Shown here: piece after piece, positions 1-64,000 of the stretch | Numbering within the stretch: position 1 is the first letter of the stretch | Layout of the letters: every line of letters starts with the position of its first letter | Assembly (NCBI GenBank): GCA_017983435.1 | Contig: JAGOBM010000004.1 | Coordinates: forward strand, 3,818-67,817 | DNA: 64,000 bases | Direction of reading: 5' to 3' | From: Candidatus Moraniibacteriota bacterium | GTDB lineage: Bacteria; Patescibacteriota; Minisyncoccia; Moranbacterales; UBA1568 | The notes under the pieces: model-generated | The model's database searches: none | The model's input: the letters and a program-made list of their open reading frames with translations, nothing else | Told to the model about the DNA's origin: nothing | Position numbers and translations under genes: made by a program

Positions 1-1771
1 CAGACATCTGCAGATTTTTCTTTTTGAGCCAGCGGCTATGCTCTGGCCGGTAGAGATTGCGTCCGCGGTGCGAGAGGACGGCATAGTCGAAGCGCTGCTG
101 CGCAGCAGCCTCATATTCCATCGATAGACAGTGGCCCTTGAAGAATTCGCAGACGCCGTAGTAGTCGCTCCAGATGAGCAAGTGCTCTGCATTGGGCAGG
201 CTGTTGAGATATTGGGCAGCTTCGTAGCCTCCGTAGCCCCAGGAGTGATGGACGATCTCTTGTTTCGGCAGGAGGAGATTCGTATAGTTGAATGCGAATG
301 GCAGGGCCATGATGAGACTGCCGAGCGAGGCGATAGCGATGACTGCTCTGAGCTCGCGATTTCTCTGCCTGAGCAACTGGGAGAGAGGCGCGATAGCGGA
401 AGCGGCGAGAATAGCGATGATGGGATAGAGCAGGATGAGGTAGCGGGCGGTGGCGAGCACTTCGGAGAACAGTATTGCGATCAGGAAAAAGAATACGAAC
501 ATGAGCAGAGCGAAATTCTCGAAGCGAAGGCTCGATGCAAAGAGCTTCGGAAAGCGATCCTTGAGGAGAGAAGCAGCAAGATGCCAGCCGAAGAGGAGCA
601 GTACGATCGGCGGAATGGAGAATATGAGGGGGTTGAGTTCGAGCAGAGAGGCTTCGGCGAGGTTGGGCGCATAGGATTTGTCGAGCTTGTCACTGCTATA
701 GAGATCCTTGAGATCGAAAGGTATTTTTTCGAAGAGGGACCATTCGGGGAAGAATATCCGGCCGGCGATGAGTGCTATACCGGCGATCAGGAATAAGAGT
801 GAGACGGACCGTTCGATATGGGAAAGAGCGCTGATTTTTTTGACGAAAGCTGAAAGCATGGTCATGAATCGAGGCTGCCAGAGAACGATCACTCCGATGG
901 CAACGAAAGAGAGAAGCATCGGAAAGATCGGAAATCCGGCTTCGCCTCCGGCGAGGAGGTCGGCGAGCAAAGATGGCTTGAGCCAGATAGCCGGCAGGAA
1001 GAGAGCGATGACGAGCGTGCTGATACCGAGAATCGAAAAGAAAAAGAGCATGTTTCGACGGAGTATCAATCTGAGATTCTCGGGAGAAGTATCTCTCTGG
1101 AAGAGGATGTCGGTACCGATGAGAAAGATGAAGAAAGGCAAGAGGAAGCTTGCGGTATATTTCGAGAGTATGGCCATGCCGAGCAGGATGCCGGAGAGCA
1201 CGACGAATTTCCGTTCGTGTAGCTTGAGGAGTGCGAGGAAAGACAGGAGTGCCGCAGTGCCGAATGACCAGAGGAGTGCATCGGGGTTGATGATCTGGGT
1301 CATGCCGACGAGAATCGGCGAAAAAGCGATGAGCAGAGCGGCTGCGATGGCGGTATCGCGTCCGTAGAGCCGGGCCAGCAGCCAGGCGATGAGTATGAGG
1401 AGCAACGCATTGGCTACCAGGATCGGAATCCGGAAGGCGAGCAACGTCGCTGTCGCTCGTCCGCTGTCGCAGGTCGAAATCTGGAATTCGTCTTCGGAAC
1501 AGAGAGAAGCTGGATCGGGCTCGAAGAGAAGCCCGGTGCCGGAGAGGAGAGCGATTGAGACTCCGGGTTTGTCATTGATCGCGGTCTTTTTCCATTCGCC
1601 GGATTCCCATGCCTGCCAGTAGGCAGGGATGCGCTCGTAGATCCAATAGTGCTCATCAGCCGTGATGAATCGGCCGAGATGTTGCGCGCCGAAAAAGAGA
1701 TAGGCAGCGACGATGAGGCCGATCGGGAGGGAGAGGGGATATTTTCGGAACAAGGAAGCGATCAAGTGCAT
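1..1771 (-). CDS. GT-C fold polytopic membrane glycosyltransferase (PMT/ArnT-like, GT39/GT83-type); 3' end beyond window; paralog of 1778-4063 lacking the N-terminal ~170 aa
   Basis: Minus-strand frame is open from ATG at 1771 to the window edge, so it is missed by the ORF track (no in-window stop). Translation MHLIASLFRKYPLSL...DEHYWIYERIPAYW...SFLLPFFIFLIG...GYGGYEAAQYLNSLPNAEHLLIWSDYYGVCEFF is colinear with the 761-aa neighbor (compare GSGSYEAAQYLNSLPNAESMLVWTDKDGVCKFF). Nucleotide similarity is visible between 120-220 and 2030-2130. Forward ORFs 131-796 and 708-1367 are acidic antisense artefacts. Confidence 0.75.
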   Translation of the reverse strand, partial: MHLIASLFRKYPLSLPIGLIVAAYLFFGAQHLGRFITADEHYWIYERIPAYWQAWESGEWKKTAINDKPGVSIALLSGTGLLFEPDPASLCSEDEFQISTCDSGRATATLLAFRIPILVANALLLILIAWLLARLYGRDTAIAAALLIAFSPILVGMTQIINPDALLWSFGTAALLSFLALLKLHERKFVVLSGILLGMAILSKYTASFLLPFFIFLIGTDILFQRDTSPENLRLILRRNMLFFFSILGISTLVIALFLPAIWLKPSLLADLLAGGEAGFPIFPMLLSFVAIGVIVLWQPRFMTMLSAFVKKISALSHIERSVSLLFLIAGIALIAGRIFFPEWSLFEKIPFDLKDLYSSDKLDKSYAPNLAEASLLELNPLIFSIPPIVLLLFGWHLAASLLKDRFPKLFASSLRFENFALLMFVFFFLIAILFSEVLATARYLILLYPIIAILAASAIAPLSQLLRQRNRELRAVIAIASLGSLIMALPFAFNYTNLLLPKQEIVHHSWGYGGYEAAQYLNSLPNAEHLLIWSDYYGVCEFFKGHCLSMEYEAAAQQRFDYAVLSHRGRNLYRPEHSRWLKKKNLQMS

Positions 1772-1777
1772 AACCCG

Positions 1778-4063
1778 TTATTCCGAGAACGGATAGACGC
1801 GCACATACTGCGATGGCCGGTCATTGATATTGAGTTCCCAGGCCGGATCTGGCTGCGTGTAGTATTGGTCGAAACGGATGAGTCCAGGTTTCTGGCTGAG
1901 AATCTCGCCAGCCATCATCTTGGCGGTCCGGTTCTTGCGGTCAGATGAGACGACGATATAATCGAGCCCGTCGCGGCGGAGTGCCTCGTAGTTACGACCG
2001 CGCTTGCAGCGTCCGATGAAGAATTTGCAGACACCGTCCTTGTCGGTCCAGACGAGCATACTCTCCGCATTAGGGAGGGAATTGAGATACTGGGCGGCCT
2101 CATAGCTGCCAGACCCCATGTCTTTCACATTGGTATGCTGGTCGTTCGGAAGGAGCGAAGAGGCATAGGAGAGAGGAAATGGTGTCGTGGCGAGCGTCGC
2201 GGTACCGAGAGCGAGAATGAGGATCGCTACGGGGATTTCTGGAATCCGACGAAGGAACGCGAAGCGGGCGCCGAGCGTCTCCAGGAGCCAGGCGAGGGTG
2301 ATGCCGGCGATGATGGCTGCGATCGGGAAGAGAATGATCTGATAGCGGACGATCATGGCGACGTTGTTGACCGTGGCGCCGAGATAGTAGAGGAGGATGA
2401 AGGCAATCAGATAGAGAGCGGCGCGACCGGCAGTACTTTCGAGGAAAGTTTTCTTAAACAGCGCCAAGGGGATGCTGAGGACCAGGAGGAGCGAAAGCGG
2501 CAGGATACCGAAGATAAGCGGATAGAAATTGGTGAGGAAAATGCCGATGAAGTCGCTCCTGGTGGCGATGGTTTTCGGTGATGATAGGAGTTCGGAGAAG
2601 TCGTACGGGACCAGGCTGTTCCAGGAGATGACGAGCGTAGCGATGATGCTCGCGCCGAAGAGACTGCCGAGAAGAATTACGAACGGCCGTTTGACGCGAT
2701 CGAACGTGTCGATGACCGCGCTGATGATGCGTGCCCGATTGCCGATCTGGTCCACCAGGATAAAAGCGATGAGGATAAGGAAGAGCGGCGCGACTTTTTC
2801 GAAGGCCTGGCTGTAGATGGTCGAAGTCAGGAGTTTCTCTGGTTTGATCCAGACAGCCGGGAAGAGGACATAGAATGTCGCAAGCGCAGCGTAGGTGAGG
2901 ATGCCGAGCTCTATCAGGGATTGCTTGAGGAAAGTTCCGAAGCGCTGGTGTTCTGGGCGGTGGTAGAGGAATTCGAGAAAGATGAGGCCGATAAAGAAGA
3001 CGAAGAGGATATTGGCCACGTATTTGGTCAGGAGAGCGAGACCGAGAAAGATGCCGGAGAGGATGAGATAGCGAGCGAAGCGTTTCTCAAGGAAGATGAA
3101 ATAAGAGAGAAGTGAGAGCGGTGCGAAGAGCCAGAGGAGTGAGTCAGGATTGATGATCTTTGACATGCCGATGAGAATCGGCGAAGTAGCGATGAACGCG
3201 TAGGAGAACAAGGCAGTCTTCCGTCCGAGGAGGCGCTCAAGGAAGAAGTAGAAGAGCGGAAGGAGCAGGGTGATAACGATGAGTTCCGGGAGCCGGAAGG
3301 CGAGAAAGAAGCTCTCGATGCTGTCCTGGTTGCGAGTATAGGCCTCTCCCTCGTATTTGGTCGTCTTGTAGGCTTTCGGATCCTTGAACCAGAGTCCCGG
3401 TCCGGTGGACAGCGCGACGGTGATGCCGGGCTTATCGCTGATGCTCGTGCCTTTCCAATCGCGCTCCTCGATATTGTGCCAGTATTTTCCGATGCGCCCG
3501 TTGTACCAGAGCGGCTCATCAACGGCAGCGAACTTGGTGAGGTTGATCATGGCGAAACTGAAGAAGATGAATGTCCCCACGAAGACAGAGAGGAGAGCGA
3601 ATGACCCTTGGCGACGGAACCACTCGCGAGCGGTCAGGCTATCGGAGTGCCGCTGGCTCGAGCTTCGCAGGTGCGAGAGTGCGATTGAGGAGACGAAGAG
3701 TCCGGCGAGCATCATATAGCCGCTCTGCGCGATCTGGAAAACGTAGTGGAAATTCCTGGATTCGATGATGCCATAGGTCAGTACGAACCAGGCGGGGAAG
3801 GTAGCGAGGAGACCTTTCTTGAGCCAGGATCGCCACGCAGTCGGTCGGTGGTAGTAGAAGAGTATGCCGGTGAGAGTAATACCGAAAAAAGCGAATCCGG
3901 CGTAGAAAGGAGTATTGCTTTCGGCGAAGCGGAGGAAAATAAGAGAATCGGTCTGGCGGGCGATGAAAAAAAGCGTATTGATAGCAAGAAGAATGCTGAT
4001 AGCTGAGAGGAAGCGGTTTTCGACAGTGGTCAGAACGTGCTCTAAGGGTTTCCCGAGTGTCAT
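1778..4063 (-). CDS. GT-C fold polytopic membrane glycosyltransferase (dolichyl-phosphate-mannose protein mannosyltransferase / ArnT-like), 761 aa
   Basis: Long ORF with more than 12 predicted TM helices. The N-terminal loop (DEPLWYNGRIGKYW) and the hydrophobic core are typical of PMT_2/ArnT family. Has a C-terminal soluble domain. Paralogous to three neighbors. Confidence 0.7.
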   Translation of the reverse strand: MTLGKPLEHVLTTVENRFLSAISILLAINTLFFIARQTDSLIFLRFAESNTPFYAGFAFFGITLTGILFYYHRPTAWRSWLKKGLLATFPAWFVLTYGIIESRNFHYVFQIAQSGYMMLAGLFVSSIALSHLRSSSQRHSDSLTAREWFRRQGSFALLSVFVGTFIFFSFAMINLTKFAAVDEPLWYNGRIGKYWHNIEERDWKGTSISDKPGITVALSTGPGLWFKDPKAYKTTKYEGEAYTRNQDSIESFFLAFRLPELIVITLLLPLFYFFLERLLGRKTALFSYAFIATSPILIGMSKIINPDSLLWLFAPLSLLSYFIFLEKRFARYLILSGIFLGLALLTKYVANILFVFFIGLIFLEFLYHRPEHQRFGTFLKQSLIELGILTYAALATFYVLFPAVWIKPEKLLTSTIYSQAFEKVAPLFLILIAFILVDQIGNRARIISAVIDTFDRVKRPFVILLGSLFGASIIATLVISWNSLVPYDFSELLSSPKTIATRSDFIGIFLTNFYPLIFGILPLSLLLVLSIPLALFKKTFLESTAGRAALYLIAFILLYYLGATVNNVAMIVRYQIILFPIAAIIAGITLAWLLETLGARFAFLRRIPEIPVAILILALGTATLATTPFPLSYASSLLPNDQHTNVKDMGSGSYEAAQYLNSLPNAESMLVWTDKDGVCKFFIGRCKRGRNYEALRRDGLDYIVVSSDRKNRTAKMMAGEILSQKPGLIRFDQYYTQPDPAWELNINDRPSQYVRVYPFSE

Positions 4064-4065
4064 AG

Positions 4066-5952
4066 ATGTTGTACCATTGGGTTAGACCAAGCTCCGGGTT
4101 GCGGAGCTGGTTCCGACCCCATAATAGCGCAAAACCTATGGATATTAAAGGCGATCACGGGCAATGGCGGACGGCCATTGTTTTTGCGATGCTACTGGTC
4201 CTGTGTGCTGGTTTCTTCCTCCGGAGCTATCATTTCTCCGATTGGCTGCATTTCGAGCTTGATCAGGCTCGGGATGCCCGGGTTATCGATGCGGCTATCG
4301 ACGGTTCGGCAGCAGACTTGCCGCTCCTCGGTCCCAAGGCGGGAGGGACTTTTCTCCGTCTCGGGCCATTTTTCTATTATTTCCAGTATGCGACCGGACT
4401 GGTATTCGGCGCGGATCCGGCTGGCTATGCGACCGGGGTCATGCTGCTCTCGGTAGCGACGCTCGCCGTCTTCTTTCTGCTCGTTCGACGCTTCTTCATC
4501 GATCGGATTGCGATTGGGCTCACAGCGATTATGGCGGTGTCGCTGTTTTTCGTCATGTATGGCCGCTTCGCTTGGAATCCGAATCCATTACCATTCTTTG
4601 TCCTGTCGGGACTCTATGCACTCTTGCGGTCTGTCGATACGCATGAAGAGCAGAGAGGATGGTGGTTTGCAGGAGCCGTAGCGATGTTTGGTATCGCATC
4701 GCAGCTGCATTTCCTCGCGTTTCTTGCGTTGCCGGCAATACTCGGTGTGTTTCTCATCTTGCGACGACCGCGTTATCCGTGGAAGGCATGGATCGGAGCG
4801 ATCGCGATGGTCGGGCTTCTTTATCTCCCAGTTATCCTGAATGAAATAGAGACTAGAGGGCAGAATTCACAAGAATTCATGGCGGCGATTACGGAAAAAT
4901 CGACCAAAGAGGAACACATGTTGGCTGAGAAATTCCTGCGTGATGTGAGCGAACATGGCTTGGCAGCGCTCGTCATAACGACCGGTTTTGAGGGAGGAAT
5001 GTTTCCGTCGTTGCGCATCGAGAATGGCGGTATCGGCAGCTATTGCTTCGGTCGCTGCGATGAAGGGAAATGGTACGGATTGGCAGCTGTGCTCGTGCTC
5101 GGTATGTCGATTCTGGCTTTTTTCTGGCTCTGGTGGCGAGAGCGCGAACGGATCAAAGCGGATTTCCTGCTGCTTATGGGCATCTGGTTTGTGGTTACTT
5201 TTATCTTGTTTCTGCCTTTGTCATATGGCATCGCTCCAAGATTCTTTCTCCTTTCCGGGCCGCTCTTTCTGATTTTCCTCGGGGCGCTCTGCGTCATGAT
5301 CGAGCGGATACTGCACCGTCATCATATCGGAAAGATCATTGCTATGTCGGCGGTAGTCCTTCTCGTAGGGTCGAATCTTTTCTTCGTGTCGAAGCGTTTC
5401 GATGAGCTCTCGCGTGCGGGCAGTGAGGCAATAGTGAGCGAGCCGGATCGGGTACTCAAGGAGCGCATCCGAGTGACGCTGGAGCAGCAGACAGGGATCA
5501 TTGATCTTCTAGAGTCTCGCTCAAAGGAACATGGATATCCGGTGTATATGTTCAGCGAGCCGCAGCATCGCCGGGCGCTCAAGTATCTGCTTGAACAAAG
5601 AGGAATTGAGAATGCCGTGCTCGGGTTTGACGGAGTGTATCGTCAGGGTGTGTACTATCTGATTCTGCGATCCCAATCCGATCACGAGGATGCGCTGAAG
5701 AAATATCGCGAGAGCTATATCGTCGGCAAGAAAACAGAATTCGGGACGCTGGTCGCCTTCGAACTTACTCCGAAGCCGGAGGCGATTATCGGAGAGCGGC
5801 AGGATTTCAGCATCAAAAAACCTTCAGATTCTCAGGCGCCGCCGCGCTATACCTGGCGTGAGTGGTTCGGTCGGAACCAGGCGGCATCGGTGGATAGCGA
5901 TACGGAAGACACACTCGACGGACCAGAGGATGTGACTGATGAAAGCAATTAA
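4066..5952 (+). CDS. GT-C fold membrane glycosyltransferase (ArnT/PMT-like); probable true start at Met25 (4138)
   Basis: Polytopic membrane ORF with an ArnT-like N-terminus (DQARDARVIDAAIDGSAADLPLLGPKAGGTF). Divergent from the 1778-4063 gene. The internal Met at 4138 leaves a ~75-bp intergenic spacer. Confidence 0.7.
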   Translation: MLYHWVRPSSGLRSWFRPHNSAKPMDIKGDHGQWRTAIVFAMLLVLCAGFFLRSYHFSDWLHFELDQARDARVIDAAIDGSAADLPLLGPKAGGTFLRLGPFFYYFQYATGLVFGADPAGYATGVMLLSVATLAVFFLLVRRFFIDRIAIGLTAIMAVSLFFVMYGRFAWNPNPLPFFVLSGLYALLRSVDTHEEQRGWWFAGAVAMFGIASQLHFLAFLALPAILGVFLILRRPRYPWKAWIGAIAMVGLLYLPVILNEIETRGQNSQEFMAAITEKSTKEEHMLAEKFLRDVSEHGLAALVITTGFEGGMFPSLRIENGGIGSYCFGRCDEGKWYGLAAVLVLGMSILAFFWLWWRERERIKADFLLLMGIWFVVTFILFLPLSYGIAPRFFLLSGPLFLIFLGALCVMIERILHRHHIGKIIAMSAVVLLVGSNLFFVSKRFDELSRAGSEAIVSEPDRVLKERIRVTLEQQTGIIDLLESRSKEHGYPVYMFSEPQHRRALKYLLEQRGIENAVLGFDGVYRQGVYYLILRSQSDHEDALKKYRESYIVGKKTEFGTLVAFELTPKPEAIIGERQDFSIKKPSDSQAPPRYTWREWFGRNQAASVDSDTEDTLDGPEDVTDESN

Positions 5953-5966
5953 AGATTGATAAATCT

Positions 5967-7502
5967 ATGCGTATGGAACTGAGCTGGAAGAAAACATGGT
6001 CTGTTTTGGGCCTTATCCTCGTGCTTGGATTCGGCGCGCGCGCCTATGGTCTCGGGAACAATTCCTTCGTCGCGGATGAGTTTCTCGATATGAATTCCGC
6101 CTACGGGTATTTCCAGACCGGAGAATGGAAAGCCTGGGATTTCAATCACGGGGCGCCGAGCCAAGTGAATGCAAACGATGCACGTGATGAACGGGCGAAT
6201 ATCTACAAGTGGCAAGTGGCGCAGCTGTTCCATATCCTGCCGCCGACCGAGGCGACCGCGCGAATAGTGAGCGTCTTCTGGGGTCTCGTCTCGATGCTGG
6301 TCGTTTTCTGGAGCACACTCGTGTTTACGCGGCGCAAGGAGATAGCGCTCCTGGCGACACTCTTGTTCGCCGTATCGGTGGCTGGCATCATCTTCGATCG
6401 GCGATTGCGCATGTATGCCATGTTTACCCCGGTCTATCTTGCGTTGGCGACAGTCATCTATCAGAGCTTCGAAGATCAGGCGCGGATGCGCTGGTGTGGG
6501 TGGCTGCAGGCGCGGATCGGCGTGCATCCGCGATACGCGCTGCTGTCGGCCGTGCTCTTGGTTATCGGTCTTTCGACGCATCAGCTCTCGGCGATGGTCG
6601 TCTTTTCGGTCGCAGCCTATCTGATCGTCATGGGTATACGTGAGTATCGAGCGAGCGGTGTCTGGAAAAACCGCTACAGCGGATGGCTTGCGTTTGGTAT
6701 CGCCGGAGTGGCAGCGCTCGGTATGGTGGCCCCGCAGTTCCTGACCTCATTCACGTCGGGACTCATGTGGTTCGACGATCATTATAGTTATGTCGGGTAC
6801 GTGATGGAGGACTATGCACATCCGCTCTTGGCAGTGTTTCTCATGGGTTTTGGCGCGTATGTCATCGCTCTGCGTGAGCGGCAGACCAAGGCGGCCTGGT
6901 ATCTCACGCTCTCATTCCTCATCCCGCTCGCTTTTGCTATCTGGTTCTTCCGTCGCAATGCTGGTCCGCAGTATATCTTTTTCGCGCAGTCATTCGGACT
7001 GATTCTCTCAGCAGCCGGTGTCTATGGACTGTGGGAGATTCTCAAGGAGCGTTTCTCGGGCTGGGGGCGGCATACGGCGCTTATCGTACTCATCGGTCTC
7101 GTGCTCCTCGTGCCGAATTTCGGTTATTTTCTTGAGGAAAACAATACGTATCATGAGACGTCCTCGGGAGGCAATCCGAACTATCGCAAAGTCTTCGAGT
7201 ATTTCCGCAAGAACCAACTGCCGACTGATGTGCTGGTGACGCGCAATTTCCGCAATTATTACTGGAGCGGTACCGATGTGACGGTCTATGATCTCGGTGA
7301 TGAGATCCATCGAGGGAAGCTCTCGCGTGAGGCGCTCTCGGCTATCGTCCTGCGGCATCCGAGCGGCTGGGTGGTGCTCTCTGATAATGACTATGATTAC
7401 TTTTCCAATGAGGCTGAAGAGCTCATGAAGCGGGATATGGAACGGGTGAGTAATCCGTCAGTCCGTGGACCGATCGAGGTCTATCGCTGGGGGCACAAAT
7501 AG
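5967..7502 (+). CDS. GT-C fold membrane glycosyltransferase (ArnT/PMT-like), 511 aa
   Basis: Polytopic membrane ORF. N-terminal motif GLGNNSFVADEFLDMNSAYGY resembles the ArnT/PMT first-loop acidic motif. Fourth paralog of the array. Confidence 0.65.
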   Translation: MRMELSWKKTWSVLGLILVLGFGARAYGLGNNSFVADEFLDMNSAYGYFQTGEWKAWDFNHGAPSQVNANDARDERANIYKWQVAQLFHILPPTEATARIVSVFWGLVSMLVVFWSTLVFTRRKEIALLATLLFAVSVAGIIFDRRLRMYAMFTPVYLALATVIYQSFEDQARMRWCGWLQARIGVHPRYALLSAVLLVIGLSTHQLSAMVVFSVAAYLIVMGIREYRASGVWKNRYSGWLAFGIAGVAALGMVAPQFLTSFTSGLMWFDDHYSYVGYVMEDYAHPLLAVFLMGFGAYVIALRERQTKAAWYLTLSFLIPLAFAIWFFRRNAGPQYIFFAQSFGLILSAAGVYGLWEILKERFSGWGRHTALIVLIGLVLLVPNFGYFLEENNTYHETSSGGNPNYRKVFEYFRKNQLPTDVLVTRNFRNYYWSGTDVTVYDLGDEIHRGKLSREALSAIVLRHPSGWVVLSDNDYDYFSNEAEELMKRDMERVSNPSVRGPIEVYRWGHK

Positions 7503-7525
7503 GGATGGAAGACGTACAAAGAAAA

Positions 7526-7561
7526 GCCCGGCCTGCGTGGTGACGCGTGCCGGGTTTTTTT
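7526..7561. terminator. bidirectional intrinsic terminator between convergent genes
   Basis: GC hairpin CCCGGC...GCCGGG followed by a T7 run on the plus strand and a T-rich tract on the minus strand. Confidence 0.6.
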
Positions 7562-7573
7562 GCAATGGTTCCG

Positions 7574-8167
7574 TCAGTTGACGAAATGGCCATTGATGAT
7601 GTGGTAATACAGGCCACGTATCTGCTCCGCGGTGAGTATCTCCAGCTGTTCGATCGCCAGGATGGCGAGTGGGTCGTTCTCTATCGCTTTGCAGAGATGT
7701 TCCTGGTAGCGATAGGCGATCCATTCTTCAGGCGAGAGATCAAACAGTTTGATGATCGCGGTCTCGAACATGTGAAAGTTCCTGAGGAATGCCCGGATAT
7801 CATCGACCGCACTCTCACGGAGACTCACGCACTGGTAGGCGATGGGGATGAGCGGATGCTCGGCGACGAAAGCGCGATAAGGCGCCTTGTCTTCAGGAAT
7901 CCAGCCGAAATGCCGGGTGATATCCCGTTCAGATCCTTCAAGCGGCATATAGGCTCCGGAAAATACCATATGCGCGTAGAAGTGCTTTTCTAGGCGGATA
8001 TCCTCGGGAGTCGAGGCAGTGATAGCTGCGGCTATGGATGATGCGGATATATCCGCTTCTTCTTTTTCCTCAGCAGGATTGAAAAATGGCATGAACCAGG
8101 TGAACCAGTTCCAAAATCCGAAGAGATTGTCGAACAACAGACTATCTGATCCGGCGGCCGTTTTCAT
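7574..8167 (-). CDS. hypothetical protein
   Basis: 197-aa ORF with coding-like composition and no recognisable motif. Confidence 0.45.
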   Translation of the reverse strand: MKTAAGSDSLLFDNLFGFWNWFTWFMPFFNPAEEKEEADISASSIAAAITASTPEDIRLEKHFYAHMVFSGAYMPLEGSERDITRHFGWIPEDKAPYRAFVAEHPLIPIAYQCVSLRESAVDDIRAFLRNFHMFETAIIKLFDLSPEEWIAYRYQEHLCKAIENDPLAILAIEQLEILTAEQIRGLYYHIINGHFVN

Positions 8168-8274
8168 GATGACCTCCTTCCTCTCGAAGAGAGAGATAGA
8201 ACGCGCGTAAAAGAACCCTGAGCGGAATTACCGCTTCACCGCTAGTATGCTCCGAAATATATTTTTTGCAAGAC

Positions 8275-9750
8275 CTATGGCATGCGCCGCTTGATCAGCT
8301 TGGCAAATGGGGCAAGATCCTCGTCGGTCAGCTCGCCGGCGAGGCGGAGCAGAGCAAAATAGATGGCTGCCAATGCAGCACCAGAAAGGAGGAAGCTCCA
8401 AGTGTCATGCGGTAAGAAGCGGGAGAGAAAGACGATGATCGCTGAGGTAGCGAGTGAGAGAGCAAAAGTGCGGAAGGCGATATGGACGGAGAAATGCCGC
8501 TGGGTGTAGATGAGGATACCGATGGTGATTGCGACCGCGGTAAGAGCGGCGGCCAGGGCGGCGCCTTCGATACCGAAGCGCGGGATGAGAATGAAATTGA
8601 GTAGGGCCATGGCGATGAATCCGAAGAAGGAAAGCTTCATCGGGACCCGGACGAGTCCGGCACCGTTGAGCGCGAAGGCGAGGACGTAGAAGACGGTGAG
8701 GAATCCGACGCCGACGGCGAAGATGCTCATGGCCTGCTCTGCGCCCGCGTAACGATTGCCATAGAAGAGATGGAGGATCGGCTCAGCGTAGATGACGAGC
8801 AGCGTGATCATCGGGAAAAGCAGGAGGATCATGAGCCGGAGCGCCTTGCGGACCAGACTGGTGGTTTCTTCAGTGTTACGCTCAGCGGTCGTCTTGGAGA
8901 TGGCCGGGAGCATGATCATGGCGAGCGCCGCAAAGAGATAGTAGGGGATGCGACCGACCGTGATGGCAGCATTGTAGAGTCCGGTCGCGTGGTCATCCTG
9001 GAGCAGGGCTTTGACGAAGTAGAGATCGATGGTGAGGAGGAGCTCGTAGAAGACGAGGAAGAGTGTCAGCGGTCCGGCGTAGGCGAGTATGGTTTTGGCG
9101 GGGAACTGGAAATCGTGGCTGGCATCTTGCTGGCCGATGCCGAGTCGTCGTTTCACATAGAGCTCATCGATGAGGATGGCAGCGGCAAACGTGAAGAGCG
9201 GGGCGAGCACGTAGCCGCCGACGGCGCCGTTGAGACCGAAGAAGATGGCTGCGAGAGCGATGAAGCCGACGCGGGCGATGGAGCGAATGATCTTGACGAT
9301 AGCCTGAAGCTTGAAGAGGTGTAGCCCGGTGAAATAGTGATGGTAGAAGGAAGCAGCAGCGAAAGCCGGGATGATGAGGGCGGAGAGCTGGAAGAGCGGA
9401 GTGAGGGATGCGTCTCGGAGGGCCCAGGCGATGGCTGGTGCGAGCAGGAAGAAGATGACCGTGATACCGCCGATGATGATGACTTGGAGTCGGGCGGCTT
9501 GGCGTTTGATAGCAGGGATATTCTTCGGGTTCTGCTCGAGGACTTCGCTCAGGTATTTGGCCATGGTGGTCGGGATGCCGTTGCCGATAAGGACGATGAC
9601 CATAGTGGTGAGCGTCACGACGAGCCCGTAGCGGCCATAATCAGCCGGACCCAATATGCGGCCAGCGACCGAGTGGACGACATAGGCGGCGATATTGAAG
9701 ACGATTTCGGAGGCGGTGAGCCAGAGAAGGGCGGACGAGAATTTTTTCAT
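8275..9750 (-). CDS. Wzx-type oligosaccharide/polysaccharide flippase (polysaccharide biosynthesis protein family, MOP superfamily)
   Basis: 491 aa with ~12-14 TM. N-terminus MKKFSSALLWLTASEIVFNIAAYVVHSVAGRILGPADYGRYGLVVTL is typical of Wzx/RfbX-like flippases. Confidence 0.7.
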   Translation of the reverse strand: MKKFSSALLWLTASEIVFNIAAYVVHSVAGRILGPADYGRYGLVVTLTTMVIVLIGNGIPTTMAKYLSEVLEQNPKNIPAIKRQAARLQVIIIGGITVIFFLLAPAIAWALRDASLTPLFQLSALIIPAFAAASFYHHYFTGLHLFKLQAIVKIIRSIARVGFIALAAIFFGLNGAVGGYVLAPLFTFAAAILIDELYVKRRLGIGQQDASHDFQFPAKTILAYAGPLTLFLVFYELLLTIDLYFVKALLQDDHATGLYNAAITVGRIPYYLFAALAMIMLPAISKTTAERNTEETTSLVRKALRLMILLLFPMITLLVIYAEPILHLFYGNRYAGAEQAMSIFAVGVGFLTVFYVLAFALNGAGLVRVPMKLSFFGFIAMALLNFILIPRFGIEGAALAAALTAVAITIGILIYTQRHFSVHIAFRTFALSLATSAIIVFLSRFLPHDTWSFLLSGAALAAIYFALLRLAGELTDEDLAPFAKLIKRRMP

Positions 9751-9782
9751 AACCGGGACAATATTTAGGGGTCTGTATTCCG

Positions 9783-9814
9783 CCCCTCCTTTCCAAGGAG
9801 GGGATAGGGGGAGG
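9783..9814. repeat. GC-rich hairpin-forming inverted repeat, left arm flanking DUF559 gene
   Basis: CCCCTCCTTTCCAAGGAGGGGATAGGGGGAGG. Its reverse complement closely matches the segment at 10177-10212. Confidence 0.6.
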
Positions 9815-9822
9815 TGGATTAG

Positions 9823-10167
9823 TTACCGCAGATGTTCTTGAATCTTTATTATAACCCCGTTCATATTTTCATTGATATCGTTATTCCAGAAGCGGCGCAC
9901 AGAGTAGCCAAAATTCTTGAAGTACTCTGTTCTCGCGGTATCATAAGTAGTGTTTTCTTTGTGTTGCCACCCGTCGATTTCGATAATCAGTTTTTTCTCG
10001 GAACAACAGAAGTCCGCAATATATGGACCTATAGCATGCTGTCTCCGAAATCTGTAGCCGAGCGCTTTTCTTCTGAGTCGCGACCAGAGGATAGTTTCTT
10101 GCGGAGTCTGGTTTTTTCGGAGTGTTTTTCTGAAATCTATCGTGGATGAATGATTGAAAGTGTACAT
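9823..10167 (-). CDS. DUF559 / Vsr-like endonuclease-domain protein
   Basis: 114 aa. C-terminal GYRFRRQHAIGPYIADFCCSEKKLIIEIDGWQHKE...DTARTEYFKNFGYSVRRFWNNDI is the characteristic DUF559 (restriction-endonuclease-like) signature. Confidence 0.75.
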   Translation of the reverse strand: MYTFNHSSTIDFRKTLRKNQTPQETILWSRLRRKALGYRFRRQHAIGPYIADFCCSEKKLIIEIDGWQHKENTTYDTARTEYFKNFGYSVRRFWNNDINENMNGVIIKIQEHLR

Positions 10168-10176
10168 AATTCTATA

Positions 10177-10212
10177 CCCCTCCCTACCCTCCCCTTGGAA
10201 AGGGGAGGGGGT
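10177..10212. repeat. GC-rich hairpin-forming inverted repeat, right arm flanking DUF559 gene
   Basis: CCCCTCCCTACCCTCCCCTTGGAAAGGGGAGGGGG. Inverted copy of 9783-9814. Confidence 0.6.
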
Positions 10213-10862
10213 TAGCTCACCATGTTTGTGATGTCTTTAAAAATAGTTTCTTTGTCGAGCGAGGCGTCGATGGTGATCATATCCCACTCTGAAAGTTTCT
10301 GATTGAAAAGCGACTGCTTGGTACGGAGGTAGTCAATGCCTTGCTCCGGGGCGCGGTCTCGGGACATGATGGCCTCGGGAGCTAGGTCAAAATAAAATGC
10401 AGCGTCTGGGTCGGGTAACAAATAACAGCTAACCGTTAACAATAGTCCTTGTTTCTTGTTCACTGCCGACGGCTGATTGTTTTTTGTTGACTGTTGATTG
10501 TTGATTGATCGGAGGTATTCGATATTTATGATCGAGTCGTAGAAGTACCGATCGGAAATCAGATAGTCGCAGCCTTCCTTCCGTAAGCGTGATAAGAGCA
10601 GGCGGAAGCGGAGGATATCGATGAGCAGGAATTTCTCGCGGAGCAGGATGGAGATATACGAGGCCTGGGTGACGGCCTTCTCCTGTCCGGGCTCGAATGT
10701 TTTTTGTCCCTTGAGGCAACGAGCCAGCTTGTTGGCCAGCGAGAAATCGACGGCATGAAAATACGAGACGGTGTGGCCCTCTCGGAGAAGGTGTTCTTTC
10801 AAGAGATCGAGCTGAGTAGATTTGCCAGAGCCATCGACGCCTGAGAGGGTGATGAAACGCAT
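10212..10862 (-). CDS. tmk: thymidylate (dTMP) kinase with an A/T-rich low-complexity insertion
   Basis: P-loop ITLSGVDGSGKSTQ at the N-terminus and dTMP kinase-like LID/DRY region (LISDRYFYDS). Internal insertion NNQQSTKNNQPSAVNKKQ is encoded by a CAATCAA-type heptamer tract at 10440-10510. Confidence 0.7.
   Translation of the reverse strand: MRFITLSGVDGSGKSTQLDLLKEHLLREGHTVSYFHAVDFSLANKLARCLKGQKTFEPGQEKAVTQASYISILLREKFLLIDILRFRLLLSRLRKEGCDYLISDRYFYDSIINIEYLRSINNQQSTKNNQPSAVNKKQGLLLTVSCYLLPDPDAAFYFDLAPEAIMSRDRAPEQGIDYLRTKQSLFNQKLSEWDMITIDASLDKETIFKDITNMVS
10441..10510. repeat. A/T-rich heptamer-like tract (TTGATTG/CAATCAA)n inside tmk
   Basis: gttgactgttgattgttgattgat on the plus strand. 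Locally AT-rich in a GC-rich gene, in frame. Confidence 0.55.
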
Positions 10863-10920
10863 ATGATAAGCCTTTTTCCTGATTTCTATGCTATTCTAGC
10901 ATACAAGATGTCCCTCTGGT

Positions 10921-12393
10921 ATGGATATGGAACGGACGTGGAAATATCTCCTGTATGCCTTTGTCGGTCTGCTGCCGCTGCAGACGGTGTATTTGCTGCG
11001 CGAAGTCTTCATCGGGGGAGAGAAATGGCAGTATGGGACCATTGCTGTCTATGTGTCAGATAGCATATTGTTTTCAGTTCTTATTCTCTTTTTTATTTCT
11101 GGTGATTACGCCGGGAAGATTTTTGATTTTAGATATTGGATTTTCGATCTAAAATCCAGAATCAAGAATCTAAAATCAGAATCAGTGCTGCCTATAGCAC
11201 TGATTCTCTGGGCCGGCCTGTCTATCCTCTGGGCGCCGGATCAGATGCTTGCGGGATATTTCGTCATGAAGCTCGCGCTCGCGGTCGGAGTGTTTTTGAT
11301 GGTGAGATCTTTGGATGAGAAAGAATCCAGGATAGCGGTTCTTCTCGTGGTTATCGGTGCGGTCTTGGAGGGCGCTCTCGGAGTATGGCAATTCCTCGCC
11401 CAATCGACATTCGCATCGACACTGCTTGGTATGAGCGCGCATGAGGCGGGCCAGGCCGGGACGTCGGTCTTGAAGCTCGGGGATGGCCGCTGGCTCCGGG
11501 CATACGGCACACTGCCGCATCCCAATATGCTCGGAGGATTCCTGGCGGCGGCGCTCGTGCTCGGAATCGGATACCTCACCCGTTTTGGAAAAGACTCTTT
11601 GTGTACCGTGCTGATGAGCCGTGCAGAGCTTCGGGAGAGCGGTGCTTCTCTCTGGGATCGATTCATAGATACGGTCCGGATGTCTGGTATAACTCTAGCC
11701 GGAGCGATGCTGCTACTCGGTCTCCTCCTGACGTTTTCCCGATCGGCATGGCTGGGTGCCGCTCTCGGCATCACTGTTCTCGCTACCTATTTCTTTTTCC
11801 AATCAAAATCAGCAAAATCAGAAAGTAACATAATTCCACGGCCGTCAGATTATGTAACATTTTATAAAACAATTTTTGTGCTGGTAGCGGTAGGGATAGC
11901 GTTTGTCGGGGTGTTACGCACACAGATTTTCCCACGATTTGATAGTGCGGTCATCGCCGCTGAAGGATCGGTCTCAGAGCGCGTGCAGTCGCTTTGGGAT
12001 GCTGAGCGCGTCATCGGCGAGGGGAATATACTGATCGGGACCGGAGTCGGCAACTTCACGGCTGAGATGATGCGATTGCAGCCTGATCGGCCCGTGTGGA
12101 GCATCCAGCCGGCGCACAATGTCTTCGTGCTCATCTTCGCTGAGCTCGGCCTGGTCGGATTTGTGTTGTTTATCGGATTCCTTGCGCCTGTCATTCTGAG
12201 CGCAGTGAAGAATCCCGAGATTCCTCGACAGGCTCGGAATGACAAAGGGTATCGTGTGATGAGTATTGCTGCTCTTGGGGCGCTCCTCCCGAGCCTTCTC
12301 CTCGATCATTGGCTCTGGACCTCACATTTCGGTCTACTGCTTCTCTCTATGCTCCTCGGTATCGCCGCGCGGAAATACGGAAATCTTGCTTAA
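10921..12393 (+). CDS. O-antigen ligase / Wzy_C family membrane protein
   Basis: 490 aa polytopic protein. The LLLTFSRSAWLGAALG motif and a large periplasmic loop are typical of WaaL/O-antigen polymerase family. Carries two A-rich heptamer insertions. Confidence 0.65.
   Translation: MDMERTWKYLLYAFVGLLPLQTVYLLREVFIGGEKWQYGTIAVYVSDSILFSVLILFFISGDYAGKIFDFRYWIFDLKSRIKNLKSESVLPIALILWAGLSILWAPDQMLAGYFVMKLALAVGVFLMVRSLDEKESRIAVLLVVIGAVLEGALGVWQFLAQSTFASTLLGMSAHEAGQAGTSVLKLGDGRWLRAYGTLPHPNMLGGFLAAALVLGIGYLTRFGKDSLCTVLMSRAELRESGASLWDRFIDTVRMSGITLAGAMLLLGLLLTFSRSAWLGAALGITVLATYFFFQSKSAKSESNIIPRPSDYVTFYKTIFVLVAVGIAFVGVLRTQIFPRFDSAVIAAEGSVSERVQSLWDAERVIGEGNILIGTGVGNFTAEMMRLQPDRPVWSIQPAHNVFVLIFAELGLVGFVLFIGFLAPVILSAVKNPEIPRQARNDKGYRVMSIAALGALLPSLLLDHWLWTSHFGLLLLSMLLGIAARKYGNLA
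11120..11186. repeat. A-rich heptamer repeat tract (GATTTTR / AAAATCY units, both orientations) in frame within O-antigen ligase gene
   Basis: tttgattttagatattggattttcgatctaaaatccagaatcaagaatctaaaatcagaatcag. Includes palindrome ggattttcgatctaaaatcc. Encodes IFDLKSRIKNLKSES. Confidence 0.6.
11800..11826. repeat. A-rich repeat (CAAAATCAG x2) in frame within O-antigen ligase gene
   Basis: ccaatcaaaatcagcaaaatcagaaag encodes FQSKSAKSES. Confidence 0.5.
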
Positions 12394-12581
12394 AATCAGC
12401 GAAGTTGTTAGACTCTTTTAGAAGAATATTTTTATATGTTGCACAACCATTCCATAAAAACCTGGTCGGGCTTTGTCGGTAACCACGCAATTCTTTCCTG
12501 ATTGAGCGGTGGTTTTTCTGTGTTTGATTCGATACGCCACCTCTCTCAGGCGGTTTTTTGTTTTTTCAAAGGAGAAGAGAA

Positions 12582-13406
12582 ATGTCTGCTTCGGAATCCG
12601 GCATCAAGATTTCCAATCGTGATTTTTCCATGGTTCTTTCACATCAATATCCGGCAAAAGTGATTATATCCGTCCCGCATGATGGGTCAATCAGGGATGA
12701 CTTTTCAGGAATATTCCGGAGGTCATCTGGCGTGACTGTGCGTGATATGCACGTGTGGTTAATCGTCAACGATATCATCCAACGATGTTTGCGGTTCGGA
12801 ACAAGAGTCGATGCGACCCGTTTTCTCATGGCACGTACCTACGTGGATGTGAATCGTGAAAGGCTAGGAGAACCGAATCTTTGTCCTGATACTCTCGGGC
12901 AGGCGGCTTTCGATGACCCCGATCTCGAAACGGTATACGGGCACTATCACAGTGAGCTTGTTCGGCTTTTAGACGCATCAGTCCGAGAATATGGAGCAGA
13001 GAATGTCTTATTTCTCGATATGCACGGTTTCAGCAAGCAGCCACTGTCTGTCCATGGTCAGGTCGCTCAGAACAGAATTGATGAGAATCCCATATATGCA
13101 TCGTATGATCTGATACTCGGAACCGCCAATCGAACGACGATCAACCACGGAGAAATAGATCGTCAATTTGAGGATTTTATGACTCGGAAAAGTTATGCGG
13201 TATTTTTGCCCAAAGAAAAACCGATATCTCCAGAAGGTGATCCCTATAGCGCCGGACATATTACCCGCCTTTATGCCAAAAAATACAGGATAAACGCGAT
13301 CCAAGTAGAGATTGACGCCCGTTTTCGAAGAAGTGAACAAGCCAGGGAAGCGGGTGAAAAATTAGCTTGGGATATGGCGGAGTTTTTGTCCGAACACTAC
13401 GCATAA
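12582..13406 (+). CDS. N-formylglutamate amidohydrolase (FGase) family protein
   Basis: Motifs VIISVPHDG, ARTYVDVNRE and LFLDMHGF match the FGase family metal-binding signature. SD aaggag lies 8 nt upstream of ATG 12582. Track start 12558 is probably too long. Confidence 0.6.
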   Translation: MSASESGIKISNRDFSMVLSHQYPAKVIISVPHDGSIRDDFSGIFRRSSGVTVRDMHVWLIVNDIIQRCLRFGTRVDATRFLMARTYVDVNRERLGEPNLCPDTLGQAAFDDPDLETVYGHYHSELVRLLDASVREYGAENVLFLDMHGFSKQPLSVHGQVAQNRIDENPIYASYDLILGTANRTTINHGEIDRQFEDFMTRKSYAVFLPKEKPISPEGDPYSAGHITRLYAKKYRINAIQVEIDARFRRSEQAREAGEKLAWDMAEFLSEHYA

Positions 13407-13494
13407 CATGCATCAAAAAACCGCTTCGGTCTATTATGACGAAGCGGTTTTGATTTTTTGCTGACTGTTAATTGTTTTCTGTTTGCTGATTTCC

Positions 13495-14997
13495 CTAGTA
13501 CATGATCACCGAGATCGGCTGCATGCGGGCGACGGGTTTTACGATCTGATTCTCGATGACGCTTTCGATGACATCGTCAGAGCGTTTGTAGTGGGAGGAA
13601 TCCTGTTCGATGACTTTGGATGATCGGCCGTTGTAGAGACGGACGCCTTTCGCTTCCAATTTCTTATCGAGCTCGGCTTTGTTCTCTGGGATGACGTCTT
13701 CGGTCTTCTGGGCGGATTTGCCGGCGCCGTGATTGCAGGAGAAGAAGCTCGACTCATTGCCGTCCTGACCCACGCAGAGGAAGGCCTCGGTCGACATCGA
13801 GGTTGGGATGAAGGCCGGCTCACCGGTCTCCTTGAAGAGCGGGTGATCGCTCATGCGGGACGGACCGTAGGCGCGGCTGGTGCCGTTGCGGTGCACCCAG
13901 ATCTTCTTCCCGTAGTGTTCTTCCTGGGAGACGAGGATATGCGGCATATCGTAAAGGAGCTCCATGCCGATATCGCGGCCGAGGACGCGCTTAGCGGTCT
14001 GGGCGACATTGTGCGCGATGACAGCGCGGTTGGCATGGGCGAAGTTCGAGCAGGCGTTGCGAGCGGCCATGTAGAGCTTCCCATCCTCGCCCTCGCCATC
14101 AAACTCGATAAGCGGCTCCTGCTTGCCAAAATCAGACTGGCGGATCTTTTCGGCGATGGCCTTGACCGTCGCTTTGTATGGCGTGCGCCAGAAGAAGCGT
14201 CCGATATTCATGAGGATGGCGGTCGAGAGATGCTCGCGCTTCTTGGCGGTATACATGTACATCGTGTACTGGCCGAGTATGCCGGAGCCGCAGTGGACCA
14301 TGAAGAGGTAGTCGCCGTTCTTGACCCCGAGCTTCTCGGCTGTGGCCGCGTCTTCGATGCCAGTGACCTTCATAAGATCGAGGAAATGATTGCCGGCAGC
14401 ACCGAGTATGCCGGAGCGGAACTGGGCGAAGAAGAGGAAGAGCGGAGGGATGACATCGGTGATCTCTTTCGAGGTCATCTCGCGATCGAAGAAATTACCG
14501 CGGTCAAGGGAGTTCTCAACCTCATGCTTGGTCTTGATACCCAAGTGGTCGATGAGCGGGCGGATACCTCGGCGGCAGATATCGACGATGACGCGGAAAG
14601 GGAGATAGGTGCCGACATAGGCTTTGGTCGGGACTTCCGGGACGAGTGCTTCGAAGAGCTGCTTGAGCTCTTCCTCGGTGATGTTGCTCTCATTGAGATT
14701 GGTGCGGACGAGGCGCATACCGCAGGCCGGGTCGCTGTCATTGAGCTGCGAGAGGATAGCATGCTCGGACGTGACGGTGGTGCCGGTCGCGTTCTTGCGG
14801 CCCGGTTTGCTGTGTACGTCGGCCATCGCCGCGATATGATGGAATATCTGGCTATTGCTCGCGACGCTCTCGAGCTGGGCCAGGGTCGACTCATTGGGCA
14901 TGAGCTGGTCCTGGACATGAAAAACGACCGGGACTTGCATCTTTTCGGTCTGCATCTCGCTCCGGTAGTCGGATATTTTTTTGAGAGGATAGGTCAT
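13495..14997 (-). CDS. rtcB: RtcB-family RNA 3'-phosphate ligase
   Basis: 500 aa. Motifs ADVHSKPG, MVHCGSG, NHGAGK are spaced as in RtcB. Large antisense ORF 13729-15012 rejected. Confidence 0.55.
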   Translation of the reverse strand: MTYPLKKISDYRSEMQTEKMQVPVVFHVQDQLMPNESTLAQLESVASNSQIFHHIAAMADVHSKPGRKNATGTTVTSEHAILSQLNDSDPACGMRLVRTNLNESNITEEELKQLFEALVPEVPTKAYVGTYLPFRVIVDICRRGIRPLIDHLGIKTKHEVENSLDRGNFFDREMTSKEITDVIPPLFLFFAQFRSGILGAAGNHFLDLMKVTGIEDAATAEKLGVKNGDYLFMVHCGSGILGQYTMYMYTAKKREHLSTAILMNIGRFFWRTPYKATVKAIAEKIRQSDFGKQEPLIEFDGEGEDGKLYMAARNACSNFAHANRAVIAHNVAQTAKRVLGRDIGMELLYDMPHILVSQEEHYGKKIWVHRNGTSRAYGPSRMSDHPLFKETGEPAFIPTSMSTEAFLCVGQDGNESSFFSCNHGAGKSAQKTEDVIPENKAELDKKLEAKGVRLYNGRSSKVIEQDSSHYKRSDDVIESVIENQIVKPVARMQPISVIMY

Positions 14998-15003
14998 ATT
15001 TTT

Positions 15004-16119
15004 TTAGAGTGATTCATAAATAGTTTCGTACTGCTTGACGGTATCTGCCAGGTCAAAGGAGCGTTTGACAAAGGCGCGCGCCTGATGGCCTAGGGATGTC
15101 CGGGTCTCGGGGTGTTCCTGGAGAAATGTGATTGTTTCGGTCAACGCCGTTTTTGAACCTCGTGGTATGGTAACGCATACATCGCTTCCTGAGAACTCTT
15201 GAAAGATCGGTAGGTCGGAGAGGATGACCGGCTTGCCGCAGGCGTAGGCTTCGATGATGACGAGCGGGACATCGAACTTGCCGCGCATATCACCGACTGG
15301 GAAGGCCATAATATCGGCGAGATTGTAGAGCTTCGGCATGTCGGCGTAGGTGTCGGTGAAGCGGATACGGTCGAGGATACCGGCGGCTGCGAAGCGTTCG
15401 GTGATTTCGACTTTTTTCAGCCGGTCGTCCTCGTGTTTCACGCGGCAGGCGAAGACGAATTTCAGAGCGGAATCCGGGTGGGTATGATAGTACTCGATGA
15501 GCCACTCGGCGAGCATGTCGGTCGCTCCGAGGCGGACGTATTCGCCCGGGTACATGACGATGAAATCATCCGGGGTCAGATTGAAAAAAGCGAGAGCCTC
15601 GGCGTCTTTGGGCTGCGGTTGGTAGAGCGAAAGATCGATTCCCGGGTAGATGCGGGTGACATTGTCGAAGCCGACGCGCTCGAGGATATGTTTGGAATGG
15701 TCCGAGTAGACGATGATGCGATCAGCGAAGAGGAGCTGTCTCCATTGTTTGGCACCGTAGAGATCCTCGCGCAGGGTAGCGATGGTCTGTATGGTCTTGC
15801 CGTGCGTCGGGCGGCTGAAAAAGTTGATGAGGGAGGTATTCTTGCGAGTCGGCGTGAAGAGATAGTGCGTGATATCGAACTTGTTGCGGAGGCCGCGGAG
15901 AGCGGACAGGAGACGGAGCTTCTCGGAAAAATCCAGCTCGTTCTTGGTGTAGCAGGGGATCTGGGTCACGTTGGCTGGTAGATCAGGCAACCAAGTCGGC
16001 GTCGTCAGGATGCTGACGTGATGGCTCTCCATCGACTTGGCGAGGAAATAGGCGAAGTTCTTGGAGGCCTCATCCCAGGGCGGGACGAGCGGGCGGGTCG
16101 CAAGGAGAATCTTTTTCAT
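15004..16119 (-). CDS. glycosyltransferase family 4 (GT-B fold)
   Basis: C-terminal GT4 motif region (GDMRGKFDVPLVIIEAYACGKPVILSDLP). Conserved part begins at MKKILLATRPLVPPWDEASKNF (Met83 of track ORF 15004-16365). The upstream extension overlaps the divergent gene at 16307. Confidence 0.65.
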   Translation of the reverse strand: MKKILLATRPLVPPWDEASKNFAYFLAKSMESHHVSILTTPTWLPDLPANVTQIPCYTKNELDFSEKLRLLSALRGLRNKFDITHYLFTPTRKNTSLINFFSRPTHGKTIQTIATLREDLYGAKQWRQLLFADRIIVYSDHSKHILERVGFDNVTRIYPGIDLSLYQPQPKDAEALAFFNLTPDDFIVMYPGEYVRLGATDMLAEWLIEYYHTHPDSALKFVFACRVKHEDDRLKKVEITERFAAAGILDRIRFTDTYADMPKLYNLADIMAFPVGDMRGKFDVPLVIIEAYACGKPVILSDLPIFQEFSGSDVCVTIPRGSKTALTETITFLQEHPETRTSLGHQARAFVKRSFDLADTVKQYETIYESL

Positions 16120-16306
16120 AGGCGATGGGAGAGCGTATTGGTGAAGAGATACGTCTGTATTGTACCGCATTTTCAGCCGATGAGAGAAATCCGAGCCTGG
16201 ATGCTTGTATGAGCCGTCAGTCTTGATTTTTTCATGGAAATGTGACAGATTGCTGGTGAGTTCTTTGGTATCTTTCTGAGTACTTTTTTTTTCGAAAGGA
16301 ATTATC

Positions 16307-16858
16307 ATGCCATCTTTGATCGCATTATCCCAGATGCAATGGTCGGTTCTTGGTATCAGTCTCATCCTATTTTTCTTTCTGTTCCAGCGGTTGAGAGTCC
16401 GGACGGCTGTCGCCCAGCGGCAGCACGATGGTTGGCATGCATTGCCAGAGTCCAGCGGTATAACGAGCTATCGGGCCAGTGGCTGCGAAGATCACTTTAT
16501 CGCTGATCTGACGGATCATTTTCCGGGGAGGTTTTCGGATGAGGATCGGCAGTGGATGCGTCTGTTCCTCGAGGGACTTCCTGGGGACATGACCATATTC
16601 TTGCGGTTGGCACCGGTGCGTATCCATTCTGAGTCTCGTGATGCGGAACCGATGCGTACGGATTCTGCTTTGCCTCCGCTTCAGGATTTCTGGATACAAT
16701 CGCTCTCAGTGAAGGGGGCGATGGCGTGCTATGAATCGGTATTCACGATTCCTCCAGTGCATCAGCCCGATAGCCAGCGGCTGGTGTTCGCTCGTCCGGA
16801 AGAAGACGGAAGAGACGATACCATCCTGGTATTCGTGCCCAAATATGTGATGCGATAG
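16307..16858 (+). CDS. hypothetical membrane-anchored protein
   Basis: 183-aa ORF with an N-terminal TM helix, followed by a strong terminator. Confidence 0.45.
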   Translation: MPSLIALSQMQWSVLGISLILFFFLFQRLRVRTAVAQRQHDGWHALPESSGITSYRASGCEDHFIADLTDHFPGRFSDEDRQWMRLFLEGLPGDMTIFLRLAPVRIHSESRDAEPMRTDSALPPLQDFWIQSLSVKGAMACYESVFTIPPVHQPDSQRLVFARPEEDGRDDTILVFVPKYVMR

Positions 16859-16878
16859 CATGCAACGCCAAAGCAAAA

Positions 16879-16917
16879 GCCCCCCGGTGTCAGAGACATT
16901 CGGGGGCCTTTTTTTAT
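16879..16917. terminator. bidirectional intrinsic terminator
   Basis: GCCCCCCG...CGGGGGC hairpin followed by T8. The reverse complement also ends in a T-rich tract. Confidence 0.65.
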
Positions 16918-16933
16918 TACCAAACGAAGTGAG

Positions 16934-17299
16934 TTATTTCCGGTAGATGGAGAAGATATCTTCAGGGTGATCGGTCGGCCAGACTCGGATTTCGGCAGCG
17001 AGAGCCGGTTCGATAATCCGTTCTGTCCGGACCGGGACCGATATGATATGCGTTTCAATCGGAGCATCGCCGTTTCGGAGCTCATACGTGAAGGAGGATG
17101 ATCCGGTGTGGTTGACGATGATGAAGCGGCTATCATCCGCATCGGCCGGCGCGGCAAACGCGAGGGTCCACCAGCTCTTCCGATAGTCGGGATCGAGCTC
17201 ACGGTCATTTTTCATGAAGAGGAAGGCCGCCGAGAGGAAGAGGAGTCCGGCGATGATGAGGGCTGAGACGTGGCGTTTCAAGGGGGTATCAGCGGGCAT
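16934..17299 (-). CDS. hypothetical membrane-anchored protein
   Basis: Start at internal Met (MPADTPLKRHVSALIIAGLLFLSAAFLF, signal anchor). The longer track ORF would overlap the upstream gene. Confidence 0.45.
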   Translation of the reverse strand: MPADTPLKRHVSALIIAGLLFLSAAFLFMKNDRELDPDYRKSWWTLAFAAPADADDSRFIIVNHTGSSSFTYELRNGDAPIETHIISVPVRTERIIEPALAAEIRVWPTDHPEDIFSIYRK

Positions 17300-19205
17300 A
17301 GATGTGGATCTTATCAGATGCGTAGACACGGGAGAATCCGGGGGATTTCTCGAATTGAGGGGCATCGAAACGGGGATTGACGATGACGTAGTTCGTACCG
17401 GTCCCATCGAAACATTCTTGGCCGCGGGGGGTATTCGGGATGGCGATCATATCGAGAGTGCAGCGCTCGCGGTCGCTCGATTCATAGCGGCTGAAATAAC
17501 CTCGGGAGAGCGGGAAGAAGTAGTCGCGCATAAAGAAGTGCTTCATCCAGGCATCGGCGACGATATAATTGTGATCTTTGAGCACGACGTCGTCGGTATC
17601 GGTGCGGTAGGCTAGGTAGCGGGAGGCGGCGAATGTCTCTATGGCTTCGGCGGATTTCGGTGCCGCGAGGAGTGATTGGCCGTTGTCGGAAAAGCCGGAA
17701 GCGATGGTGAAGACGAACATGATCGAAACGAGCGGGAGAGCGAGCGGATGGCGCTTCTGTCGGGCTGCGAGGATGATCAGCCAGGCGAGGCCGATGCTCG
17801 CAGCGATGCCCATCGGGAAAGAGAAATACGTGCCGATGCGATTGGACGGGATATTGAGGAAGAGCCAGTCCGGACGATAGGCCATCAGGAAGAGCATGCC
17901 GGTCCAGCCGAGGAGGAGGCTCGCGGTGAGGGAGCGATGGAAGATCATAGCAGCGAGGATGAGTCCGACGATGCCGATGGCGAAGCGGGCCTCGCCGGCC
18001 GTCGAGGTGATCTGATCGAAAGAGAGTCCGATCCGGGTGACTTTGGTCGGTGTGCCGAGCGCGGTACCGACGGCGTGCGTCTCGATATAGGTCGGCATGG
18101 CGACGAGAAAGAAGAAGCAGATAGCGATGCCGGCAACGATGAGCGGAACCGGTTTCAGGCAAGTGGCGATGATATCCCGGCCGAGCGACCGGAGTGATCT
18201 GAGGTGGCTCGCGACGACGAGTACCCCGATGCCGGCGAGGGCGTAGAGCAGTATGAGGGTCGAGAGATGATGAGTATAGGCGAGGGCAAAGGTGAAGACG
18301 AATCCGAGTCCGAGCAGCCGGGGATTCTTCTCCTGGAAAGCGCGCAGGAAGAGGAGCAGGATGATTGGTATGAAGAGATTGCCGAAGATATTGCCGATGA
18401 CGCCGCCTGAGACGAATTTGGCCTGCGGCGATGCCAGCGTGTAGAGCGGGCCGAAGAGGAAGAGCGCTGAGAGGGCAGCGAGCTCTGGAGAGACCAGGCG
18501 CTTGAGCGAAGAGCCATCGACCAGCCGGTAGGCCAGGACGACGAGCGCGAACAGGCTCATGATATTGATGATGAGCAAGAAGACGATCGGGAAAGCGGAG
18601 AAGAAATCCTCTCCGGTCAGGAAAGCGATCGCTGCGATTGGCAGATGTTCGCCGATGATGAAGTCGGCGATCGGCGCCGGTTCGGCGATATGGATATTGC
18701 CGGGCTCATCGATTACTTCACTCTCCCGGTAGTCCGGCAGGGCCTGTGTCTCGACTATAGTCTTGGCCCAGTAGAGATGGTGGCCGAGATCGGTCGCTGT
18801 CGGGACGATGGCATCGGAGAGATAGAGCGTCTTGATGCCGAGGGTGAGGGCGAAAAGGAGGATAAAGAGCGTGCGATGCCGTTTCGACCGGGTCAGCGGA
18901 AGGACATGGCGCTCATCGAGGAGTGGCGCGCGCGGATGGAACCGCTTCCGGTAGGCGATGCCGGCAGCGATCGGGATAAGGAGGGTGAGTGCGATGACGA
19001 TACTGCCGAGCGGTATGCCGGCCCGACCGATCGCGATCATCGAGAAATCGACCAACGTGATGCCGAGCACGAATGAGAACAGCAGAGCCTCAATCCGGAG
19101 GTAGGATTCTTGTGCGACGAAGAAGAGGCGCCAGACAACATAGCCCGCTCCGAGTATGAGCGAGAGGGCTATGAAAAACAGGAATGTGTGGAATATCGGA
19201 GTCAT
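17289..19205 (-). CDS. large polytopic membrane protein of unknown family (candidate glycan polymerase / GT-C-like enzyme)
   Basis: 638 aa with ~14 predicted TM helices and a C-terminal soluble domain. Embedded between glycosyltransferase genes. No recognisable signature. Confidence 0.5.
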   Translation of the reverse strand: MTPIFHTFLFFIALSLILGAGYVVWRLFFVAQESYLRIEALLFSFVLGITLVDFSMIAIGRAGIPLGSIVIALTLLIPIAAGIAYRKRFHPRAPLLDERHVLPLTRSKRHRTLFILLFALTLGIKTLYLSDAIVPTATDLGHHLYWAKTIVETQALPDYRESEVIDEPGNIHIAEPAPIADFIIGEHLPIAAIAFLTGEDFFSAFPIVFLLIINIMSLFALVVLAYRLVDGSSLKRLVSPELAALSALFLFGPLYTLASPQAKFVSGGVIGNIFGNLFIPIILLLFLRAFQEKNPRLLGLGFVFTFALAYTHHLSTLILLYALAGIGVLVVASHLRSLRSLGRDIIATCLKPVPLIVAGIAICFFFLVAMPTYIETHAVGTALGTPTKVTRIGLSFDQITSTAGEARFAIGIVGLILAAMIFHRSLTASLLLGWTGMLFLMAYRPDWLFLNIPSNRIGTYFSFPMGIAASIGLAWLIILAARQKRHPLALPLVSIMFVFTIASGFSDNGQSLLAAPKSAEAIETFAASRYLAYRTDTDDVVLKDHNYIVADAWMKHFFMRDYFFPLSRGYFSRYESSDRERCTLDMIAIPNTPRGQECFDGTGTNYVIVNPRFDAPQFEKSPGFSRVYASDKIHIYAR

Positions 19206-19255
19206 GTGCTAGCGCGGATCTTTTTCCCTGGCGGGATACCTCTCTAGTATAGCAT

Positions 19256-20338
19256 CTATGAGGAAGATTTCTTGGAGAGTTTCTCAAGCGTTTCGATATA
19301 GCGCTTGGCGATCATGTTCCAGTGAAAAGTATCTTCGATGAAGCGCGCGGCCTGATCGCCGAAAGCGCGGCGCTCGTCTTCGTTTTCTGCAAGCTCATTG
19401 ATGGTCTTGACGAAGCCTCCGGTCTGCTCCGGTTTGACGAGGAACCCATTGTGCCCGTGCATGATCGCGTCGCGCAGCCCCTCGAGATCGGAAGCGACGA
19501 CCGGAAGGCCGGCCGCTCCGGCTTCGATCACGGCGATGCCGAAACCTTCCATATCTCCTGGGACACGGATATTGGGCTGGACGAAGATATCGGATGAGTG
19601 GAGGAGCGTCAGCATGTCATCTCCGGAGACACGGCCGAGCAGGATGACGCGATCGTTCATGCCGGCAGTAGTAATCGCTTCGAGGACAGCTGGCTCGTCG
19701 GGTCCTGATCCGGCGACGGCGTAGAGGATATTGCCGTTCAGGTGCGAGAGGACGTGGCGGATGAACCAGGCGACACCTTTGCGCTTCGCTAAGCGGCCGA
19801 GCGTGAGGAGGACGATCTTGTGATCGAGCGAGCGGCCGAGCAGGGTCTCAAGACGGTTTCGGTCCCGATCCCCAGCGAAGCGCTCCGTCTCGACACCGTT
19901 GGGGATGACGATGCACTTGCGGCTATTGATGCCATGCTCCGTCGCCTGCGACCGGGTGTGCTCGCTGACGCAGAGGTAACCATCGAGACGGCGGAAGCAT
20001 CCGCCCACCCAGAAACGCTGGTAGATCGTCGAGGTATAGGTGATATCGAGGCCGTGGAGCACCGTGACGACGGTCTTCCAAGGAAAACAGAACTTGAGGG
20101 CGGCACCGACCGGAGCGAGTACGCCGTCGCCGAGCAGGAGGACGTCCGAACGGAACATGAGAAAAAAGGCCTTGAGAAAAGCGTACGGGAGAAACCAAGG
20201 GAGTGCCTGCTTGCCGTGACGATTGACGATGAGTCTCGTCTCAGCGAATCTCGGCAGCCATTCGGCGAGTGCGGCATTCTGGTTCTCGATGCCGCCGGTG
20301 ATGGGCGGGAAGGCTCGGGAGATAAACAGGATTTTCAT
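19256..20338 (-). CDS. glycosyltransferase family 4
   Basis: MKILFISRAFPPITGGIENQNAALAEWL N-terminus and C-terminal EGFGIAVIEAGAAGLPVVASD motif. Confidence 0.7.
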   Translation of the reverse strand: MKILFISRAFPPITGGIENQNAALAEWLPRFAETRLIVNRHGKQALPWFLPYAFLKAFFLMFRSDVLLLGDGVLAPVGAALKFCFPWKTVVTVLHGLDITYTSTIYQRFWVGGCFRRLDGYLCVSEHTRSQATEHGINSRKCIVIPNGVETERFAGDRDRNRLETLLGRSLDHKIVLLTLGRLAKRKGVAWFIRHVLSHLNGNILYAVAGSGPDEPAVLEAITTAGMNDRVILLGRVSGDDMLTLLHSSDIFVQPNIRVPGDMEGFGIAVIEAGAAGLPVVASDLEGLRDAIMHGHNGFLVKPEQTGGFVKTINELAENEDERRAFGDQAARFIEDTFHWNMIAKRYIETLEKLSKKSSS

Positions 20339-20380
20339 ACCGTTCGCGTGCTCATTTTCAATCGAAATCGAAAATGATGG

Positions 20381-21331
20381 TTATCGGGAATACTTCTCTT
20401 TTTTCGCGAAGTACATCATGTCTTCGGTGAGCCGGCGGTTGGTCTTGATCATATCGGCCATGAGGGCGAAGACGAAGAATTGGAGCCCGATGACGAAGGT
20501 CGCGAGCGCGGAGATGAGATAGTTGCGATACGGGGTGATCTTCCAATCTTGGAAATAGTGGACGAGGAAGGCGGTGAAGAGTCCGACAGAGATGAGCATG
20601 AGGATGAGCCCGGGGATGCCGAAGAATTTCATCGGGCGCACGTCGCGGACCGCTTTCAGGATGATACGGAAGCTGTTGTTGATATAGCCGAAGACGCTCT
20701 TGACGACGCGCGACTGCCGGTCAGCAAAATAGGTGACCGTCACCGGCACGAAGGCGAGCTTGAGATTCTTGCCGAGGGCGTCGATGATGACTTCCTGGGT
20801 GTAGGTGAAATCGCCGGGCAGATTGAGCCGGAGCAGGGTCTCTCGGCTGTGGGCGCGGAAACCACAGGTGAGGTCCGGTATGACGGTGTTCATGAAGCCG
20901 CCGATGAGACGGGCGGCGAAACGATTGAGCACATTTTTGATCCATGGGATATTCTCGGCGGAAGACTCGGTGAAACGGTCGGCGCTCACCATGTCGGCAG
21001 TCTGATCGAGTATCGGACGGATGAGTTTCTCGATGTCGGTCGGGTCGAACTGTCCGTCGGCGTCGATATTAACCATGATATCAGCCTGGTTCTCGAGGGC
21101 GCGCTCGACGGCATGGCGGAAGGTCTTGCCGACGCCGCGATTCACGCCGTTGGCATAGACGAAATCAGCGCCTGCCTCGCGGGAGACTTCGATAGTCCTA
21201 TCTTTGGATCCGTCATCGATGACCTGGACGAGGACCTCGCTGATACCCTCGAAGGAGCGCGGGATGCGCTGGATGGTCTGGCCGATCTTCTCTTCTTCGT
21301 TGTACGCGGGGATATTGACGATGAGACGCAT
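20381..21331 (-). CDS. GT2 polyprenyl-phosphate glycosyltransferase (DPM1/GtrB/ArnC-like) with C-terminal TM helices
   Basis: LIVNIPAYNEEEKIGQTI...VIDDGSKDRT...NIDADGQ (DxD) GT2 core plus two C-terminal TM segments. Confidence 0.7.
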   Translation of the reverse strand: MRLIVNIPAYNEEEKIGQTIQRIPRSFEGISEVLVQVIDDGSKDRTIEVSREAGADFVYANGVNRGVGKTFRHAVERALENQADIMVNIDADGQFDPTDIEKLIRPILDQTADMVSADRFTESSAENIPWIKNVLNRFAARLIGGFMNTVIPDLTCGFRAHSRETLLRLNLPGDFTYTQEVIIDALGKNLKLAFVPVTVTYFADRQSRVVKSVFGYINNSFRIILKAVRDVRPMKFFGIPGLILMLISVGLFTAFLVHYFQDWKITPYRNYLISALATFVIGLQFFVFALMADMIKTNRRLTEDMMYFAKKEKYSR

Positions 21332-21349
21332 AGGGCGACGTTAAAAAAA

Positions 21350-21652
21350 TCAGAGAGCTGCTGCTTCAGACATTGTACCAGAAGAAGGCTGATCTGTGGT
21401 CGGAGCGGACTCTTGCTTCCGGATGAGGAGTTTCGGGTCGATGTCCGTGCATTTCCAATCGCAATTCTGTTTGACTCCTTCGAGGCCGGTGCGGATGAGG
21501 TCCTGCCGGCACTGCGCGAGCTCGGCCTCGCAATCGGCTTTGCGCGAATCGAAGTAGTGCCAGTTGACATCGTAACCGACGTACTTCATGACGAAATACG
21601 CGACAGCCGCGATATGGATAAGCCAGAGGATGTGCTTGAGCAGAGAGAACAT
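21350..21652 (-). CDS. small single-pass membrane protein, hypothetical
   Basis: 100 aa with an N-terminal TM helix. Cotranscribed position between GT2 and UGD. Confidence 0.4.
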   Translation of the reverse strand: MFSLLKHILWLIHIAAVAYFVMKYVGYDVNWHYFDSRKADCEAELAQCRQDLIRTGLEGVKQNCDWKCTDIDPKLLIRKQESAPTTDQPSSGTMSEAAAL

Positions 21653-21755
21653 GTATTCAATAAACAGTTAACAAAAAACAAACAACGTATCTGCATTATG
21701 CGAGTGATACTGAAGAAGTTCTTTGTTAACTGTTATATGTTGACTGGATCGTGAG

Positions 21756-23054
21756 TTACCGTCCGATACCCTTGTAGCGGATGCCGGCCTTGAGGAAGGC
21801 GTCCTTGTCGAGGCAGTTCTTGCCGTCGATGATGGCCTTGATCTTGTGCTTCTTGAGGAGGGCTGGGGTGATGAGCTCCTTGAATTCCCGGTGATCGGTC
21901 GCGAGGACGAGCGCATCGGATTTCTTGAGGATGGCATCGAGCGATTTGGCCGTCGAGAGGCGGAGGAGGTGTGGATCGTAGGTGATGACCTTGGCCTTGT
22001 GCTCCTCGAGGTGCTCGATGATATCGATAGCCGGCGATTCGCGGAGGTCATCGATGTTCGCTTTGTAGGCGAGACCGAGGACACCGACCGGCGTACCGTT
22101 GAGAGCGACCTTGGCATCGTTCAGGAGATCCTGCAGGAGCTCGACGGTGTAGGCCGGCATGGAGTTGTTGATCTCGCGGGCGATCTTGAGGAAACGATGA
22201 TCGAAACCGGACTGCTTGGCGCGTTCGATCAGATAGTACGGATCGACTGGGATGCAGTGTCCGCCGACGCCGCAGGATGGGAAGTGAGGCATGAAGGAGA
22301 ACGGTTTGGTGGAGGCTCCCTGGATCACATCTTTCACGTCGATGCCGAGTACATCGAATGAGCGGGCGAGCTCATTGACGAAAGCGATGTTGATATCGCG
22401 GAACGAGTTTTCGACGACCTTGACCGCCTCTGCTTCGCGGATCGATTTCATCGGACGGATCTCGCCGTCGACGATAGCGCGGTAGAATTCGAGCGCCATC
22501 TTGAGACCCTTGGCATCGAAAGCTCCGACGACACGCGGAATATTGGTGACGTTCCATTTCTCATCGCCTGGGTTGATACGCTCCGGGCAGTGGGCGATGA
22601 AGACGTCCTTGCCGAGCTTGTGCCCGTGCTCCTCGAAGATCGGGCGGATGACTTCTTCGGAGACACCTGGGTTCACGGTCGATTCGAGCACGACGAGCGC
22701 ACCTTTCTTCAGATGTTCAGCCGAGACGGTCGCGGCCGAGATGACCGGCTCGAGGTCTGGATAGTACATCTCATCGACTGGAGTCGGCACACAGATGAGG
22801 ACGATATCCGCATCCGCGAGACGGGAGGCGTCAGTCGTCGCCTCAAAAGGGAATTTCGGGATATTGTCGATCAGGTACTGGTCTTCGATCGGACTCTTCT
22901 TCTTTTTGAGGACCTCGACTTTCTCCGCGTGCGTGTCGAAGCCGATGACCGTATATCCACGTTCGACGGCGCGTACGGCGAGAGGGAGTCCGACATACCC
23001 GAGACCGATTACGGCCACTGTCTTTTTCTGTACTGTTCCCATAAGGGTGATCAT
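21756..23054 (-). CDS. ugd: UDP-glucose 6-dehydrogenase / nucleotide-sugar dehydrogenase family
   Basis: Rossmann N-terminus VAVIGLGYVGLPLAVRAVERGYTVIGFD, catalytic Cys region (FSFMPHFPSCGVGGHCIPVDP) and a C-terminal UDP-binding domain. Confidence 0.75.
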   Translation of the reverse strand: MITLMGTVQKKTVAVIGLGYVGLPLAVRAVERGYTVIGFDTHAEKVEVLKKKKSPIEDQYLIDNIPKFPFEATTDASRLADADIVLICVPTPVDEMYYPDLEPVISAATVSAEHLKKGALVVLESTVNPGVSEEVIRPIFEEHGHKLGKDVFIAHCPERINPGDEKWNVTNIPRVVGAFDAKGLKMALEFYRAIVDGEIRPMKSIREAEAVKVVENSFRDINIAFVNELARSFDVLGIDVKDVIQGASTKPFSFMPHFPSCGVGGHCIPVDPYYLIERAKQSGFDHRFLKIAREINNSMPAYTVELLQDLLNDAKVALNGTPVGVLGLAYKANIDDLRESPAIDIIEHLEEHKAKVITYDPHLLRLSTAKSLDAILKKSDALVLATDHREFKELITPALLKKHKIKAIIDGKNCLDKDAFLKAGIRYKGIGR

Positions 23055-23280
23055 TTAGGATAACGCCCCGTATTATACGGAAGAGCTCCCTTTTGGGCAA
23101 TATTTTCCATAATTCTGGAAGATTGACAAAAGGATAGGGAGGGTAGATGGTTTGCCGAGCTACAAAAGCAGTTCTTCTCCTTACTGTTGCCTCGGAAGTC
23201 CTGGGGCTAGGATAAGAACTCTTTTGCGGATCAGTAAACCGTGATACTTGTTGTTTTTCAATCGGATGGAGTAGTATGGA

Positions 23281-23892
23281 GTGAAGAAAAAATCTATGAT
23301 ACTTACTCCAAAAATCGAGAAGGCTATTACCCGGTCCGCCGAGCTGCACCGGCATCAGGAGCGCAAGGGCAACGGCGCACCCTATATCGTGCATCCGTAC
23401 GCGGTCGCTTTTCTCCTGGCTCACTATACAAATGATGAGGATGTCATCTGTGCCGGACTCCTGCACGATATTCTTGAAGACGTGCCAAGCTATGGTGCGG
23501 AGCGGATGCAGGCGGAATTCGGCGAGCGGGTGTACCGGATCGTCAAAGAGGTGACCGAGGATCGTGATCCGACCGGCGGATGGAGCCTCTTGCCGAAGAA
23601 GAATCATTGGCGGGAGCGCAAGGAGCGCTATATCGAGAATCTCAAGAACGACAGCGAAGAAGCGCTGCTCATCGCCTGCGCTGACAAGATCCAGAATCTC
23701 CGCTCGCTCGTGGATGCCTACGCGCTCCGGGGTGATGCTCTTCTCGCTCACTTCCGGGCGGGCAAGGAGGAGATGCTCTGGTTTTACGAGACGGTATTTC
23801 AGGTCATTTCCGAGCGTTTCCATCATCCATTGGTGCATGAGCTGCGCCGGTCGCTTGATGAAGCCAAAAAACGGGTGTTTTTGACCGTCTGA
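23281..23892 (+). CDS. HD-domain protein, RelA/SpoT-type small alarmone hydrolase-like
   Basis: HRHQERKGNGAPYIVHPYAVAFLLAHY...GLLHDILEDV is the ppGpp-hydrolase HD signature. Probable start at MILTPK (23296). Confidence 0.6.
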   Translation: MKKKSMILTPKIEKAITRSAELHRHQERKGNGAPYIVHPYAVAFLLAHYTNDEDVICAGLLHDILEDVPSYGAERMQAEFGERVYRIVKEVTEDRDPTGGWSLLPKKNHWRERKERYIENLKNDSEEALLIACADKIQNLRSLVDAYALRGDALLAHFRAGKEEMLWFYETVFQVISERFHHPLVHELRRSLDEAKKRVFLTV

Positions 23893-23988
23893 ATTGACTC
23901 TATACAAAAAAAGTGGTATAATATATTAGTAAGTGGCCGCGAGTCGAAAGGTTCGCGGTTTTCGTATTCCTTGGTACAATAAGCAGGT

Positions 23989-25203
23989 ATGAAAATAGGC
24001 ATCAACGCATCGTTTCTTCGGAAGCCTGGGACCGGTATCGGACAGGTCACGGCTAACTTTTTGGAAAAGTTGGCCGAATATGGAATGCAGAATATCGAAT
24101 ATCGGAAAGAATCCGAAAAATCTACATTCAATATTTCACATTCCACATTCATCCTGTATACCCAGGAGCCGACCGATATCGCGCTGCCGGAAAATTTTGA
24201 GGTGAAATCGTTCCTGCCGCGCTGGTGGAGACGGGATGACGTGCCGCGGCAGCTCCTGTGGGAGCGCGAGCTCGCCAGTCGAGCCACTGAAGACGGCTGT
24301 GATGTTTTTGTATCGCTCTACCAATCCGCAACGATCTTTCCAAAATCCAAAATCCAAAATCCAGAATCGTCACTTCGGCATGTTATGGTGGTGCACGATA
24401 TCATCCCGAAGCTCTTTCCGGAGTATCTCGGGTCGCTTTCCCGACGCTGGCACTGGCGCGGCATCGAGCGGGGTATACGGAGAGCGGATCATATCATCGC
24501 CGTATCGCAGTCTACAGAGGAGGATATAGAGAAGCATCTCAGTGTTGTGCCGGAGCGCATCTCAGTCGCGCACCCCGGACTCTCGCCGATTTTTGCCACT
24601 CCGGCTTCGGATGAGCAGGTGAATGAGACGCTCGCCCGCTATGGTCTCGAGCGCGGCTATATCTATCATGGCGGAGGGCTCGAGATCCGCAAGAATACTC
24701 AGGCAGTACTCGAGGCCTACGCGCTCCTGCGGGGCGACCCGACGGTCGCTCATATGCCGCCGATCGTCATTTCCGGACAGATACACCCCAAAACCAATCC
24801 ACTCGCGACCGATGTCGTCGGTTTGATCGAATCGCTCAGCCTCAGCCACGCGGTCTATCTGCTCGGCCGTGTCCCGGAGGCGGATCTGCCGGCGCTCTAT
24901 CGTGGCGCTTCGCTCTTCATCTACCCGTCGTTCTATGAGGGATTCGGATTGCCTCCGGTCGAAGCGTTTTCACAGTCGACCCCGGTGATCGCCTCGCGCG
25001 CTTCATCGCTGCCGGAAATCTGCGGCGACGCGGCACTGTTCGTCGATCCCGGAGAGCTGGATGATATCGCTGCGGCGCTGCGGCGGCTGCTCAATGACGC
25101 GGAGCTCCGAGCCGAGCTCGGCGAGCGGGGCTACCAGCGGTCGCAGGATTTCTCCTACGAGCGTTTCGTCGAGACGATAATCAAGCGATGCCTCTCTCTA
25201 TGA
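23989..25203 (+). CDS. glycosyltransferase family 4
   Basis: C-terminal [31 protein letters not shown]. Contains in-frame (CCAAAAT)n tract. Confidence 0.7.
24340..24369. repeat. (CCAAAAT)~4 heptanucleotide microsatellite in frame within GT4 gene
   Basis: ccaaaatccaaaatccaaaatccagaatcg encodes [13 protein letters not shown]-rich in a GC-rich gene. Confidence 0.65.
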
Positions 25204-26792
25204 CCATGACCGATCTGCAATCATCTTTCTCCGGCGCGATAGGCTATGTGAGACGCCATCGGATCAAGTTTGCGCTCCAGGCGGCAAATATCGTGTTCGG
25301 CGTTCTAGCACTCAGTCTCGCTCTGTCGGGGGTGCTACCGATGAGTCTGGTGAATTTCGTCTTCTTCTCTTTCCTTCTCCTGCTCGTTGCGCTCTATCGT
25401 CCGGTCTGGATATTTCTCCTCCTCGTCGGCATGCTGCCGTACGAGATCGTCAATCTGGCTCCGGCCGAGGTCGGCTTCATGTTGCGACCGTATCAGTGGC
25501 TCATGATTATCCTCCTTGGAGCGGTCGTCATCCGATGGTTTGTCGGGCGTCGGGCAGTGCCGAATCTTCGCTTCGTCTGGATCGACGCTCTGCCGGCCGT
25601 GTTTTCCATGGGCGCGTTGATCGCTGCAATCGGGGCGCATCCGTCCGGACCCGCCTTCCGGCTCGCGCTCATCCTCTCGAGTTTCGTCGGGCTGTATTTC
25701 GTCGTGAGGCTGTTCATCCGATCTGCCAAAGAAGCGGTCCACGTCGTGCCGTTCCTCTCGGCATCGTTTGCTATCGTTGCGCTCTGGTCGCTCATGCAGA
25801 ATATCCTCTTCGCTCTGGGAGGGGCACATTTCGAGGTGATGGCCGGTCGACCCAACGGATCGTTTTCTGAGCCGGATTGGCTCGGCATGTATCTGCTCTT
25901 CTTCGTCGCGCTCGCGCTCGCCTGGCTCTATCGTCATCTGGTGCTGCGGCAGCGCCCGATCCTCTCCATCGCTCCATCACTCCTCCTTTTCCTCGCCTCG
26001 CTCGTGCTTTTCCTCTCGATGACTCGCAGCGCCTGGATCGGCCTGGCAGCGATGGGAGCATTCTTCGCGCTCGCGGTGATGACGGTCTCTATGAAGCTCG
26101 GTGAGCCGAAGCGGGGAGCGCGGCTCCTCGGCCAGTCGGCGGGTATCATCGTGATCGCTCTCCTCTTGATCCCGCTTCTCCATCTGTCGCGCTTCGATAT
26201 ATTTGATCGGGCGGCCTCGACCGGCGGCGAGCAGAAGATCACCATCGCATGTGATGGAGACTCGACCCTGCCGGTACGCCTGGAAAAAATCGAGAGCCTG
26301 GATCAGCTGTCTGCGTGGCACTGCCGGCATATCATGCTCGAAGATATCGCAATGGAGCAGGCGGCTGGAAGATCCATCACCACGGTCTATCGCGATGATC
26401 CCAATGTCTCGATCCGGAAATCGATCTATGAGCGCATCTTTGCATCCGGATCCGAGCGTCCGGTCCAGGGCATCGGGTGGGGCAATATCGGCACGCGGCT
26501 CGGATCGGATGAGCGCGGTGCGGCTCTCAACGCGAGCAATATGTTTCTCGAGTTCTGGCTCGGCAGCGGCCTCATCGGCCTCGTCGCTTTCTCGCTCCTG
26601 TGGTTCGTGCTCGGTTTCCAGTCCGGACGCCTCGCTCTGTCGGGCGGGCAGGAGGAAGTAGCTTTTCCGCTCTTCTTCCATCTGGCCTGGATCGGCTGCA
26701 CGGTTTTCAATCTGTTCAATTCCGGTATTCTGCTCGGGTTCTTCTTCTTCCTGCTCGGGCTCGGAGGACTCTTGTTCCAGAGACGATCATAA
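25188..26792 (+). CDS. O-antigen ligase / Wzy_C family membrane protein (second copy)
   Basis: Polytopic protein with LFLSMTRSAWIGLAAMGAF motif and a large extracytoplasmic loop. Overlaps upstream GT4 stop (ATGA). Confidence 0.6.
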   Translation: MPLSMTMTDLQSSFSGAIGYVRRHRIKFALQAANIVFGVLALSLALSGVLPMSLVNFVFFSFLLLLVALYRPVWIFLLLVGMLPYEIVNLAPAEVGFMLRPYQWLMIILLGAVVIRWFVGRRAVPNLRFVWIDALPAVFSMGALIAAIGAHPSGPAFRLALILSSFVGLYFVVRLFIRSAKEAVHVVPFLSASFAIVALWSLMQNILFALGGAHFEVMAGRPNGSFSEPDWLGMYLLFFVALALAWLYRHLVLRQRPILSIAPSLLLFLASLVLFLSMTRSAWIGLAAMGAFFALAVMTVSMKLGEPKRGARLLGQSAGIIVIALLLIPLLHLSRFDIFDRAASTGGEQKITIACDGDSTLPVRLEKIESLDQLSAWHCRHIMLEDIAMEQAAGRSITTVYRDDPNVSIRKSIYERIFASGSERPVQGIGWGNIGTRLGSDERGAALNASNMFLEFWLGSGLIGLVAFSLLWFVLGFQSGRLALSGGQEEVAFPLFFHLAWIGCTVFNLFNSGILLGFFFFLLGLGGLLFQRRS

Positions 26793-26816
26793 TCCCGTCG
26801 GATATTTCTCATACAT

Positions 26817-27953
26817 ATGCAAAAAACGATAGCGATCGATATCCGGCTCCTCGGCAAGCGACGGACCGGAGATGAGATGGTCTTCCGGCATCTGACCCGC
26901 GGAGTGCTCGCGCTCGATCGGGAGAACCGCTATCTCCTCCTGACTGATGAGACCGATCGGAGCCGGCTGACGGCGCTCTATCATGAGCTCGATATCGTCG
27001 GACGGGAGCATGTCGAGATCGTCACGCTCTCCGGACGCAATCGCTTCGTATGGAACCTGCTCTCCGTGCCGCGCTTCCTCATGCGACAGCACATCGATGT
27101 CTTCCATACGCAGTACATACTGCCGCTCTTCGTGCCGCGCCGGACCCGGGTAGTCCTGCATATTCATGACGTCTCATTCCGCGCGATGCCGTGGATGATC
27201 GGATGGAAAGACCGGCTGTTCCTCTCGGCACTCATACCGCACGCGCTCCGCCGGGCCGATACGATCGTCGTGCCGTCGCAGTTCACTCGCGATGAGATCG
27301 TCGGCTACTACGGGGTCGGATCGTCGAAGGTCGCCGTAGTGCCCAATGCGCTCGGAGAAGGTTTCGATCGGGAAGCGACCGATGCGGAAGTAGGAGTAGC
27401 CCGCGAGCGCTACGGACTGCCGGAGCGATATATCGTCGCGGTTGGCACGCTGCAGCCTCGGAAGAATCTCCCGCTCCTGATCCGGGCGGTCGCCAAGCTT
27501 CGTGAGCGGGACCCGTCTCTTCAGTTGGTCCTGGTTGGCAATCGGGCTGGCCATCATTTTGATAGCGAGGTTGATCATGCGATTGCGGAGACCCGCCTCG
27601 GCGATGCCGTGGTATTTCCGGGATTCGTGGCGGCCGGAGATCTGGCAGCGGTGGTGCGAGGCGCGCTCGTCTATGCGTTCCCGTCCCGCTATGAGGGTTT
27701 TGGTATACCGCTCCTCGAGGCGATGAGTCAGGGGGTGCCGGTCGCGGCATCAGATATCCCGTGCCTCCGGGAAGTGGCAGGGGACGCGGCTGTCTATTTT
27801 GACCCGACCAGGGTTGATGCCTGCGCGGAAATCCTGTATACTCTGACCATTGACTCTGACCTGAGAAGCCGGCTTATTGGAGCTGGAAAGTCGTGCATTG
27901 CGCGGTATTCATGGGAGCGGAGCGCTCAATTGTTAGCAGAAATATATGCCTGA
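26817..27953 (+). CDS. glycosyltransferase family 4
   Basis: PSRYEGFGIPLLEAMSQGVPVAASDIPCLREVAGDAAVYFDP. Confidence 0.7.
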   Translation: MQKTIAIDIRLLGKRRTGDEMVFRHLTRGVLALDRENRYLLLTDETDRSRLTALYHELDIVGREHVEIVTLSGRNRFVWNLLSVPRFLMRQHIDVFHTQYILPLFVPRRTRVVLHIHDVSFRAMPWMIGWKDRLFLSALIPHALRRADTIVVPSQFTRDEIVGYYGVGSSKVAVVPNALGEGFDREATDAEVGVARERYGLPERYIVAVGTLQPRKNLPLLIRAVAKLRERDPSLQLVLVGNRAGHHFDSEVDHAIAETRLGDAVVFPGFVAAGDLAAVVRGALVYAFPSRYEGFGIPLLEAMSQGVPVAASDIPCLREVAGDAAVYFDPTRVDACAEILYTLTIDSDLRSRLIGAGKSCIARYSWERSAQLLAEIYA

Positions 27954-29172
27954 GAATAATTACATGAGAGGAGTTTCGACCGACCCGAATATCGGAAGGC
28001 CGGCTCCGCAGAAGGAGAAGCCGAAGCGGAAGAAGTGGCACGTCGCGCTCATCATCCTCGTACTCCTCGCGCTCGCCGGGGGAGCTTTTATGTGGAAGAC
28101 CGGGACTCTTCTCAACAAGATCTCCGGCGGCAATGCCAATATCTTCACGAGCCTGGTCAAGAATCTGCCTGGCGTGGAGAAGAAGCTCGAGGGTGAAGAA
28201 TCCGGCAAGATCAATATCCTCCTCCTCGGCATGCGCGGAGAGGGTGTCGAAGGTGGCGGACTGCTTGCGGATACCATCATGGTGCTCTCGATCCATCCGA
28301 AGCAGGAGGGCAATGACGCCGATCAGCCTCGCGCATCGCTCGTCAGCATCCCGCGCGACCTTTATGTCAAAGTCCCGGGTCAGGATTGGCAGAGCAAGAT
28401 CAACGCGGTCTATGCCGAGGGCGAGAAGCGCGAGCTCCACAAGGGCGGCATGGATGATATGCGTACTATCGTCGGCGAGATCAGCGGTATGGATATCCCG
28501 TACGCGGTGACAATCAATTTCCAGGGATTCAAGGATCTGGTCAATGCGCTCGGCGGAGTCAAAATCACGCTCGATCAGCCGTTTGAAGAATCGCTCCAGT
28601 TCCGTGAGCCGCAGGTCTGCGATGCGTATACGTTTACGATTCCGACCAAACCTCCGCAGTACCAGTACAAGTACTACACGCGCTCCGAAGGGACACGGTA
28701 TATCTCCAAGGTATATCCGCTCTGCTACAACCCGAACGTCGAGTGCGGCGGGGATTTCAAATTGGCAGCTGGCGAGAATACGCTCGATGGCGACAAGGCA
28801 CTCTGCTATTCCCGCTCCCGCAAGACCTCCAATGACTTCGAGCGCGCCAAGCGTCAGCAGCAGGTGATCTCGGCGCTCAAGAAGCAGGCGCTCAGCACCG
28901 GTACGCTCACGAGTTTTGACAAGATCACCGGCGTCATGGACAGCCTCGGCAACAACGTCCGCACCAATCTCGAAGCCTGGGAGATGCAGCGTTTCTTCGA
29001 GCTCTACGTGAAGTCAGGCGATGTCGAGCCGAAGTCCAAGGTGCTCGATACGACTGATGAAGGACTGCTCTATTTCCCGGAGAAGGACAAGTACCCAGGT
29101 GCTGGTTCGATCATCCTGCCGCGTGGCGACAACTATGATCAGATCCGAGCGCTCTTCCAGACGCTGCCGTAG
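27946..29172 (+). CDS. LytR-CpsA-Psr (LCP) family glycopolymer-to-peptidoglycan ligase
   Basis: N-terminal TM anchor, then NILLLGMRGEG...ADTIMVLSIHP...VSIPRDLYVKVPG...NAVYAEGE...DGDKALCYSRSRK, diagnostic of the LCP domain. Confidence 0.75.
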   Translation: MPENNYMRGVSTDPNIGRPAPQKEKPKRKKWHVALIILVLLALAGGAFMWKTGTLLNKISGGNANIFTSLVKNLPGVEKKLEGEESGKINILLLGMRGEGVEGGGLLADTIMVLSIHPKQEGNDADQPRASLVSIPRDLYVKVPGQDWQSKINAVYAEGEKRELHKGGMDDMRTIVGEISGMDIPYAVTINFQGFKDLVNALGGVKITLDQPFEESLQFREPQVCDAYTFTIPTKPPQYQYKYYTRSEGTRYISKVYPLCYNPNVECGGDFKLAAGENTLDGDKALCYSRSRKTSNDFERAKRQQQVISALKKQALSTGTLTSFDKITGVMDSLGNNVRTNLEAWEMQRFFELYVKSGDVEPKSKVLDTTDEGLLYFPEKDKYPGAGSIILPRGDNYDQIRALFQTLP

Positions 29173-29205
29173 TCTCGATCTCTCGTCTCTCTTAAGCAGA
29201 ATCGG

Positions 29206-30024
29206 ATGGAACCGCTCGTCTCTATCGCTGTCAACGGCTACAAGAATCCGGAGCTCCTCCGGCTCTGCCTCCAGGCGCTCTATCGCGAGCTCGAGGGGGC
29301 TCCGTTCCTGTATGAGGTGATTGTTGCCGACAGCGCGACCGAGGAGGATACTGAGCTCATCATGCGCGAAGAGTTTCCGGAAGCCCGGTTCTTTCCGTTT
29401 ACTGACAATGTCGGTTTCAAGAAGCTGTTCAATACTTCGCTCGAAGAAGCGCGGGGCAAATATGTCTTCCTCATCAACAGTGATATCCTCATCAAGCGCG
29501 ACACGATACCGACGCTCATGCGCTACCTCGAGGAGCATCCAGAGACCAAGCTCGTCGGACCGAAGCAGATGAATTTCAACGGGACGCTCCAGCTGAGCTG
29601 TTTCCGCTACTATCAGCCTGAGACGATACTCTATCGCCGCACCTGGCTCGGCCGCCTGCCATTTGGTCGTCGGCATCTCGACTGGTTCCTGATGAGCGAG
29701 TATGACCACGCATCGCCCCGAGGAGTCGATTGGATTACCGGGTCGGCGATGTTCGTCGAGCGCGAGGCAGCGCTCACGGTCGGGCCGATGGATGACCGCT
29801 TCTTCATGTATATGGAGGATGTCGATTGGTGCCGGCGCTTCTGGGAGCACGGTTTTCGCGTCGTCTATGATCCGGAGGCAGTCGCCTATCACTATCATGC
29901 CAAGGGCAGCGCGCGCGGAGGGATACTCGGACTCTTCTTTAATCGGCTGACCTGGTGGCATATCGCGAGCGCCTATCGCTATTTCATGAAATATCTCGGC
30001 AAGCCGGTACCAGAAGTCCGGTAG
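29206..30024 (+). CDS. glycosyltransferase family 2 (rhamnosyl/WbbL-like)
   Basis: VSIAVNGYKNPELLRLCLQAL...VIVADSATEED...INSDIL...YMEDVDWCRRF GT2 motifs. Confidence 0.65.
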   Translation: MEPLVSIAVNGYKNPELLRLCLQALYRELEGAPFLYEVIVADSATEEDTELIMREEFPEARFFPFTDNVGFKKLFNTSLEEARGKYVFLINSDILIKRDTIPTLMRYLEEHPETKLVGPKQMNFNGTLQLSCFRYYQPETILYRRTWLGRLPFGRRHLDWFLMSEYDHASPRGVDWITGSAMFVEREAALTVGPMDDRFFMYMEDVDWCRRFWEHGFRVVYDPEAVAYHYHAKGSARGGILGLFFNRLTWWHIASAYRYFMKYLGKPVPEVR

Positions 30025-30067
30025 ACCACGGAGAGGGATAGCAGCTAATAACACAGACAACAAAACT

Positions 30068-31342
30068 ATGGATACGGCACAGACGAGCAAGACGGAACAG
30101 GAGCGCGGTTTCAGACTTTTCAAACAGTTTTTCCTCTTTTTCGTTGTCCTGGCACTGATCGGGTTGGCTTTCTTCAGTGGGTATGAGCGCGGTCGCGGAT
30201 CACTCTCACTCGGCGATGACGCGGCGCTCTCTCCGGCCGATGCCATCATGCTCAACAAGAATCCCCGGTCGGAAGAAGTCGATTTTGCGCTGTTCTGGAA
30301 GGTCTGGGACATCCTCAAGGACAAGTTCGTCGACAAGTCGAAGCTCGATGCCAAGCAGATGCTCTACGGAGCGATCGACGGCATGCTCGCCTCGACCGGA
30401 GACCCATACACGACCTTCTTCGATCCCAAGGAGAATCAAGAGTTCCAGGAAGATATCTCCGGCAACTTCGAAGGCATCGGAGCGGAGATGGATATCAAGG
30501 ACGATATCCTGACCATCGTCGCACCGCTCGAGGACACACCGGCTGAGCGAGCTGGTCTCCTCGCGGGGGACAAGATCCTCAAGATCGACGGGGAGCCCAC
30601 GACGAATCTCGATATCGACGAAGCGGTGCATCGGATCCGCGGCAAGAAGGGGACGAGCGTGACGCTCAATATCTATCATGTCGGCGATGAGGAAGCTCAG
30701 GATATCGTCGTTCCACGGGATGTCATCCACGTGAAGAGTATCCGTTTTGAGATGAAGGATGACAACCGTGTCGCCTATATCCGTCTCAACCGTTTCGGCG
30801 AAGATACGGCGGTCGAGTTCGAGCGGGCGGTCCGCTCGGCGCTCGAAGCCAAGGCGAGCGGCCTGGTGCTCGATCTGCGCAACAACCCGGGCGGCCTGCT
30901 CGGGAGTGCGGTCGATATCGCGAGTTTCATGTTGCCAGACAGGATGGTCGTCGTCGTCGAGGAGAATGACAAGGGTGTGAAGCGCGAGCTCAAGACGACC
31001 GGAGGCGACGTGCTCTCAGGTGTACCGACAGCGATACTCATCAATGAGGGTAGTGCAAGCGCCTCAGAGATTCTCGCCGGAGCCCTGCGTGAGCAGCGCG
31101 ACAATGTCCGGCTCTTCGGCAAGAAGTCTTTTGGCAAGGGATCGGTCCAGGAGCTCGTCAGTGTGACTCGGGATGCCTCGGTCAAGATCACGGTCGCCAA
31201 GTGGCTGACTCCGAAGGGTAATCAGATCCACAAGGTCGGCATCGCTCCGGATGAGGAAGTCTCGCTGACCCGTGACAATGTCGCCGAGAAGCGCGATCCG
31301 CAGCTCGACAAGGCGATCGAATGGCTCGGGAGCGTCCGCTAG
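30068..31342 (+). CDS. ctpA: carboxy-terminal processing peptidase, S41 family (CtpA-like)
   Basis: N-terminal TM, PDZ segment (GLLAGDKILKIDGEPT), then VLDLRNNPGGLL and FGKKSFGKGSVQ (S41 Ser/Lys dyad region). Confidence 0.75.
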   Translation: MDTAQTSKTEQERGFRLFKQFFLFFVVLALIGLAFFSGYERGRGSLSLGDDAALSPADAIMLNKNPRSEEVDFALFWKVWDILKDKFVDKSKLDAKQMLYGAIDGMLASTGDPYTTFFDPKENQEFQEDISGNFEGIGAEMDIKDDILTIVAPLEDTPAERAGLLAGDKILKIDGEPTTNLDIDEAVHRIRGKKGTSVTLNIYHVGDEEAQDIVVPRDVIHVKSIRFEMKDDNRVAYIRLNRFGEDTAVEFERAVRSALEAKASGLVLDLRNNPGGLLGSAVDIASFMLPDRMVVVVEENDKGVKRELKTTGGDVLSGVPTAILINEGSASASEILAGALREQRDNVRLFGKKSFGKGSVQELVSVTRDASVKITVAKWLTPKGNQIHKVGIAPDEEVSLTRDNVAEKRDPQLDKAIEWLGSVR

Positions 31343-31467
31343 CCAGCCTTGCCAGGGAAGTCAAGCGCAGTAACGAGTTCTGACTCGTTTGGGCGTCCAG
31401 AGCTTGCTCTGGGATATATGCCTGTTATAATTATGAGTGCTCCGGTTAATCAGTAAGCGAAAATCAT

Positions 31468-31749
31468 ATGAAGAAACCGAATATCAAGCCGCTCGGAGAG
31501 AACGTGCTCATCCTGCCGGAACAGGCCGAAGAGAAGACCTCAGGAGGTATCTTCCTGCCGGACACCGCCCGCGAAGAGCGCCCGCAGCAGGGCCGCGTCA
31601 TCGCGATCGGCGATAGCGAGAAGATCAAAGTCTCTGTCAATCAGAAAGTAATCTACAACCGCTATGGCGGTACCGAAGTGAAGGCCAACAGCGAGGAATA
31701 CCTCCTCGTCGCCAGTAAGGATATCCTCGCCATCATTGAGGCAGCGTAG
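31468..31749 (+). CDS. groS: co-chaperonin GroES
   Basis: 93 aa. IKPLGENVLILPEQAEEKTSGGIFLPDTA...GRVIAIG matches GroES. No groEL follows. Confidence 0.85.
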   Translation: MKKPNIKPLGENVLILPEQAEEKTSGGIFLPDTAREERPQQGRVIAIGDSEKIKVSVNQKVIYNRYGGTEVKANSEEYLLVASKDILAIIEAA

Positions 31750-31783
31750 ATCCTACGAAGACGCAGACCTATTTGTGAAAAAA

Positions 31784-31806
31784 GAGGCCGACCTGGCCTC
31801 TTTTTC
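31784..31806 (+). terminator. intrinsic terminator after groES
   Basis: GAGGCCGACCTGGCCTC hairpin followed by T5. Confidence 0.65.
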
Positions 31807-31907
31807 GTATCCACCGAGAGGTGTCCGGTTGACTTTTCTGCTCGGATTCTCTATAAAAAAGAGTCCCAGTAGATGGGTATTTCTCAACGCAGGCAGAGGA
31901 GGGGATT

Positions 31908-32333
31908 ATGTTTTTTGACAAAGATACTTTTCAGAAGATCCTGGCGGCTCAATGTCTCAAGTTCGGTATCGAATCCGGTCAGGCATGGGAGCTCATGCCG
32001 CATGTCTTCGCCGCAGAGCTCCGCGCAAAAGGCGAATCGGATTGGACGACGGCTTTCTATTTCGACTCTCGCGAGCTGAAACGGCGCTGCCTATACGCGG
32101 ATATAGATCAGCTCGCGAAGCTTCTTGTACTGGCGGGGCTCATAGTGGGGTGTCCGTCTGAAGATCTAGATAACCCTATCCGTATAGCGTATTTTGTTAA
32201 TGATAGGGATCCTGTCGGACAAGATCCGAAAAATATCATCAATTACGCATCCCAGCTTTTCGTCAAACTGGATGATAGCGAGGTGGAGTGGCCCGATTCC
32301 GCCAAGCCCATTGAATTCGATCGAAGTCCTTGA
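31908..32333 (+). CDS. hypothetical protein
   Basis: 141-aa ORF. RBS-like gaggggatt precedes ATG. Confidence 0.4.
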   Translation: MFFDKDTFQKILAAQCLKFGIESGQAWELMPHVFAAELRAKGESDWTTAFYFDSRELKRRCLYADIDQLAKLLVLAGLIVGCPSEDLDNPIRIAYFVNDRDPVGQDPKNIINYASQLFVKLDDSEVEWPDSAKPIEFDRSP

Positions 32334-32349
32334 AAGGGAGAAATCAGTT

Positions 32350-32490
32350 ATGAGCACCGCCCAAATGCTGTACCTCGGGGCTATCGCCGCGGTCTGCCTG
32401 TTCTGCAAATACAGGATCGACCGGCAATACGCCTGGTATCGAAAGAATCGAGACGAAGAAAGAGCTTACTGGTCCGAAATCGGCATGTAG
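32350..32490 (+). CDS. small hydrophobic protein (46 aa), hypothetical
   Basis: Strong SD aaagggag 7 nt before ATG 32350. MSTAQMLYLGAIAAVCLFCKY TM helix. The longer track ORF 32194-32490 is unlikely. Confidence 0.35.
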   Translation: MSTAQMLYLGAIAAVCLFCKYRIDRQYAWYRKNRDEERAYWSEIGM

Positions 32491-32561
32491 GCCCGTCATC
32501 AACCCAAGCGCACGACCAATACCGGTACGGCGCTTTTTGTTTTGTGGTGTGGGCTTTTGCG

Positions 32562-32590
32562 TTGACTTTTCTATATATATGTGATATAAT
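32562..32590 (+). promoter_or_regulatory. consensus sigma70-type promoter (TTGACT-17-TATAAT)
   Basis: TTGACT at 32562-32567, exact 17-nt spacer, TATAAT at 32585-32590. Downstream SD aggaga and ATG at 32662. Confidence 0.6.
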
Positions 32591-32661
32591 GGAAAGTCCA
32601 TAACGGACACCGGTTAGCGGAATGCTAGCTCTTTACCAACTACGGAACGTAGGAGATTGCA

Positions 32662-33663
32662 ATGAACCCGAATGCACCCAAGAATCGCGAATTCATCAAG
32701 CGGTACCCTTTTCTCTCGGCTATCATCAATAGTGATATGGAGCCGTCGCCTATCTTTAGTCCAGTGAACGATCTCACCATCCACGTCAAAAAGGCTGATG
32801 GCGATCTGATGTTCAGGCAAGCCCACAATGTCGGTCTCGCTGGTGACTCGTCGTGCATCTTTCAACTCACGGACAAGCGCAAAGGACAGGTCATGCGGCG
32901 CGGCGAATACCTTTTCGCTGTCGATAGCAAGATGAATATCATCAATCGTGTAGATTGGCCCCGTAACGACGAGGAACGGAAAGTAACCGGGGAAATCTAT
33001 GGCCGTAAGGTGTTCTGGTCAAAGAAGACTTCTTTCACCAATGGGAGCCCGTGTTACACGGATCCGATTTTCGATACGACCGAGTATCTCGTCTGGCTTA
33101 CCGTCGAAGCATGGCATGCGGATACGGAGGACAATGGTGGACTGGGTAGCCGGTTCGGCAAGTTCATCGACCGCTCTGTCGATATCACGATCTACCGTAA
33201 GCCTGAACAGGGCTTCCGGGAGCTTGAGGAGGAATCTAGTGTCTACTCGAATCTTTCGCTAGACACCCGGCTGATGATGCGCGGCGCTCTCGAGAAGAAT
33301 CCTGATATCCTCATCATGAGCGGCATGCTGTACGAGATGTGCATCTTCTTTCAGGATGAAGTGTATTTCAACGGTATGAAGGCAATCCTCGACGAAGGGA
33401 CATTTCGCGGCGCATCCGGCCAGTTTGGTCCGGTCAAAGTGCTGTGTGCCGAAATGTGCGGGTATGACCGCATCATGCTTGAGGATGCCACGAGCTACGT
33501 AACCTTCCAGCTCCGTCCTGGGTCGAAGCACCTCTACGTGCTCGGACAGCAGGGGACGCTGCCTCGGATCCGCAATCTCGTACGGACCGTCGTAAAGATG
33601 TGGGGAGAAAACCCCGCATCGCGCGCTGCGTTCAAACCGGACGAGAACGTCTCTGTCTTGTAG
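32662..33663 (+). CDS. hypothetical protein (333 aa)
   Basis: Driven by the consensus promoter, with good SD. No recognisable motif. Confidence 0.5.
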   Translation: MNPNAPKNREFIKRYPFLSAIINSDMEPSPIFSPVNDLTIHVKKADGDLMFRQAHNVGLAGDSSCIFQLTDKRKGQVMRRGEYLFAVDSKMNIINRVDWPRNDEERKVTGEIYGRKVFWSKKTSFTNGSPCYTDPIFDTTEYLVWLTVEAWHADTEDNGGLGSRFGKFIDRSVDITIYRKPEQGFRELEEESSVYSNLSLDTRLMMRGALEKNPDILIMSGMLYEMCIFFQDEVYFNGMKAILDEGTFRGASGQFGPVKVLCAEMCGYDRIMLEDATSYVTFQLRPGSKHLYVLGQQGTLPRIRNLVRTVVKMWGENPASRAAFKPDENVSVL

Positions 33664-33713
33664 TAGGTCGCGCAAGCTGACCTACTCAGCCAAGAGTCGT
33701 CTCTAGTATCTTT

Positions 33714-33760
33714 CCCGCCATGCTCACATTGTGAGCCTCTGGCGGGTTTTATTTATTTTA
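33714..33760 (+). terminator. intrinsic terminator (nested hairpin + T-rich tract)
   Basis: CCCGCCA...TGGCGGG outer stem with inner GCTCACA/TGTGAGC stem, then ttttatttatttta. Confidence 0.55.
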
Positions 33761-33764
33761 TGAT

Positions 33765-34535
33765 TTGAAGTTTTTGTCGTCACGACATATTCTTAGAAAC
33801 TGGTATACTTATTGCATGAAAGAAACATTTTCTACAAAACTTCTTAAGAAGAGTCAAAGAGCACTCTTTATTGTTACGGGCATTACTGCTGTGGTAGGTA
33901 TTGTTTCGTTTTCTTATTCACTTTTTAATTTTGGTGATCTTAAAATCCCGAATGTTACAGCTGCTTTTGCTACTCTTTCACTTTTCTCATTATTTCTTGC
34001 TATTGGGCTTAATATTTTTTCTTACCTTGATCGATATGAAGAAAAGCTATTTCAGAATATTGAAAACAGCAAAAGAGGCATTGAGGGTGAAAGGCTAGCA
34101 AAAGAGCTAATATCCAAAACAGTTGGGACGAGCCATGGAGCATTCTTCAATAAAGATCTTCCTACGGGAGGTGACATAGATTGTCTTATCCTAGGCAAGA
34201 AAGGTCTGATTCTTATAGAAATCAAGAATTTCTCAAAACAAATAAGGTTGCCGTTGTTCTGGACCAAAGGCTTCGATGACCCTCGAAATGAAGCTAAGAG
34301 GCACGCCACGAGTCTTCTGGAGTACTTTGTTGAAAATGGTTATCGTAAACCGCTTAAGATTCGTAAAGCGGTTCTCTATATCAATAAAGAGGTAGTTTAC
34401 TGGGGTAAGCAGGAAGTTTTCAATATCAGGGGATTGGATCGATTCGCTCCATATTTCTTCAGCCTTCCTCTAGATAGTGCTATTACAGAACAGGATATAG
34501 CTGAGATTTCTTCGTTTATTGAAAAGTTGAAATAA
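33765..34535 (+). CDS. NERD (nuclease-related domain) protein with N-terminal TM anchor
   Basis: GGDIDCLILGKKGLILIEIKNFSK...LPLFWTKG matches the NERD signature. Region is AT-rich (~35% GC) versus ~59% in the flanks. Possible start at 33816. Confidence 0.55.
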   Translation: MKFLSSRHILRNWYTYCMKETFSTKLLKKSQRALFIVTGITAVVGIVSFSYSLFNFGDLKIPNVTAAFATLSLFSLFLAIGLNIFSYLDRYEEKLFQNIENSKRGIEGERLAKELISKTVGTSHGAFFNKDLPTGGDIDCLILGKKGLILIEIKNFSKQIRLPLFWTKGFDDPRNEAKRHATSLLEYFVENGYRKPLKIRKAVLYINKEVVYWGKQEVFNIRGLDRFAPYFFSLPLDSAITEQDIAEISSFIEKLK

Positions 34536-34539
34536 AGGT

Positions 34540-35202
34540 ATGTTTGATAAAGAATCTCTTTTCTCTGGGTTGCTGGCATTTTATTTTTTTTGGTTTATTT
34601 TTATTGGGCCCTTGGTCTTTTGGTATCTTTTTCGCAGGAAGCTTTTTTTCTATGCGTATTTCGTGGCGTTTATTTGGTGGTGTTATCTTTGGAGAATAGG
34701 TATTCCGTTGATACTTCTTAGTTTTTTGGGCGACAATATCTTTACCGATGTCATCATGTGGCTCTCCAGTTTTTTCACTAGCCTGTCAGTCCTGCTGGTT
34801 TTCATTCTGCTTATAATGGCTGTGAACTTCCTTTTGCAGGGAAAGATGCTGCAGATCGTAGGCATTCTTTTATTGCTTCCGGTGCTTTGGCTGTCTTCTA
34901 TGGAATCAAAATTTCTTTTTTACCCTCTTATAGATACCGCTCATTCGGAAAAATTTACCCTTAAAAAATTTAAAAGTATAAATCCTGGGATGACAAGAAG
35001 CGAAGTGGAGTACCTGATTGGCAAGCCTCATCCGAATGCTGGCGGATACTTTGCTGGTATGAATGGCTGTGAATCTCAAACAGGGGATAACGGATCGCTC
35101 GCTCAAAGCTTTGGACTGGACTTCGCCTGGCTCGACTCTGCAGTCTGTTATGATGAAAACGATAGAGTGACTGAAATCAAGATGGGGTATGTACCTGATT
35201 GA
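34540..35202 (+). CDS. polytopic membrane protein with C-terminal BamE/SmpA-OmlA-like domain
   Basis: 5-6 TM helices then KFKSINPGMTRSEVEYLIGKPHP (SmpA_OmlA-like). AT-rich like the preceding gene, 4-bp spacing (operon). Confidence 0.45.
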   Translation: MFDKESLFSGLLAFYFFWFIFIGPLVFWYLFRRKLFFYAYFVAFIWWCYLWRIGIPLILLSFLGDNIFTDVIMWLSSFFTSLSVLLVFILLIMAVNFLLQGKMLQIVGILLLLPVLWLSSMESKFLFYPLIDTAHSEKFTLKKFKSINPGMTRSEVEYLIGKPHPNAGGYFAGMNGCESQTGDNGSLAQSFGLDFAWLDSAVCYDENDRVTEIKMGYVPD

Positions 35203-35244
35203 AATTGAGAGTTATCAAGCGGTTCTCGTATACAACAAAAACCG

Positions 35245-35790
35245 ATGAATACATATATCATACTCATACGCGGGATCAATGTCGGCGGGAAGAACAAAAT
35301 ACCGATGGCAGGCCTGAGGCAATGCCTGGAGGGTCTCGGGTTCACCGATGTGGCGACCTATATCGCGAGCGGCAATGCTATGCTCCGCTCCGACCGCTCA
35401 GCCGATGAGGTAGCAGGCATGATCGAAGCGGCTCTGCCGAAGAGCTTCCAGCTCGATAGCGAGCTCGTCAGAGTTCTCGTACTCTCTCGAAAGGAGCTCC
35501 AGTCTGTCATCGACCGCAAGCCAGAGGGATTCGGCGAGCAGCCGGAGAAGTATCACAGCGATGTGATCTTTCTCATGGGTATCGATGCGGACCAGGCTTT
35601 GGCAGTCTTCCATCCGCGGGAGGGCGTCGATAGGGTATGGCCGGGCGAGGGCGTGATCTACTCGGAGCGTCTGAGCGCCTTGCGTACCAAGAGTCGGCTC
35701 AGTAGGATCGCCGGCACGCCAGAGTACCGATCCATGACCATCCGCAACTGGAATACGACGACTCGGCTGCTCGCTATGCTCGAGCAATAA
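35245..35790 (+). CDS. DUF1697 family protein
   Basis: MNTYIILIRGINVGGKNKIPMAGL is the DUF1697 N-terminal signature. GC-rich again. Confidence 0.6.
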   Translation: MNTYIILIRGINVGGKNKIPMAGLRQCLEGLGFTDVATYIASGNAMLRSDRSADEVAGMIEAALPKSFQLDSELVRVLVLSRKELQSVIDRKPEGFGEQPEKYHSDVIFLMGIDADQALAVFHPREGVDRVWPGEGVIYSERLSALRTKSRLSRIAGTPEYRSMTIRNWNTTTRLLAMLEQ

Positions 35791-35796
35791 TACGAA

Positions 35797-35828
35797 AAAC
35801 CATCCGGTACTTGGATGGTTTTTGTTTT
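35797..35828. terminator. bidirectional intrinsic terminator
   Basis: ACCATCC GGTACTT GGATGGT perfect 7-bp hairpin flanked by A5 and T4GT4. Confidence 0.7.
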
Positions 35829-35832
35829 GATC

Positions 35833-36663
35833 CTATTTCTCAAAAGTGAGGCCGGTTTTTTCGAGGTCGGCGGGGGTGGCGTCGATGACGCGGACCATGA
35901 AGAGATTGAGATCGGAGAGGCGGACACCGGCACGGAAAGCCTCATTGCCGCTCCTGCCGTAGATGATGATCATCGTGGAGCGCGGAAGCTCCTGGGCGCG
36001 GTTCTCGAGATCAGCGAGGGGGATATGGAGGGCTTGGCGGATATGGGAGGAGGCTCGGAATTCCGCATCGGTCCGGACATCGAGGAAGATGGCATCCGGA
36101 TTGCTCTCGAGGAAAGTCTTGATTTCTCCGAGTTTGAGATAGGTAACTTTGGACTGGTCGAGAAATGATCCGGGATTGCCGATCGCTATCGTCGGTCGGC
36201 CGCTTCCGACCCAGCCCTCGAATCCTCCGGCCAGGAAGAGATGCTCACCGCCGGAATGCTTGAGTATCTTGTCGGCTTCCGGGAGCAGTCCGCTCTGCGA
36301 GGCGGCAGAGATGACGATGGTCGTCTTGTCTTCCTCGGGGTCATAGCCTGCGAGAGCCGAAAAATCGATCGGGCGCGATCGGGGCACGTGGAGCTGTTCG
36401 AAATCACCCGCAGGCCGGATATCGATGAAGACGATATTCCGGTCGCGTTCTGAGCGGGACCAGGCATCATGGGCGGTGATGTAGGAGAGATCGGCAGCAT
36501 CGGTACTGTCTGCCTCCTCGGTCGCTGTCGTCGGTGACGCATCGTCGACCTCGCTCCGGAAGAAGCGCTTGCTCGCAAAAAAGATACCGACACAGAGGAT
36601 GCCGATGAGTCCGATGAAGAGCACGGTGCTATCTTGGCGGCGGCGCGAGCGTGAGTCGGCCAT
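35833..36663 (-). CDS. membrane-anchored tandem rhodanese-homology-domain protein, both domains lacking the catalytic Cys
   Basis: Two RHOD-like domains (NIVFIDIRPAGDFEQLHVP ... and AIFLDVRTDAEFRASSHIRQALHIP ...). Active-site loop positions read VISAASQSG and IIYGRSGNEA instead of CxxGxR. Confidence 0.55.
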   Translation of the reverse strand: MADSRSRRRQDSTVLFIGLIGILCVGIFFASKRFFRSEVDDASPTTATEEADSTDAADLSYITAHDAWSRSERDRNIVFIDIRPAGDFEQLHVPRSRPIDFSALAGYDPEEDKTTIVISAASQSGLLPEADKILKHSGGEHLFLAGGFEGWVGSGRPTIAIGNPGSFLDQSKVTYLKLGEIKTFLESNPDAIFLDVRTDAEFRASSHIRQALHIPLADLENRAQELPRSTMIIIYGRSGNEAFRAGVRLSDLNLFMVRVIDATPADLEKTGLTFEK

Positions 36664-36675
36664 AGCGAGGGAAGA

Positions 36676-37689
36676 TTACTGGAGGGAGCTACCGATGAAA
36701 TTCTTGTAGCCGTTGACGAAGGCTTTGATGTCGGTACGCTCCTTGCCTTCGAGCTGGACTTCTTCGAGGATGATGACGCCGGTCGTCGTCTGGACGCCGA
36801 TGGCCTCGCCGATTTCGAAGACTTCTCCGAGAGCATGCTTGATCTGCGGGGATTGCTTGAGATGGGAGACGGTGATGAGTTTCAGCCGGAGCGGCGATTC
36901 CTCATGCTTCCAGTAGGTGAAGATACCGGGCCACGGAGTGAGCGCGCGGTAGCGGTCGTAGATCGTCTGCGAGTCGGCATCCCAGAAGACGCGGCCGTCC
37001 TCACGGTCAATGAGCTGGCAGAGCGTCGCCTGAGCATCATCCTGCTTTTCTGGGGTGATCCGGCGTTCGACGAAATCTGGCAGGATACGGCGGAGCAGCT
37101 CAGAGCCGAGCGCCGCGAGACGGATCTCGAGATCGGGTCGGGTCTCATCGAGTTCGATAGCGGTGCTCTCCTTGGCGATGATGTCTCCAGTGTCCATGCC
37201 GGCATCCATGAGCATGATGGTGACGCCGGTCTCGGTCTCTCCGGAGAGCAGGGTGTTGTGTATCGGTGATGACCCGCGCCACTTGGGCAGGAGCGAAGCG
37301 TGCACGTTGACGCAGCCGAATCCGGGTACGCGAAGCAGGGTCTCCGGCAGGATGCGGCCATAGGCAGCGACGATGATGAGGTCCGGCTTCCAGTCCTTGA
37401 TAGCATCGATAGTCGTCTCATCGATCTTCTCGGGCTGCAGGAGCGGCAGGGTGTGCTCAGTAGCGATTTCCTTGACGCGGCTTGCTGTGAGCTCCTGCTT
37501 GCGGCCGGCCGGCTTGTCGGGCTGGGTGACGACGCCGACGATGTTGTAGTGGTGCTCGAGCAGGTCGGCGAGTATGGTCCCGGCGAACTGCGGGGTCCCC
37601 ATGAAGACGACGCGGACTTTCGGAGTCTCGTGCTCGACGGTGATATTAATCTTCTCTGCCAGGTCCTGATTATTCGACGATGCGTCCAT
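36676..37689 (-). CDS. fmt: methionyl-tRNA formyltransferase
   Basis: VVFMGTPQFAGTILADLL..., NVHASLLPKWRGSSPIHNTLLSGETETGVTIMLMDAGMDTGDII (Fmt SLLP motif). Start taken at Met46 of the track ORF. Overlaps def by 20 nt as is typical. Confidence 0.85.
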   Translation of the reverse strand: MDASSNNQDLAEKINITVEHETPKVRVVFMGTPQFAGTILADLLEHHYNIVGVVTQPDKPAGRKQELTASRVKEIATEHTLPLLQPEKIDETTIDAIKDWKPDLIIVAAYGRILPETLLRVPGFGCVNVHASLLPKWRGSSPIHNTLLSGETETGVTIMLMDAGMDTGDIIAKESTAIELDETRPDLEIRLAALGSELLRRILPDFVERRITPEKQDDAQATLCQLIDREDGRVFWDADSQTIYDRYRALTPWPGIFTYWKHEESPLRLKLITVSHLKQSPQIKHALGEVFEIGEAIGVQTTTGVIILEEVQLEGKERTDIKAFVNGYKNFIGSSLQ

Positions 37690-38161
37690 ATATTTTTCCG
37701 TGTTTAATTTTCTGTTTACGATAGCGGGTGCAGATGAGGATGCCGTCGAGGTGATCGATCTCATGCTGGAGGACGATGGCGAGCAGGCCGTCGGCGCGGA
37801 CACGCTTGGGCAGTCCCTTTTCATTGATATATTTTACCGTAATTTCCTCATGCCGTTCAATCGGGAAGAATTGCCCGGGGAGACTGAGGCAGCCTTCTTC
37901 AAAGAGGATCTTGTCCTGCGAGCGGCGGGTGATCTCGGGGTTGATGTACTTGCCGACGACGCCGTCGACTTCGACGACGCAGATGCGTTCCGAGATGCCG
38001 ATCTGCGGCGCGGCCAGCCCGACTCCTTCGGCGCGGCGCATGATGACGACCATCTCGTCGAGGAGCTCCTTGGTTTCTGTCGGGAATGGCACAACGACCG
38101 GAGCCGCCTTGCGGTTCAGGACTTCTGTTTTTTCGCCAGTAACGATTTCGAAGTGTTTCAT
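37670..38161 (-). CDS. def: peptide deformylase
   Basis: GVGLAAPQIG, EGCLSLPG and QHEIDHLDG motifs. Start at MKHFEIV (Met57 of track ORF). Confidence 0.85.
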   Translation of the reverse strand: MKHFEIVTGEKTEVLNRKAAPVVVPFPTETKELLDEMVVIMRRAEGVGLAAPQIGISERICVVEVDGVVGKYINPEITRRSQDKILFEEGCLSLPGQFFPIERHEEITVKYINEKGLPKRVRADGLLAIVLQHEIDHLDGILICTRYRKQKIKHGKIYGRIVE

Positions 38162-40083
38162 ACGTGAAGGGAAAGAGGGTCGCGATCGACAAACGTGTCT
38201 TTCGGGAGCGACCGGAACCAGTCTTCGAGTTGGTCCGGAAAGGCGTCTCCTTTGACCCGGATCAAGACGCGGGCGATGTGCTGGCCGCGGAAACGGCGCT
38301 CGGGTGCCTGCTGTATGAAAATACGCCATTTTTCGCTTTCTGGCAATGCTTTGACGGCTTTCCCAAGCTTTTCAGCGGCACTGTCAGCCAGTCCTTGGGA
38401 ATCGCGTATCACCTCGACGGCGGCGAGCTCGGCGAAGGGCGGATAGGCCAGAGCGGAACGGTCATCGGTGAGGGTTTGGAGTATTTTGCCATAGGTCTCA
38501 CCGGCGATCTTGCGGAAGAAGGCGCTCTCGGGCTGGAAGGTCTCGAGGATGACGAGCCCCTGGCCTCCGGCGAGGAGCCGCGCTCGGAAGACGCGCTCGA
38601 GGAAGCGCTCATCGGTACGGAAGTCGCTCCAGGTAAGGAAGGTATCCGTATCGACGAAGACGACCAGTGAGATCGACGGATCGGAGAGGTGATTGAGGAG
38701 CGAGGGAACGCCAATCAGGATATCCGCCGTCTCGGTCAGTCCGTGCTCGACGAGAGCGCTCCGCTCAGCCCGGGTGTCGAGCGCCGTCCGATCGATGCGG
38801 GAGATGCGGGCGTAGGTGAAGGCCTTACGGATCTCGCGTTCGACCCGCTCGGTGCCGAATCCGACTTGGCGGAAACTGATATGTCCGCAGCCGGGACAGC
38901 TCGGGAAGAGCGGCGTATGGTACGTGCAGGCCGAGCAGGCGTAGGTGCCGGCTTTCTCAGGGTGCAGAGGCGCCTGGCACTCTGGGCAGCGGAAGATATT
39001 CTTGCAGCCTTCACAGAGCGTGATCTTGGAATAGCCAGACTGGTTGACGATGACGACGATTTTCTCCTGGCGGCCGAGCGCTTGCCCGATGCGGGTGCGG
39101 GCGGTCTCGGAGAGCGGAGAATAGTTCTTGCGGTAGCGCTCGAGCCGGAGATTGGTCGTCTCGATTGGAGCGATCGGCAGCGCGGCGACGAGATCGGTAT
39201 GTGTGAGGTGGCCCGCTGCTTCCGCCTTCATGTCGGCGATGGTGGCGAAGGGCGCGAGCGAGATAAGGTCGGCTCCGGATGACTCGGCAAGGAGTGAGGC
39301 AATGCGTCGGCCATCGTAGCGCGGGCTCATGTCCCATTGCTTGTAGGCGTCATCGATAGGGTCGACCATGATGATGGTACCGAGCGCCGAGAAAGGAGCG
39401 AAGAGCGCCTGGCGCGTGCCGATGATGATGGATCGCGGATCACGGGCGTATTCCCAGGCGGAGAAATACTGCTTGCCGGTTTCCGCACTTGTGAGGAGTC
39501 GATGGTCGATGCCGGAGCGATCAAGCGATGAGGAGAGGAGCTCGGCGCCGATGATTTCCGGCACGATGATGACGATTGAGCGTTTGGATTTCTTGCGGGC
39601 AGCGATGAGGAGAGCGATTGTTCGGTCGCGATCTTGAGGAGCGATACTGAGCGCGTGCCGGCCCGGTACCGAGAGGGGTGAGAGTGATTTTTTCAGCGCG
39701 GCGGGGATACGCGGCTTCGGCGTGATGGCTGTGCGCGGCGTGGGCGGGGAGAGCTTGGTAGCATCGGGGATGAAATGCGCGAGCGTCTTGCCGAGCGAAG
39801 TGAAGTACAGGCGGCTGATGGATTCCGCGAGCGCGAGCTGTCCCGGGGTGATGCAGTGCGGGGTGATGACCGCTGTGACTTCTTTCATCCAGGGGGCTGG
39901 CCGGGTCGGGAGCTCCTGGCAGATCGAGACGATACCGCGGAGCTGCTGCTTGCCAAAGGGGATGCTGACCAGCGATCCGGCTTCGATGGCCTGGCGCGAG
40001 AAATATGTGAAGAACGGCGACCGTTTGAGCGGCAGGATGGTGAGCGGGGCTATTTCGAGTCGGTAGAAGGTCGTGGAAGGCAT
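38158..40083 (-). CDS. priA: primosomal protein N' (PriA) homologue with apparently degenerate helicase ATPase motifs
   Basis: PriA N-terminal 3'-end binding region, VPEI box, C-terminal zinc-binding Cys cluster (CEGCKNIFRCPECQAPL...CSACTYHTPLFPSCPGCGH) and conserved priA-def-fmt order. Walker A position reads APQDRDRT (not GxTGSGKT), motif II DPIDDAYKQ (not DEEHDSSYKQ) and motif VI RLLAGG (not AGRAGR). Confidence 0.7.
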   Translation of the reverse strand: MPSTTFYRLEIAPLTILPLKRSPFFTYFSRQAIEAGSLVSIPFGKQQLRGIVSICQELPTRPAPWMKEVTAVITPHCITPGQLALAESISRLYFTSLGKTLAHFIPDATKLSPPTPRTAITPKPRIPAALKKSLSPLSVPGRHALSIAPQDRDRTIALLIAARKKSKRSIVIIVPEIIGAELLSSSLDRSGIDHRLLTSAETGKQYFSAWEYARDPRSIIIGTRQALFAPFSALGTIIMVDPIDDAYKQWDMSPRYDGRRIASLLAESSGADLISLAPFATIADMKAEAAGHLTHTDLVAALPIAPIETTNLRLERYRKNYSPLSETARTRIGQALGRQEKIVVIVNQSGYSKITLCEGCKNIFRCPECQAPLHPEKAGTYACSACTYHTPLFPSCPGCGHISFRQVGFGTERVEREIRKAFTYARISRIDRTALDTRAERSALVEHGLTETADILIGVPSLLNHLSDPSISLVVFVDTDTFLTWSDFRTDERFLERVFRARLLAGGQGLVILETFQPESAFFRKIAGETYGKILQTLTDDRSALAYPPFAELAAVEVIRDSQGLADSAAEKLGKAVKALPESEKWRIFIQQAPERRFRGQHIARVLIRVKGDAFPDQLEDWFRSLPKDTFVDRDPLSLHV

Positions 40084-40193
40084 AGAGTCATCTCATTGTA
40101 CCAAGTTTCGCGCTGGCTGTATGCGGGACCGGACGTGAAAACTTGTCTTTTTGGCTTTTCCAAGCTACAATTCGGCTATTCATCACTTATTCT

Positions 40194-40742
40194 ATGCTCC
40201 AGCGCAGGCTTTTTATCGGGATACCGCTCTCTTCAGCACTCGCCTCCCGTCTCTCCAAAGAGATGGCGGCGTGGCCGAAGGAGATTTTTCTCAAGACGGA
40301 CAAGGACAATCTCCATGTCACGCTGTTTTTTCTCGGCTTCGTCCGCGAGAATACTGTGCCGGATATCTGCGAGAAGGTCCGGGCGCTCTGCGAGACTATG
40401 GAATCATTCGAGATCGAGTTCTCAGGCATCCGTCTCATGCCGACTCCGGAGGACGCCAAGATGGTCTGGCTCGCCGGAGAGCCGAGCGAGGAGCTCCGCG
40501 ATCTCAAGACCGCTATCGAGCGCGAGCTCTCCTTCGTCGTCTCAGCCGAACCGAAAATCTATCGTCCGCATATCACGCTGTCCCGGATGAAGAAGGCCCG
40601 CTTCCAGGCACTCGATCCGAAGCCGACCATCGAGAAAGATATCCGGTTGGTCGAATCGGTCGACACGGTGGTCGTCTATGAGAGCATCATGGAAGACGGG
40701 AAGCGACGCTACATGCCGATCGAATCGGTCCCGCTCATCTAG
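40194..40742 (+). CDS. thpR: RNA 2',3'-cyclic phosphodiesterase (2H phosphoesterase, LigT/ThpR family)
   Basis: Two H-x-T-x motifs (HVTLFFLG and HITLSR) at canonical spacing. Start at Met18. Confidence 0.7.
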   Translation: MLQRRLFIGIPLSSALASRLSKEMAAWPKEIFLKTDKDNLHVTLFFLGFVRENTVPDICEKVRALCETMESFEIEFSGIRLMPTPEDAKMVWLAGEPSEELRDLKTAIERELSFVVSAEPKIYRPHITLSRMKKARFQALDPKPTIEKDIRLVESVDTVVVYESIMEDGKRRYMPIESVPLI

Positions 40743-40768
40743 TCCTCCGAAGATCGGAGCAGTTTCTT

Positions 40769-41509
40769 TTGCTAACGCGTACTCGCATGCATCTCCTCGG
40801 CATCGATATTGATGCGCTTCGGCGCTCGGAGCTCCTCGCGCGCTGCGAGCGCTGGCTGTCGGAAGCAGGCGGGTTCCATCGGATCGCCACGGTCAATCCA
40901 GAGTTTCTGCTGCTCGCTGATCAGGATGCTTCATTTCGTCAGGCGCTCACGGCAGCGGATCTCCGTATCGCTGACGGCTTCGGTGTCGTGCTCGCCGCTT
41001 GGCTTCGAGGAGTCTCTCTCGAACGTTTCCCAGGAGCGGATATCATGGAAGCATTGCTCCGGATCGCCCATGCGCAAAAAATATCGATCTACCTCGCTAT
41101 CCGCAAAGACGGACTGAGCTCGTATGCGGAAGTCAGAGCTGCGATTCTGAGGCAGTACTCGGATATGAAAGTAGAGGGTGCCGACTTTGAGAGCGGACAA
41201 TCTTTGGATTCTACAATCCAAAATCCAAAATCCAAAATCATTTTCTGCAACTTCGGGGCACCCGAACAGGAAATATTTCTTGAGTCACTCCGAACGCAGC
41301 CGGGCAACATCTGTATCGCTATGGGAGTGGGTGGGGCGCTCGACTATCTCACGGGCCGCATCGCGCGGGCGCCTCGGCTCTGGCGCCGTCTCGGCCTCGA
41401 GTGGCTCTGGCGTCTCATCCAGCAGCCCCGGCGTCTCGGTCGTATCTGGAATGCGACGGCGGTGTTCCTCTGGAGAGTCTTCCGGGAAAAAGAAAAGACG
41501 ACCGCATAA
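40769..41509 (+). CDS. WecB/TagA/CpsF family glycosyltransferase (GT26, N-acetylmannosaminyl-type transferase)
   Basis: LLGIDIDAL...IATVNPEFLLLADQD...LRIADGFGVVLAA...CNFGAPEQEIF...LWRLIQQPRR matches the TagA/WecG family. Contains in-frame (CCAAAAT)n tract. Confidence 0.65.
   Translation: MLTRTRMHLLGIDIDALRRSELLARCERWLSEAGGFHRIATVNPEFLLLADQDASFRQALTAADLRIADGFGVVLAAWLRGVSLERFPGADIMEALLRIAHAQKISIYLAIRKDGLSSYAEVRAAILRQYSDMKVEGADFESGQSLDSTIQNPKSKIIFCNFGAPEQEIFLESLRTQPGNICIAMGVGGALDYLTGRIARAPRLWRRLGLEWLWRLIQQPRRLGRIWNATAVFLWRVFREKEKTTA
41215..41245. repeat. (CCAAAAT)~3 heptanucleotide microsatellite in frame within TagA-like gene
   Basis: caatccaaaatccaaaatccaaaatcatttt encodes TIQNPKSKIIF. Confidence 0.65.
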
Positions 41510-41545
41510 CATGATTATGAAGTCGTCTGAGTGAGTAGATCTGCA

Positions 41546-41791
41546 TCATTGTTGCTGAATATCTACGTGCTTTTTTGGAAGAGGTATTACCTCTTGATAC
41601 TCGCAAGAGAAGCAGTCTCGGATAGTGCAAACTTCTGATTTTCCGCGGCGGTCTTCTTCGGCAGTGCCGGTAATCGTGAGTCGACTGCCGCAGTGCGAGC
41701 ACTTATGAAACCAGCCAGAGAGCAGTCCGACGCCGATGATGAGCGCAGCGATGATAGCCAGAAAGGCCATCAATGGAAACAAGATGCTCAT
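41546..41791 (-). CDS. small membrane-anchored zinc-ribbon protein, hypothetical
   Basis: 81 aa with an N-terminal TM helix, then CSHCGS...C..CFSC (two CxxC pairs). Confidence 0.4.
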   Translation of the reverse strand: MSILFPLMAFLAIIAALIIGVGLLSGWFHKCSHCGSRLTITGTAEEDRRGKSEVCTIRDCFSCEYQEVIPLPKKHVDIQQQ

Positions 41792-41898
41792 AGTGTCCTC
41801 CTGTTTTGTAGTATGGGATCAATTTAATCTCCAAGTGAAGAAGTGCTACAAGATTGAATTTGTAGCCTTCCTCAGCTACAATACTCAAAGAACTCAGT

Positions 41899-43494
41899 TT
41901 GATATTTATACATAATTTTATAATTTCTGTCAACATGGATTCCGTTGCGCCCCGAGTCCGTTTCGCTCCGTCTCCGACCGGCTATCTGCATGTCGGCGGT
42001 CTGCGCACCGCGCTCTACAATTATCTCTTCGCTCGGCGGCAGTGTGGTGTCTACGCGCTCCGCATCGAAGATACCGATCAGTCGCGTTTCGTCGAAGGAG
42101 CGGTCGAGAGCCTGTTCCGCTCGCTCACGACGCTCGGGGTGCGGCATGACGAAGGGATATTTCTCAAGGACGAGTCTCTTGATGGCGTGACCCGGCAATC
42201 GGAGCGCTATCCGGATATCGTCGAGCGTGGCGCCTATGGTCCGTATATCCAGTCAGAGCGTCTCTCGCTCTATCGCCAGTATGCCGATGAGCTCGTCGCT
42301 TCCGGCAAGGCCTATCGCTGCTTCTGCTCGTCAGAGCGGCTCGAGGAGATGCGGGCGACGCAGATGGCGGAGAAGCGGGCGCCGAAATACGACCGCCACT
42401 GCCGGAATCTCGGAGCCGAGAAAGTCGCGAGCCAGATGGCTCTGGGTACTCCATCGGTGATCCGTCTCGCGGTGCCTGATGATCGGAATATCATCTTTGA
42501 AGACAGCGTGCGCGGCGAGGTGAAGATCTCGACCGATGCTTTCGACGATCAGGTACTGATCAAGTCAGACGGATTCCCGACCTACCATCTGGCCAATGTC
42601 GTCGATGATCATCTCATGGAAATCACCGACGTGATCCGCGGCGAGGAGTGGCTCCCATCTACCCCGAAACACATCCTCCTCTATGAGGCTTTCGGTTGGA
42701 CAGCGCCGCGCTTCGCACATCTGCCGCTCCTGCTCAACCCGGACAAGTCCAAGCTCTCCAAGCGCCAGGGTGATGTCGCGGTCGAGGATTATCTCGCCAA
42801 AGGCTACCTCAAGGAAGCGCTCATCAATTTCGTCGCCTTTCTCGGGTGGAATCCCGGGCATGGCGAGACGCAGGAGATATTCTCTCTCGAAGAGCTGGTA
42901 GCCAAATTCGATCTGGCCAATGTACACAAGGCCGGCGCTGTTTTCGATATGCAGAAGCTCGACTGGCTGAACGGCGAATACATCAAGCGCCTCGCGATTG
43001 ACGATCTTCTCGAGCGGGCGCTGCCATTCTTCGAATCCAAAGATTTCTTCCAGGCCTGGCAGTCCACGCATGCCGGGCTGTCATCCGATGAACAGTCTGC
43101 GTTTATGAAGCGCGTGCTCGTCATCGAGCAGGACCGTCTGGCCAAGCTCTCAGATGTCGGCGAGCAGAACCCGTTTTTCTTTTCCGCGACCCTCGAGTAC
43201 GATCGCGACCTGCTGCGCTGGAAAGAGAATACCGACGCCGAGACGCACGAGGCGCTCTCGCAAGCGCTCGAGCTACTCGAAAAGCAGGAGACATCCGTGT
43301 GGTCTGATCACGCGGCTCTCGAGAAGTTGTTGCTCGAAGCGGCAGGGGACAAGCGGGGTGATTTTCTCTGGCCATTGCGTGTCGCGCTCTCCGGAGTCGC
43401 CAAATCCCCGTCGCCATTCGACTGCGCCTGGGTACTCGGTCGGGAGGCATCGCTCAAGCGTCTCCGTCGGGCCATCGAGAAGCTGTCTGTCTGA
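41899..43494 (+). CDS. gltX: glutamyl-tRNA synthetase
   Basis: RVRFAPSPTGYLHVGGLRTALYNYLFA (class I HIGH-type motif) and KLSKRQGDV (KMSKS-type). Probable start at Met13 (41935). Confidence 0.85.
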   Translation: MIFIHNFIISVNMDSVAPRVRFAPSPTGYLHVGGLRTALYNYLFARRQCGVYALRIEDTDQSRFVEGAVESLFRSLTTLGVRHDEGIFLKDESLDGVTRQSERYPDIVERGAYGPYIQSERLSLYRQYADELVASGKAYRCFCSSERLEEMRATQMAEKRAPKYDRHCRNLGAEKVASQMALGTPSVIRLAVPDDRNIIFEDSVRGEVKISTDAFDDQVLIKSDGFPTYHLANVVDDHLMEITDVIRGEEWLPSTPKHILLYEAFGWTAPRFAHLPLLLNPDKSKLSKRQGDVAVEDYLAKGYLKEALINFVAFLGWNPGHGETQEIFSLEELVAKFDLANVHKAGAVFDMQKLDWLNGEYIKRLAIDDLLERALPFFESKDFFQAWQSTHAGLSSDEQSAFMKRVLVIEQDRLAKLSDVGEQNPFFFSATLEYDRDLLRWKENTDAETHEALSQALELLEKQETSVWSDHAALEKLLLEAAGDKRGDFLWPLRVALSGVAKSPSPFDCAWVLGREASLKRLRRAIEKLSV

Positions 43495-43521
43495 TATATC
43501 TCAACCGCATATATCGTCTGA

Positions 43522-43562
43522 AAAGAAAAAAGCCCTGAGGAATGTTTCCCTCGGGGCTTTGT
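43522..43562. terminator. bidirectional intrinsic terminator
   Basis: GCCCTGAGG...CCTCGGGGC hairpin flanked by an A-run (T-run on minus strand) and TTTG. Confidence 0.6.
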
Positions 43563-43583
43563 GGGTCTGGCTATCAGCAGGAG

Positions 43584-43907
43584 TTACGATGCTTCAGTCT
43601 CTACGCTGATATTGTTGATTTCCGATTTCGAATTATATATTTTCGTTACAAAACGGAAAAATGCATAGAGACCGCCGATGACTGAAGCAGAAGCGAGCGC
43701 GAGGCCGAAGTTTGTCCAAGCATTGCCGATCTTAGTGACCGTGGCGTATTCGCCGATCAGTCCAAAGACAGCAGCACAAAACAGTATCACGAGCGTACTG
43801 CGTATCGACATCGAATTTTCAGTATCAGTTTCCTTCTCACTACCGCTCGCTAGAGCTGTAAAGATGAAGAATAATAGAGCTATACCGCCTATATTTCCAT
43901 ACGTCAT
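43584..43907 (-). CDS. small integral membrane protein, hypothetical
   Basis: 107 aa with 3 predicted TM helices. Confidence 0.4.
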   Translation of the reverse strand: MTYGNIGGIALLFFIFTALASGSEKETDTENSMSIRSTLVILFCAAVFGLIGEYATVTKIGNAWTNFGLALASASVIGGLYAFFRFVTKIYNSKSEINNISVETEAS

Positions 43908-44061
43908 GTCGGACCTTTCTATGATTGTTGACGACTGTTTTTGAAAGTACTACGCTGTACATTATAGCATTTTATTGATATTAGTCAATATTCCAAACCA
44001 AGAGAAACCAAGACGTCTTTTGGAAGGGGAGTAGAATCCAAAAAGTGGTATAATAGGAGCA

Positions 44062-45342
44062 ATGGAACGAAATAAAAACCTCCATCGATATTCGTTTATT
44101 TTTTTCGTCTCTGTCGGGCTCGTGTTGAGCTCGGGCTTTTGGGTGCGCGCAGCTGCTGATATGGGATTGTCAGATGCTGAGAAAAAAGCGATCGAAGACA
44201 AGCAGGACAAGCTCGATGAGATCAAAGCGAAGATCAAAGCCTACAATCAGATCATCGACCTGAAGCAGCGCCAAGGATCGACACTCGCGACACAGATCCA
44301 ATCGCTCGAAGCGCAGGCCAACAAGCTCGAGCTCGAGATCAATAACAATCAGGCTCGTATCGAAAATCTGACTGGAGAGATCGGATCGCTCGAGAAGCGC
44401 ATCGCCGACAAAGAGCTGATGATCCTCTCGCAGAGACGGCTCCTGTCTGAATTGATGCGGAGTGTTTCTGGTCAGTCATCTATCGGCATCATTCGACTCA
44501 TCACTGAGCCGAACGGTGAGTCCGGCTGGACTCTGAAGGACGATGAGCGTGTCGCGCAGACGAGCGGGCGGCTCGGTGAGCTGCTGGAGGAAATCCGTAT
44601 GACCAAGCAGGAGCTCGAGAACGAGCAGACGGTGCTCGAGCACAAGAAAGCCGAAGCGGATTCCGTCCAGGAGCAGCTCTCCAAGCAGAACGACTATCTC
44701 GAGTCGACCAAAGATACCAAAGCCAGCCTGCTCTCGAAGACACAATCCGAAGTCAAGAAATACAATACGATCGTCGATCAGCTCGAGGAGGAGCGCGATG
44801 CGATCGAGAACGAAATCGAATCCCTCGAGTCGACCAAGATCGGCGAGCTCAATCTGAAAGACATGCCGGCGTTCAAGCACGGGCTGCTCGGGTATCCGGT
44901 GAAGAAAGTCACGTTCTCTCAGGGGTACGGGAAGACATCGTTTGCCAAGACGTCGAAGTTCTACGGCAGTTCCGGTTTTCACAACGGACTCGATTTCGCC
45001 ATGCCGACCGGGACGAGCGTACTGGCCGCCGCTGATGGCAAAGTCGTCGCGACGGGCAACAACGGACGCTATGCCTATGGCCGCTGGATGGCGATCGATC
45101 ATGGCAACGGCATCGTCACGATGTATGGCCACCTGAGCTCCGTCGTGAAGTCCAGGGGCTCGACCGTCAAGCGAGGCGATACGATCGCGAAGTCCGGCAG
45201 CACCGGCAACTCGACCGGCCCGCATCTCCACTTCACGGTCTTCTCGGCCAAGTCATTCGAAATCGTGCCATCAAAATCCGTGAAGAGCGTCAAAGATATC
45301 CCGGTCGGCGCTACCGTCAACCCGAAGAATTATCTCCCATAA
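44062..45342 (+). CDS. M23 family metallopeptidase with long N-terminal coiled coil (EnvC/PcsB-like architecture, catalytic residues intact)
   Basis: Signal or TM segment, ~250 aa of heptad-rich coiled coil, then HNGLDFAMPTGTSV...DHGNGIVTMYGHLS...GPHLHFTVF (HxxxD and HxH LytM motifs). Confidence 0.75.
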   Translation: MERNKNLHRYSFIFFVSVGLVLSSGFWVRAAADMGLSDAEKKAIEDKQDKLDEIKAKIKAYNQIIDLKQRQGSTLATQIQSLEAQANKLELEINNNQARIENLTGEIGSLEKRIADKELMILSQRRLLSELMRSVSGQSSIGIIRLITEPNGESGWTLKDDERVAQTSGRLGELLEEIRMTKQELENEQTVLEHKKAEADSVQEQLSKQNDYLESTKDTKASLLSKTQSEVKKYNTIVDQLEEERDAIENEIESLESTKIGELNLKDMPAFKHGLLGYPVKKVTFSQGYGKTSFAKTSKFYGSSGFHNGLDFAMPTGTSVLAAADGKVVATGNNGRYAYGRWMAIDHGNGIVTMYGHLSSVVKSRGSTVKRGDTIAKSGSTGNSTGPHLHFTVFSAKSFEIVPSKSVKSVKDIPVGATVNPKNYLP

Positions 45343-45352
45343 AATCCGCGCT

Positions 45353-46117
45353 ATGGCAGCAGGGCAGTCTTATCCGATACGGGCCAGAATAGCGGGGGAT
45401 ATCATTGCAGAAATTGTGCTGCCCGAGCGGCAGACTGGCAAGGTCGCGATTCTCGCCTCCGGACTCCCCTCGACTCCGTCAAAAGGGGAGTTACTTCATT
45501 TTTTTTCGGACCAGGGATACGTCGCCATTGCTCCGCGTTACCGAGGGACCTGGGAAAGCGATGGCATCTTCCTTGATCGATCCCCGGCGCAGGATATACG
45601 CGATGTCGTCAATGAGCTCGTGACACACCGGAGCATCGTCGATAGCTTCACGGGTGAACGCGTGAAGATCCGTGTCTCGGCCGTGCATCTCTTCGGTTTC
45701 TCATTTGGCGGACCGGCGGTGCTGCTCAACTCAGAGCTTCCGATCGTGAAAAAAATCGTCGCGGTCTCCCCTGTCATCGATTGGCAAAAAGAAGGGGAGG
45801 ACGAACCGTTTGATCAGCACGTGCGTTTCATCGCAGCCGGTTTCGGCGGAGCGTATCGGACACGACGTCCGACGGATTGGCAGAAGCTTGTCACGACGGA
45901 TTTCTACAGCCCGATACTGCGGATGAAAAACATCGACGGCCGGAAGATCTGCATCATCCATGCCGAGGATGATCGCGTCGTGCCGTATGAGCCACTCATC
46001 GATTTTGCGCAAGCGACCGGAGCGCAATACTATCTCAAACCGAAGGGCGGACATAGCCTCAAGATCAGACATCGCTTCCTCTGGAAGAAAATCTCTGCGT
46101 TTCTCGAGAGCTACTAA
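45353..46117 (+). CDS. alpha/beta hydrolase fold protein (dienelactone hydrolase / S9-like)
   Basis: GFSFGG nucleophile elbow plus catalytic Asp/His region (IIHAEDDRVVPY ... GGHS). Confidence 0.6.
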   Translation: MAAGQSYPIRARIAGDIIAEIVLPERQTGKVAILASGLPSTPSKGELLHFFSDQGYVAIAPRYRGTWESDGIFLDRSPAQDIRDVVNELVTHRSIVDSFTGERVKIRVSAVHLFGFSFGGPAVLLNSELPIVKKIVAVSPVIDWQKEGEDEPFDQHVRFIAAGFGGAYRTRRPTDWQKLVTTDFYSPILRMKNIDGRKICIIHAEDDRVVPYEPLIDFAQATGAQYYLKPKGGHSLKIRHRFLWKKISAFLESY

Positions 46118-46214
46118 TCCAGCTCTTTTTCTTTGCGTTTTTCGGGTGCTTGACGGGTATCGGTACCTGCGCTTTACTACGTCTATCTTTACAGTTCTTT
46201 TGGAGGATCATATC

Positions 46215-46586
46215 ATGTCCCATATCCCCGGAGCGGAGTCGTCGAAAGTGACACCGATCCACCCTCTCCATCCGGTCAGGGTTCCCGGTGTGCAGTACGG
46301 AAAAGATGAAACCAATTATCATCTCGGCCGGCGTATCGCTCATCTCCGCTACGACCAGATCGTCGATCTCCTTTGGGGGATACTCGATGAAATCTGGGAA
46401 CAGTTCAAGCGTGATGAGGAACGCGGCCGCGTATCGATCGCCAAGGCAGCGACGCACGTGATCGTCTACCTGCGTCTGAGTATCGTCTACTTCATCAAGA
46501 TGCATCGTTTCTCGAAACCGCATATGCAGCACGAGTTTGATGCGCATCCCGAATCCGCTGCTGTGGATCGGAATGGCGATGAGTGA
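46215..46586 (+). CDS. hypothetical protein (123 aa)
   Basis: SD ggagga 7 nt before ATG 46215. Upstream TTGACG-17-TTTACT promoter-like element. Track ORF 45960-46586 overextends into the previous gene. Confidence 0.5.
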   Translation: MSHIPGAESSKVTPIHPLHPVRVPGVQYGKDETNYHLGRRIAHLRYDQIVDLLWGILDEIWEQFKRDEERGRVSIAKAATHVIVYLRLSIVYFIKMHRFSKPHMQHEFDAHPESAAVDRNGDE

Positions 46587-46729
46587 TCGCTCATGGATAT
46601 GCCTCGGACTACGAAAGCAAATTTTTCCCTCGCTATCGCTTCAGAAATCTCGGGCATCAGGAAAAATTACTTTCGCACTCCGGGCCATCGCAGATCTCAT
46701 TACGGAGCCCCGGATTTTTTCCGGTCCGA

Positions 46730-46771
46730 CTCCCCCGGCTTTTTAACGAAAAACGGGGGAGTTTTTATTTT
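46730..46771 (+). terminator. intrinsic terminator
   Basis: CTCCCCCG...CGGGGGAG 8-bp stem followed by TTTTTATTTTT. Confidence 0.7.
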
Positions 46772-47039
46772 TCGGAAAAGGACAGCCCGGGATGGTATAG
46801 AGGTATGGGGTATGAGTGCAATTTGATGAAATAAAACATCAGAGATAGAGAAGTATCAGAATGAACACGAGTGGGTGATGATAGTATATGACTCAAAAAA
46901 GATCGTTCGTTAGAACGCATTTAAACACTTCGTTTTTTGGCTTATTCAGGGGACTACGAGATTCATTCGTGGATATTCCTTTTACAGAGCCTTTTTTGTT
47001 TTTGCATAATGTCGCATAAGTATCATTATGCGACATGAT

Positions 47040-47084
47040 AAGAAAAAAGAGAACCGGTACCCTGGATTTCAGGATACCGGTATT
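47040..47084 (-). terminator. intrinsic terminator for GGDEF gene
   Basis: ACCGGTA(C/T)CCT hairpin. On the minus strand it is followed by TCTCTTTTTTCTT. Confidence 0.55.
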
Positions 47085-47116
47085 TCGGTCGGCACTGCCT
47101 GCGATTGTCTATATAA

Positions 47117-47884
47117 TCATGCTTGATGCAGCATGGTTACTTGATTGCGACCACGCTTTTTAGAGAGGTAGAGCGCCTGGTCGGCCACTTCGAGGAGCGG
47201 ATCTATTATTCCGAGAACTTCGTCCCCTACCGCATCGCGCAAAAACTTGGCGGGAGTCACGAGTTGTGATGTGACTCCGCAGCTCAGAGTGATCCGGACA
47301 TCGCTGCACGCGTATATTTGTTCTACAGAGTGACGAAGATGATCTGCCATCGTGTGAGCGATTTTGGCGGATGTCTTTGGAAGGATGATGACAAATTCAT
47401 CTCCGCCGTAGCGACAACAAATATCCATTTTCCGATGGAATGTTTCCTTGATATGTCGACTGATGGTGCGAATTACTTTGTCGCCTGCCTTGTGTCCGCA
47501 TTGGTCATTGATTGATTTGAAGTGATCGATATCGATCATGATGACTGATATGTGGATAGCGGTATCCTTCGACTGACGTTCGCGTGAGATAAGGCCAAGT
47601 TCGATTTGAAGTGCCTCCTGAGCGCCGCGACGATTGAAAAGTCCCGACAATGCATCGATTGTCGCCCCTTGTTCGGCGCGTATGGCCCGGTCCCAGAACG
47701 TGATAGCAGTGAATATCGGCATAATTATGAAGCCGACCGAGAGAGCGACTGCGTAGAGCTCCTTCATTGGTTGCTCTGGAATCAGATGGAGTAGGAGTGC
47801 TAGCAGGAGAAATCCTGGGGTGAGCAATCCTACGAGTAGCACCATTACGTCTTTGTTGATACGCGTTATGGGCAGCGTTCTCAT
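47117..47884 (-). CDS. diguanylate cyclase (GGDEF domain) with two N-terminal TM helices
   Basis: LSGLFNRRG...IDIDHFKSINDQCGHKAGD...CCRYGGDEFVIILP, an intact GGDEF active site. Confidence 0.8.
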   Translation of the reverse strand: MRTLPITRINKDVMVLLVGLLTPGFLLLALLLHLIPEQPMKELYAVALSVGFIIMPIFTAITFWDRAIRAEQGATIDALSGLFNRRGAQEALQIELGLISRERQSKDTAIHISVIMIDIDHFKSINDQCGHKAGDKVIRTISRHIKETFHRKMDICCRYGGDEFVIILPKTSAKIAHTMADHLRHSVEQIYACSDVRITLSCGVTSQLVTPAKFLRDAVGDEVLGIIDPLLEVADQALYLSKKRGRNQVTMLHQA

Positions 47885-48028
47885 GAGACAATCCTCCTTG
47901 AATAGGCGTAGATTGGAAGTGCTTGAGTTGTGAAAGTACGGTTAAATATAATTATAGCATTTTTTTTAATATTAAGTCAAGTAAGTAGGGTGGTTGAAAA
48001 GGTGTTAGAATGAAGCATCAATCAGTCC

Positions 48029-49225
48029 GTGAAGACCCTCTCAAAAGCATTAAAACACCCTCCTATGCGTATTTCCTACTCCAGTCTCAATACGTACGAG
48101 ACCTGCCCGCTGAAGTACAAGTATCACGATATAGACAAGATCAAGGAACCGAAGTCGAAAGACCAAGTTTTCGGGACCCTAATCCATTCGGTGCTGCACT
48201 ATTATCATACGCCAGCCCTGCTTGCGCCGAATCTCGAGCAGGCGCTGGATTTCTTCGCCAAGCGCTGGAACAGCGAGGTATTCGAGAGTGAGCTCGAGGA
48301 GCGTTCGGCCTTCACGGAGGGCGTAAAGATCATCGAACGCTATTGTCGGGACAATGCTCCGGGAGATTTTACCATCGTCGATCTCGAGAGCCGCTTCTCG
48401 ATCGAGATCGGGGACGAGGTAGGCGGCCGGCATACGATATCGGGCATCATCGATCGGATCGACAAGACCGAGCACGGATACGAAATCATCGACTACAAGA
48501 CGACCAAGAAAATGCCTTCGCAGGAGAAAGTTGACAACGATCTCCAACTCTCGATCTATCTCAAGGCGTTTCTCGATCGCTATCCCAAGGAGATCGAGCA
48601 TCTCGAGACGATCACAGTGAGTCTCTATTACTTGAAGCATGGAGTGAAGCTCTCATCGACGCGAACACGTGAAGAGCTCGAGCGGATAGACCAGGAATTC
48701 CTCGCCGTCATCAAATCGATCGAGGAAGGGAAGTTCGAGCCGCTCCTCTCCCCGCTCTGCGATTGGTGCGGGTACCAGAAGATCTGCCCGTTGTGGAAAC
48801 ATAAGTTTGTGGAAAATCGTCAGCTTGAGACCGGCGAAGTGAAAGAGGCTATCGCCGAGTATCTCGATCTCAAGGGCAAGCTATCGGCCGAGAAGCTCCG
48901 CATCGCCAAGCTGCAGGAGACGATACTCGCCTATATGGAACAGGAAGGAGTCGATCGGGTTTTCGATGAGCAAGGTATCATCGGCAAGTCGCTCCGCAAG
49001 ACGTACAAATACAACAGCGACCAGCTGCGCGCCATACTCGAGCCGCTCGACAAATGGGAGGGCGTGCTCAAGGTAGACGGCATCGCGCTCCGAAATATTC
49101 TCGCGACGCTCCCCTCCCCGACCAAAAAAGAAATCGAGCTCGCCAAGGAGCTCGATCGGGAATCAGTCAGTCTATCGGTGAAGCGCGTCAAGGATATCGA
49201 AGGAAGCGACGATCTGGCCGGATAG
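48029..49225 (+). CDS. PD-(D/E)XK nuclease superfamily protein with C-terminal Cys cluster (Cas4/AddB-nuclease-like fold)
   Basis: IIDRIDKTEHGYEIIDYKTTKK (D...E.K core) and C-terminal CDWCGYQKICP. GTG at 48029 or ATG at 48065. Confidence 0.55.
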   Translation: MKTLSKALKHPPMRISYSSLNTYETCPLKYKYHDIDKIKEPKSKDQVFGTLIHSVLHYYHTPALLAPNLEQALDFFAKRWNSEVFESELEERSAFTEGVKIIERYCRDNAPGDFTIVDLESRFSIEIGDEVGGRHTISGIIDRIDKTEHGYEIIDYKTTKKMPSQEKVDNDLQLSIYLKAFLDRYPKEIEHLETITVSLYYLKHGVKLSSTRTREELERIDQEFLAVIKSIEEGKFEPLLSPLCDWCGYQKICPLWKHKFVENRQLETGEVKEAIAEYLDLKGKLSAEKLRIAKLQETILAYMEQEGVDRVFDEQGIIGKSLRKTYKYNSDQLRAILEPLDKWEGVLKVDGIALRNILATLPSPTKKEIELAKELDRESVSLSVKRVKDIEGSDDLAG

Positions 49226-49233
49226 GACTCGAA

Positions 49234-49866
49234 TCAGCGGACCCGTATGTCATGGTCCGAGAGTGTCTCGACGATGCGATCGGCGATGATGTCATAGCCC
49301 CGATCATTCGGGTGGACTGGGTCGCTCATAGAGCGGCTGTCCCCGAAGATTCCTGAGAGAATATCTTCTACGTAAAGTGTGCCGTGCTGTTCCGCAAGCG
49401 CTTCGAATTCGTCATCGAATCCCCCTCCGATGATGCCGCTCCGGACTCCGAGCAGGACGACTATCGCTCCCTGTGCCTGCATCTTCTCGATCAGTCGGCC
49501 GAGGTTCCGCTTGGTCTCATCGCGTGGGATCTTCTTGAGGAAATCATTGCCTCCGAGCGAGAGAAAGATGATACGGGGGTGGGTCCCCTCGAGCGCCTCA
49601 TCGATACGGACCAGGCCATCACGCGTGGTCTCACCAGCGACGCCGGCATTGATGACCGGATGACCGAGCTTCTGGCTGAGCTGGTCCGGAAGCGCCATGC
49701 CTTCGGTCGCCCCGACTCCTTCGATAAGACTATCACCGAAGGCGATGATATCAGTGCCCGTGGAGTCGATATTGGTGATCGGAGTCGCTCGGCCAAAGAG
49801 AAACCAAAACAAGACCGCGAGCACGGCGAGTCCAGCTAGTATGAGAGAGAGCGTGCGCTGGGACAT
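49234..49866 (-). CDS. SGNH/GDSL hydrolase family protein, secreted
   Basis: Signal anchor, IIAFGDSLIEG (GDSL), LSLGGNDF, DPVHPNDRG (catalytic D/H). Confidence 0.7.
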   Translation of the reverse strand: MSQRTLSLILAGLAVLAVLFWFLFGRATPITNIDSTGTDIIAFGDSLIEGVGATEGMALPDQLSQKLGHPVINAGVAGETTRDGLVRIDEALEGTHPRIIFLSLGGNDFLKKIPRDETKRNLGRLIEKMQAQGAIVVLLGVRSGIIGGGFDDEFEALAEQHGTLYVEDILSGIFGDSRSMSDPVHPNDRGYDIIADRIVETLSDHDIRVR

Positions 49867-49905
49867 GATAGAATAAGCAAGGTAATATATTTAAAAAATC
49901 TCCAT

Positions 49906-50259
49906 ATGCAGCAGTATACCGGCGGATGTCATTGCGGGAAAGTGCGCTATACGGTCGAGGCAGATATCGAGAGTGTTATCGCGTGCAATTGTTCTCACTG
50001 CGCAATGAAGGGACTCCTCCTTACTTTCGTACCGAAAGAGCGTTTCGTGCTTGAGTCTGGCGAAGAGCTCCTGACGGAGTATCGTTTCAGTAAGAAAGTC
50101 CTCGCACATCTCTTCTGTTCGGTGTGTGGTGTCCAAGCCTTTTCCTACGGGCAGAATCAAGAAGGCCATGAGACGGTAGCGATCAATGTCCGCTCCATAG
50201 ATGACATCGATCTTGAAAAGATCGTACAGGCTCCTTTCGATGGGAAAAACCTGATGTAG
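49906..50259 (+). CDS. GFA (glutathione-dependent formaldehyde-activating / CENP-V) family protein
   Basis: GGCHCGKVRY...CNCSHC...CSVCG zinc-binding Cys pattern of the GFA domain. Confidence 0.65.
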   Translation: MQQYTGGCHCGKVRYTVEADIESVIACNCSHCAMKGLLLTFVPKERFVLESGEELLTEYRFSKKVLAHLFCSVCGVQAFSYGQNQEGHETVAINVRSIDDIDLEKIVQAPFDGKNLM

Positions 50260-50262
50260 TTT

Positions 50263-50571
50263 TTATTCCCCTGCCCGCTGGAAATCCGAGAGGGTCTGTG
50301 CGAAGTCCTCGCGGAGAGCGTTTTCGATATCGGGGATAGTCATCTCGAGCGCAGCCGCAAACGCTTCCGGGCTCCCCTCGAGCGAGCGCTTGATGGTTTC
50401 GGTATGCTGGTCCGGTACGCGGAGCAGGAGACGATGGAGCAGGATCTCTGAGAAGCGCCCGACGACGGCTGCCTGGCTTTCGGCTGGAAGCGATCCGAGA
50501 CCGAGCTCTTCGACTATATGGTCGATATCCCCGATGACCGCATGGATGAAATCAGTAGTGTTATGAGGCAT
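50263..50571 (-). CDS. hypothetical protein
   Basis: 102-aa ORF, last gene of a four-gene minus-strand operon. Confidence 0.4.
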   Translation of the reverse strand: MPHNTTDFIHAVIGDIDHIVEELGLGSLPAESQAAVVGRFSEILLHRLLLRVPDQHTETIKRSLEGSPEAFAAALEMTIPDIENALREDFAQTLSDFQRAGE

Positions 50572-50956
50572 AGGCTGTTTCTGATTTGCTTATCTGGTTG
50601 CCGCGCTTCCAGAGCACGTATGACAGCGGCAGGAACACACCAAGACCCGGCACGACGGCCCCGGTCACACCGGTTACTCCGGAGAGCACTCGCATGCCGA
50701 GTTTGGATTTCGGAAGTGGCACACCCCTGGCTTCTATGCGGTCGATAGTGGTATCCCCTTTTTGGACCAGCGTCTCCATCCAGCCATTCATCCGTGAGCG
50801 GAGAGTGGTGCTGAATTCCTGTCCGAAGCGCGCGTTGTTGGTCGCCTTGAGATCGATTGCCAGGGCCTCGGTCGCACGCAGCATCTTCTCTGCCTGAGTC
50901 AGATTGGGGGCTGCTGGAGGTGTTTCTGCAGACGGTATGGATGATTCCGGAGGCAT
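50561..50956 (-). CDS. hypothetical protein with C-terminal TM segment
   Basis: 131 aa. Overlaps the downstream gene by 11 nt. Confidence 0.4.
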   Translation of the reverse strand: MPPESSIPSAETPPAAPNLTQAEKMLRATEALAIDLKATNNARFGQEFSTTLRSRMNGWMETLVQKGDTTIDRIEARGVPLPKSKLGMRVLSGVTGVTGAVVPGLGVFLPLSYVLWKRGNQISKSETAYAS

Positions 50957-51064
50957 AGAGAGTATTGATCAGTACGGGTACATGATATCACTGATCCAAT
51001 GAGAACGGAATACAAAAAAGCCCCAGCGATACGGTTGTATCAATGGGGCTTCGGGTGTTGCTTC

Positions 51065-51283
51065 TCAGTCGTCTCGCGCCACGAGGTGTTCGATTCCTCT
51101 GAGACGCTCGGCGATGATTTCGGGATGATTCTCTTCCATATGCGCTATCTGCGCGCGTAGGTCGTCTTCAGGCAGTCTATGTCCGCATCCGGGACACGGG
51201 ATCGTCCTGGCTTCTGCTGCTCCGGTATTTTCCATTCCGGGGTGCAGTGTCGGTTGGCTTGTGCTCATCCATGCATCCTCCAA
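51065..51283 (-). CDS. small CPGCGH zinc-finger-like protein, hypothetical
   Basis: 72 aa. IPCPGCGHRL...HMEENHPE. Confidence 0.4.
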   Translation of the reverse strand: MEDAWMSTSQPTLHPGMENTGAAEARTIPCPGCGHRLPEDDLRAQIAHMEENHPEIIAERLRGIEHLVARDD

Positions 51284-51302
51284 AAAGAATCTTCGACCAT
51301 CG

Positions 51303-51917
51303 TCAGATAGTCTTTTTCATGGGTTTTGGTTCGCCATCTGCCACGTACTCCTTGAAGGCAGAGCGGAATCCGTGATCAGTCCAATGTCCGGCGAAGAAAC
51401 CACCCGCAGGACAGCAGTCCCGGCGCATGCAGCCGACAAACGAGTTATCGACTTTGGTCGAGACATGCTTATACGGGAGAGTACTATCATCGCCATAGAG
51501 CGCGACGCCATCGCCCGGGCAGATGACATGTCCGCAGAGAGCGCACCGGGTCGCGTGCTGATGAAACATGAAGATCAAACATTCCGGGCACCAGCGATGA
51601 TGGTCGATACCGGAGAATACCGTACCGTAAGCATCGATACTGTAGGATGCCGGTCCATGGTGGCCGCACTCGCAGAGTACGGTTTCCGCAGACTGCTGCA
51701 CCAGGGACACAGTGTCGTGAGGTGCCGGCAACGATCCACGTTCCGGTCCGACGGATACGATGACACGTTCGCCAGCGGGCCCGACGACATCGGGAGTGGG
51801 CGTATGGATGACCGGATGATGCCGCTTAGCATCGGCTCGGGCATTCAATCTGAATATCACGATGACGATCAAGAGCGCTACCAGCGCGAGAGGAATATAC
51901 GACAGTGTATTGTCCAT
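51303..51917 (-). CDS. membrane-anchored Cys/His-rich putative metal-binding protein
   Basis: Start at Met18 (MDNTLSYIPLALVALLIVIVIF TM). Ectodomain rich in His/Cys clusters: KRHHPVIH, CECGHHGP, HHRWCPEC, CALCGHVICPGDG, GCMRRDCCPAGG. Confidence 0.45.
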   Translation of the reverse strand: MDNTLSYIPLALVALLIVIVIFRLNARADAKRHHPVIHTPTPDVVGPAGERVIVSVGPERGSLPAPHDTVSLVQQSAETVLCECGHHGPASYSIDAYGTVFSGIDHHRWCPECLIFMFHQHATRCALCGHVICPGDGVALYGDDSTLPYKHVSTKVDNSFVGCMRRDCCPAGGFFAGHWTDHGFRSAFKEYVADGEPKPMKKTI

Positions 51918-52085
51918 GGGAATTTCTCCTGGGAAATGACAGGTATTGCCCTGTCGTTGAGTAGTCAAAGAACTTCACGTATCCTCTTCTGCAGGATACG
52001 GTTGCAAAAAGCATGCCAGAAATAATATCAATTGTCAAGAATGAGCAGATAAAAAATCCATTCATAGAAGAGGATTTTTTTTGTT

Positions 52086-52122
52086 TTGGCTGAGGCTCTG
52101 GGACGATGTTGGAACTTACTTG
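52086..52122. repeat. ~35-bp 3'-UTR repeat, copy 1
   Basis: ggctgaggctctgggacgatgttggaacttacttg. A near-identical copy lies at 52481-52515. Confidence 0.5.
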
Positions 52123-52466
52123 GTATCAGTCCACTCACCTGAATTCTCATCATAATTGGACAAAGTGTCTCCCCCTACGCACATGCCATCCTCCACCGGA
52201 CCGATAAAGTACGCCACATCAACCAGCGTATTTGCTGCTTTTGTTTCCTGATAGTTGCCTGAGCGCCTGTAAGAAAAAAGCGAGACATCTCCTTGGTCAT
52301 CTACGGTAACCACTTCGTGCAAATAAACACCTTTCTCGTCTTCCAGCGTCCTGACTATTTCTGGATTTTCTTGGCCGCATAATTTTTCAATTTTTGCCTT
52401 CGCTTCTTCCAATGAAAGGAAACGTGGTTCTTTTTCGGCAGCTGGCATCGGGTTTTCAAAATTCAT
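52116..52466 (-). CDS. hypothetical protein
   Basis: 116 aa. Lies in a lower-GC segment. Confidence 0.4.
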   Translation of the reverse strand: MNFENPMPAAEKEPRFLSLEEAKAKIEKLCGQENPEIVRTLEDEKGVYLHEVVTVDDQGDVSLFSYRRSGNYQETKAANTLVDVAYFIGPVEDGMCVGGDTLSNYDENSGEWTDTK

Positions 52467-52480
52467 ACATTTGAAGTTAA

Positions 52481-52515
52481 AAAATAGGCTGAAGCTCTGG
52501 GACGAAGTTGGAGAT
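52481..52515. repeat. ~35-bp 3'-UTR repeat, copy 2
   Basis: ggctgaagctctgggacgaagttggagattatttg. Confidence 0.5.
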
Positions 52516-53174
52516 TATTTGATATAAGTCCAGTAGTCTCCGGATCCTACTATATCCAGTTTTCCATCGGAAATCCGTATCGCGGTTTGATCATCGGTAG
52601 CGTACACTGAGTGATTGAGCGAGTTTTTGAGTCCTTCCAAAACATCCTTTCTCACACGGGAGAACCATTCGGAATTGAGATGCGGGACGAACGAGAAATC
52701 ATAGAATTCCATGGGGTGTTCAAGCGTAGTACCGAAGTCTTCTTCCGGATAGATTGCTTTCAGTAATTCGCGAGATAGGTATTGACCCGCAACCATACTC
52801 CCCGCGCTGATGCCCATGTAAACCTTGGTATCCAGCATGGAAAGGAGGAATTCCTTCATTCCGATTTCCTTGAAAATTTTTGCGAGATATTGTTCATTCC
52901 CTCCACCAAATGAAATGATATCTGCTTCTTGCAGGCGCCTCTTCCATAGCTCAGGAGATACGGCAGCTACATCGAGGATATCAATGGATTTGAAGTGTCG
53001 TTTCTGAAGATTGACGAGATCATCGATAACCCAGCTTTTATCACCGCTTTCCGTATTTGCAGCTGTCGGTATATGGATTATTGAGAGTTCAGAAAGAGAG
53101 CGTCCGGCAAGCTCGGACAGAGCTTCAGCGATAACATCGTTTGTGAGACCCGCAGAAGTGAGAAGGAGTTTCAT
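52515..53174 (-). CDS. peptidase S51 family (dipeptidase E / cyanophycinase-like)
   Basis: MKLLLTSAG...GGGN...GISAGS (Ser nucleophile) layout of the S51 family. Confidence 0.65.
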   Translation of the reverse strand: MKLLLTSAGLTNDVIAEALSELAGRSLSELSIIHIPTAANTESGDKSWVIDDLVNLQKRHFKSIDILDVAAVSPELWKRRLQEADIISFGGGNEQYLAKIFKEIGMKEFLLSMLDTKVYMGISAGSMVAGQYLSRELLKAIYPEEDFGTTLEHPMEFYDFSFVPHLNSEWFSRVRKDVLEGLKNSLNHSVYATDDQTAIRISDGKLDIVGSGDYWTYIK

Positions 53175-53207
53175 AGATTTTGAGACTTTTTGACGAATTT
53201 GGAACTT

Positions 53208-53762
53208 TTATATTTCAAAATCCGCCTTTAATTTCTGGATAAATCGATGCATATGAGGATCAAAAGATGAGGTCGGAGCTTGTAATATTTCATCAAAAGT
53301 AAACCATTTATACCCATTAAATTCACCTGGATCGTATCGGATTTCATCCTGGATTCCTCCTGATAGGAGATACCATAGGCTGACATCTTTATGTCCAGCG
53401 GTTTTCCCTACAGTAGTGGTAATTGTCAGAAAAAAAGGATTTCCCCTAATAAATTTTGCTGTAAGGTTTAACTCCTCCATCGCTTCTCTTTCCACGGTTG
53501 CTTTAGGATCTTCATCCGCCTCTACATGCCCACCTGCTGGAAGCCAGAGTTCCGCTTTTATGTGGTCTACCAAAAGAATAGCTTTATTTTCAATATCTAT
53601 TACAACAAAATATGAAACAAGATGTTTTGGTGGTTTGTCGGGTTTTTCAATCCGAAAAATCTCTACTCCACTTTTAATCCAATGAAGGGCATCTTCTTGA
53701 TGAGTTTTTTCTAATTCATCAATCGGAGAAATTTTCTCTATCAGTTCTAAGTTCCGTTTCAT
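53208..53762 (-). CDS. NUDIX hydrolase
   Basis: Nudix box GGHVEADEDPKATVEREAMEELNL. Confidence 0.75.
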   Translation of the reverse strand: MKRNLELIEKISPIDELEKTHQEDALHWIKSGVEIFRIEKPDKPPKHLVSYFVVIDIENKAILLVDHIKAELWLPAGGHVEADEDPKATVEREAMEELNLTAKFIRGNPFFLTITTTVGKTAGHKDVSLWYLLSGGIQDEIRYDPGEFNGYKWFTFDEILQAPTSSFDPHMHRFIQKLKADFEI

Positions 53763-53857
53763 TATACGAAGAACCTGAGTTTATATATTGGCTTTCGTTC
53801 TCCTCAAAACGAGATACGAGTAATTTAAGTCTTTCCAACCTTTCTATTTTCATTTCT

Positions 53858-54058
53858 TTATTCAGCTTTGTTTATAACCTTCAAAACATCTCCCTTTCTA
53901 TAGCGTCTATCTTTTCTTGCCCCGAATCGGATTGCTTTCAGGATCCCTTTATTGTCCCAGTTGCGGAGGGTGTTCGGGTGGCAGTGCAAAATAGCGCACG
54001 CTTCGGAAAGTGTGAGGATGTCCGGCACTTCTTTGGTTTTTTCGGATTGTTTTTCCAT
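53858..54058 (-). CDS. excisionase-family / HTH_17 small DNA-binding protein
   Basis: 66 aa. LTLSEACAILHCHPNTLRNWDNKGILKAIRFG...RRY matches the MerR-like excisionase-family HTH. Confidence 0.55.
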   Translation of the reverse strand: MEKQSEKTKEVPDILTLSEACAILHCHPNTLRNWDNKGILKAIRFGARKDRRYRKGDVLKVINKAE

Positions 54059-54107
54059 CGATTTGGACTTACTATGAGTTTACAACCATTTGCACACATG
54101 AGCAAGT

Positions 54108-54413
54108 ATGAGGAAAACTAACAATACAGGCGAGATATTGCCGTATATCGACGAGGATATTCTTTTTCTTATCCTCAAACTTGCCGATTACCCATTCGGA
54201 AAGAAACGAACAATCAGCTATGAAGAGCTTCGGGGGCAACAAGACGATTCTACGTTTATAAAAATGATGCACGCGCTACTCGAAATGAGACATGCATTAG
54301 GTGGCATTGAAATACCTGATCTAAAAATCAATGTGCACTATTTCAGAAAGAAAAGGGGTCAGGTACCTTTTTATAAATGCTGGGGAGGAAGGGAAATCTC
54401 ACTACTCGGCTGA
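54108..54413 (+). CDS. hypothetical protein
   Basis: 101-aa ORF in an AT-rich segment. A competing minus-strand ORF 54072-54272 exists. Weak RBS. Confidence 0.3.
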   Translation: MRKTNNTGEILPYIDEDILFLILKLADYPFGKKRTISYEELRGQQDDSTFIKMMHALLEMRHALGGIEIPDLKINVHYFRKKRGQVPFYKCWGGREISLLG

Positions 54414-54540
54414 TAGGAATCGAGCCTGCGTTCAATAGGGCTTCCACCCTCTTGTCCTCGAAGACGAGGTCACCCCAAGCGGGGAAAACCTTTTTCCCCG
54501 ACCCCCTTTTGTTCGATCCCTTCCTCTCAATATAAAACTA

Positions 54541-54580
54541 AATCCGCGCCCAAATGAATCGGGCGCGGATTTAATTATTT
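54541..54580. terminator. bidirectional intrinsic terminator 3' of tRNA-Gln
   Basis: ATCCGCGCCC aaatgaatc GGGCGCGGAT perfect 10-bp stem with T-rich flanks on both strands. Confidence 0.6.
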
Positions 54581-54581
54581 G

Positions 54582-54653
54582 CTGGGGAGGAAGGGATCGA
54601 ACCTTCGCATGGCGGGACCAGAACCCGCTGCCTTACCGCTTGGCTACTCCCCA
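54582..54653 (-). tRNA. tRNA-Gln (anticodon CTG)
   Basis: Cloverleaf folded by hand: acceptor TGGGGAG/CTCCCCA, D-arm GCC-AAGCGGTAA-GGC, anticodon stem GCGGG/CCCGC with loop TTCTGGT (CUG), T-arm GAAGG-TTCGATC-CCTTC, discriminator G. CCA not encoded. Confidence 0.8.
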
Positions 54654-54907
54654 ATGGTCAAAATTCCTTTGAGTATTTCTCGTAGCGCTCTCCTACCAGA
54701 GGCTGTTTTGAAATACTGCTCTTTTTTTCTCGCTTCGACTAAGCTATCAAATTTATCTGAATATATCAACTCTAGTGGCCTGCGATGTCTTGTGGCTGCA
54801 CATTTTCCGGATTGATGTTCGAGGAGTCTCCTCTCAAGGTTGTCCGTGGATCCGGTGTATGTTTTGTTGTCCTTGAGACTTCTCAGGATATAGACGAATC
54901 CATCCAT
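54644..54907 (-). CDS. GIY-YIG nuclease family protein (88 aa)
   Basis: MDGFVYILRSLKDNKTYTGSTDNLERRLLEH matches the GIY-YIG motif. Its last codons ATT GGG GAG TAG are the first nucleotides of tRNA-Gln. Confidence 0.7.
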   Translation of the reverse strand: MDGFVYILRSLKDNKTYTGSTDNLERRLLEHQSGKCAATRHRRPLELIYSDKFDSLVEARKKEQYFKTASGRRALREILKGILTIGE

Positions 54908-55010
54908 AATAGAACCCGCTGCCTTACCCGCCTCGCGTCGATGAGTCCGCGAGTCGAGGCGGGCCGCTTGGCTTGCCACGTCTCTTTTTGAGACGGGCTA
55001 CTCCCCAATG
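54908..55010 (-). pseudogene. degenerate 5'-half copy of tRNA-Gln (nt 1-35) interrupted by two perfect hairpin insertions
   Basis: Minus-strand reading: TGGGGAGTAGCC + [CGTCTCaaaaaGAGACGtggcaa] + GCCAAGCGG + [CCCGCCTCG...CGAGGCGGG] + GTAAGGCAGCGGGTTCT. It then diverges exactly at the GIY-YIG start codon. Confidence 0.6.
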
Positions 55011-55138
55011 TCTTGGTAGTCGACTCTCAAAATCCGATGCTCGAAAAAGCCGGAATCTGAAGTCGGTCTGACAAAAACTATGATATCTGAAAAGTGAATT
55101 TTAATCAAGAAAAAACGCCTGAATCCCAGGTTTGGGAG

Positions 55139-55777
55139 TCAGGCGCGGGTCATGAAAGCCAGGATACGGGCGACACGTATTGCATGGCGGAGCTCTTGGT
55201 AGAGGACCCCCCGCTCTTTCGAGAGACGGAGATAGAATTCTATCGTCTCCGCGATCTTGCGGAGCTGCTTGCTGATCGAGCAGAAGCGGAGCGTGAGGAC
55301 ATTGTGTATCCGATCAGCTATCTTCACCCGCACGACTGCCGGTTCGGCTGTCTTGAAGGAGGAGTGATAGATGACATCGCATTCGTCTTCTGAGGCGAAA
55401 TAGATGGCCGAGAGCTTGGTCAGATGGAGGACATAGATCGCGAGCGTCGAGCAGTGATGATGCTTGAGGCGCGTATAGGTCCAATAATCGCCGAAGTGCT
55501 CGATGACATCATGGAAGAGCGCTGCGATGACCTCGTGGATATCGCGGCTCTTGAGATGTGTCACGACGATGACCGTGACAGCATGCAGGTGCGTCATGTA
55601 GGGCTCGCCGCTATCGCGGGTCACATCACGGAAGACGTATTCCATGAGATCGTAGGCATCGCGTATTCGGCGTCTGTCCTTGGCAGAAAACGATGTATGG
55701 TGACGGATGTATCGGAAGAACGACTGTTTGGTCCGGTAGCGCCAGAGGCGATACAGGAGCAATAAGAATTGCAGCAT
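55139..55777 (-). CDS. HD-domain protein (RelA/SpoT-hydrolase-like)
   Basis: EPYMTHLHAVTVIVVTHLKSRDIHEVIAALFHDVIEH carries the H...HD signature. Confidence 0.55.
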   Translation of the reverse strand: MLQFLLLLYRLWRYRTKQSFFRYIRHHTSFSAKDRRRIRDAYDLMEYVFRDVTRDSGEPYMTHLHAVTVIVVTHLKSRDIHEVIAALFHDVIEHFGDYWTYTRLKHHHCSTLAIYVLHLTKLSAIYFASEDECDVIYHSSFKTAEPAVVRVKIADRIHNVLTLRFCSISKQLRKIAETIEFYLRLSKERGVLYQELRHAIRVARILAFMTRA

Positions 55778-55895
55778 GATGACCTCCTCGGGAAGATGGG
55801 AAAGAACTGATACCCGATTGTAGCGGAATCTTCGTGGAAAATCAATACTCCCCTTTCGAGGAGTATACGGACAGTCTGAGTTCGATCGGCAATCG

Positions 55896-56810
55896 CTAGA
55901 TCTTCAGATAGCGGCGGATCGCAAATGAAGTGGAGACCGACGTGAGGACGATGCCGAGGAGCAGGAGCCCGATGAAGATGACCGGGAAATTATGTAGGAA
56001 GAGCGATTGCATATCCCCGGCTGGCAAGGCGCCGGCCGTGATCGGAGCGAGCGAGCGCGAGACGATGAACAGGAGAATCGAAGAGATGACGGCGGAGATG
56101 ATGCCGTAGAGCGCTCCCTCAAACAGGAATGGCATTTTCATATAGAGATTCGAGGCTCCGACGAGACGCATGATCTCGAATTCCTGCTGATGCGAGTGAA
56201 TCGTGATGTACATGGTGTAAAACGTGATGATGAGAGCCACCGCCACGAATATGCCGCCGAGCGTCAGGCCGGCAGTCGTCGAAGCGCGATTGATCGTCTG
56301 GAGCCGTTCGAAGATGCGCTTGTTCTTAGCGTAGTTGACGCGATTGATATCCTCTTTGAAAGCGGACTCCTGTATCTGGTTGGCAATCACGGCGTAGTGC
56401 TCGGGCCGGGTCGCCTTGATGACGAGCGAAGCGAGCAATGGGTTCTCTCCGATCTCTTCGAGCGCTTTCTTGACGGTCTCATCCTCGCCGTTCTGCGCGA
56501 GGAATTCAGAGAGCGCCTGATCACGGGAAATATATTCGACCGAAGCGACTTCCTCCGTGTACTTCTCGAGTGTCGTCTTGACCTCGTTGATGCGGTCTTC
56601 GCTCACGTCCGGATTGAAGGAAACCGTGACGTTGACCTTGTCCTTGATATTGGTGAGGACAAGACGGGTGGAGTAGGCCATGAAGGCTGAGAGTCCGATG
56701 ATGAAGAGCGAGAGGGTCAGGATAGAGATCGTCGCGAACGACAGCCAGCCGTTGCGGCGGAAGTTCCGTATGCCTTCATCGAATGTCCGCCAGAGCTTGA
56801 GGGTTTTCAT
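55896..56810 (-). CDS. ftsX: cell-division ABC transporter permease FtsX
   Basis: 304 aa with FtsX topology (TM1, large extracellular loop, 3 C-terminal TMs). Lies immediately downstream of ftsE. Confidence 0.8.
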   Translation of the reverse strand: MKTLKLWRTFDEGIRNFRRNGWLSFATISILTLSLFIIGLSAFMAYSTRLVLTNIKDKVNVTVSFNPDVSEDRINEVKTTLEKYTEEVASVEYISRDQALSEFLAQNGEDETVKKALEEIGENPLLASLVIKATRPEHYAVIANQIQESAFKEDINRVNYAKNKRIFERLQTINRASTTAGLTLGGIFVAVALIITFYTMYITIHSHQQEFEIMRLVGASNLYMKMPFLFEGALYGIISAVISSILLFIVSRSLAPITAGALPAGDMQSLFLHNFPVIFIGLLLLGIVLTSVSTSFAIRRYLKI

Positions 56811-56821
56811 AGTTGAACGCG

Positions 56822-57562
56822 TTAGACGGTTTTCTCGGATCCGGATGGCTGACGAGCAGATAGATTCATCGCATACTTGCCCTGCGCTTCATCGCTCTTG
56901 ATCTTGCCAGCTTCGATCGCGATGACGCGGCGGCCGAGCTGATTGACGATATCCTTGTTGTGCGTAGCGAGGATGACGGTCGTACCGAAGGTGTTGATCT
57001 CGAGCAATAGGCGGACAATCTCCTGCGTCGATGCCGGATCGAGGTTGCCGGTTGGTTCATCGGCGACGATAACCTTGGGGCGATGGATGAGGGCGCGGGC
57101 GAGCGAGACGCGCTGTTGCTCTCCGCCGGAGAGCTCACGCGGATACTGTCCTGCCTTGCTGCTCAGTCCGACGATATCGAGAATCTCCGGCACATGCTGA
57201 TTAATCTCATCCGCGTCGCGGCCATCGACTTCGAGCGCGTAGGCGACATTTTCAAAAGCGGTCCGGTTGGGTAGCAGCTTGAAATCCTGGAAAACGGTGC
57301 CGATATTACGACGGAAAAACGGGAGGTGTTTGCGGTTGATACCGCTGATTGGGCGGCCATTGAAATACACCTCGCCGGCTGATGGGATCTCCTCAGCATA
57401 GATGAGTTTCAGTATGGTCGACTTGCCGGCACCGCTGACACCGACGAGCGAGACGAACTCGCCCGGCATGATGGAGACGGTGACGTCATCGAGGACCGGC
57501 TGCTCAGGGAGGAAGAGTTTTGAGACGTGCTCAAAATGGATGATGGGAACGATATCAGGCAT
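56822..57562 (-). CDS. ftsE: cell-division ABC transporter ATPase FtsE
   Basis: Walker [10 protein letters not shown], signature [15 protein letters not shown], Walker [13 protein letters not shown]. Start at Met64 of the track ORF ([12 protein letters not shown]), 246 aa. Confidence 0.85.
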
Positions 57563-57600
57563 ATTTTCTTTTTCTTTGAAACGATCCTCTCTATTTTCCC

Positions 57601-58687
57601 CTACTTTCGCAGAGCGCGCAAGTTGGATTCGATAAAGAGGTCGAGATGGCCTTCGAGAACACTGCTCGCATCGCTCGTTTCGACGCTGCTCCGATGGTCT
57701 TTGACCATGGTATACGGGTGGAGGACATAGGAACGGATCTGGTTGCCCCACTCGGCGCTCTTGATCTCACCCTTGAGTGCGCGACGCGATGCCTCCTGTT
57801 CTTCGAGCCGCATCTGGGCGAGCTTGCCGCGGAGTATCTTCATTGCTTCCTCGCGATTCTGGAGCTGCGAGCGCTCGCTCTGAGAAGCAGCGACCAGACC
57901 GGTCGCGAGATGAGTGACACGCACCGCGCTCTCAGTCTTGTTGACATGCTGTCCACCCGCGCCTGATGCCCGGTAGGTATCGATACGGAGATCCTCGGGG
58001 CGGAGCTCGAGCACGGCGTCGTCTTCGATGACCGGCAGGATCTCAACCGAGGCAAACGATGTCTGACGGAGGCTATTGGCATTGAAAGGCGAAAGACGGA
58101 CGAGCCGATGGATGCCAGCTTCGAGACGGAGATAGCCATAGGCATAGTCTCCGGAGATCTCGATGGTCGCGCTCTTGATGCCGGCTTCACCGCCGCGGCT
58201 CTCATCGAGGATCTTGGTCTTCCATCCGCGGATCTCGGCGAAGCGGAGATACATACGGAGGAGCATCTCGGCCCAGTCCTGAGCATCGACACCGCCCGCC
58301 CCGCTTCGGATCGTCAGGATGACATCACGAGCGTCATGCTCACCCCCGAGCAGCGCCAAGAATTCCCACTCAGCGAGCGTACCCTCAAAGAGAGCGATCT
58401 CCTTATCGATCTCAGCAGACTCTTCGGTGGAAAGCCCGAGCGTTGAGAGATCGATAAGGTCATCGATATTCTTCTTGAGCGTCTTGAACTTCTCCTGTTC
58501 GCCTTTGAGACGCTCAAGCTCCTTCATGACACTCCCGGCTTTCTTGGGATCATTCCAGAAGCCGCCCTGCTCGCTTTCGATGGTCAGGAAGGCGATGCGC
58601 TGATCCTTGGCGGCAAAGTCAAAGATAGTCCTGCAAGTGCAGGAGTTTGGTGCGGAGCTCTTCGAGGATGGCTATTGGGTTTTCCAT
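57601..58687 (-). CDS. prfB: peptide chain release factor 2 with programmed +1 ribosomal frameshift
   Basis: Main frame (57601-58620) has the SPF motif (RLSPFNANS) and GGQ (RASGAGGQHVNKTES). Upstream ORF0 MENPIAILEELRTKLLHLQDYL ends at in-frame TGA within the canonical shift site CTT TGA C (58624-58618) with internal SD-like AGGA 3 nt upstream. Skipping T at 58621 joins it to DFAAKDQRIAFL...FWNDPKKAGSVMKELERL. Confidence 0.85.
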
Positions 58688-58808
58688 AGTTTCCTTAGTT
58701 TAGCGCGAAACGGGATGCCTTTCAAACCGAGGGTCGCGTTCCCCTCCTTGAAAAAAAGTGCGGCTTCGGGTATACTCTTCTTGTTTTGAAAGCCGCAGCA
58801 AGAAACAG

Positions 58809-58881
58809 GCCGATGTAGCTCAGTTGGTAGAGCGACGCACTCGTAACGCGTAGGTCACCAGTTCAATCCTGGTCATCGGCT
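58809..58881 (+). tRNA. tRNA-Thr (anticodon CGT)
   Basis: Acceptor GCCGATG/CATCGGC, U8, D-arm GCTC-AGTTGGTA-GAGC, anticodon loop CTCGTAA, T-arm ACCAG-TTCAATC-CTGGT, discriminator T. One A-C mismatch at the base of the anticodon stem. Confidence 0.75.
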
Positions 58882-58960
58882 CATTGTTTACACTCCACGT
58901 GCCAGGTCTCCAGTTCCCTGTCTGCCGGCAGGCAGGAATCCTGGAAGGTGGCTCAGTCGA

Positions 58961-59001
58961 AAAAAGAGCGGGTCTCTGATCGAGAATCCCGCTCTTTTTT
59001 A
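58961..59001. terminator. bidirectional intrinsic terminator
   Basis: A6-GAGCGGG...CCCGCTC-T6. Confidence 0.7.
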
Positions 59002-59033
59002 TGGGAGAACTTATCTCAAATATTCATGTCCGG

Positions 59034-60065
59034 TCATTCGGCCGGTGTAAGCGCAGCATCCATGGCTTCTTGCAAGAGATCGTATTTGACGGCTCCGGAG
59101 AAGAACCGATCACCGATGAAGAGAGCTGGCGCTGCATCGAGTCCGAGCGAACGGGCCTCGTCTCCTTCGGAGCGGACCTGATCCTGATAGCGGTCCTGGT
59201 CGATGCAGTCGGAGAATGGTTTCCAGTCGAGCCGACCCATCCAGGCGATATTCTTGAGTTCCTGCTTGGTGTTCGGCCGACGTTCGAGATCCCGCTGCTT
59301 GGCAAAGAGCGCACTGGCGTAGTCGAAATATTTCCCCTGCTCATGCGCGCAGAAAGACGCGGCGGCGAAGAGCGGCGATTTGGGATGCGCTTCGAGTGGA
59401 AAGGCTTTGAAGACAAATGAGGCGCGATCACCGTAGGTATCGAGCAGCTTCTTTAGCTGGTTCTTGTGGAATCCCCCGCAATAACTGCACTGGAAATCCG
59501 AATAGATAACCACCTTGAGGGCGGCGTCTTTCTGTCCGAGCACGATGCTCCGGTCATCGACGGCTGGGACGCGCAGGTATTTGCCAGCGGGCAATCCGAG
59601 CTCCTCCATGTCGAGCAGGAAGTCCCGATCGGATGCGCGGAAAAGCGGAGTCGCCTGGGCATAGAAAGCGGTGCGTGTGATATTTTCACCGAAGATGAAG
59701 GCTGGTACCGAGACGATACCATGACGCTCGGCCAATGCCCGGCCGGCTTCGGATCCTGATTCGACGATGGAGACGGAGAGGGTCGGTATCACCCGGCGCA
59801 GCCAGATGAGCGATTCATCGGGAGCACAATTCACGCATGCGGTATCGGTCAGCACCGCGAGAGCGACTTTGGGATCCGCATAAGCGACCCAGGTCTGGCC
59901 GTCCTGCTCGAGGACTTCATGGTCGCGGATCGCGTGCTGCGAGAATCCTCGTCCGATGACGAGCTGTCCGATATCGACGAAGAGACTCCCAACGAAGAGG
60001 CCTCCGAGGGCGATGGACAGCGCGAGCAGATTCTTGGCGGAGTCGGTCATAGCGGTTTTCTGCAT
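59034..60065 (-). CDS. DsbA-like thiol:disulfide oxidoreductase with duplicated thioredoxin folds, membrane-anchored
   Basis: Start at Met25 (MQKTAMTDSAKNLLALSIALGGLFVG). CVNCAPD in the first domain and FQCSYCGGFH (CxxC) in the second. Confidence 0.55.
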   Translation of the reverse strand: MQKTAMTDSAKNLLALSIALGGLFVGSLFVDIGQLVIGRGFSQHAIRDHEVLEQDGQTWVAYADPKVALAVLTDTACVNCAPDESLIWLRRVIPTLSVSIVESGSEAGRALAERHGIVSVPAFIFGENITRTAFYAQATPLFRASDRDFLLDMEELGLPAGKYLRVPAVDDRSIVLGQKDAALKVVIYSDFQCSYCGGFHKNQLKKLLDTYGDRASFVFKAFPLEAHPKSPLFAAASFCAHEQGKYFDYASALFAKQRDLERRPNTKQELKNIAWMGRLDWKPFSDCIDQDRYQDQVRSEGDEARSLGLDAAPALFIGDRFFSGAVKYDLLQEAMDAALTPAE

Positions 60066-60081
60066 AGGGAGAGAATGAAAA

Positions 60082-60420
60082 TTAACGACCCGTATCCGGG
60101 CAGGAGGGTCCAGCAGTCTGTGTCGGTTCGTAGGCAAGCGATCCTCCCTGGGCGATCAGGCGCGCCTGCAGCTCGTTCAGGCTCATATTCGGACGATCGA
60201 GAGCGAGACGATAGTCCTCATAGCCGATCGTGACGAATGATCCGAATGCGAGCTTGAGGCCGATGCCGAATACGACAGCTATACCGAAGAGGAGCGAGAC
60301 CATCGTCGGATCGAGATCGCGGCGCATCAGATGGCGACAGCCGCCGATGAGCCGCTCTATCGGGTTATCAGCTGATCGCTCTTCAGCCTCCACTCTGGAT
60401 GAATCGAAAGATAGATGCAT
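60082..60420 (-). CDS. small membrane protein, hypothetical
   Basis: 112 aa with one TM helix. Confidence 0.35.
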   Translation of the reverse strand: MHLSFDSSRVEAEERSADNPIERLIGGCRHLMRRDLDPTMVSLLFGIAVVFGIGLKLAFGSFVTIGYEDYRLALDRPNMSLNELQARLIAQGGSLAYEPTQTAGPSCPDTGR

Positions 60421-60506
60421 AAAAATATAGGATGCACGAGGAAAATCGGCATCGGATTACCCTAGCACGACCAGTCTTCTTCTGCAACTAGAGACCTATC
60501 GGAAGA

Positions 60507-60818
60507 TCAGATCCCGATCAGCTCATCGAGCACGTCATCGAGCTCATCGAGCGAGCGCGTACCGACCGCTTCTTTCTTCACGGTTTTCTTTCCGATCGCC
60601 TCGCGGACTCGGGAAGCGGCGTTGGCTGGGCTGATATGGTGCAAGACTGCTCCGTTGACGGCGATATTGGGCCCGGATTTGCAGAAACGGAAACAATTAC
60701 CGGTCGTGGCGATATCCGCTTCATCGGCGCTCAAGGATTGCTTGAGGGCCGCGGCGATACCCTCACTCCCTCGCTGGCAGCAGGTCTGGTGAGTGCAGAT
60801 TCGGATGTGGGTTTTCAT
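60507..60818 (-). CDS. thioredoxin-like [2Fe-2S] ferredoxin family protein
   Basis: IRICTHQTCCQRG ... GNCFRFCKSGPNIAVNG, the 4-Cys pattern of NuoE-like [2Fe-2S] ferredoxins. Confidence 0.55.
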   Translation of the reverse strand: MKTHIRICTHQTCCQRGSEGIAAALKQSLSADEADIATTGNCFRFCKSGPNIAVNGAVLHHISPANAASRVREAIGKKTVKKEAVGTRSLDELDDVLDELIGI

Positions 60819-61131
60819 AGGGATTCGGGAGGTTTATCGGTCTCTATCCCGTTGACAATACCTCATTTTCAGGGTAGAGTCAAAACTTAGTAACGCTCTC
60901 AAATCTTATGTCGAGATTGTAAATTCACTGATTTCGAGCGAAAAATTTGGAGGGCTCGGAAAGGCTACCCGAGAGGTATCCTGACGAGATATCCGGATTT
61001 TGCAGCCGAAATCAGTGAATTTCAGCCGACAAGCAGAAATATGTTGTATTCTTGCGGTAAGATGCGAGAGAGTTACTATAAGTGTTACTTAACAACCCAA
61101 GCTCATCAGAGCGCATTTCAAGGAGAAAAAC

Positions 61132-61623
61132 ATGATTGGCATCATCTTGAAGCCGGGCAGTCTGTCGGCTCTCGATACGTTTTTTGAAAGGGCACCGCTG
61201 ATGTCGTCGCTCATGGCCTATCATCTCGGTTTCGCCCCGCGGAGGATTTCGAAGTGTGGGTATATCGAACAGGTATTCCATCAGATTAACCAGCATTTCC
61301 TCAATGGCGAACAGATCATGTTTCTGCTCGATCGCGCGGATGTCGAAGGAGGATATCTGATGCCGGTCTCTGGTCTCATATTCCCCTGCCAACATGCCTG
61401 GCGCATACGCGTCTCGCTCTGCTATGAGCATGACGTGGACATGGACCGGTATTTCGAAGCCTGGTTGCAGAAGCTCTGCATCTACGCCCGCCGCATCGGC
61501 GCGGTCACATCGATCTATCTGGAGCCGAGCGCTTATCTGCGTCCGGTCCTGAAGTTCTACAGCGGTTCTGAAGTCATGTGTTTCAGTGCGGAACGGAACA
61601 CCTATGTCATCCCGCTCCAGTGA
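61132..61623 (+). CDS. hypothetical protein
   Basis: 163 aa. Strong SD aaggagaaaaacATG. Confidence 0.5.
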   Translation: MIGIILKPGSLSALDTFFERAPLMSSLMAYHLGFAPRRISKCGYIEQVFHQINQHFLNGEQIMFLLDRADVEGGYLMPVSGLIFPCQHAWRIRVSLCYEHDVDMDRYFEAWLQKLCIYARRIGAVTSIYLEPSAYLRPVLKFYSGSEVMCFSAERNTYVIPLQ

Positions 61624-61650
61624 TCAAGGGACATCGATTCTCAAGGAGGT

Positions 61651-61971
61651 GTGATTATGAAAGTCTGTCTGGATGATCCATCGGTGATGCCGGTGGTCGT
61701 ATCGATCGAGAATATCGATCATCTGCGCAAGCTGGGCGTCCTGAATTGTCTGGTTGGCAAGTGGCCGATCGGCAATACCGACATCGAAGAGGTCGTCGAA
61801 TCTCTCGTGCGCACTGTGGGAGATCCGCATACGGTCGTGCGGATGATCTATCAGTATCCGTATCATCCGGAATCCGGCGATCAGGTGCGGGCCGAACTCG
61901 TTTCCTTTACGGTACATTCTGCTGTTCATCAGACACAGTACGTCGATATTCTGAAGCAGTTCTGTTCTTAA
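61651..61971 (+). CDS. hypothetical protein
   Basis: 106 aa. SD caaggaggtgtgattATG. Confidence 0.5.
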   Translation: MIMKVCLDDPSVMPVVVSIENIDHLRKLGVLNCLVGKWPIGNTDIEEVVESLVRTVGDPHTVVRMIYQYPYHPESGDQVRAELVSFTVHSAVHQTQYVDILKQFCS

Positions 61972-62071
61972 GAAGCATCTCTCGGCAACGGGGCGATCAT
62001 CTATGTGTGACGCCCTGTTTTTTTTATGCAAAAAAAGCAGCCCATGAGAAGAGAGACGCGATTTTGTTGAT

Positions 62072-62100
62072 AAAAAAACCGTCTGACGAGTCAGGCGGTT
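62072..62100 (-). terminator. intrinsic terminator for minus-strand gene 62118-62489
   Basis: CCGCCTGAC tcg GTCAGACGG followed by T7 on the minus strand. Confidence 0.65.
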
Positions 62101-62117
62101 CGGAAATGGGAGTGTGT

Positions 62118-62489
62118 TCACCCCTCGAGAGATTGTGGCTGCCTGAGCGTCTTAAAAGCATACGCCCGAAACAATTTTTTCAGACCATAGACGATCAGGC
62201 CGAGTACGACCCCGAAGCCCAGCAGGAGCAAGCTGGAGGTTGCGGCTATCGATTGGGTATAGCTATTCAGCGCGTGTACGATGACGACCATGTACAACGT
62301 GGTCATAAATATCCAGTATGGCGCAATGAGCTCCCCGTAGCGCATTCGCCGCGCTGCTTCTCCGTCAGCGAAAAGATGATATGTGATAAGGAAGAGAATC
62401 AGGCTCCCGAATACGGCTAAGAGCAAGAGACCAATCCCCGCGCACATCCCGAGTATCGCCGCTCCGATGAACAGCGTCCGTGTCTTCAT
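62118..62489 (-). CDS. small polytopic membrane protein, hypothetical
   Basis: 123 aa with 3-4 TM helices. Confidence 0.45.
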   Translation of the reverse strand: MKTRTLFIGAAILGMCAGIGLLLLAVFGSLILFLITYHLFADGEAARRMRYGELIAPYWIFMTTLYMVVIVHALNSYTQSIAATSSLLLLGFGVVLGLIVYGLKKLFRAYAFKTLRQPQSLEG

Positions 62490-62692
62490 GGTTTTTCTCC
62501 TATCGCTCTCCCCTGCACAGAAGCGCGGTGTCGTGATGGAAGGCGTGCAGCCCCGATACCAAAGAACCCTCCAGGAATCTGGATTGGGCTATTAAAACAC
62601 ACAGTATCAATGTTGTCCAGGCTTTTCTTTCCCTTGATTTTTGAAGCGAAGAGCGATAGGCTGCGACTAGTTGCTTTTACAAGGAGAATGAC

Positions 62693-63466
62693 ATGAACAC
62701 AGAGAGCCGTCCCCGTGCGATCGTCACTCGTGATGATCCTCTGATACTCATCCGGCTGCTTTCTTCACTGGTTGATCTGGCTGATCGTGACCATGAGAAA
62801 GCTATCATTTTTGCGGATATCATCCGGCTGGCACATGAATGCGGGTATGCCGACCCGCTGTCATGGATCTGCCGCGAGTTGGTTGTCCAGGGATTCCTTT
62901 CGAAGCACGCCAACGGAATATATAGCATCAGCGAAACGAATCGTCAGGCCATCCGTCAGTTTCAGATGGAATTTGATCCACTGTATGCAAACACGCATCT
63001 GTCCGATGCGGAACAGCGGGCTCTCCTCTCGGATATCGCCAGCGGCTCCGATACCGGACGTGCGGTCTTGCGTATCACCCGGCTTTTTGCGGCGCTGCAG
63101 CAGGAATTCTCATCACTCGGCACACTCAAAAGAAGGAATCAAGAAGCGATCGCTCAGCACGCGGCCGCCCATATCCTCGATTCAGACCGCGCCCAGTGGA
63201 TGATGGAACGTCAGGATCTCTGTCTCGAGCGGGCTTTCAAGCTCAGGCCGGCGGCATCGTTCGGCGGCCTCGGAGCCTTTGCTCTAGCTATTAGCGATGC
63301 CAAGGAAGCGCATGATACCCTGCTCGAGCTGACAGAAAAGCTAGAACAGGAATACTCGGCACTGACAGCCCTCGCTCAGGACGAAGAGATGATCAAGGCT
63401 ATGGAGCTGATCAGCAACATCTTCGACCGTTTGATACAAGCTTTCATAAAAGCGGAGGTCTTGTGA
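62693..63466 (+). CDS. hypothetical protein (257 aa)
   Basis: SD caaggagaatgacATG. No recognisable motif. Confidence 0.5.
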   Translation: MNTESRPRAIVTRDDPLILIRLLSSLVDLADRDHEKAIIFADIIRLAHECGYADPLSWICRELVVQGFLSKHANGIYSISETNRQAIRQFQMEFDPLYANTHLSDAEQRALLSDIASGSDTGRAVLRITRLFAALQQEFSSLGTLKRRNQEAIAQHAAAHILDSDRAQWMMERQDLCLERAFKLRPAASFGGLGAFALAISDAKEAHDTLLELTEKLEQEYSALTALAQDEEMIKAMELISNIFDRLIQAFIKAEVL

Positions 63467-63480
63467 GATAGCCCTACCAA

Positions 63481-63514
63481 AAACCCGGAAGACAATGTTC
63501 TTTCCGGGTTTTTT
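63481..63514 (+). terminator. intrinsic terminator
   Basis: CCCGGAA gacaatgttct TTCCGGG followed by T7. Confidence 0.7.
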
Positions 63515-63635
63515 ATTACCAAACGAAGCGAGCAAAACGAAAGTGTACTTTCGTTTTCAAGCGCAGTGCCGGTAAAATCGGGGTAAATACCCGTTATTAC
63601 CAAAAGCGGACAGAATGGATCAGGAAGGGGTAATT

Positions 63636-63709
63636 CGGACAAGAAAGAGGTTTCTTTCGCCGCCCGAGACTTCTGAGGCGATAGCAAGAAAAAATCTCTT
63701 TCTTGTCCG
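63636..63709. repeat. 74-bp element bounded by perfect 14-bp inverted repeats (CGGACAAGAAAGAG / CTCTTTCTTGTCCG)
   Basis: Read directly. Arms at 63636-63649 and 63696-63709 with a 46-bp spacer. Directly abuts the pirin stop codon. Confidence 0.55.
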
Positions 63710-63720
63710 AATCATCAATG

Positions 63721-64000
63721 CTACGCGGTTTTGATGAAGCTGCCATCGCCGAGCTCCTGGAAAGCCTGGTCGAGCTCCGCCTGGGTATTCATGACGATCG
63801 GACCGCCCCAGGCTATCGGCTCGCGGAGCGGCTGGGCGCAGAGAAAGATGAAACGGAGACCCTGCGTTCCCGCGACGACCGAGAGCGCCTCGCCATCGCC
63901 GAAGAGTATCGCGTGCCGGGCATCGATCTCGCGCGTATCCGAACTGAAGCATCCGGATCCGTCGAAGATATAGACGAAGACGGTGGCACCGAGTACTGTA
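63721..64000 (-). CDS. pirin-family cupin protein, C-terminal part (5' end beyond window)
   Basis: Minus-strand frame ...FDGSGCFSSDTREIDARHAILFGDGEALSVVAGTQGLRFIFLCAQPLREPIAWGGPIVMNTQAELDQAFQELGDGSFIKTA* matches the pirin C-terminal consensus (GPFVMNT..EI.QAF.D...G.F). Track ORFs 63620-63952 and 63731-63973 are wrong frames. Confidence 0.6.
   Translation of the reverse strand, partial: TVLGATVFVYIFDGSGCFSSDTREIDARHAILFGDGEALSVVAGTQGLRFIFLCAQPLREPIAWGGPIVMNTQAELDQAFQELGDGSFIKTA

Follow-up and report, generated by a model that had tools for sequence, protein, structure and literature searches.

PriA of Deinococcus radiodurans, an organism without priB or dnaT, is a pseudohelicase in which ATPase and helicase activities are absent, and it binds ssDNA, forks and DnaB (PMC4504706). 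The departures reported for Deinococcus-Thermus PriA lie in motifs I and II, with Lys changed to Arg in an otherwise recognisable GKT position. In E. coli, substitutions K230R, K230A and K230D (priA300 and related alleles) give proteins that are ATPase-, helicase- and translocase-dead and still assemble primosomes and support PriA-PriB restart, K230R being restart-proficient (PMC5778457). These alleles provide a functional rationale for a PriA without a motor; they are, however, engineered single substitutions working with PriB, DnaT and DnaC, and they support neither the PriA-PriC pathway nor Mu transposition. Actinobacterial PriA has been described as 'smaller and very divergent' (PMC1193525), and the mycobacterial protein as an essential 'helicase loader' in bacteria that have no DnaC, DnaT, PriB or PriC (PMC5694481).

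The priA gene and its neighbourhood

A 641-aa open reading frame with an ATG start, encoding a PriA orthologue, was found on the minus strand of the 64-kb stretch of DNA analysed here (the window), which comes from a Moranbacteria genome of the candidate phyla radiation (CPR). The earlier note had recognised a PriA homologue at this position in the order priA-def-fmt, and both the identity and the gene order, on the minus strand, were borne out. The locus consists of:

38158..40083, minus strand: priA coding sequence, NTPase motifs replaced (ORF, profile, PDB, fold and dN/dS evidence; coordinates include the stop codon)
38158..38161, minus strand: ATGA overlap of the priA stop and the def start (sequence CAC GTA TGA / ATG AAA CAC)
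37670..38161, minus strand: def, peptide deformylase, 163 aa (Pfam, TIGR00079)
36676..37689, minus strand: fmt, methionyl-tRNA formyltransferase, 337 aa (TIGR00460, 285.6 bits)
35833..36663, minus strand: rhodanese-domain gene, the last of the priA-def-fmt-rhodanese block (Pfam)
35795..35823, bidirectional: terminator-like hairpin closing the block (consensus scan only)

The start of def, which is M57 of a long ORF, was assigned from relatives; the same 4-nt overlap of priA and def is called in relatives L002-L005 and is a predicted case of translational coupling. The fmt and def genes overlap by 20 nt. A scan of GTDB species representatives gave 80 related loci from 80 different assemblies, in which def followed priA in 79 (canonical loci included) and the rhodanese gene lay downstream of fmt in 73; GltX-WecG-LigT is often present upstream of the priA slot. 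None of dnaB, dciA, dnaC, ssb, priB, dnaT, recG and rep was recognised within the window, and Rfam and tRNA scans returned nothing tied to the priA locus.

With the NCBIfam model TIGR00595 the protein scored 224.4 bits (E 2.4e-66), slightly below the cut-off of 230.35, and PRK05580-type models matched at E 1e-72 with every sub-model far under its own cut-off, so that the protein stays short of equivalog level with both. The PriA structures of K. pneumoniae and E. coli were matched in phmmer at E 2e-43. The Pfam scan gave PF17764 (PriA_3primeBD) above its cut-off at aa 16-106 (E 5.9e-11) and no match to DEAD or Helicase_C. Actinobacterial PRK14873 models were matched far more weakly (E 1e-29 to 4e-11) than PRK05580 and TIGR00595, and the protein is thus not of the actinobacterial type; to our knowledge, UniProt carries a caution that actinobacterial PriA has no detectable helicase domains. 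The AF2 model was confident (pLDDT 90.4, pTM 0.91) and is arranged as in PriA, with two RecA-like lobes ahead of a C-terminal domain. In a Foldseek search of the PDB the top nine matches were all PriA (E 1e-41 to 6e-30, TM 0.66-0.76), the first non-PriA families appearing only at E 1e-10. The structure prediction that the earlier note had called for thus returned a confident PriA fold, which in the model is complete save for the winged-helix domain.

Replaced helicase motifs and retained elements

The earlier note had read degenerate strings in the Walker A, DExH and motif VI columns. Three independent alignments (HMMER, and MAFFT twice) agree with this register, and the profile alignment likewise places the substituted strings in the motif columns. 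The altered motifs, all on the minus strand, are:

39619..39642, minus strand: former Walker A (motif I), APQDRDRT, in the columns of GPASSGKT (alignments, DSSP)
39349..39378, minus strand: former Walker B (motif II), TIIMVDPIDD, in the columns of LVVVDEEQDD (alignments)
39232..39267, minus strand: former motif III, LISLAPFATIAD, in the columns of VVFGSATPSIER (alignments)
39019..39060, minus strand: altered motif IV, IVVIVNQSGYSKIT (alignments, entropy)
38662..38721, minus strand: former motif V, ILIGVPSLLNHLSDPSISLV, in the columns of ILIGTQMATKGWDLPNVALV (alignments, entropy)
38527..38595, minus strand: former motif VI, RVFRARLLAGGQGLVILETFQPE (alignments, entropy)

In the Walker A columns the query reads IAPQDRDRT, against GVTGSGKT in E. 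coli and GPASSGKT in canonical CPR PriA. The former P-loop has no glycines, and DSSP assignment of the AF2 model gave a strand at 142-146 and a helix at 149-166; as the segment is helical from P149, no phosphate-binding loop is predicted. Physical deletion of the P-loop was ruled out, because the segment equals that of canonical CPR PriA in length and has been replaced in sequence by a predicted helix. The Walker A Lys has become R154 (R154-T155 in the K-T columns), a residue that relatives do not conserve: at 94% identity the pair is already lost, P0001 reading DRDPAI. In Walker B, DEEQ has become VDPI (D to V, E to D, E to P, Q/H to I), so that VDPIDDAYKQ sits in the DEEHDSSYKQ columns. Both arginine fingers of motif VI (QxxGRxxR) are gone, one replaced by L and the other by a gap or L, with RARLLAGG in the GRAGRAGK columns. 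Motifs III, IV and V were also found to be replaced, beyond the three motifs of the earlier note: SAT has become APF, NRRG/NRQG has become NQSG, and GTQM has become GVPS.

Intact motifs elsewhere in the protein had been named by the earlier note as the finding that would speak against it; a regex scan of the whole protein found no G....GK[TS], DExH/D, SAT or QxxGRxxR outside these columns. The only GKT tripeptide, at aa 98-100, was rejected as a relocated P-loop: it belongs to a helix of the 3'-end-binding domain and aligns with G-D-V in E. coli and G-R-C in canonical CPR PriA. Judged from its sequence, this PriA is almost certainly unable to unwind DNA.

The remaining elements of the protein are as follows:

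39766..40083, minus strand: 3'-end-binding domain (3'BD), aa 1-106 (Pfam PF17764, alignment)
39679..39765, minus strand: linker replacing the winged-helix domain, aa 107-135 (alignment gap, low pLDDT)
39391..39576, minus strand: lobe 1 DNA-contact motifs Ia (VPEI, aa 170-182) and Ic-like GTRQALFAPF (aa 219-231) (alignment)
39304..39348, minus strand: aromatic-rich loop AYKQWDMSPRYDGRR, aa 246-260 (alignment, entropy)
38881..39018, minus strand: cysteine-rich region (CRR), aa 356-401 (alignment; weak Pfam Zn_ribbon_6 match)
38161..38493, minus strand: C-terminal domain (CTD), aa 531-641, YPPF and DxDP conserved (profile, fold alignment, conservation)

Alignment identified a PFGK motif and K67 as the counterparts of G37 and K61 of E. 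coli PriA, which with D17 are residues of its 3'-end pocket (PMC5778457); no clear counterpart of D17 was seen in the sequence alignment. The winged-helix domain (E. coli 109-181) is absent, about 70 residues being missing from the alignment, and a short, variable linker with pLDDT 50-67 over aa 111-130 stands in its place. Motifs Ia and Ic-like are kept as in E. coli and canonical CPR PriA, and the aromatic-rich loop is identical in canonical CPR PriA; in E. coli PriA it can be crosslinked to the DNA of the fork junction (PMC5778457). The CRR forms an insertion in lobe 2 with the arrangement CXXC-Xn-CXXC-Xn-CXXC-Xn-CXXC, and the zinc-binding Cys cluster that the earlier note had described as conserved is complete, all eight residues (C357, C360, C366, C369, C383, C386, C396 and C399, in four CXXC pairs) aligning with E. 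coli Cys. The TIGR00595 alignment extends to aa 611. Residues D438, S481, T482 and H483, at which PriB docks on E. coli PriA, align with G, H, I and S.

Constraint, distribution and likeness to known PriA proteins

Entropies were calculated over the 27 unique sequences of the query's clade, for which the protein mean is 0.89 bits. DNA-contacting and zinc-binding elements are conserved in the clade, whereas the former P-loop and former motif III are drifting. Among the conserved elements, the aromatic-rich loop has the strongest conservation in the whole protein (0.25 bits, with 0.05 bits in window 244-255), and low values were also obtained for the Ic-like TRQALFAPF (0.34 bits), the 3'BD (0.39-0.48 bits) and motif Ia (0.66 bits). 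Former motif I, which belongs to the least conserved parts, reached 1.12 bits with 1 of 12 positions invariant and former motif III 1.14 bits with none of 12, while conservation is lowest in the linker (2.51 bits). Newly fixed sequences were observed at motif IV (0.39 bits, 8/14 invariant) and at former motif VI (15/23 invariant), and these may point to a new function and not simply to upkeep of the structure. This pattern of constraint is the one expected of an ATPase-dead PriA that still binds forks, as the earlier note had proposed. Between the query and L002 (dS ~0.3-0.4), dN/dS was 0.085 for priA, 0.079 for def and 0.090 for fmt, with 0.06-0.07 in the helicase lobes; in omega, priA thus equals its overlapping neighbours def and fmt, and the gene is under strong purifying selection and not in decay.

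The earlier note had also asked whether close relatives share the substitutions, and they do. Motif loss was found in 27/27 unique sequences of the query's clade and in 120/120 Yanofskybacteria-type PriAs, and GK[TS] of Walker A was missing from 78 of the 144 nearest full-length representatives of 50%-identity clusters. Independent samples yielded the same protein at identities of 94%, 68% and 54-57%, in conserved synteny. The motif-less form is lineage-wide in Parcubacteria-group bacteria and not peculiar to the query gene. In the literature searched, which includes few subscription journals, we found no description of a motif-less PriA in CPR bacteria, and this is weak evidence of absence.

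MAGs that bear the label Moranbacteria or Parcubacteria contain canonical PriAs without a winged-helix domain in abundance. Five of the 80 related loci (L049, L055, L069, L076 and L079) carry a canonical PriA in the same priA-def-fmt-rhodanese slot, a count that is not a prevalence, as the scan patterns YKQWDMS and TRQGLFAP favour degenerate clades; a pattern-free sample was also drawn. The occupation of one slot by canonical and query PriA indicates that the query is the resident priA, degenerated in place. Within this slot the loci form a series from canonical copies through intermediates without Walker A and motif VI to fully degenerate ones, and an NJ tree places the canonical copies together as a sister clade, not interleaved with the degenerate ones. 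The graded intermediates retain EEQD/GTP/GTQM.

The canonical proteins P0107 (L049) and P0119 (L055) share with the query their length class (~640-680 aa), domain order and genomic slot, with little or no difference in the aromatic-rich loop and the NLR(L/F)ER segment. They differ from it in retaining GPASSGKT, DEEQ, SAT, GTQM and QAAGRMAR and in matching Pfam DEAD and Helicase_C, and their identity with the query is 30-35%. As these canonical proteins also have no winged-helix domain, this domain is not universal to the PriA family. Among the best structural matches is PDB 6dcr, an E. coli winged-helix deletion construct matched with full target coverage (TM 0.75/0.76), and in both proteins the domain is absent between the 3'BD and helicase lobe 1. 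The construct is engineered and catalytically intact, whereas the CPR proteins without the domain, canonical and degenerate alike, are natural.

In the query as in Deinococcus PriA, Walker A and B are off consensus and the remainder of the protein is kept, and in the query, too, Arg stands where Walker A has its Lys. With the Walker A Lys lost, Walker B degenerate, descent from PriA and maintenance by selection (omega 0.085 against L002), the query shares these features with the Deinococcus-Thermus pseudohelicase. It differs from the Deinococcus protein in that motifs I, II, III, V and VI are replaced, the P-loop is glycine-free and the winged-helix domain is absent. It is of independent origin, in the Patescibacteria/Parcubacteria group, with canonical positional orthologues in sister lineages, and its inactivity is predicted where that of Deinococcus PriA was measured. 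In contrast to the E. coli K230 alleles, the query is a natural protein in which all motifs are lost, and it is without the PriB-docking residues of the background in which those alleles work.

Proposed role and alternative explanations

We consider it likely, from the sequence and from the analogy with the systems above, that this resident priA encodes a replication-restart scaffold that acts independently of ATP, without ATP binding, hydrolysis, translocation or unwinding; the predicted loss of ATP binding and hydrolysis would entail that of translocation and unwinding. By analogy, at an abandoned fork or D-loop the 3'BD would recognise the nascent leading strand by its 3' end, while lobe 1 (through the aromatic-rich loop and motifs Ia/Ic), lobe 2, the CRR and the CTD would hold the ssDNA of the lagging-strand template. 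The bound protein would then recruit the replicative helicase DnaB, either directly or via a partner, two alternatives that are both kept because the PriB-docking residues are not conserved. For PriA to switch its CRR and recruit partners, ssDNA of the lagging strand is required (PMC10175261, PMC13594977). A motor-less PriA would be expected to act only on forks that already expose such ssDNA, or else to depend on another helicase or a nuclease for clearing the nascent lagging strand.

The explanation that competes most with a restart scaffold, though we regard it as unlikely, is recruitment to a role outside restart, for instance as a recombination factor or as a regulator that binds DNA structure-specifically, with the PriA fold as a DNA-binding chassis. 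The newly fixed sequences at former motifs IV, V and VI and the CPR-specific, near-invariant segment NLRLERYRKNYSPLS would suit such a role, as would the lost winged-helix domain and the unconserved PriB-docking surface. However, winged-helix loss and the NLRLERY segment are also present in canonical CPR PriAs and are therefore not tied to motif loss, PriB is limited to some proteobacteria anyway (PMC10175261), and it is the elements of fork recognition (3'BD, CRR, CTD and aromatic-rich loop) that are the conserved parts. Moreover, binding to forks and to DnaB persists in the Deinococcus pseudohelicase, and PriA is near-ubiquitous and is essential in mycobacteria, which work without DnaC, DnaT, PriB and PriC (PMC1193525, PMC5694481). 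It is very improbable that the query is a degenerate paralogue while a canonical, active PriA elsewhere in the genome carries out restart. The view of the genome is 64 kb and canonical PriAs without the winged-helix domain are common in Moranbacteria- or Parcubacteria-labelled MAGs, but canonical and degenerate PriAs share the syntenic slot, which makes them positional orthologues in different species, and the canonical copies form a sister clade in the NJ tree. Two PriA loci were found in 0 of 80 species-representative assemblies, although the patterns do match canonical copies of the L049 type. CPR genomes are small, and paralogues are seldom kept in them.

An active NTPase or helicase, working through non-canonical residues or a different nucleotide site, would have R154-T155 in the Walker A K-T columns, an Asp where Walker B has its Glu and the strongly conserved new forms of motifs IV and VI to draw on. 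We hold it to be extremely improbable, as motifs I, II, III and VI have been replaced together, the former P-loop is glycine-free, predicted to be helical and more variable than the protein average, and the R-T pair is not kept even in P0001 (DRDPAI, 94% identity); K230R alone kills the ATPase of E. coli PriA, and the motif strings are absent elsewhere in the query. Finally, the TIGR00595 score below the trusted cut-off and the unmatched Pfam DEAD and Helicase_C models might suggest a pseudogene in decay or an artefact of assembly or annotation, a reading to which we give practically no weight. The frame of 641 codons is intact, the same protein comes from independent samples with conserved synteny, and the dN/dS of 0.085, like that of the essential neighbours, and the confident predicted fold rule it out.

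A bolder version of the restart scaffold can be put forward, tentatively and with considerable doubt. PriA may have been converted repeatedly and stepwise, with at least two independent losses, into an ATP-independent adaptor for fork recognition and helicase loading in much of the Parcubacteria group. In the most derived clade, to which the query belongs, NQSGY, GVPSLLN and RARLLAG, newly fixed at former motifs IV, V and VI, might then lock the two RecA lobes and the CRR in a single conformation, forming a constitutive, nucleotide-free 'on' switch that loads DnaB without PriB, DnaT and PriC, a natural minimal restart system.

Public records name such proteins "primosomal protein N' / replication restart helicase", although the query lies below the equivalog cut-off, and metabolic and repair reconstructions of CPR bacteria should not tally a query-type PriA as a helicase. 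The finding would add large uncultivated lineages to a pseudohelicase state so far shown only in Deinococcus. It bears on whether most forks need the motor of PriA at all, and on whether PriA alone may load the replicative helicase in bacteria without PriB, DnaT and PriC. The series from canonical to degenerate proteins, all under selection, would offer a basis for working out the smallest core of replication restart that functions without a motor.

Identity, setting and predicted fold of the PriA homologue

The 641-aa product was searched with NCBIfam profiles, and TIGR00595 (replication restart helicase PriA) matched aa 160-611 with 224.4 bits (E 2.4e-66), slightly under its curated cut-off of 230.35 bits; PRK05580-type PriA models matched down to E 1e-72, and the actinobacterial PRK14873 models were far weaker. 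With Pfam, the only matches were to the PriA 3'-DNA-binding domain at the N terminus (E 5.9e-11) and, weakly, to a zinc ribbon; neither DEAD nor Helicase_C was found in the protein. PriA was the sole family matched by phmmer among PDB sequences (K. pneumoniae and E. coli; E 2e-43 to 3e-41).

Features around priA
38158-40083 (-): priA, an uninterrupted ORF of 641 codons with an ATG start
40143-40742 (+): LigT-like 2H phosphoesterase gene, upstream of priA and divergently transcribed
35795-35823: bidirectional terminator-like hairpin at the end of the priA-def-fmt-rhodanese block

The gene order priA-def-fmt described in the earlier note was confirmed on the minus strand (Pfam, NCBIfam), a rhodanese-domain gene following on the same strand. 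The genes priA and def overlap in an ATGA (38158-38161) that contains the stop codon of the one and the start codon of the other, and def and fmt overlap by 20 nt. The mechanical ORFs of def (37670-38329) and of the fmt gene at 36676-37689 carry 56 and 45 extra codons, respectively, 5' of the starts in relatives, and fmt has a conserved N-terminal extension of about 22 aa (MDASSNNQDLAEKINITVEHETPK) ahead of the usual VRVVFMGTP start.

Structure prediction, proposed earlier as a check, gave a PriA fold with high confidence (AlphaFold2 with a 93-sequence alignment; mean pLDDT 90.4, pTM 0.91). The top nine Foldseek matches in the PDB were PriA structures (E 1e-41 to 6e-30, TM 0.66-0.76), and the next families were Mfd and DbpA at E of about 1e-10. 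The whole model was covered by 6dcr, a winged-helix-deletion construct of E. coli PriA (TM 0.75/0.76); consistent with this match, the E. coli winged-helix (WH) domain (~109-181) had no counterpart in the query alignment, and a short, variable, low-confidence linker (aa 107-135) takes its place. Canonical PriAs of the candidate phyla radiation (CPR) likewise have no WH domain, so its lack is characteristic of the lineage and has no connection with motif loss.

Helicase motifs and residual constraint

The query was aligned with E. coli K-12 PriA (NC_000913) and homologues, the canonical Moranbacteria PriA P0107 (locus L049) serving as comparator.

Helicase motifs in canonical CPR PriA and in the query
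Motif I (Walker A): GPASSGKT; query APQDRDRT
Motif II (Walker B): DEEQ; query VDPI
Motif III: GSATPS; query SLAPFA
Motif IV: NRQG; query NQSG
Motif V: GTQMATKG; query GVPSLLNH
Motif VI: QAAGRMAR; query RARLLAG, both arginine fingers gone

Motifs I, II and VI had been read by eye as replaced, and this register proved correct in the alignment; for II and VI, HMMER arrived at it independently when the query was aligned pairwise with the K. pneumoniae structure. The claimed zinc-binding cluster was also found, with all eight cysteines of the four CXXC pairs kept. Intact motifs elsewhere in the protein, which would have spoken against the by-eye reading, were looked for by regular expression over the whole sequence, and none of G....GK[TS], DExH/D, SAT or QxxGRxxR was found. 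The GKT at aa 98-100 was rejected as a P-loop: it lies in a helix of the 3'-end-binding domain (3'BD), in alignment columns where E. coli has G-D-V and canonical CPR PriAs have G-R-C. The structural model has a helix from P149 on, separated from strand beta1 (aa 142-146) by two residues, so the residues in the columns of the lost Walker A motif (ex-P-loop), which include no glycine, are predicted to be helical.

The closest relative, P0001, was found on an independent Logan contig (L002) with 94% aa identity. Between the two priA genes, dS was 0.39, dN 0.033 and omega 0.085 (Nei-Gojobori), similar to the values that this pair of contigs gave for the neighbours def (0.079) and fmt (0.090), which excludes a pseudogene or an artefact; both degenerate RecA lobes gave omega of 0.06-0.07. 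Per-column entropy was calculated for the query's clade (27 unique sequences, 54-94% identity), with a protein mean of 0.89 bits.

Entropy of individual elements
ex-P-loop: 1.12 bits, 1/12 invariant
ex-motif III: 1.14 bits, 0/12 invariant
Aromatic-rich loop YKQWDMSPRY: 0.25 bits (0.05 over aa 244-255), the most conserved stretch of the protein
NLRLERYRKNYSPLS (priA aa 311-325, 39109-39153), CPR-specific, start of lobe 2: 0.06 bits
Ic-like GTRQALFAPF: 0.34 bits
Motif IV region: 0.39 bits
3'BD: 0.39-0.48 bits
ex-motif VI: 0.49 bits, 15/23 invariant

The ex-P-loop and ex-motif III thus vary above the protein mean, and the pattern indicates that NTPase elements I and III were freed from constraint while DNA-contacting and zinc-binding elements are still constrained. 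Degenerate and canonical CPR PriAs alike keep NLRLERYRKNYSPLS almost unchanged, and its sequence is not conserved in E. coli PriA. In the E. coli protein, the aromatic-rich loop crosslinks to fork-junction DNA and the 3'-end pocket is lined by G37 and K61 (PMC5778457); the query counterparts of these two residues (PFGK, K67) are retained. E. coli PriA docks PriB via D438, S481, T482 and H483 (PMC10175261). These columns read G/H/I/S in the query, as is expected of a lineage outside the PriB-containing proteobacteria.

Relatives, distribution and the wider window

All relatives came from Patescibacteria/Parcubacteria-group MAGs, the majority being Candidatus Moranbacteria/Moraniibacteriota. Among GTDB species representatives, a scan found 80 loci, each in a different assembly. 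The substitutions are shared by relatives, nine species being fully degenerate like the query (DPIDD/DADDD, NQSGY, GVPSLLN, RARLLAG). About 60 loci were intermediates without Walker A and motif VI and with EEQD, GTP and GTQM, and all motifs were intact in 5/80, a ratio set by the search patterns and not a prevalence. When L049 was used as the seed, 3437 protein matches were obtained, the best 120 of which all carried DEAD and Helicase_C.

When the window's neighbours were used in tblastn, def was found downstream of priA at 79 of the 80 loci, fmt at 77 and a rhodanese gene at 73; the LigT-like gene was syntenic in 64. The decisive point is that the five canonical PriAs occupy exactly the same priA-def-fmt-rhodanese slot (L076 also has GltX-WecG-LigT upstream); this makes canonical and degenerate PriAs positional orthologues that belong to different species, and the query is the resident priA, degenerated in place. 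A neighbour-joining tree without support values placed four canonical copies as sister to a large degenerate Moranbacteria clade and put a second degenerate clade, of Yanofskybacteria type, in another part of the tree, a placement that points to two or more independent events of motif loss.

A Yanofskybacteria PriA (L083) used as seed retrieved 120 homologues labelled Yanofskybacteria, Taylorbacteria or Paceibacterota; Walker A, DExH and motif VI were absent from every one, and four CXXC pairs were present in 119. When 1.84 billion 50%-identity representatives were searched exhaustively with HMMER, 13,844 proteins were PriA-like at E <= 1e-3; the query's entire clade counts as one representative (P0010). 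Of the nearest 144 that were full-length, 78 had no GK[TS] in the Walker A columns and 75 also no RxxR in motif VI; motifs I, II, III and VI were jointly absent from 49, and 54 were fully canonical.

Just three CXXC pairs were present in about half of the intermediate-tier Moranbacteria PriAs (P0023-P0120; L020-L048), where the first zinc knuckle has its fourth Cys replaced (RCPxSG); unlike in the query, one zinc site may be altered in these. Moranbacteria-type priA-def-fmt loci also occurred in many MAGs of third-party assembly titled 'uncultured Bdellovibrionales bacterium' (L006, L011-L019 and others), and a Yanofskybacteria-like locus (L085) in a record titled Saccharibacteria; these records are probably mislabelled.

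Elsewhere in the window, 1-28000 holds a large cell-envelope glycosylation island, two RNA-repair-type genes are present (RtcB and the LigT/2H phosphoesterase), and five large ORFs had no Pfam match at E <= 1e-4.

Other features of the window
2-1771 (-), 1778-4063 (-), 4066-5952 (+): three tandem PMT_2/GT39-like mannosyltransferase-family genes, glycosylation island
8275-9750: Wzx/MurJ-like flippase, glycosylation island
10921-12393, 25188-26792: two Wzy_C O-antigen-ligase-like genes, glycosylation island
21756-23054: UDP-glucose dehydrogenase, glycosylation island (which also has four GT4 glycosyltransferases)
13495-14997 (-): RtcB RNA ligase
47117-47884 (-): GGDEF diguanylate-cyclase-domain protein (E 1e-33), in a CPR genome
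48029-49225 (+): PD-(D/E)XK_1 (Cas4/AddB-like) protein, stand-alone nuclease-type
33765-34535 (+): NERD-domain protein with N-terminal transmembrane segments, stand-alone nuclease-type
9823-10167 (-): DUF559 (Vsr-like endonuclease fold) protein, stand-alone nuclease-type
17289-19205 (-): ORF without Pfam match, 638 aa
5967-7502 (+): ORF without Pfam match, 511 aa
29014-30354 (-): ORF without Pfam match, 446 aa
20480-21754 (+): ORF without Pfam match, 424 aa
32662-33663 (+): ORF without Pfam match, 333 aa

The stretch 52001-54000 has a GC content of 41.5% against ~55% for the window, holds Peptidase_S51, NUDIX and unannotated ORFs and adjoins tRNA-Gln (54581-54653); it could be an island. GC skew was positive throughout 1-24000 (0.07-0.26 per 2-kb bin) and its cumulative curve rose almost monotonically over the whole window, with no replication origin or terminus signature within the 64 kb.

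A predicted pseudohelicase and its proposed role

The query combines a PriA fold, a gene under selection, orthology to canonical priA and selective loss of the NTPase motifs with retention of the fork-contacting elements. Replacement of those motifs in a selected gene supports the earlier reading of an ATPase/helicase-dead PriA, and judging from the sequence the protein very probably has no ATPase activity. It has the architecture and synteny of a canonical PriA helicase and lacks two of its marks, intact SF2 motifs and a score above the TIGR00595 cut-off; the appropriate annotation is PriA orthologue and predicted pseudohelicase, not helicase.

An NTPase of non-canonical type is very hard to credit, as every motif is gone, the ex-P-loop drifts and its R-T changes even at 94% identity. 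It is scarcely more probable that a canonical paralogue resides in the same genome, of which 64 kb was visible, given the positional orthology of canonical and degenerate PriAs. Neofunctionalisation away from restart has in its favour that ex-motifs IV-VI are fixed as new sequences, and we consider it unlikely, though the least so of the three.

[quoted passage not shown] D. radiodurans PriA has no ATPase or helicase activity and binds ssDNA (Kd ~215 nM), forks (~109 nM) and DnaB (PMC4504706). [quoted passage not shown] By analogy, we consider it probable that the query is a motor-less PriA that recognises forks and nucleates DnaB reloading. Abandoned forks or D-loops would be recognised via the 3'BD and an ssDNA path along lobe 1, the CRR and the C-terminal domain, and the bound protein would nucleate DnaB reloading directly or through an adaptor. 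Its action would be limited to sites with lagging-strand ssDNA, either exposed beforehand or made by another enzyme.

The closest known system, of the same kind, is the PriA pseudohelicase of Deinococcus-Thermus. In comparison, the query state arose independently in the Parcubacteria group and is more extreme (motifs I, II, III, V and VI replaced, IV altered, WH absent), and in its lineage the same gene slot is also occupied by graded intermediates and by canonical orthologues. A 2017 review listed Deinococcus as the sole exception (PMC5778457), and no description of a motif-less PriA in CPR bacteria was found in the searchable literature; actinobacterial PriA, called 'smaller and very divergent' (PMC1193525), may be a further case. 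The finding is of interest chiefly for its scale across the lineage and for the natural allelic series.

Follow-up and report, generated by a model that had tools for sequence, protein, structure and literature searches.

A minimal GIY-YIG nuclease gene within a rearranged tRNA-Gln locus of Patescibacteria, and the recurrence of its layout at other bacterial tRNA genes

The window analyzed here (the whole stretch of 64,000 nucleotides) contains a tRNA-Gln locus that is rearranged around a GIY-YIG nuclease gene. On the minus strand the tRNA promoter is followed by nucleotides 1-34 of tRNA-Gln interrupted by two GC palindromes, an 87-residue GIY-YIG ORF, an intact tRNA-Gln(CUG) gene and a terminator. 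Such a rearrangement had been described in a first-pass annotation of the sequence, and when examined with ARAGORN, Rfam and Pfam its sequence statements check out, with small corrections that are given below. The promoter of the tRNA-Gln transcription unit is sigma-70-like (TTGATT-17-TATCAT, 55080..55108, minus strand), and the TTGATT-17-TA..AT box is also present in the related loci L098, L099 and L102, which lack the GIY-YIG gene. The inserted unit appears to have no promoter of its own, and the tRNA-Gln promoter presumably now drives the fragment, the ORF and the tRNA together.

The displaced 5' fragment occupies 55010..54911 with its inserts included (this and all following parts on the minus strand). 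Its first part, CAT plus tRNA nucleotides 1-12 (TGGGGAGTAGCC, 54996..55010), is a direct repeat of positions 54642-54656; the repeat (CATTGGGGAGTAGCC) was correctly placed at both boundaries before but is 15 nt long and not 14, with a spacing of 354 nt. This part lies at the ancestral distance from the leader, since homology to the flank of the empty locus L098 is lost 19-20 nt ahead of the fragment, just as it is ahead of the tRNA in L098 itself. Then follow insert 1 (26 nt, 54970..54995), which consists of the hairpin CGTCTC-AAAAA-GAGACG plus TGGCAAGCC and has a homologous counterpart at the equal position in L014, L016, L017, L018 and L020, and the second part of the fragment (tRNA nucleotides 13-18, AAGCGG, 54964..54969). 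Insert 2 (37 nt, 54927..54963) sits at the D-loop position between nucleotides 13-18 and 19-34 and is a GC palindrome, CCCGCCTCGACTCGCG..CGACGCGAGGCGGG, whose arms can also be given as CCCGCCTCG..CGAGGCGGG. The third part (nucleotides 19-34, TAAGGCAGCGGGTTCT, 54911..54926) ends inside the anticodon. The copy and its two inserts were thus rightly recognized earlier, but the copy stops at nucleotide 34 rather than 35 and the palindrome of insert 2 is imperfect. When the inserts are removed, the upstream copy is identical to the intact tRNA-Gln at 34/34 positions, an identity far beyond chance. This upholds its proposed derivation from the tRNA, although the interrupted copy receives no tRNA score by Rfam, as would be expected of a 5' half with inserts in it.

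The GIY-YIG ORF (54644..54907, minus strand) had been said to start exactly where the copy diverges from the tRNA; its ATG lies 3 nt past the end of the fragment. At the other end its final codons, ATT GGG GAG TAG, overlap nucleotides 1-10 of the intact tRNA as already noticed, with U8-A9-G10 as the stop codon. The intact tRNA-Gln(CUG) gene (54581..54653, minus strand) is found by ARAGORN with anticodon CTG and scores 59.7 bits with the Rfam tRNA model, and the transcription unit closes with an intrinsic terminator (54536..54576, minus strand) of an 18-pair stem and a T run.

The encoded protein matches Pfam PF01541 (E 5e-15), and its best PDB matches are the UPF0213 entries 1zg2 and 1ywl (E 1e-15), with SLX1 next. 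An AF2 model (pLDDT 90) has UPF0213 and Slx1 as best fold matches, and the fold is nearer to Slx1, a group of structure-specific nucleases, than to I-TevI. The catalytic residues are intact: among 18 homologues Y6, Y17 and E63 never vary, and R27 and H31 hardly do. A weak and partial NCBIfam match to ‘group I intron endonuclease’ covers the GIY-YIG motif only. The protein is a minimal Slx1/UPF0213-type domain, that is, the catalytic domain alone without a DNA-binding domain, and not of the I-TevI/Seg type, so the earlier suggestion of a classical homing endonuclease is not supported. Since the closest folds are structure-specific and no further domain is present, sequence-specific homing is an assumption. 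Between diverged relatives the gene shows a dN/dS of 0.07-0.13, demonstrating purifying selection, and the ORF has diverged about as much as the host genes at the same locus. The family is large (13,516 representatives at 50% identity, E<=0.001); it is rare in viral contigs, and no vector is therefore evident.

On the 3' side of the tRNA a conserved non-coding element of about 150 nt (54378..54526, minus strand), which recurs in L093, L102, L016 and L017, opens with a 16-nt inverted copy of the T-arm (54526..54511) and closes with 17 nt that repeat the tRNA 3' end in direct orientation (54394..54378), both overlooked in the first-pass annotation. Position 54378 is exactly where the window and L093 cease to be homologous, and beyond it lies a strain-specific islet (52057..54377, minus strand), with a GC content of 37-46% against 53-60% in the flanks. 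The islet encodes, all on the minus strand, an excisionase-like HTH_17 protein (53858-54058, Pfam E 5e-10), an ORF of 44 residues (53719-53853), NUDIX and Peptidase_S51 proteins identified with Pfam (53208-53762 and 52515-53174) and an ORF of 116 residues (52116-52466); a plus-strand ORF in the same region (54108-54413) is doubtful. The low GC content and gene content agree with the earlier description, as does the lack of an integrase: no integrase or recombinase domain was found in the 49 window ORFs tested. Nor was a third repeat found at the far end of the islet. In L093, with flanks 92.8% identical, 2.8 kb of other genes take the place of the islet, and large serine recombinase islands adjoin the tRNA 3' end in L096 and L099. 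This end of the tRNA is a hotspot of integration with a content that varies between strains, and the 150-nt element is part of this hotspot and not of the GIY-YIG unit. Because L093 and L096 carry the GIY-YIG unit with different 3' content, while L099 and L102 have 3' islands and no GIY-YIG gene, the two vary independently, and the islet must be regarded as separate from the unit and not, as previously thought, as part of one element.

Comparison of the orthologous tRNA-Gln locus, which had been recommended, revealed both empty and filled alleles. The empty loci (L098/L097, L099/L101 and L102) have HD_4, the promoter, the leader and a single tRNA-Gln only, with neither GIY-YIG gene nor fragment, while the window, L093-L096 and L011 are filled. 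The closest filled/empty pair has flanks that are 74% identical; no pair with near-identical flanks was found among the related loci compared, and a metagenome scan for an empty allele of this lineage found nothing. Between L015 (filled) and L098 (empty) the 3' flank is 86-92% identical and the tRNA only 81%, in agreement with an arrival of the tRNA along with the element. In the comparison for chimeric tRNAs with a native 3' half and a foreign 5' half, 2 sites were in favor and 9 were not.

The layout is not restricted to this locus. Among 80 non-redundant loci of relatives from Patescibacteria, Bacteroidota and Ignavibacteriota, all identified from the protein alone, the ORF is followed within 130 nt by a tRNA on the same strand in 52, and these tRNAs represent ten identities (Gln, Arg, Leu, Asn, Ala, His, Asp, Pro, Glu and Ser). 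At least 14 nt of the 5' part of that very tRNA are found upstream of the ATG in 43 of the 52, usually split by a palindrome, compared with 5/52 when a random other tRNA is used as control, and in 17/52 the ORF stop codon is formed by tRNA nucleotides 8-10. A mirror form also exists: of 12 loci with a tRNA within 130 nt upstream, 10 have the ORF followed by a 3' fragment of their own tRNA, usually with a palindrome in the T-loop. Tandem arrays occur as well (e.g. L060), and a few loci (L012, L019, L021) have full-length tRNA duplicates on either side of the ORF. The fragment break point ranges from nucleotide 17 to 48 across related loci. Nearest-neighbor ORFs share tRNA identity in 43 of 66 cases, where 11.8 would be expected. 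Together with the empty relatives L098, L099 and L102, this recurrence bears out the earlier view that the rearrangement is the footprint of an element which targets tRNA genes and has a free-standing GIY-YIG gene at its center.

A reading of the hairpin insertions as random decay is not supported. They belong to a recurrent family of GC palindromes that is present in nearly all of these tRNA fragments. In these loci 69 of 76 GC palindromes lie within 150 nt of the ORF. The family of insert 2 is present in most related loci, and insert 2 is the sole palindromic pair of its motif in the window. The family is nevertheless not specific to the element: it is dispersed in metagenome contigs of CPR (candidate phyla radiation, Patescibacteria), and a GIY-YIG gene is present within 400 nt at only 10 of 84 palindrome-seeded sites. 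Palindromes in either orientation share one internal mismatch, which suggests a site acting at the DNA level.

A layout repeated at numerous tRNA genes across several bacterial phyla has the appearance of a widespread selfish element, and we consider it probable that the locus is a member of such a class, with a minimal Slx1/UPF0213-type GIY-YIG gene of about 85 residues inside a tRNA gene. No description of such an element was found in the literature searched. An ordinary tandem duplication of tRNA-Gln with a decayed upstream copy, the GIY-YIG gene and hairpins stemming from unrelated events, could explain the full-length duplicates around the ORF in a few loci, but it is disfavored and very improbable: a fragment identical at every position has not decayed, the empty loci have a single tRNA, and the order of truncated copy, ORF ending at tRNA nucleotides 1-10 and intact tRNA is found at ten identities in several phyla. 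Still more improbable is an origin from a group I intron of the anticodon loop that carried a homing endonuclease gene and has degenerated. Patescibacteria tRNAs do contain group I introns at 35/36, with positions ending in /36 enriched (PMC13011429), in keeping with the break inside the anticodon, and the NCBIfam match points the same way. Against this, group I intron models gave no match at the locus even at E<=5 and the ribozyme core is absent, the ORF takes up almost the whole interval, it is followed by a complete tRNA and not by a 3' exon, and the break point varies. We consider it equally doubtful as the tandem duplication that the locus is the remnant of an integrase-type element with tRNA-Gln as attachment site and the GIY-YIG gene and islet as cargo. 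The 17-nt repeat of the tRNA 3' end, the low-GC islet with its excisionase-like gene and the recombinase islands of relatives all favor it, but they account for the 3' side only. The position of the GIY-YIG unit is 5' of the tRNA, and what it duplicates is the 5' part; neither an integrase in the 49 window ORFs tested nor a third repeat at the far end of the islet was detected. The independent distribution of islet and unit, in which the unit can have various 3' contents or none and the islands can lack the unit, refutes this explanation for the GIY-YIG part, and with it the earlier label of a decayed integrative element.

A stronger competitor, although we regard it as unlikely, is that the nuclease is not, or no longer, selfish, but a host-useful or palindrome-associated structure-specific enzyme following a REP/RAYT-like logic. 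Its substrates would be the scattered GC palindromes, or structures that form where tRNA genes are highly transcribed. The gene would be parked beside a tRNA so as to be expressed, and by-products of the enzyme's activity at its own locus would account for the partial duplications of tRNAs. The relationship to Slx1/UPF0213 nucleases agrees with this, as does the presence of palindromes in both orientations. A palindrome next to nearly every gene copy, with most of the family elsewhere, is the pattern of RAYT genes and REPs. Likewise, strong purifying selection and a divergence similar to that of host genes also fit long vertical inheritance of a useful gene, and if the element is selfish, the rebuilt tRNA should remain a target of the nuclease. 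On the other hand, the gene is missing from this locus in close relatives, where no replacement is evident; ten tRNA identities, two mirror-image forms and tandem arrays are hard to explain by expression needs; and a single palindromic pair of this family in 64 kb leaves little for the nuclease to act on here.

Our best reading is therefore a free-standing endonuclease element which rebuilds its target tRNA by partial duplication, so that tRNA genes are invaded without being destroyed. The insertion would have split the tRNA gene inside the anticodon, after nucleotide 34, and the duplicated 5' part directly after the ORF rebuilds an intact tRNA-Gln(CUG), while the original 5' part, now a dead fragment holding GC palindromes, would remain beside the promoter. 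The tRNA would then have to be excised from the 3'-terminal part of the nuclease mRNA, and as the stop codon lies within the tRNA, RNase P cleavage would remove it. Most likely the element spreads when the protein, presumed to be an active nuclease, breaks an uninvaded tRNA gene and the invaded copy serves as repair template, the tRNA-derived sequence on both sides of the ORF providing homology. Such homing would resemble that of T4 Seg genes and of the mobile ORFs in fungal mitochondria. As for the palindromes of the dead fragment, they may keep the repeats from recombining and thereby deleting the ORF, or may alternatively serve the nuclease as a structured DNA site.

The nearest analogues are these same mobile ORFs and T4 SegB. 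In the mobile ORFs (Allomyces atp6; Glomus atp6/atp9/cox2/nad3) an endonuclease ORF resides in an essential gene, which stays functional through a duplicate of the interrupted gene end beside the ORF; the element brings this replacement end and displaces the native one, which persists as an unused copy, and the ORF can be without its own stop or in phase with the host gene (PMC3630166). All of this resembles the present locus, where in contrast a tRNA gene of a bacterial chromosome serves as host, the nuclease consists of an Slx1-like domain and is not a full LAGLIDADG or GIY-YIG homing enzyme, both 5'- and 3'-duplicating forms exist, the displaced copy holds GC palindromes, and a foreign origin of the functional copy is favored at 2 sites and not at 9. 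SegB is a GIY-YIG homing endonuclease that recognizes tRNA genes by their conserved T-psi-C stem-loop motif and so promotes its own inheritance along with that of the neighboring tRNA genes (PMC2330249). Seg-type genes share with ours the free-standing GIY-YIG gene among tRNA genes, but the fold here is closer to Slx1 than to I-TevI. SegB is also far larger (about 220 residues versus 87) with a DNA-binding region, is phage-borne, and has neither partial tRNA duplication nor palindromes. In sequence (E 1e-15) and fold the protein matches the stand-alone Slx1-like/UPF0213 proteins (BH0048, EF2693), minimal GIY-YIG domains without auxiliary domains, for which the UPF0213 analysis describes neither a function nor genomic tRNA-gene linkage, a fusion with a TrmH-like tRNA methyltransferase being the only hint of tRNA (PMC1564403). 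Integrative elements that restore the tRNA 3' end likewise target tRNA genes, preserve function by a duplicated segment and have direct repeats at their ends, and the 3' side of this tRNA-Gln is such a hotspot; the GIY-YIG unit differs in having no integrase, in its size of only about 350 bp, in duplicating the 5' part in this form and in a break point that differs between lineages. As in REP/RAYT systems, a small nuclease gene regularly has beside it an imperfect palindrome whose family has further copies dispersed in the genome, but RAYTs are HUH/Y1 enzymes, not GIY-YIG, and have no known tRNA linkage. Group I introns in Patescibacteria tRNA genes share the phylum, the kind of gene and the insertion in the anticodon loop (PMC13011429), but here there is no ribozyme, and it is a duplication in the DNA, not RNA splicing, that restores the tRNA.

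The tRNA-Gln locus of the window is on the minus strand and opens with a promoter-like box, TTGATT-17-TATCAT (55108..55080), directly past the terminator of the upstream HD_4 gene. It is followed by a fragment of tRNA-Gln (55010..54911), an ORF of 87 codons with a GIY-YIG domain (54907..54644), an intact tRNA-Gln(CTG) (54653..54581), found by ARAGORN and scoring 59.7 bits when positions 51500-56000 were searched with Rfam, and a strong terminator 3' of the tRNA (54576..54536). Sequence comparison with the tRNA resolves the fragment into CAT and tRNA nt 1-12, a 26-nt insert that includes the hairpin CGTCTC-AAAAA-GAGACG, nt 13-18, a 37-nt insert that is an imperfect palindrome (CCCGCCTCG...CGAGGCGGG), and nt 19-34; once the inserts are removed, it is identical to the tRNA at 34 of 34 positions. 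The ATG of the ORF is located 3 nt beyond the fragment end, and the final codons ATT GGG GAG TAG are nt 1-10 of the tRNA, with the conserved U8-A9-G10 as the stop. The first-pass annotation, which described a tRNA-Gln(CUG), a GIY-YIG ORF ending on it and a 5'-half copy with hairpins, was thus correct in every statement about the sequence.

Since no other promoter-like site was found between 54300 and 55200, we infer joint transcription of fragment, ORF and tRNA from the tRNA promoter. A TTGATT-17-TA..AT box is also present upstream of the tRNA in related loci without the insert. The tRNA would then be processed out of the 3' end of the nuclease mRNA, and an RNase P cut at tRNA nt 1 would take away the stop codon of the ORF. 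In three related loci (L093, L096 and L011) the ORF has one T more towards its 3' end (L093 6100-6150, against window 54644-54680), which shifts the frame and moves the stop from tRNA nt 8-10 (TAG) to nt 19-21 in the D loop (TAA), so both frames end within the tRNA. Elsewhere in the window (13495-14997, minus strand) there is a gene for RtcB, the RNA 3'-phosphate/tRNA-splicing ligase (Pfam E 1.9e-69), which we remark on solely because the locus abounds in interrupted tRNA copies.

The protein carries the motifs of the GIY-YIG superfamily (PF01541, E 5e-15; 55.9 bits, cut-off 22.6); among 18 homologues Y6, Y17 and E63 never vary, and R27 and H31 hardly do. The AF2 model (pLDDT 90.2) shows the beta-beta-alpha-alpha-beta-alpha core fold of the superfamily, with strands at residues 3-10, 16-21 and 45-53 and helices at 24-33, 37-42 and 56-66. 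Foldseek matched this model to 1zg2, Slx1 and I-TevI; the TM-score to the Slx1 nuclease domain was 0.6-0.69, and UPF0213 and Slx1 came ahead of I-TevI (E 0.24). A family profile searched against the PDB gave 1zg2 (E 1.5e-15) and 1ywl (E 1.5e-14), with SLX1 next; the UPF0213 proteins matched by the profile are BH0048 and EF2693, both with solved structures (E about 1e-15). Profile and predicted structure together place the 87-aa protein in the Slx1/UPF0213 branch as a minimal stand-alone domain, consisting of the catalytic domain alone without an auxiliary domain. The NCBIfam “group I intron endonuclease” model covers residues 3-34 only, with 26.9 bits against a cut-off of 56. Values of dN/dS between diverged relatives are 0.07-0.13 (e.g. 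L017 and L020, dS about 1.6), and the protein has therefore been kept functional. Prokaryotic Slx1-like proteins have been described as minimal stand-alone domains (Dunin-Horkawicz et al., PMC1564403), in a paper where linkage to tRNA genes goes unmentioned.

The family is large, with 13,516 representatives at 50% identity for E ≤ 0.001 and 2,557 for E ≤ 1e-10, and is spread over Patescibacteria, Bacteroidota, Ignavibacteriota and others. An exact-protein look-up gave no record identical to the protein of the window, the PADLOC defence-system models gave no match for the nuclease, and among 2.9 million viral contigs there were six weak relatives only. Gene callers often place the start of the family's ORFs 20-60 codons further upstream, so that the call crosses palindrome and tRNA fragment, as in the protein records P0001 and P0004 and in many family matches (e.g. 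“...RREAGKAAGS...”). The lengths of 100-130 aa given for family proteins in databases are probably artefacts.

Comparison of orthologous loci showed that the GIY-YIG insert is present or absent at the same tRNA-Gln gene within a conserved prfB-ftsE-ftsX-HD_4 neighbourhood. The nearest genome that bears a name is a MAG of Candidatus Moranbacteria, so that the window probably comes from a member of Patescibacteria. The fragment-ORF-tRNA unit is shared by the window, L093-L096 (HD_4 protein 94% identical) and L011. The loci L097-L099 and L101 (HD_4 69% identical) and L102 (52%) are empty, consisting of promoter, leader and one tRNA-Gln(CTG), with neither ORF nor fragment. Filled and empty flanks are only 74% identical, so the insertion event is not recent, and the JGI metagenomes gave no match to an empty allele of the window's exact lineage. 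Flank homology between the window and the empty locus L098 stops 19-20 nt before the fragment, and at the same distance before the tRNA in L098, which argues that the original 5' end of the tRNA gene is the fragment with the palindromes; the added DNA would then be the ORF with a second copy of nt 1-34, amounting to 354 nt when the two inserts are counted in. A base-pairing test across loci, in which fragment and current 5' part were compared for pairing with the 3' half, favoured the native fragment at two sites and the current tRNA at nine. In the window fragment and tRNA are identical, and the position of the fragment adjoining the native leader fits what is expected of a displaced native copy. 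Between the filled locus L015 and L098 the 3' flank is 86-92% identical, the tRNA just 81%, and the region upstream cannot be aligned, a contrast that fits movement of a block.

The generality of this layout was surveyed with two peptide patterns from the protein in one genome per species, which yielded 400 confirmed relatives, from which 80 non-redundant loci were kept, the window among them. A tRNA on the same strand follows the ORF within 130 nt in 52 of the 80 loci, and its identity may be Gln, Arg, Leu, Asn, Ala, His, Asp, Pro, Glu or Ser. The ORF ends 10 nt into this tRNA, using U8-A9-G10 as the stop, in 17 of the 52 loci, and deeper within it in four more (offsets -13, -15 and twice -21). 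At least 14 collinear nt of the 5' part of the same tRNA are found upstream of the ATG in 43 of the 52 loci, compared with 5 of 52 when a random other tRNA was used as control. Most of these fragments differ from their tRNA by 0-1 mismatch, and they end anywhere between tRNA nt 17 and 48. They are mostly split by a GC palindrome, of the type CCCGCCTCG..CGAGGCGGG in Patescibacteria and CCCGCCCGAC..GTCG(TT)CGGGCGGG in Bacteroidota and Ignavibacteriota, located after nt 7, 10, 19 or 21/22. Several contigs stop at the element, which suggests that its repeats break assemblies. Nearest-neighbour ORFs share the amino-acid identity of the tRNA in 43 of 66 cases (11.8 expected, a comparison partly confounded by vertical descent), with clear switches, for instance between Arg and His and between Ala and Asp. 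On contig CAZTBI010000001.1, from one genome, diverged copies are present at both tRNA-Gln isoacceptor genes (L018 and L020).

A mirror form of the same arrangement was found in 12 loci, where the tRNA is located at most 130 nt upstream of the ORF; a 3' fragment of this tRNA follows the ORF in 10 of the 12 (mirror-form loci include L060, L065, L068, L071, L077, L054 and L091). Here the palindrome is within the T loop past GGTTC, and the 3' flank of the tRNA is repeated behind the fragment. Close relatives may differ in form (L022 and L024, 69% identity; L063 and L071, 65%). Two or more tandem GIY-YIG ORFs at one tRNA locus occur in L060, L065, L032, L051, L061, L066 and L082: L060 (2391-4200) has about five, with a palindrome-bearing tRNA fragment after at least the first, and in L065 (2358-3110) there is one behind every ORF. 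In L005, the locus of the window in a member of Moranbacteria, the ORF is followed by an intact tRNA-Gln and then by an older tRNA-Gln copy (3361-3497), which lacks nt 1-7, contains a D-loop palindrome as well as one precisely at 37/38, and has a 3' half identical to the tRNA of the window. Position 37/38 is the canonical site of tRNA introns in archaea and eukaryotes. Among CPR metagenome contigs found through the palindrome we also observed “tRNA inside tRNA” arrangements without any ORF (L183 about 13090-13790, L176 about 1200-1900, L144 about 100-800 and L141 about 3200-3900), where an outer tRNA with a D-loop palindrome is interrupted, close to its anticodon loop, by a second tRNA that is intact and has the identity of the outer one. 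Inverted repeats of about 13 nt flank this inner tRNA in L183 and L176 (TCCCACACCAAAT / ATTTGGTGTGGGA in L183).

Within the 64-kb window the palindrome motif occurs as a palindromic pair at the GIY-YIG unit only, and of the 76 such palindromes in the loci found through the protein, 69 are at most 150 nt from the ORF. The window and five related loci, representing two different tRNA-Gln genes, have both inserts in common at the same positions, with conserved stems and variable loops. A metagenome scan seeded by the palindrome alone, in which 84 sites in 80 loci were examined, showed a GIY-YIG gene within 400 nt at 10 of the 84 sites and a tRNA within 500 nt at 17; specificity of the palindrome for the GIY-YIG unit is consequently rejected in general, and the palindrome is a dispersed repeat family. 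Copies in either orientation have an identical internal mismatch, an indication of a DNA-level element. Insertion into the loops of existing stem-loops did not hold up as a general rule, a stem of at least 6 bp being present around 5% of the sites and 2% of random positions. In the window the palindromes divide the direct repeat into blocks of 15, 9-10 and 18 nt, and, speculatively, most recombinational losses of the ORF would bring a palindrome into the sole tRNA-Gln(CUG) gene seen there. As an alternative speculation, the palindromes could be the structured DNA site of the nuclease.

On the 3' side of the tRNA the first-pass annotation described a low-GC segment with HTH_17, NUDIX and peptidase E genes but no integrase. 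All of this was recovered: the GC content is 37-46% compared with 53-60% in the flanks, Pfam identified HTH_17, NUDIX and Peptidase_S51 proteins, and no tyrosine or serine recombinase gene, as would be expected inside an integrative element, was found when 49 ORFs of the window were scanned, a set that excludes about ten of 150-250 aa. The HTH_17 protein gave a generic PADLOC match to mad1. Two features had been overlooked: the 3' end of the tRNA recurs as a 17-nt direct repeat (54394..54378), 186 nt from the end of the tRNA, and its T arm as a 16-nt inverted one (54526..54511). The islet lies beyond the 17-nt repeat, and no other repeat was found even with up to 3 mismatches. The window and L093 are 92.8% identical as far as position 54378, where the 17-nt repeat ends, and the identity resumes at 52056 and below; the interval is taken up by the 2.3-kb islet in the window and by 2.8 kb of other genes in L093. 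L096 has the GIY-YIG unit as in the window and diverges directly past the tRNA, where a large serine recombinase gene (2610-3968, minus strand) overlaps the tRNA-Gln. A similar gene, also overlapping the tRNA, is present in L099 (3762-5300, minus strand) at the tRNA 3' end, together with a Rep-like gene and without GIY-YIG, and L102 has a HEPN/zeta-toxin island on this side. The serine recombinase elements of L096 and L099 use the tRNA-Gln 3' end as attachment site. Since the 3' content varies in this manner among the window, L093, L096, L099 and L102, the tRNA-Gln 3' end is an integration hotspot, independent of the GIY-YIG unit on the 5' side, and the earlier proposal that islet and GIY-YIG rearrangement are one element is not supported.

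Between the tRNA-Gln terminator and the repeated tRNA 3' end there is a conserved non-coding element of about 130-185 nt (window 54378-54526, minus strand; L093 6252-6392; L102 4955-5092; L017 2863-3053; L016 2650-2830). It opens with the inverted T-arm copy, which is a perfect 16-nt inverted repeat in the window, and in L102 it ends in the 3' end of another tRNA-Gln allele. The element had no Rfam match; RNAalifold gave some compensatory pairs in small hairpins, and the closing helix is not conserved in L102. Within the islet a 26-nt motif, YTCCAACWTCGTCCCAGAGCYTCAG, occurs three times (53181-53207, 52490-52516 and 52091-52117) and is also found in L098 (5737-5762) and L093 (8260-8285). Where the sequence was followed on to an ATG, for two copies of the window and one of L093, the motif precedes the start codon by 8-21 nt; it may be a promoter, a leader or a recombination site. 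The unrelated 116-aa protein and Peptidase_S51 share a W-T-x-x-K-stop ending inside a 46-nt repeat (52116-52133 and 52515-52532), which suggests cassette-like exchange at this repeat. A plus-strand ORF of 101 aa (54108-54413) without a family match runs into the 17-nt repeat and is a doubtful gene.

We consider it fairly probable that the locus is a selfish element with an endonuclease gene, which inserts into tRNA genes and preserves their function through partial duplication. Spread would take place via break repair, with the tRNA-derived sequence on both sides of the ORF as homology. As in elements of the mORF type, the ORF of the window and of the family is located between an intact host gene and an unused duplicated part of it (43 of 52 loci in the 5' form, 10 of 12 in the mirror form). 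The weak points of this reading are that the protein has no DNA-binding domain and a Slx1-like fold, and that the rebuilt tRNA should still be a target for cutting; a recent filled/empty pair was found neither among the relatives compared (74% flanks) nor in the JGI metagenomes. A Seg/I-TevI-type enzyme would agree with the same-site presence/absence polymorphism observed in related genomes, but its domain layout was rejected, as the 87 aa comprise the catalytic part only and no C-terminal sequence-reading DNA-binding domain. A group I intron with a homing endonuclease gene was likewise rejected, with no intron family at E ≤ 5 and a complete tRNA after the ORF; in 51500-56000 only the tRNA passed in Rfam, and no group I intron, riboswitch or other known RNA was found.

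A more far-reaching reading, which we regard as unlikely, is that a minimal Slx1-like GIY-YIG nuclease and an imperfect GC palindrome are a two-part mobile system of nuclease and structured DNA site, moving itself, whole tRNA-gene cassettes and solo palindromes through the genomes of Patescibacteria and Bacteroidota. The ORF-less loci L183, L176, L144 and L141 would be products of the same machinery, and the fragment palindromes an anti-excision device, because most recombinational losses of the nuclease gene would move a palindrome into the only functional tRNA copy. In the window the palindromes divide the direct repeat into blocks of 15, 9-10 and 18 nt, and, speculatively, most recombinational losses of the ORF would bring a palindrome into the sole tRNA-Gln(CUG) gene seen there.

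If the selfish-element reading is true, it provides the first biological context for the tiny GIY-YIG proteins, labelled “hypothetical”, of a very large family, and accounts for the recurrent tRNA fragments and assembly breaks near such genes, as well as for the over-long gene calls with N-terminal extensions through the fragment (P0001, P0004). The nuclease may then recognise tRNA genes by a conserved motif or structure, which would be relevant to enzymologists and tool builders, and the element would bear on the tolerance of tRNA-gene invasion in reduced genomes with apparently one copy per tRNA. The full-text literature, in coverage that was incomplete, gave no account of minimal GIY-YIG genes that are linked to tRNAs and accompanied by a partial tRNA duplication, and an earlier description is possible. 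A recent survey of tRNA introns in Patescibacteria treats group I and group II introns and does not mention GIY-YIG (PMC13011429).

Two known systems follow the same logic as the one proposed here. Fungal mitochondrial mobile ORFs bring a replacement gene end that displaces the native one (PMC3630166), and the strategy of a mobile ORF with a replacement gene end would, if our reading is true, also be at work on bacterial chromosomal tRNA genes. The T4 enzyme SegB is likewise a GIY-YIG enzyme directed at tRNA genes, where it recognises the T-psi-C motif (PMC2330249). Free-standing endonuclease elements that bring a replacement gene end are known, and what appears to be new is the class of host gene and the branch of the nuclease.
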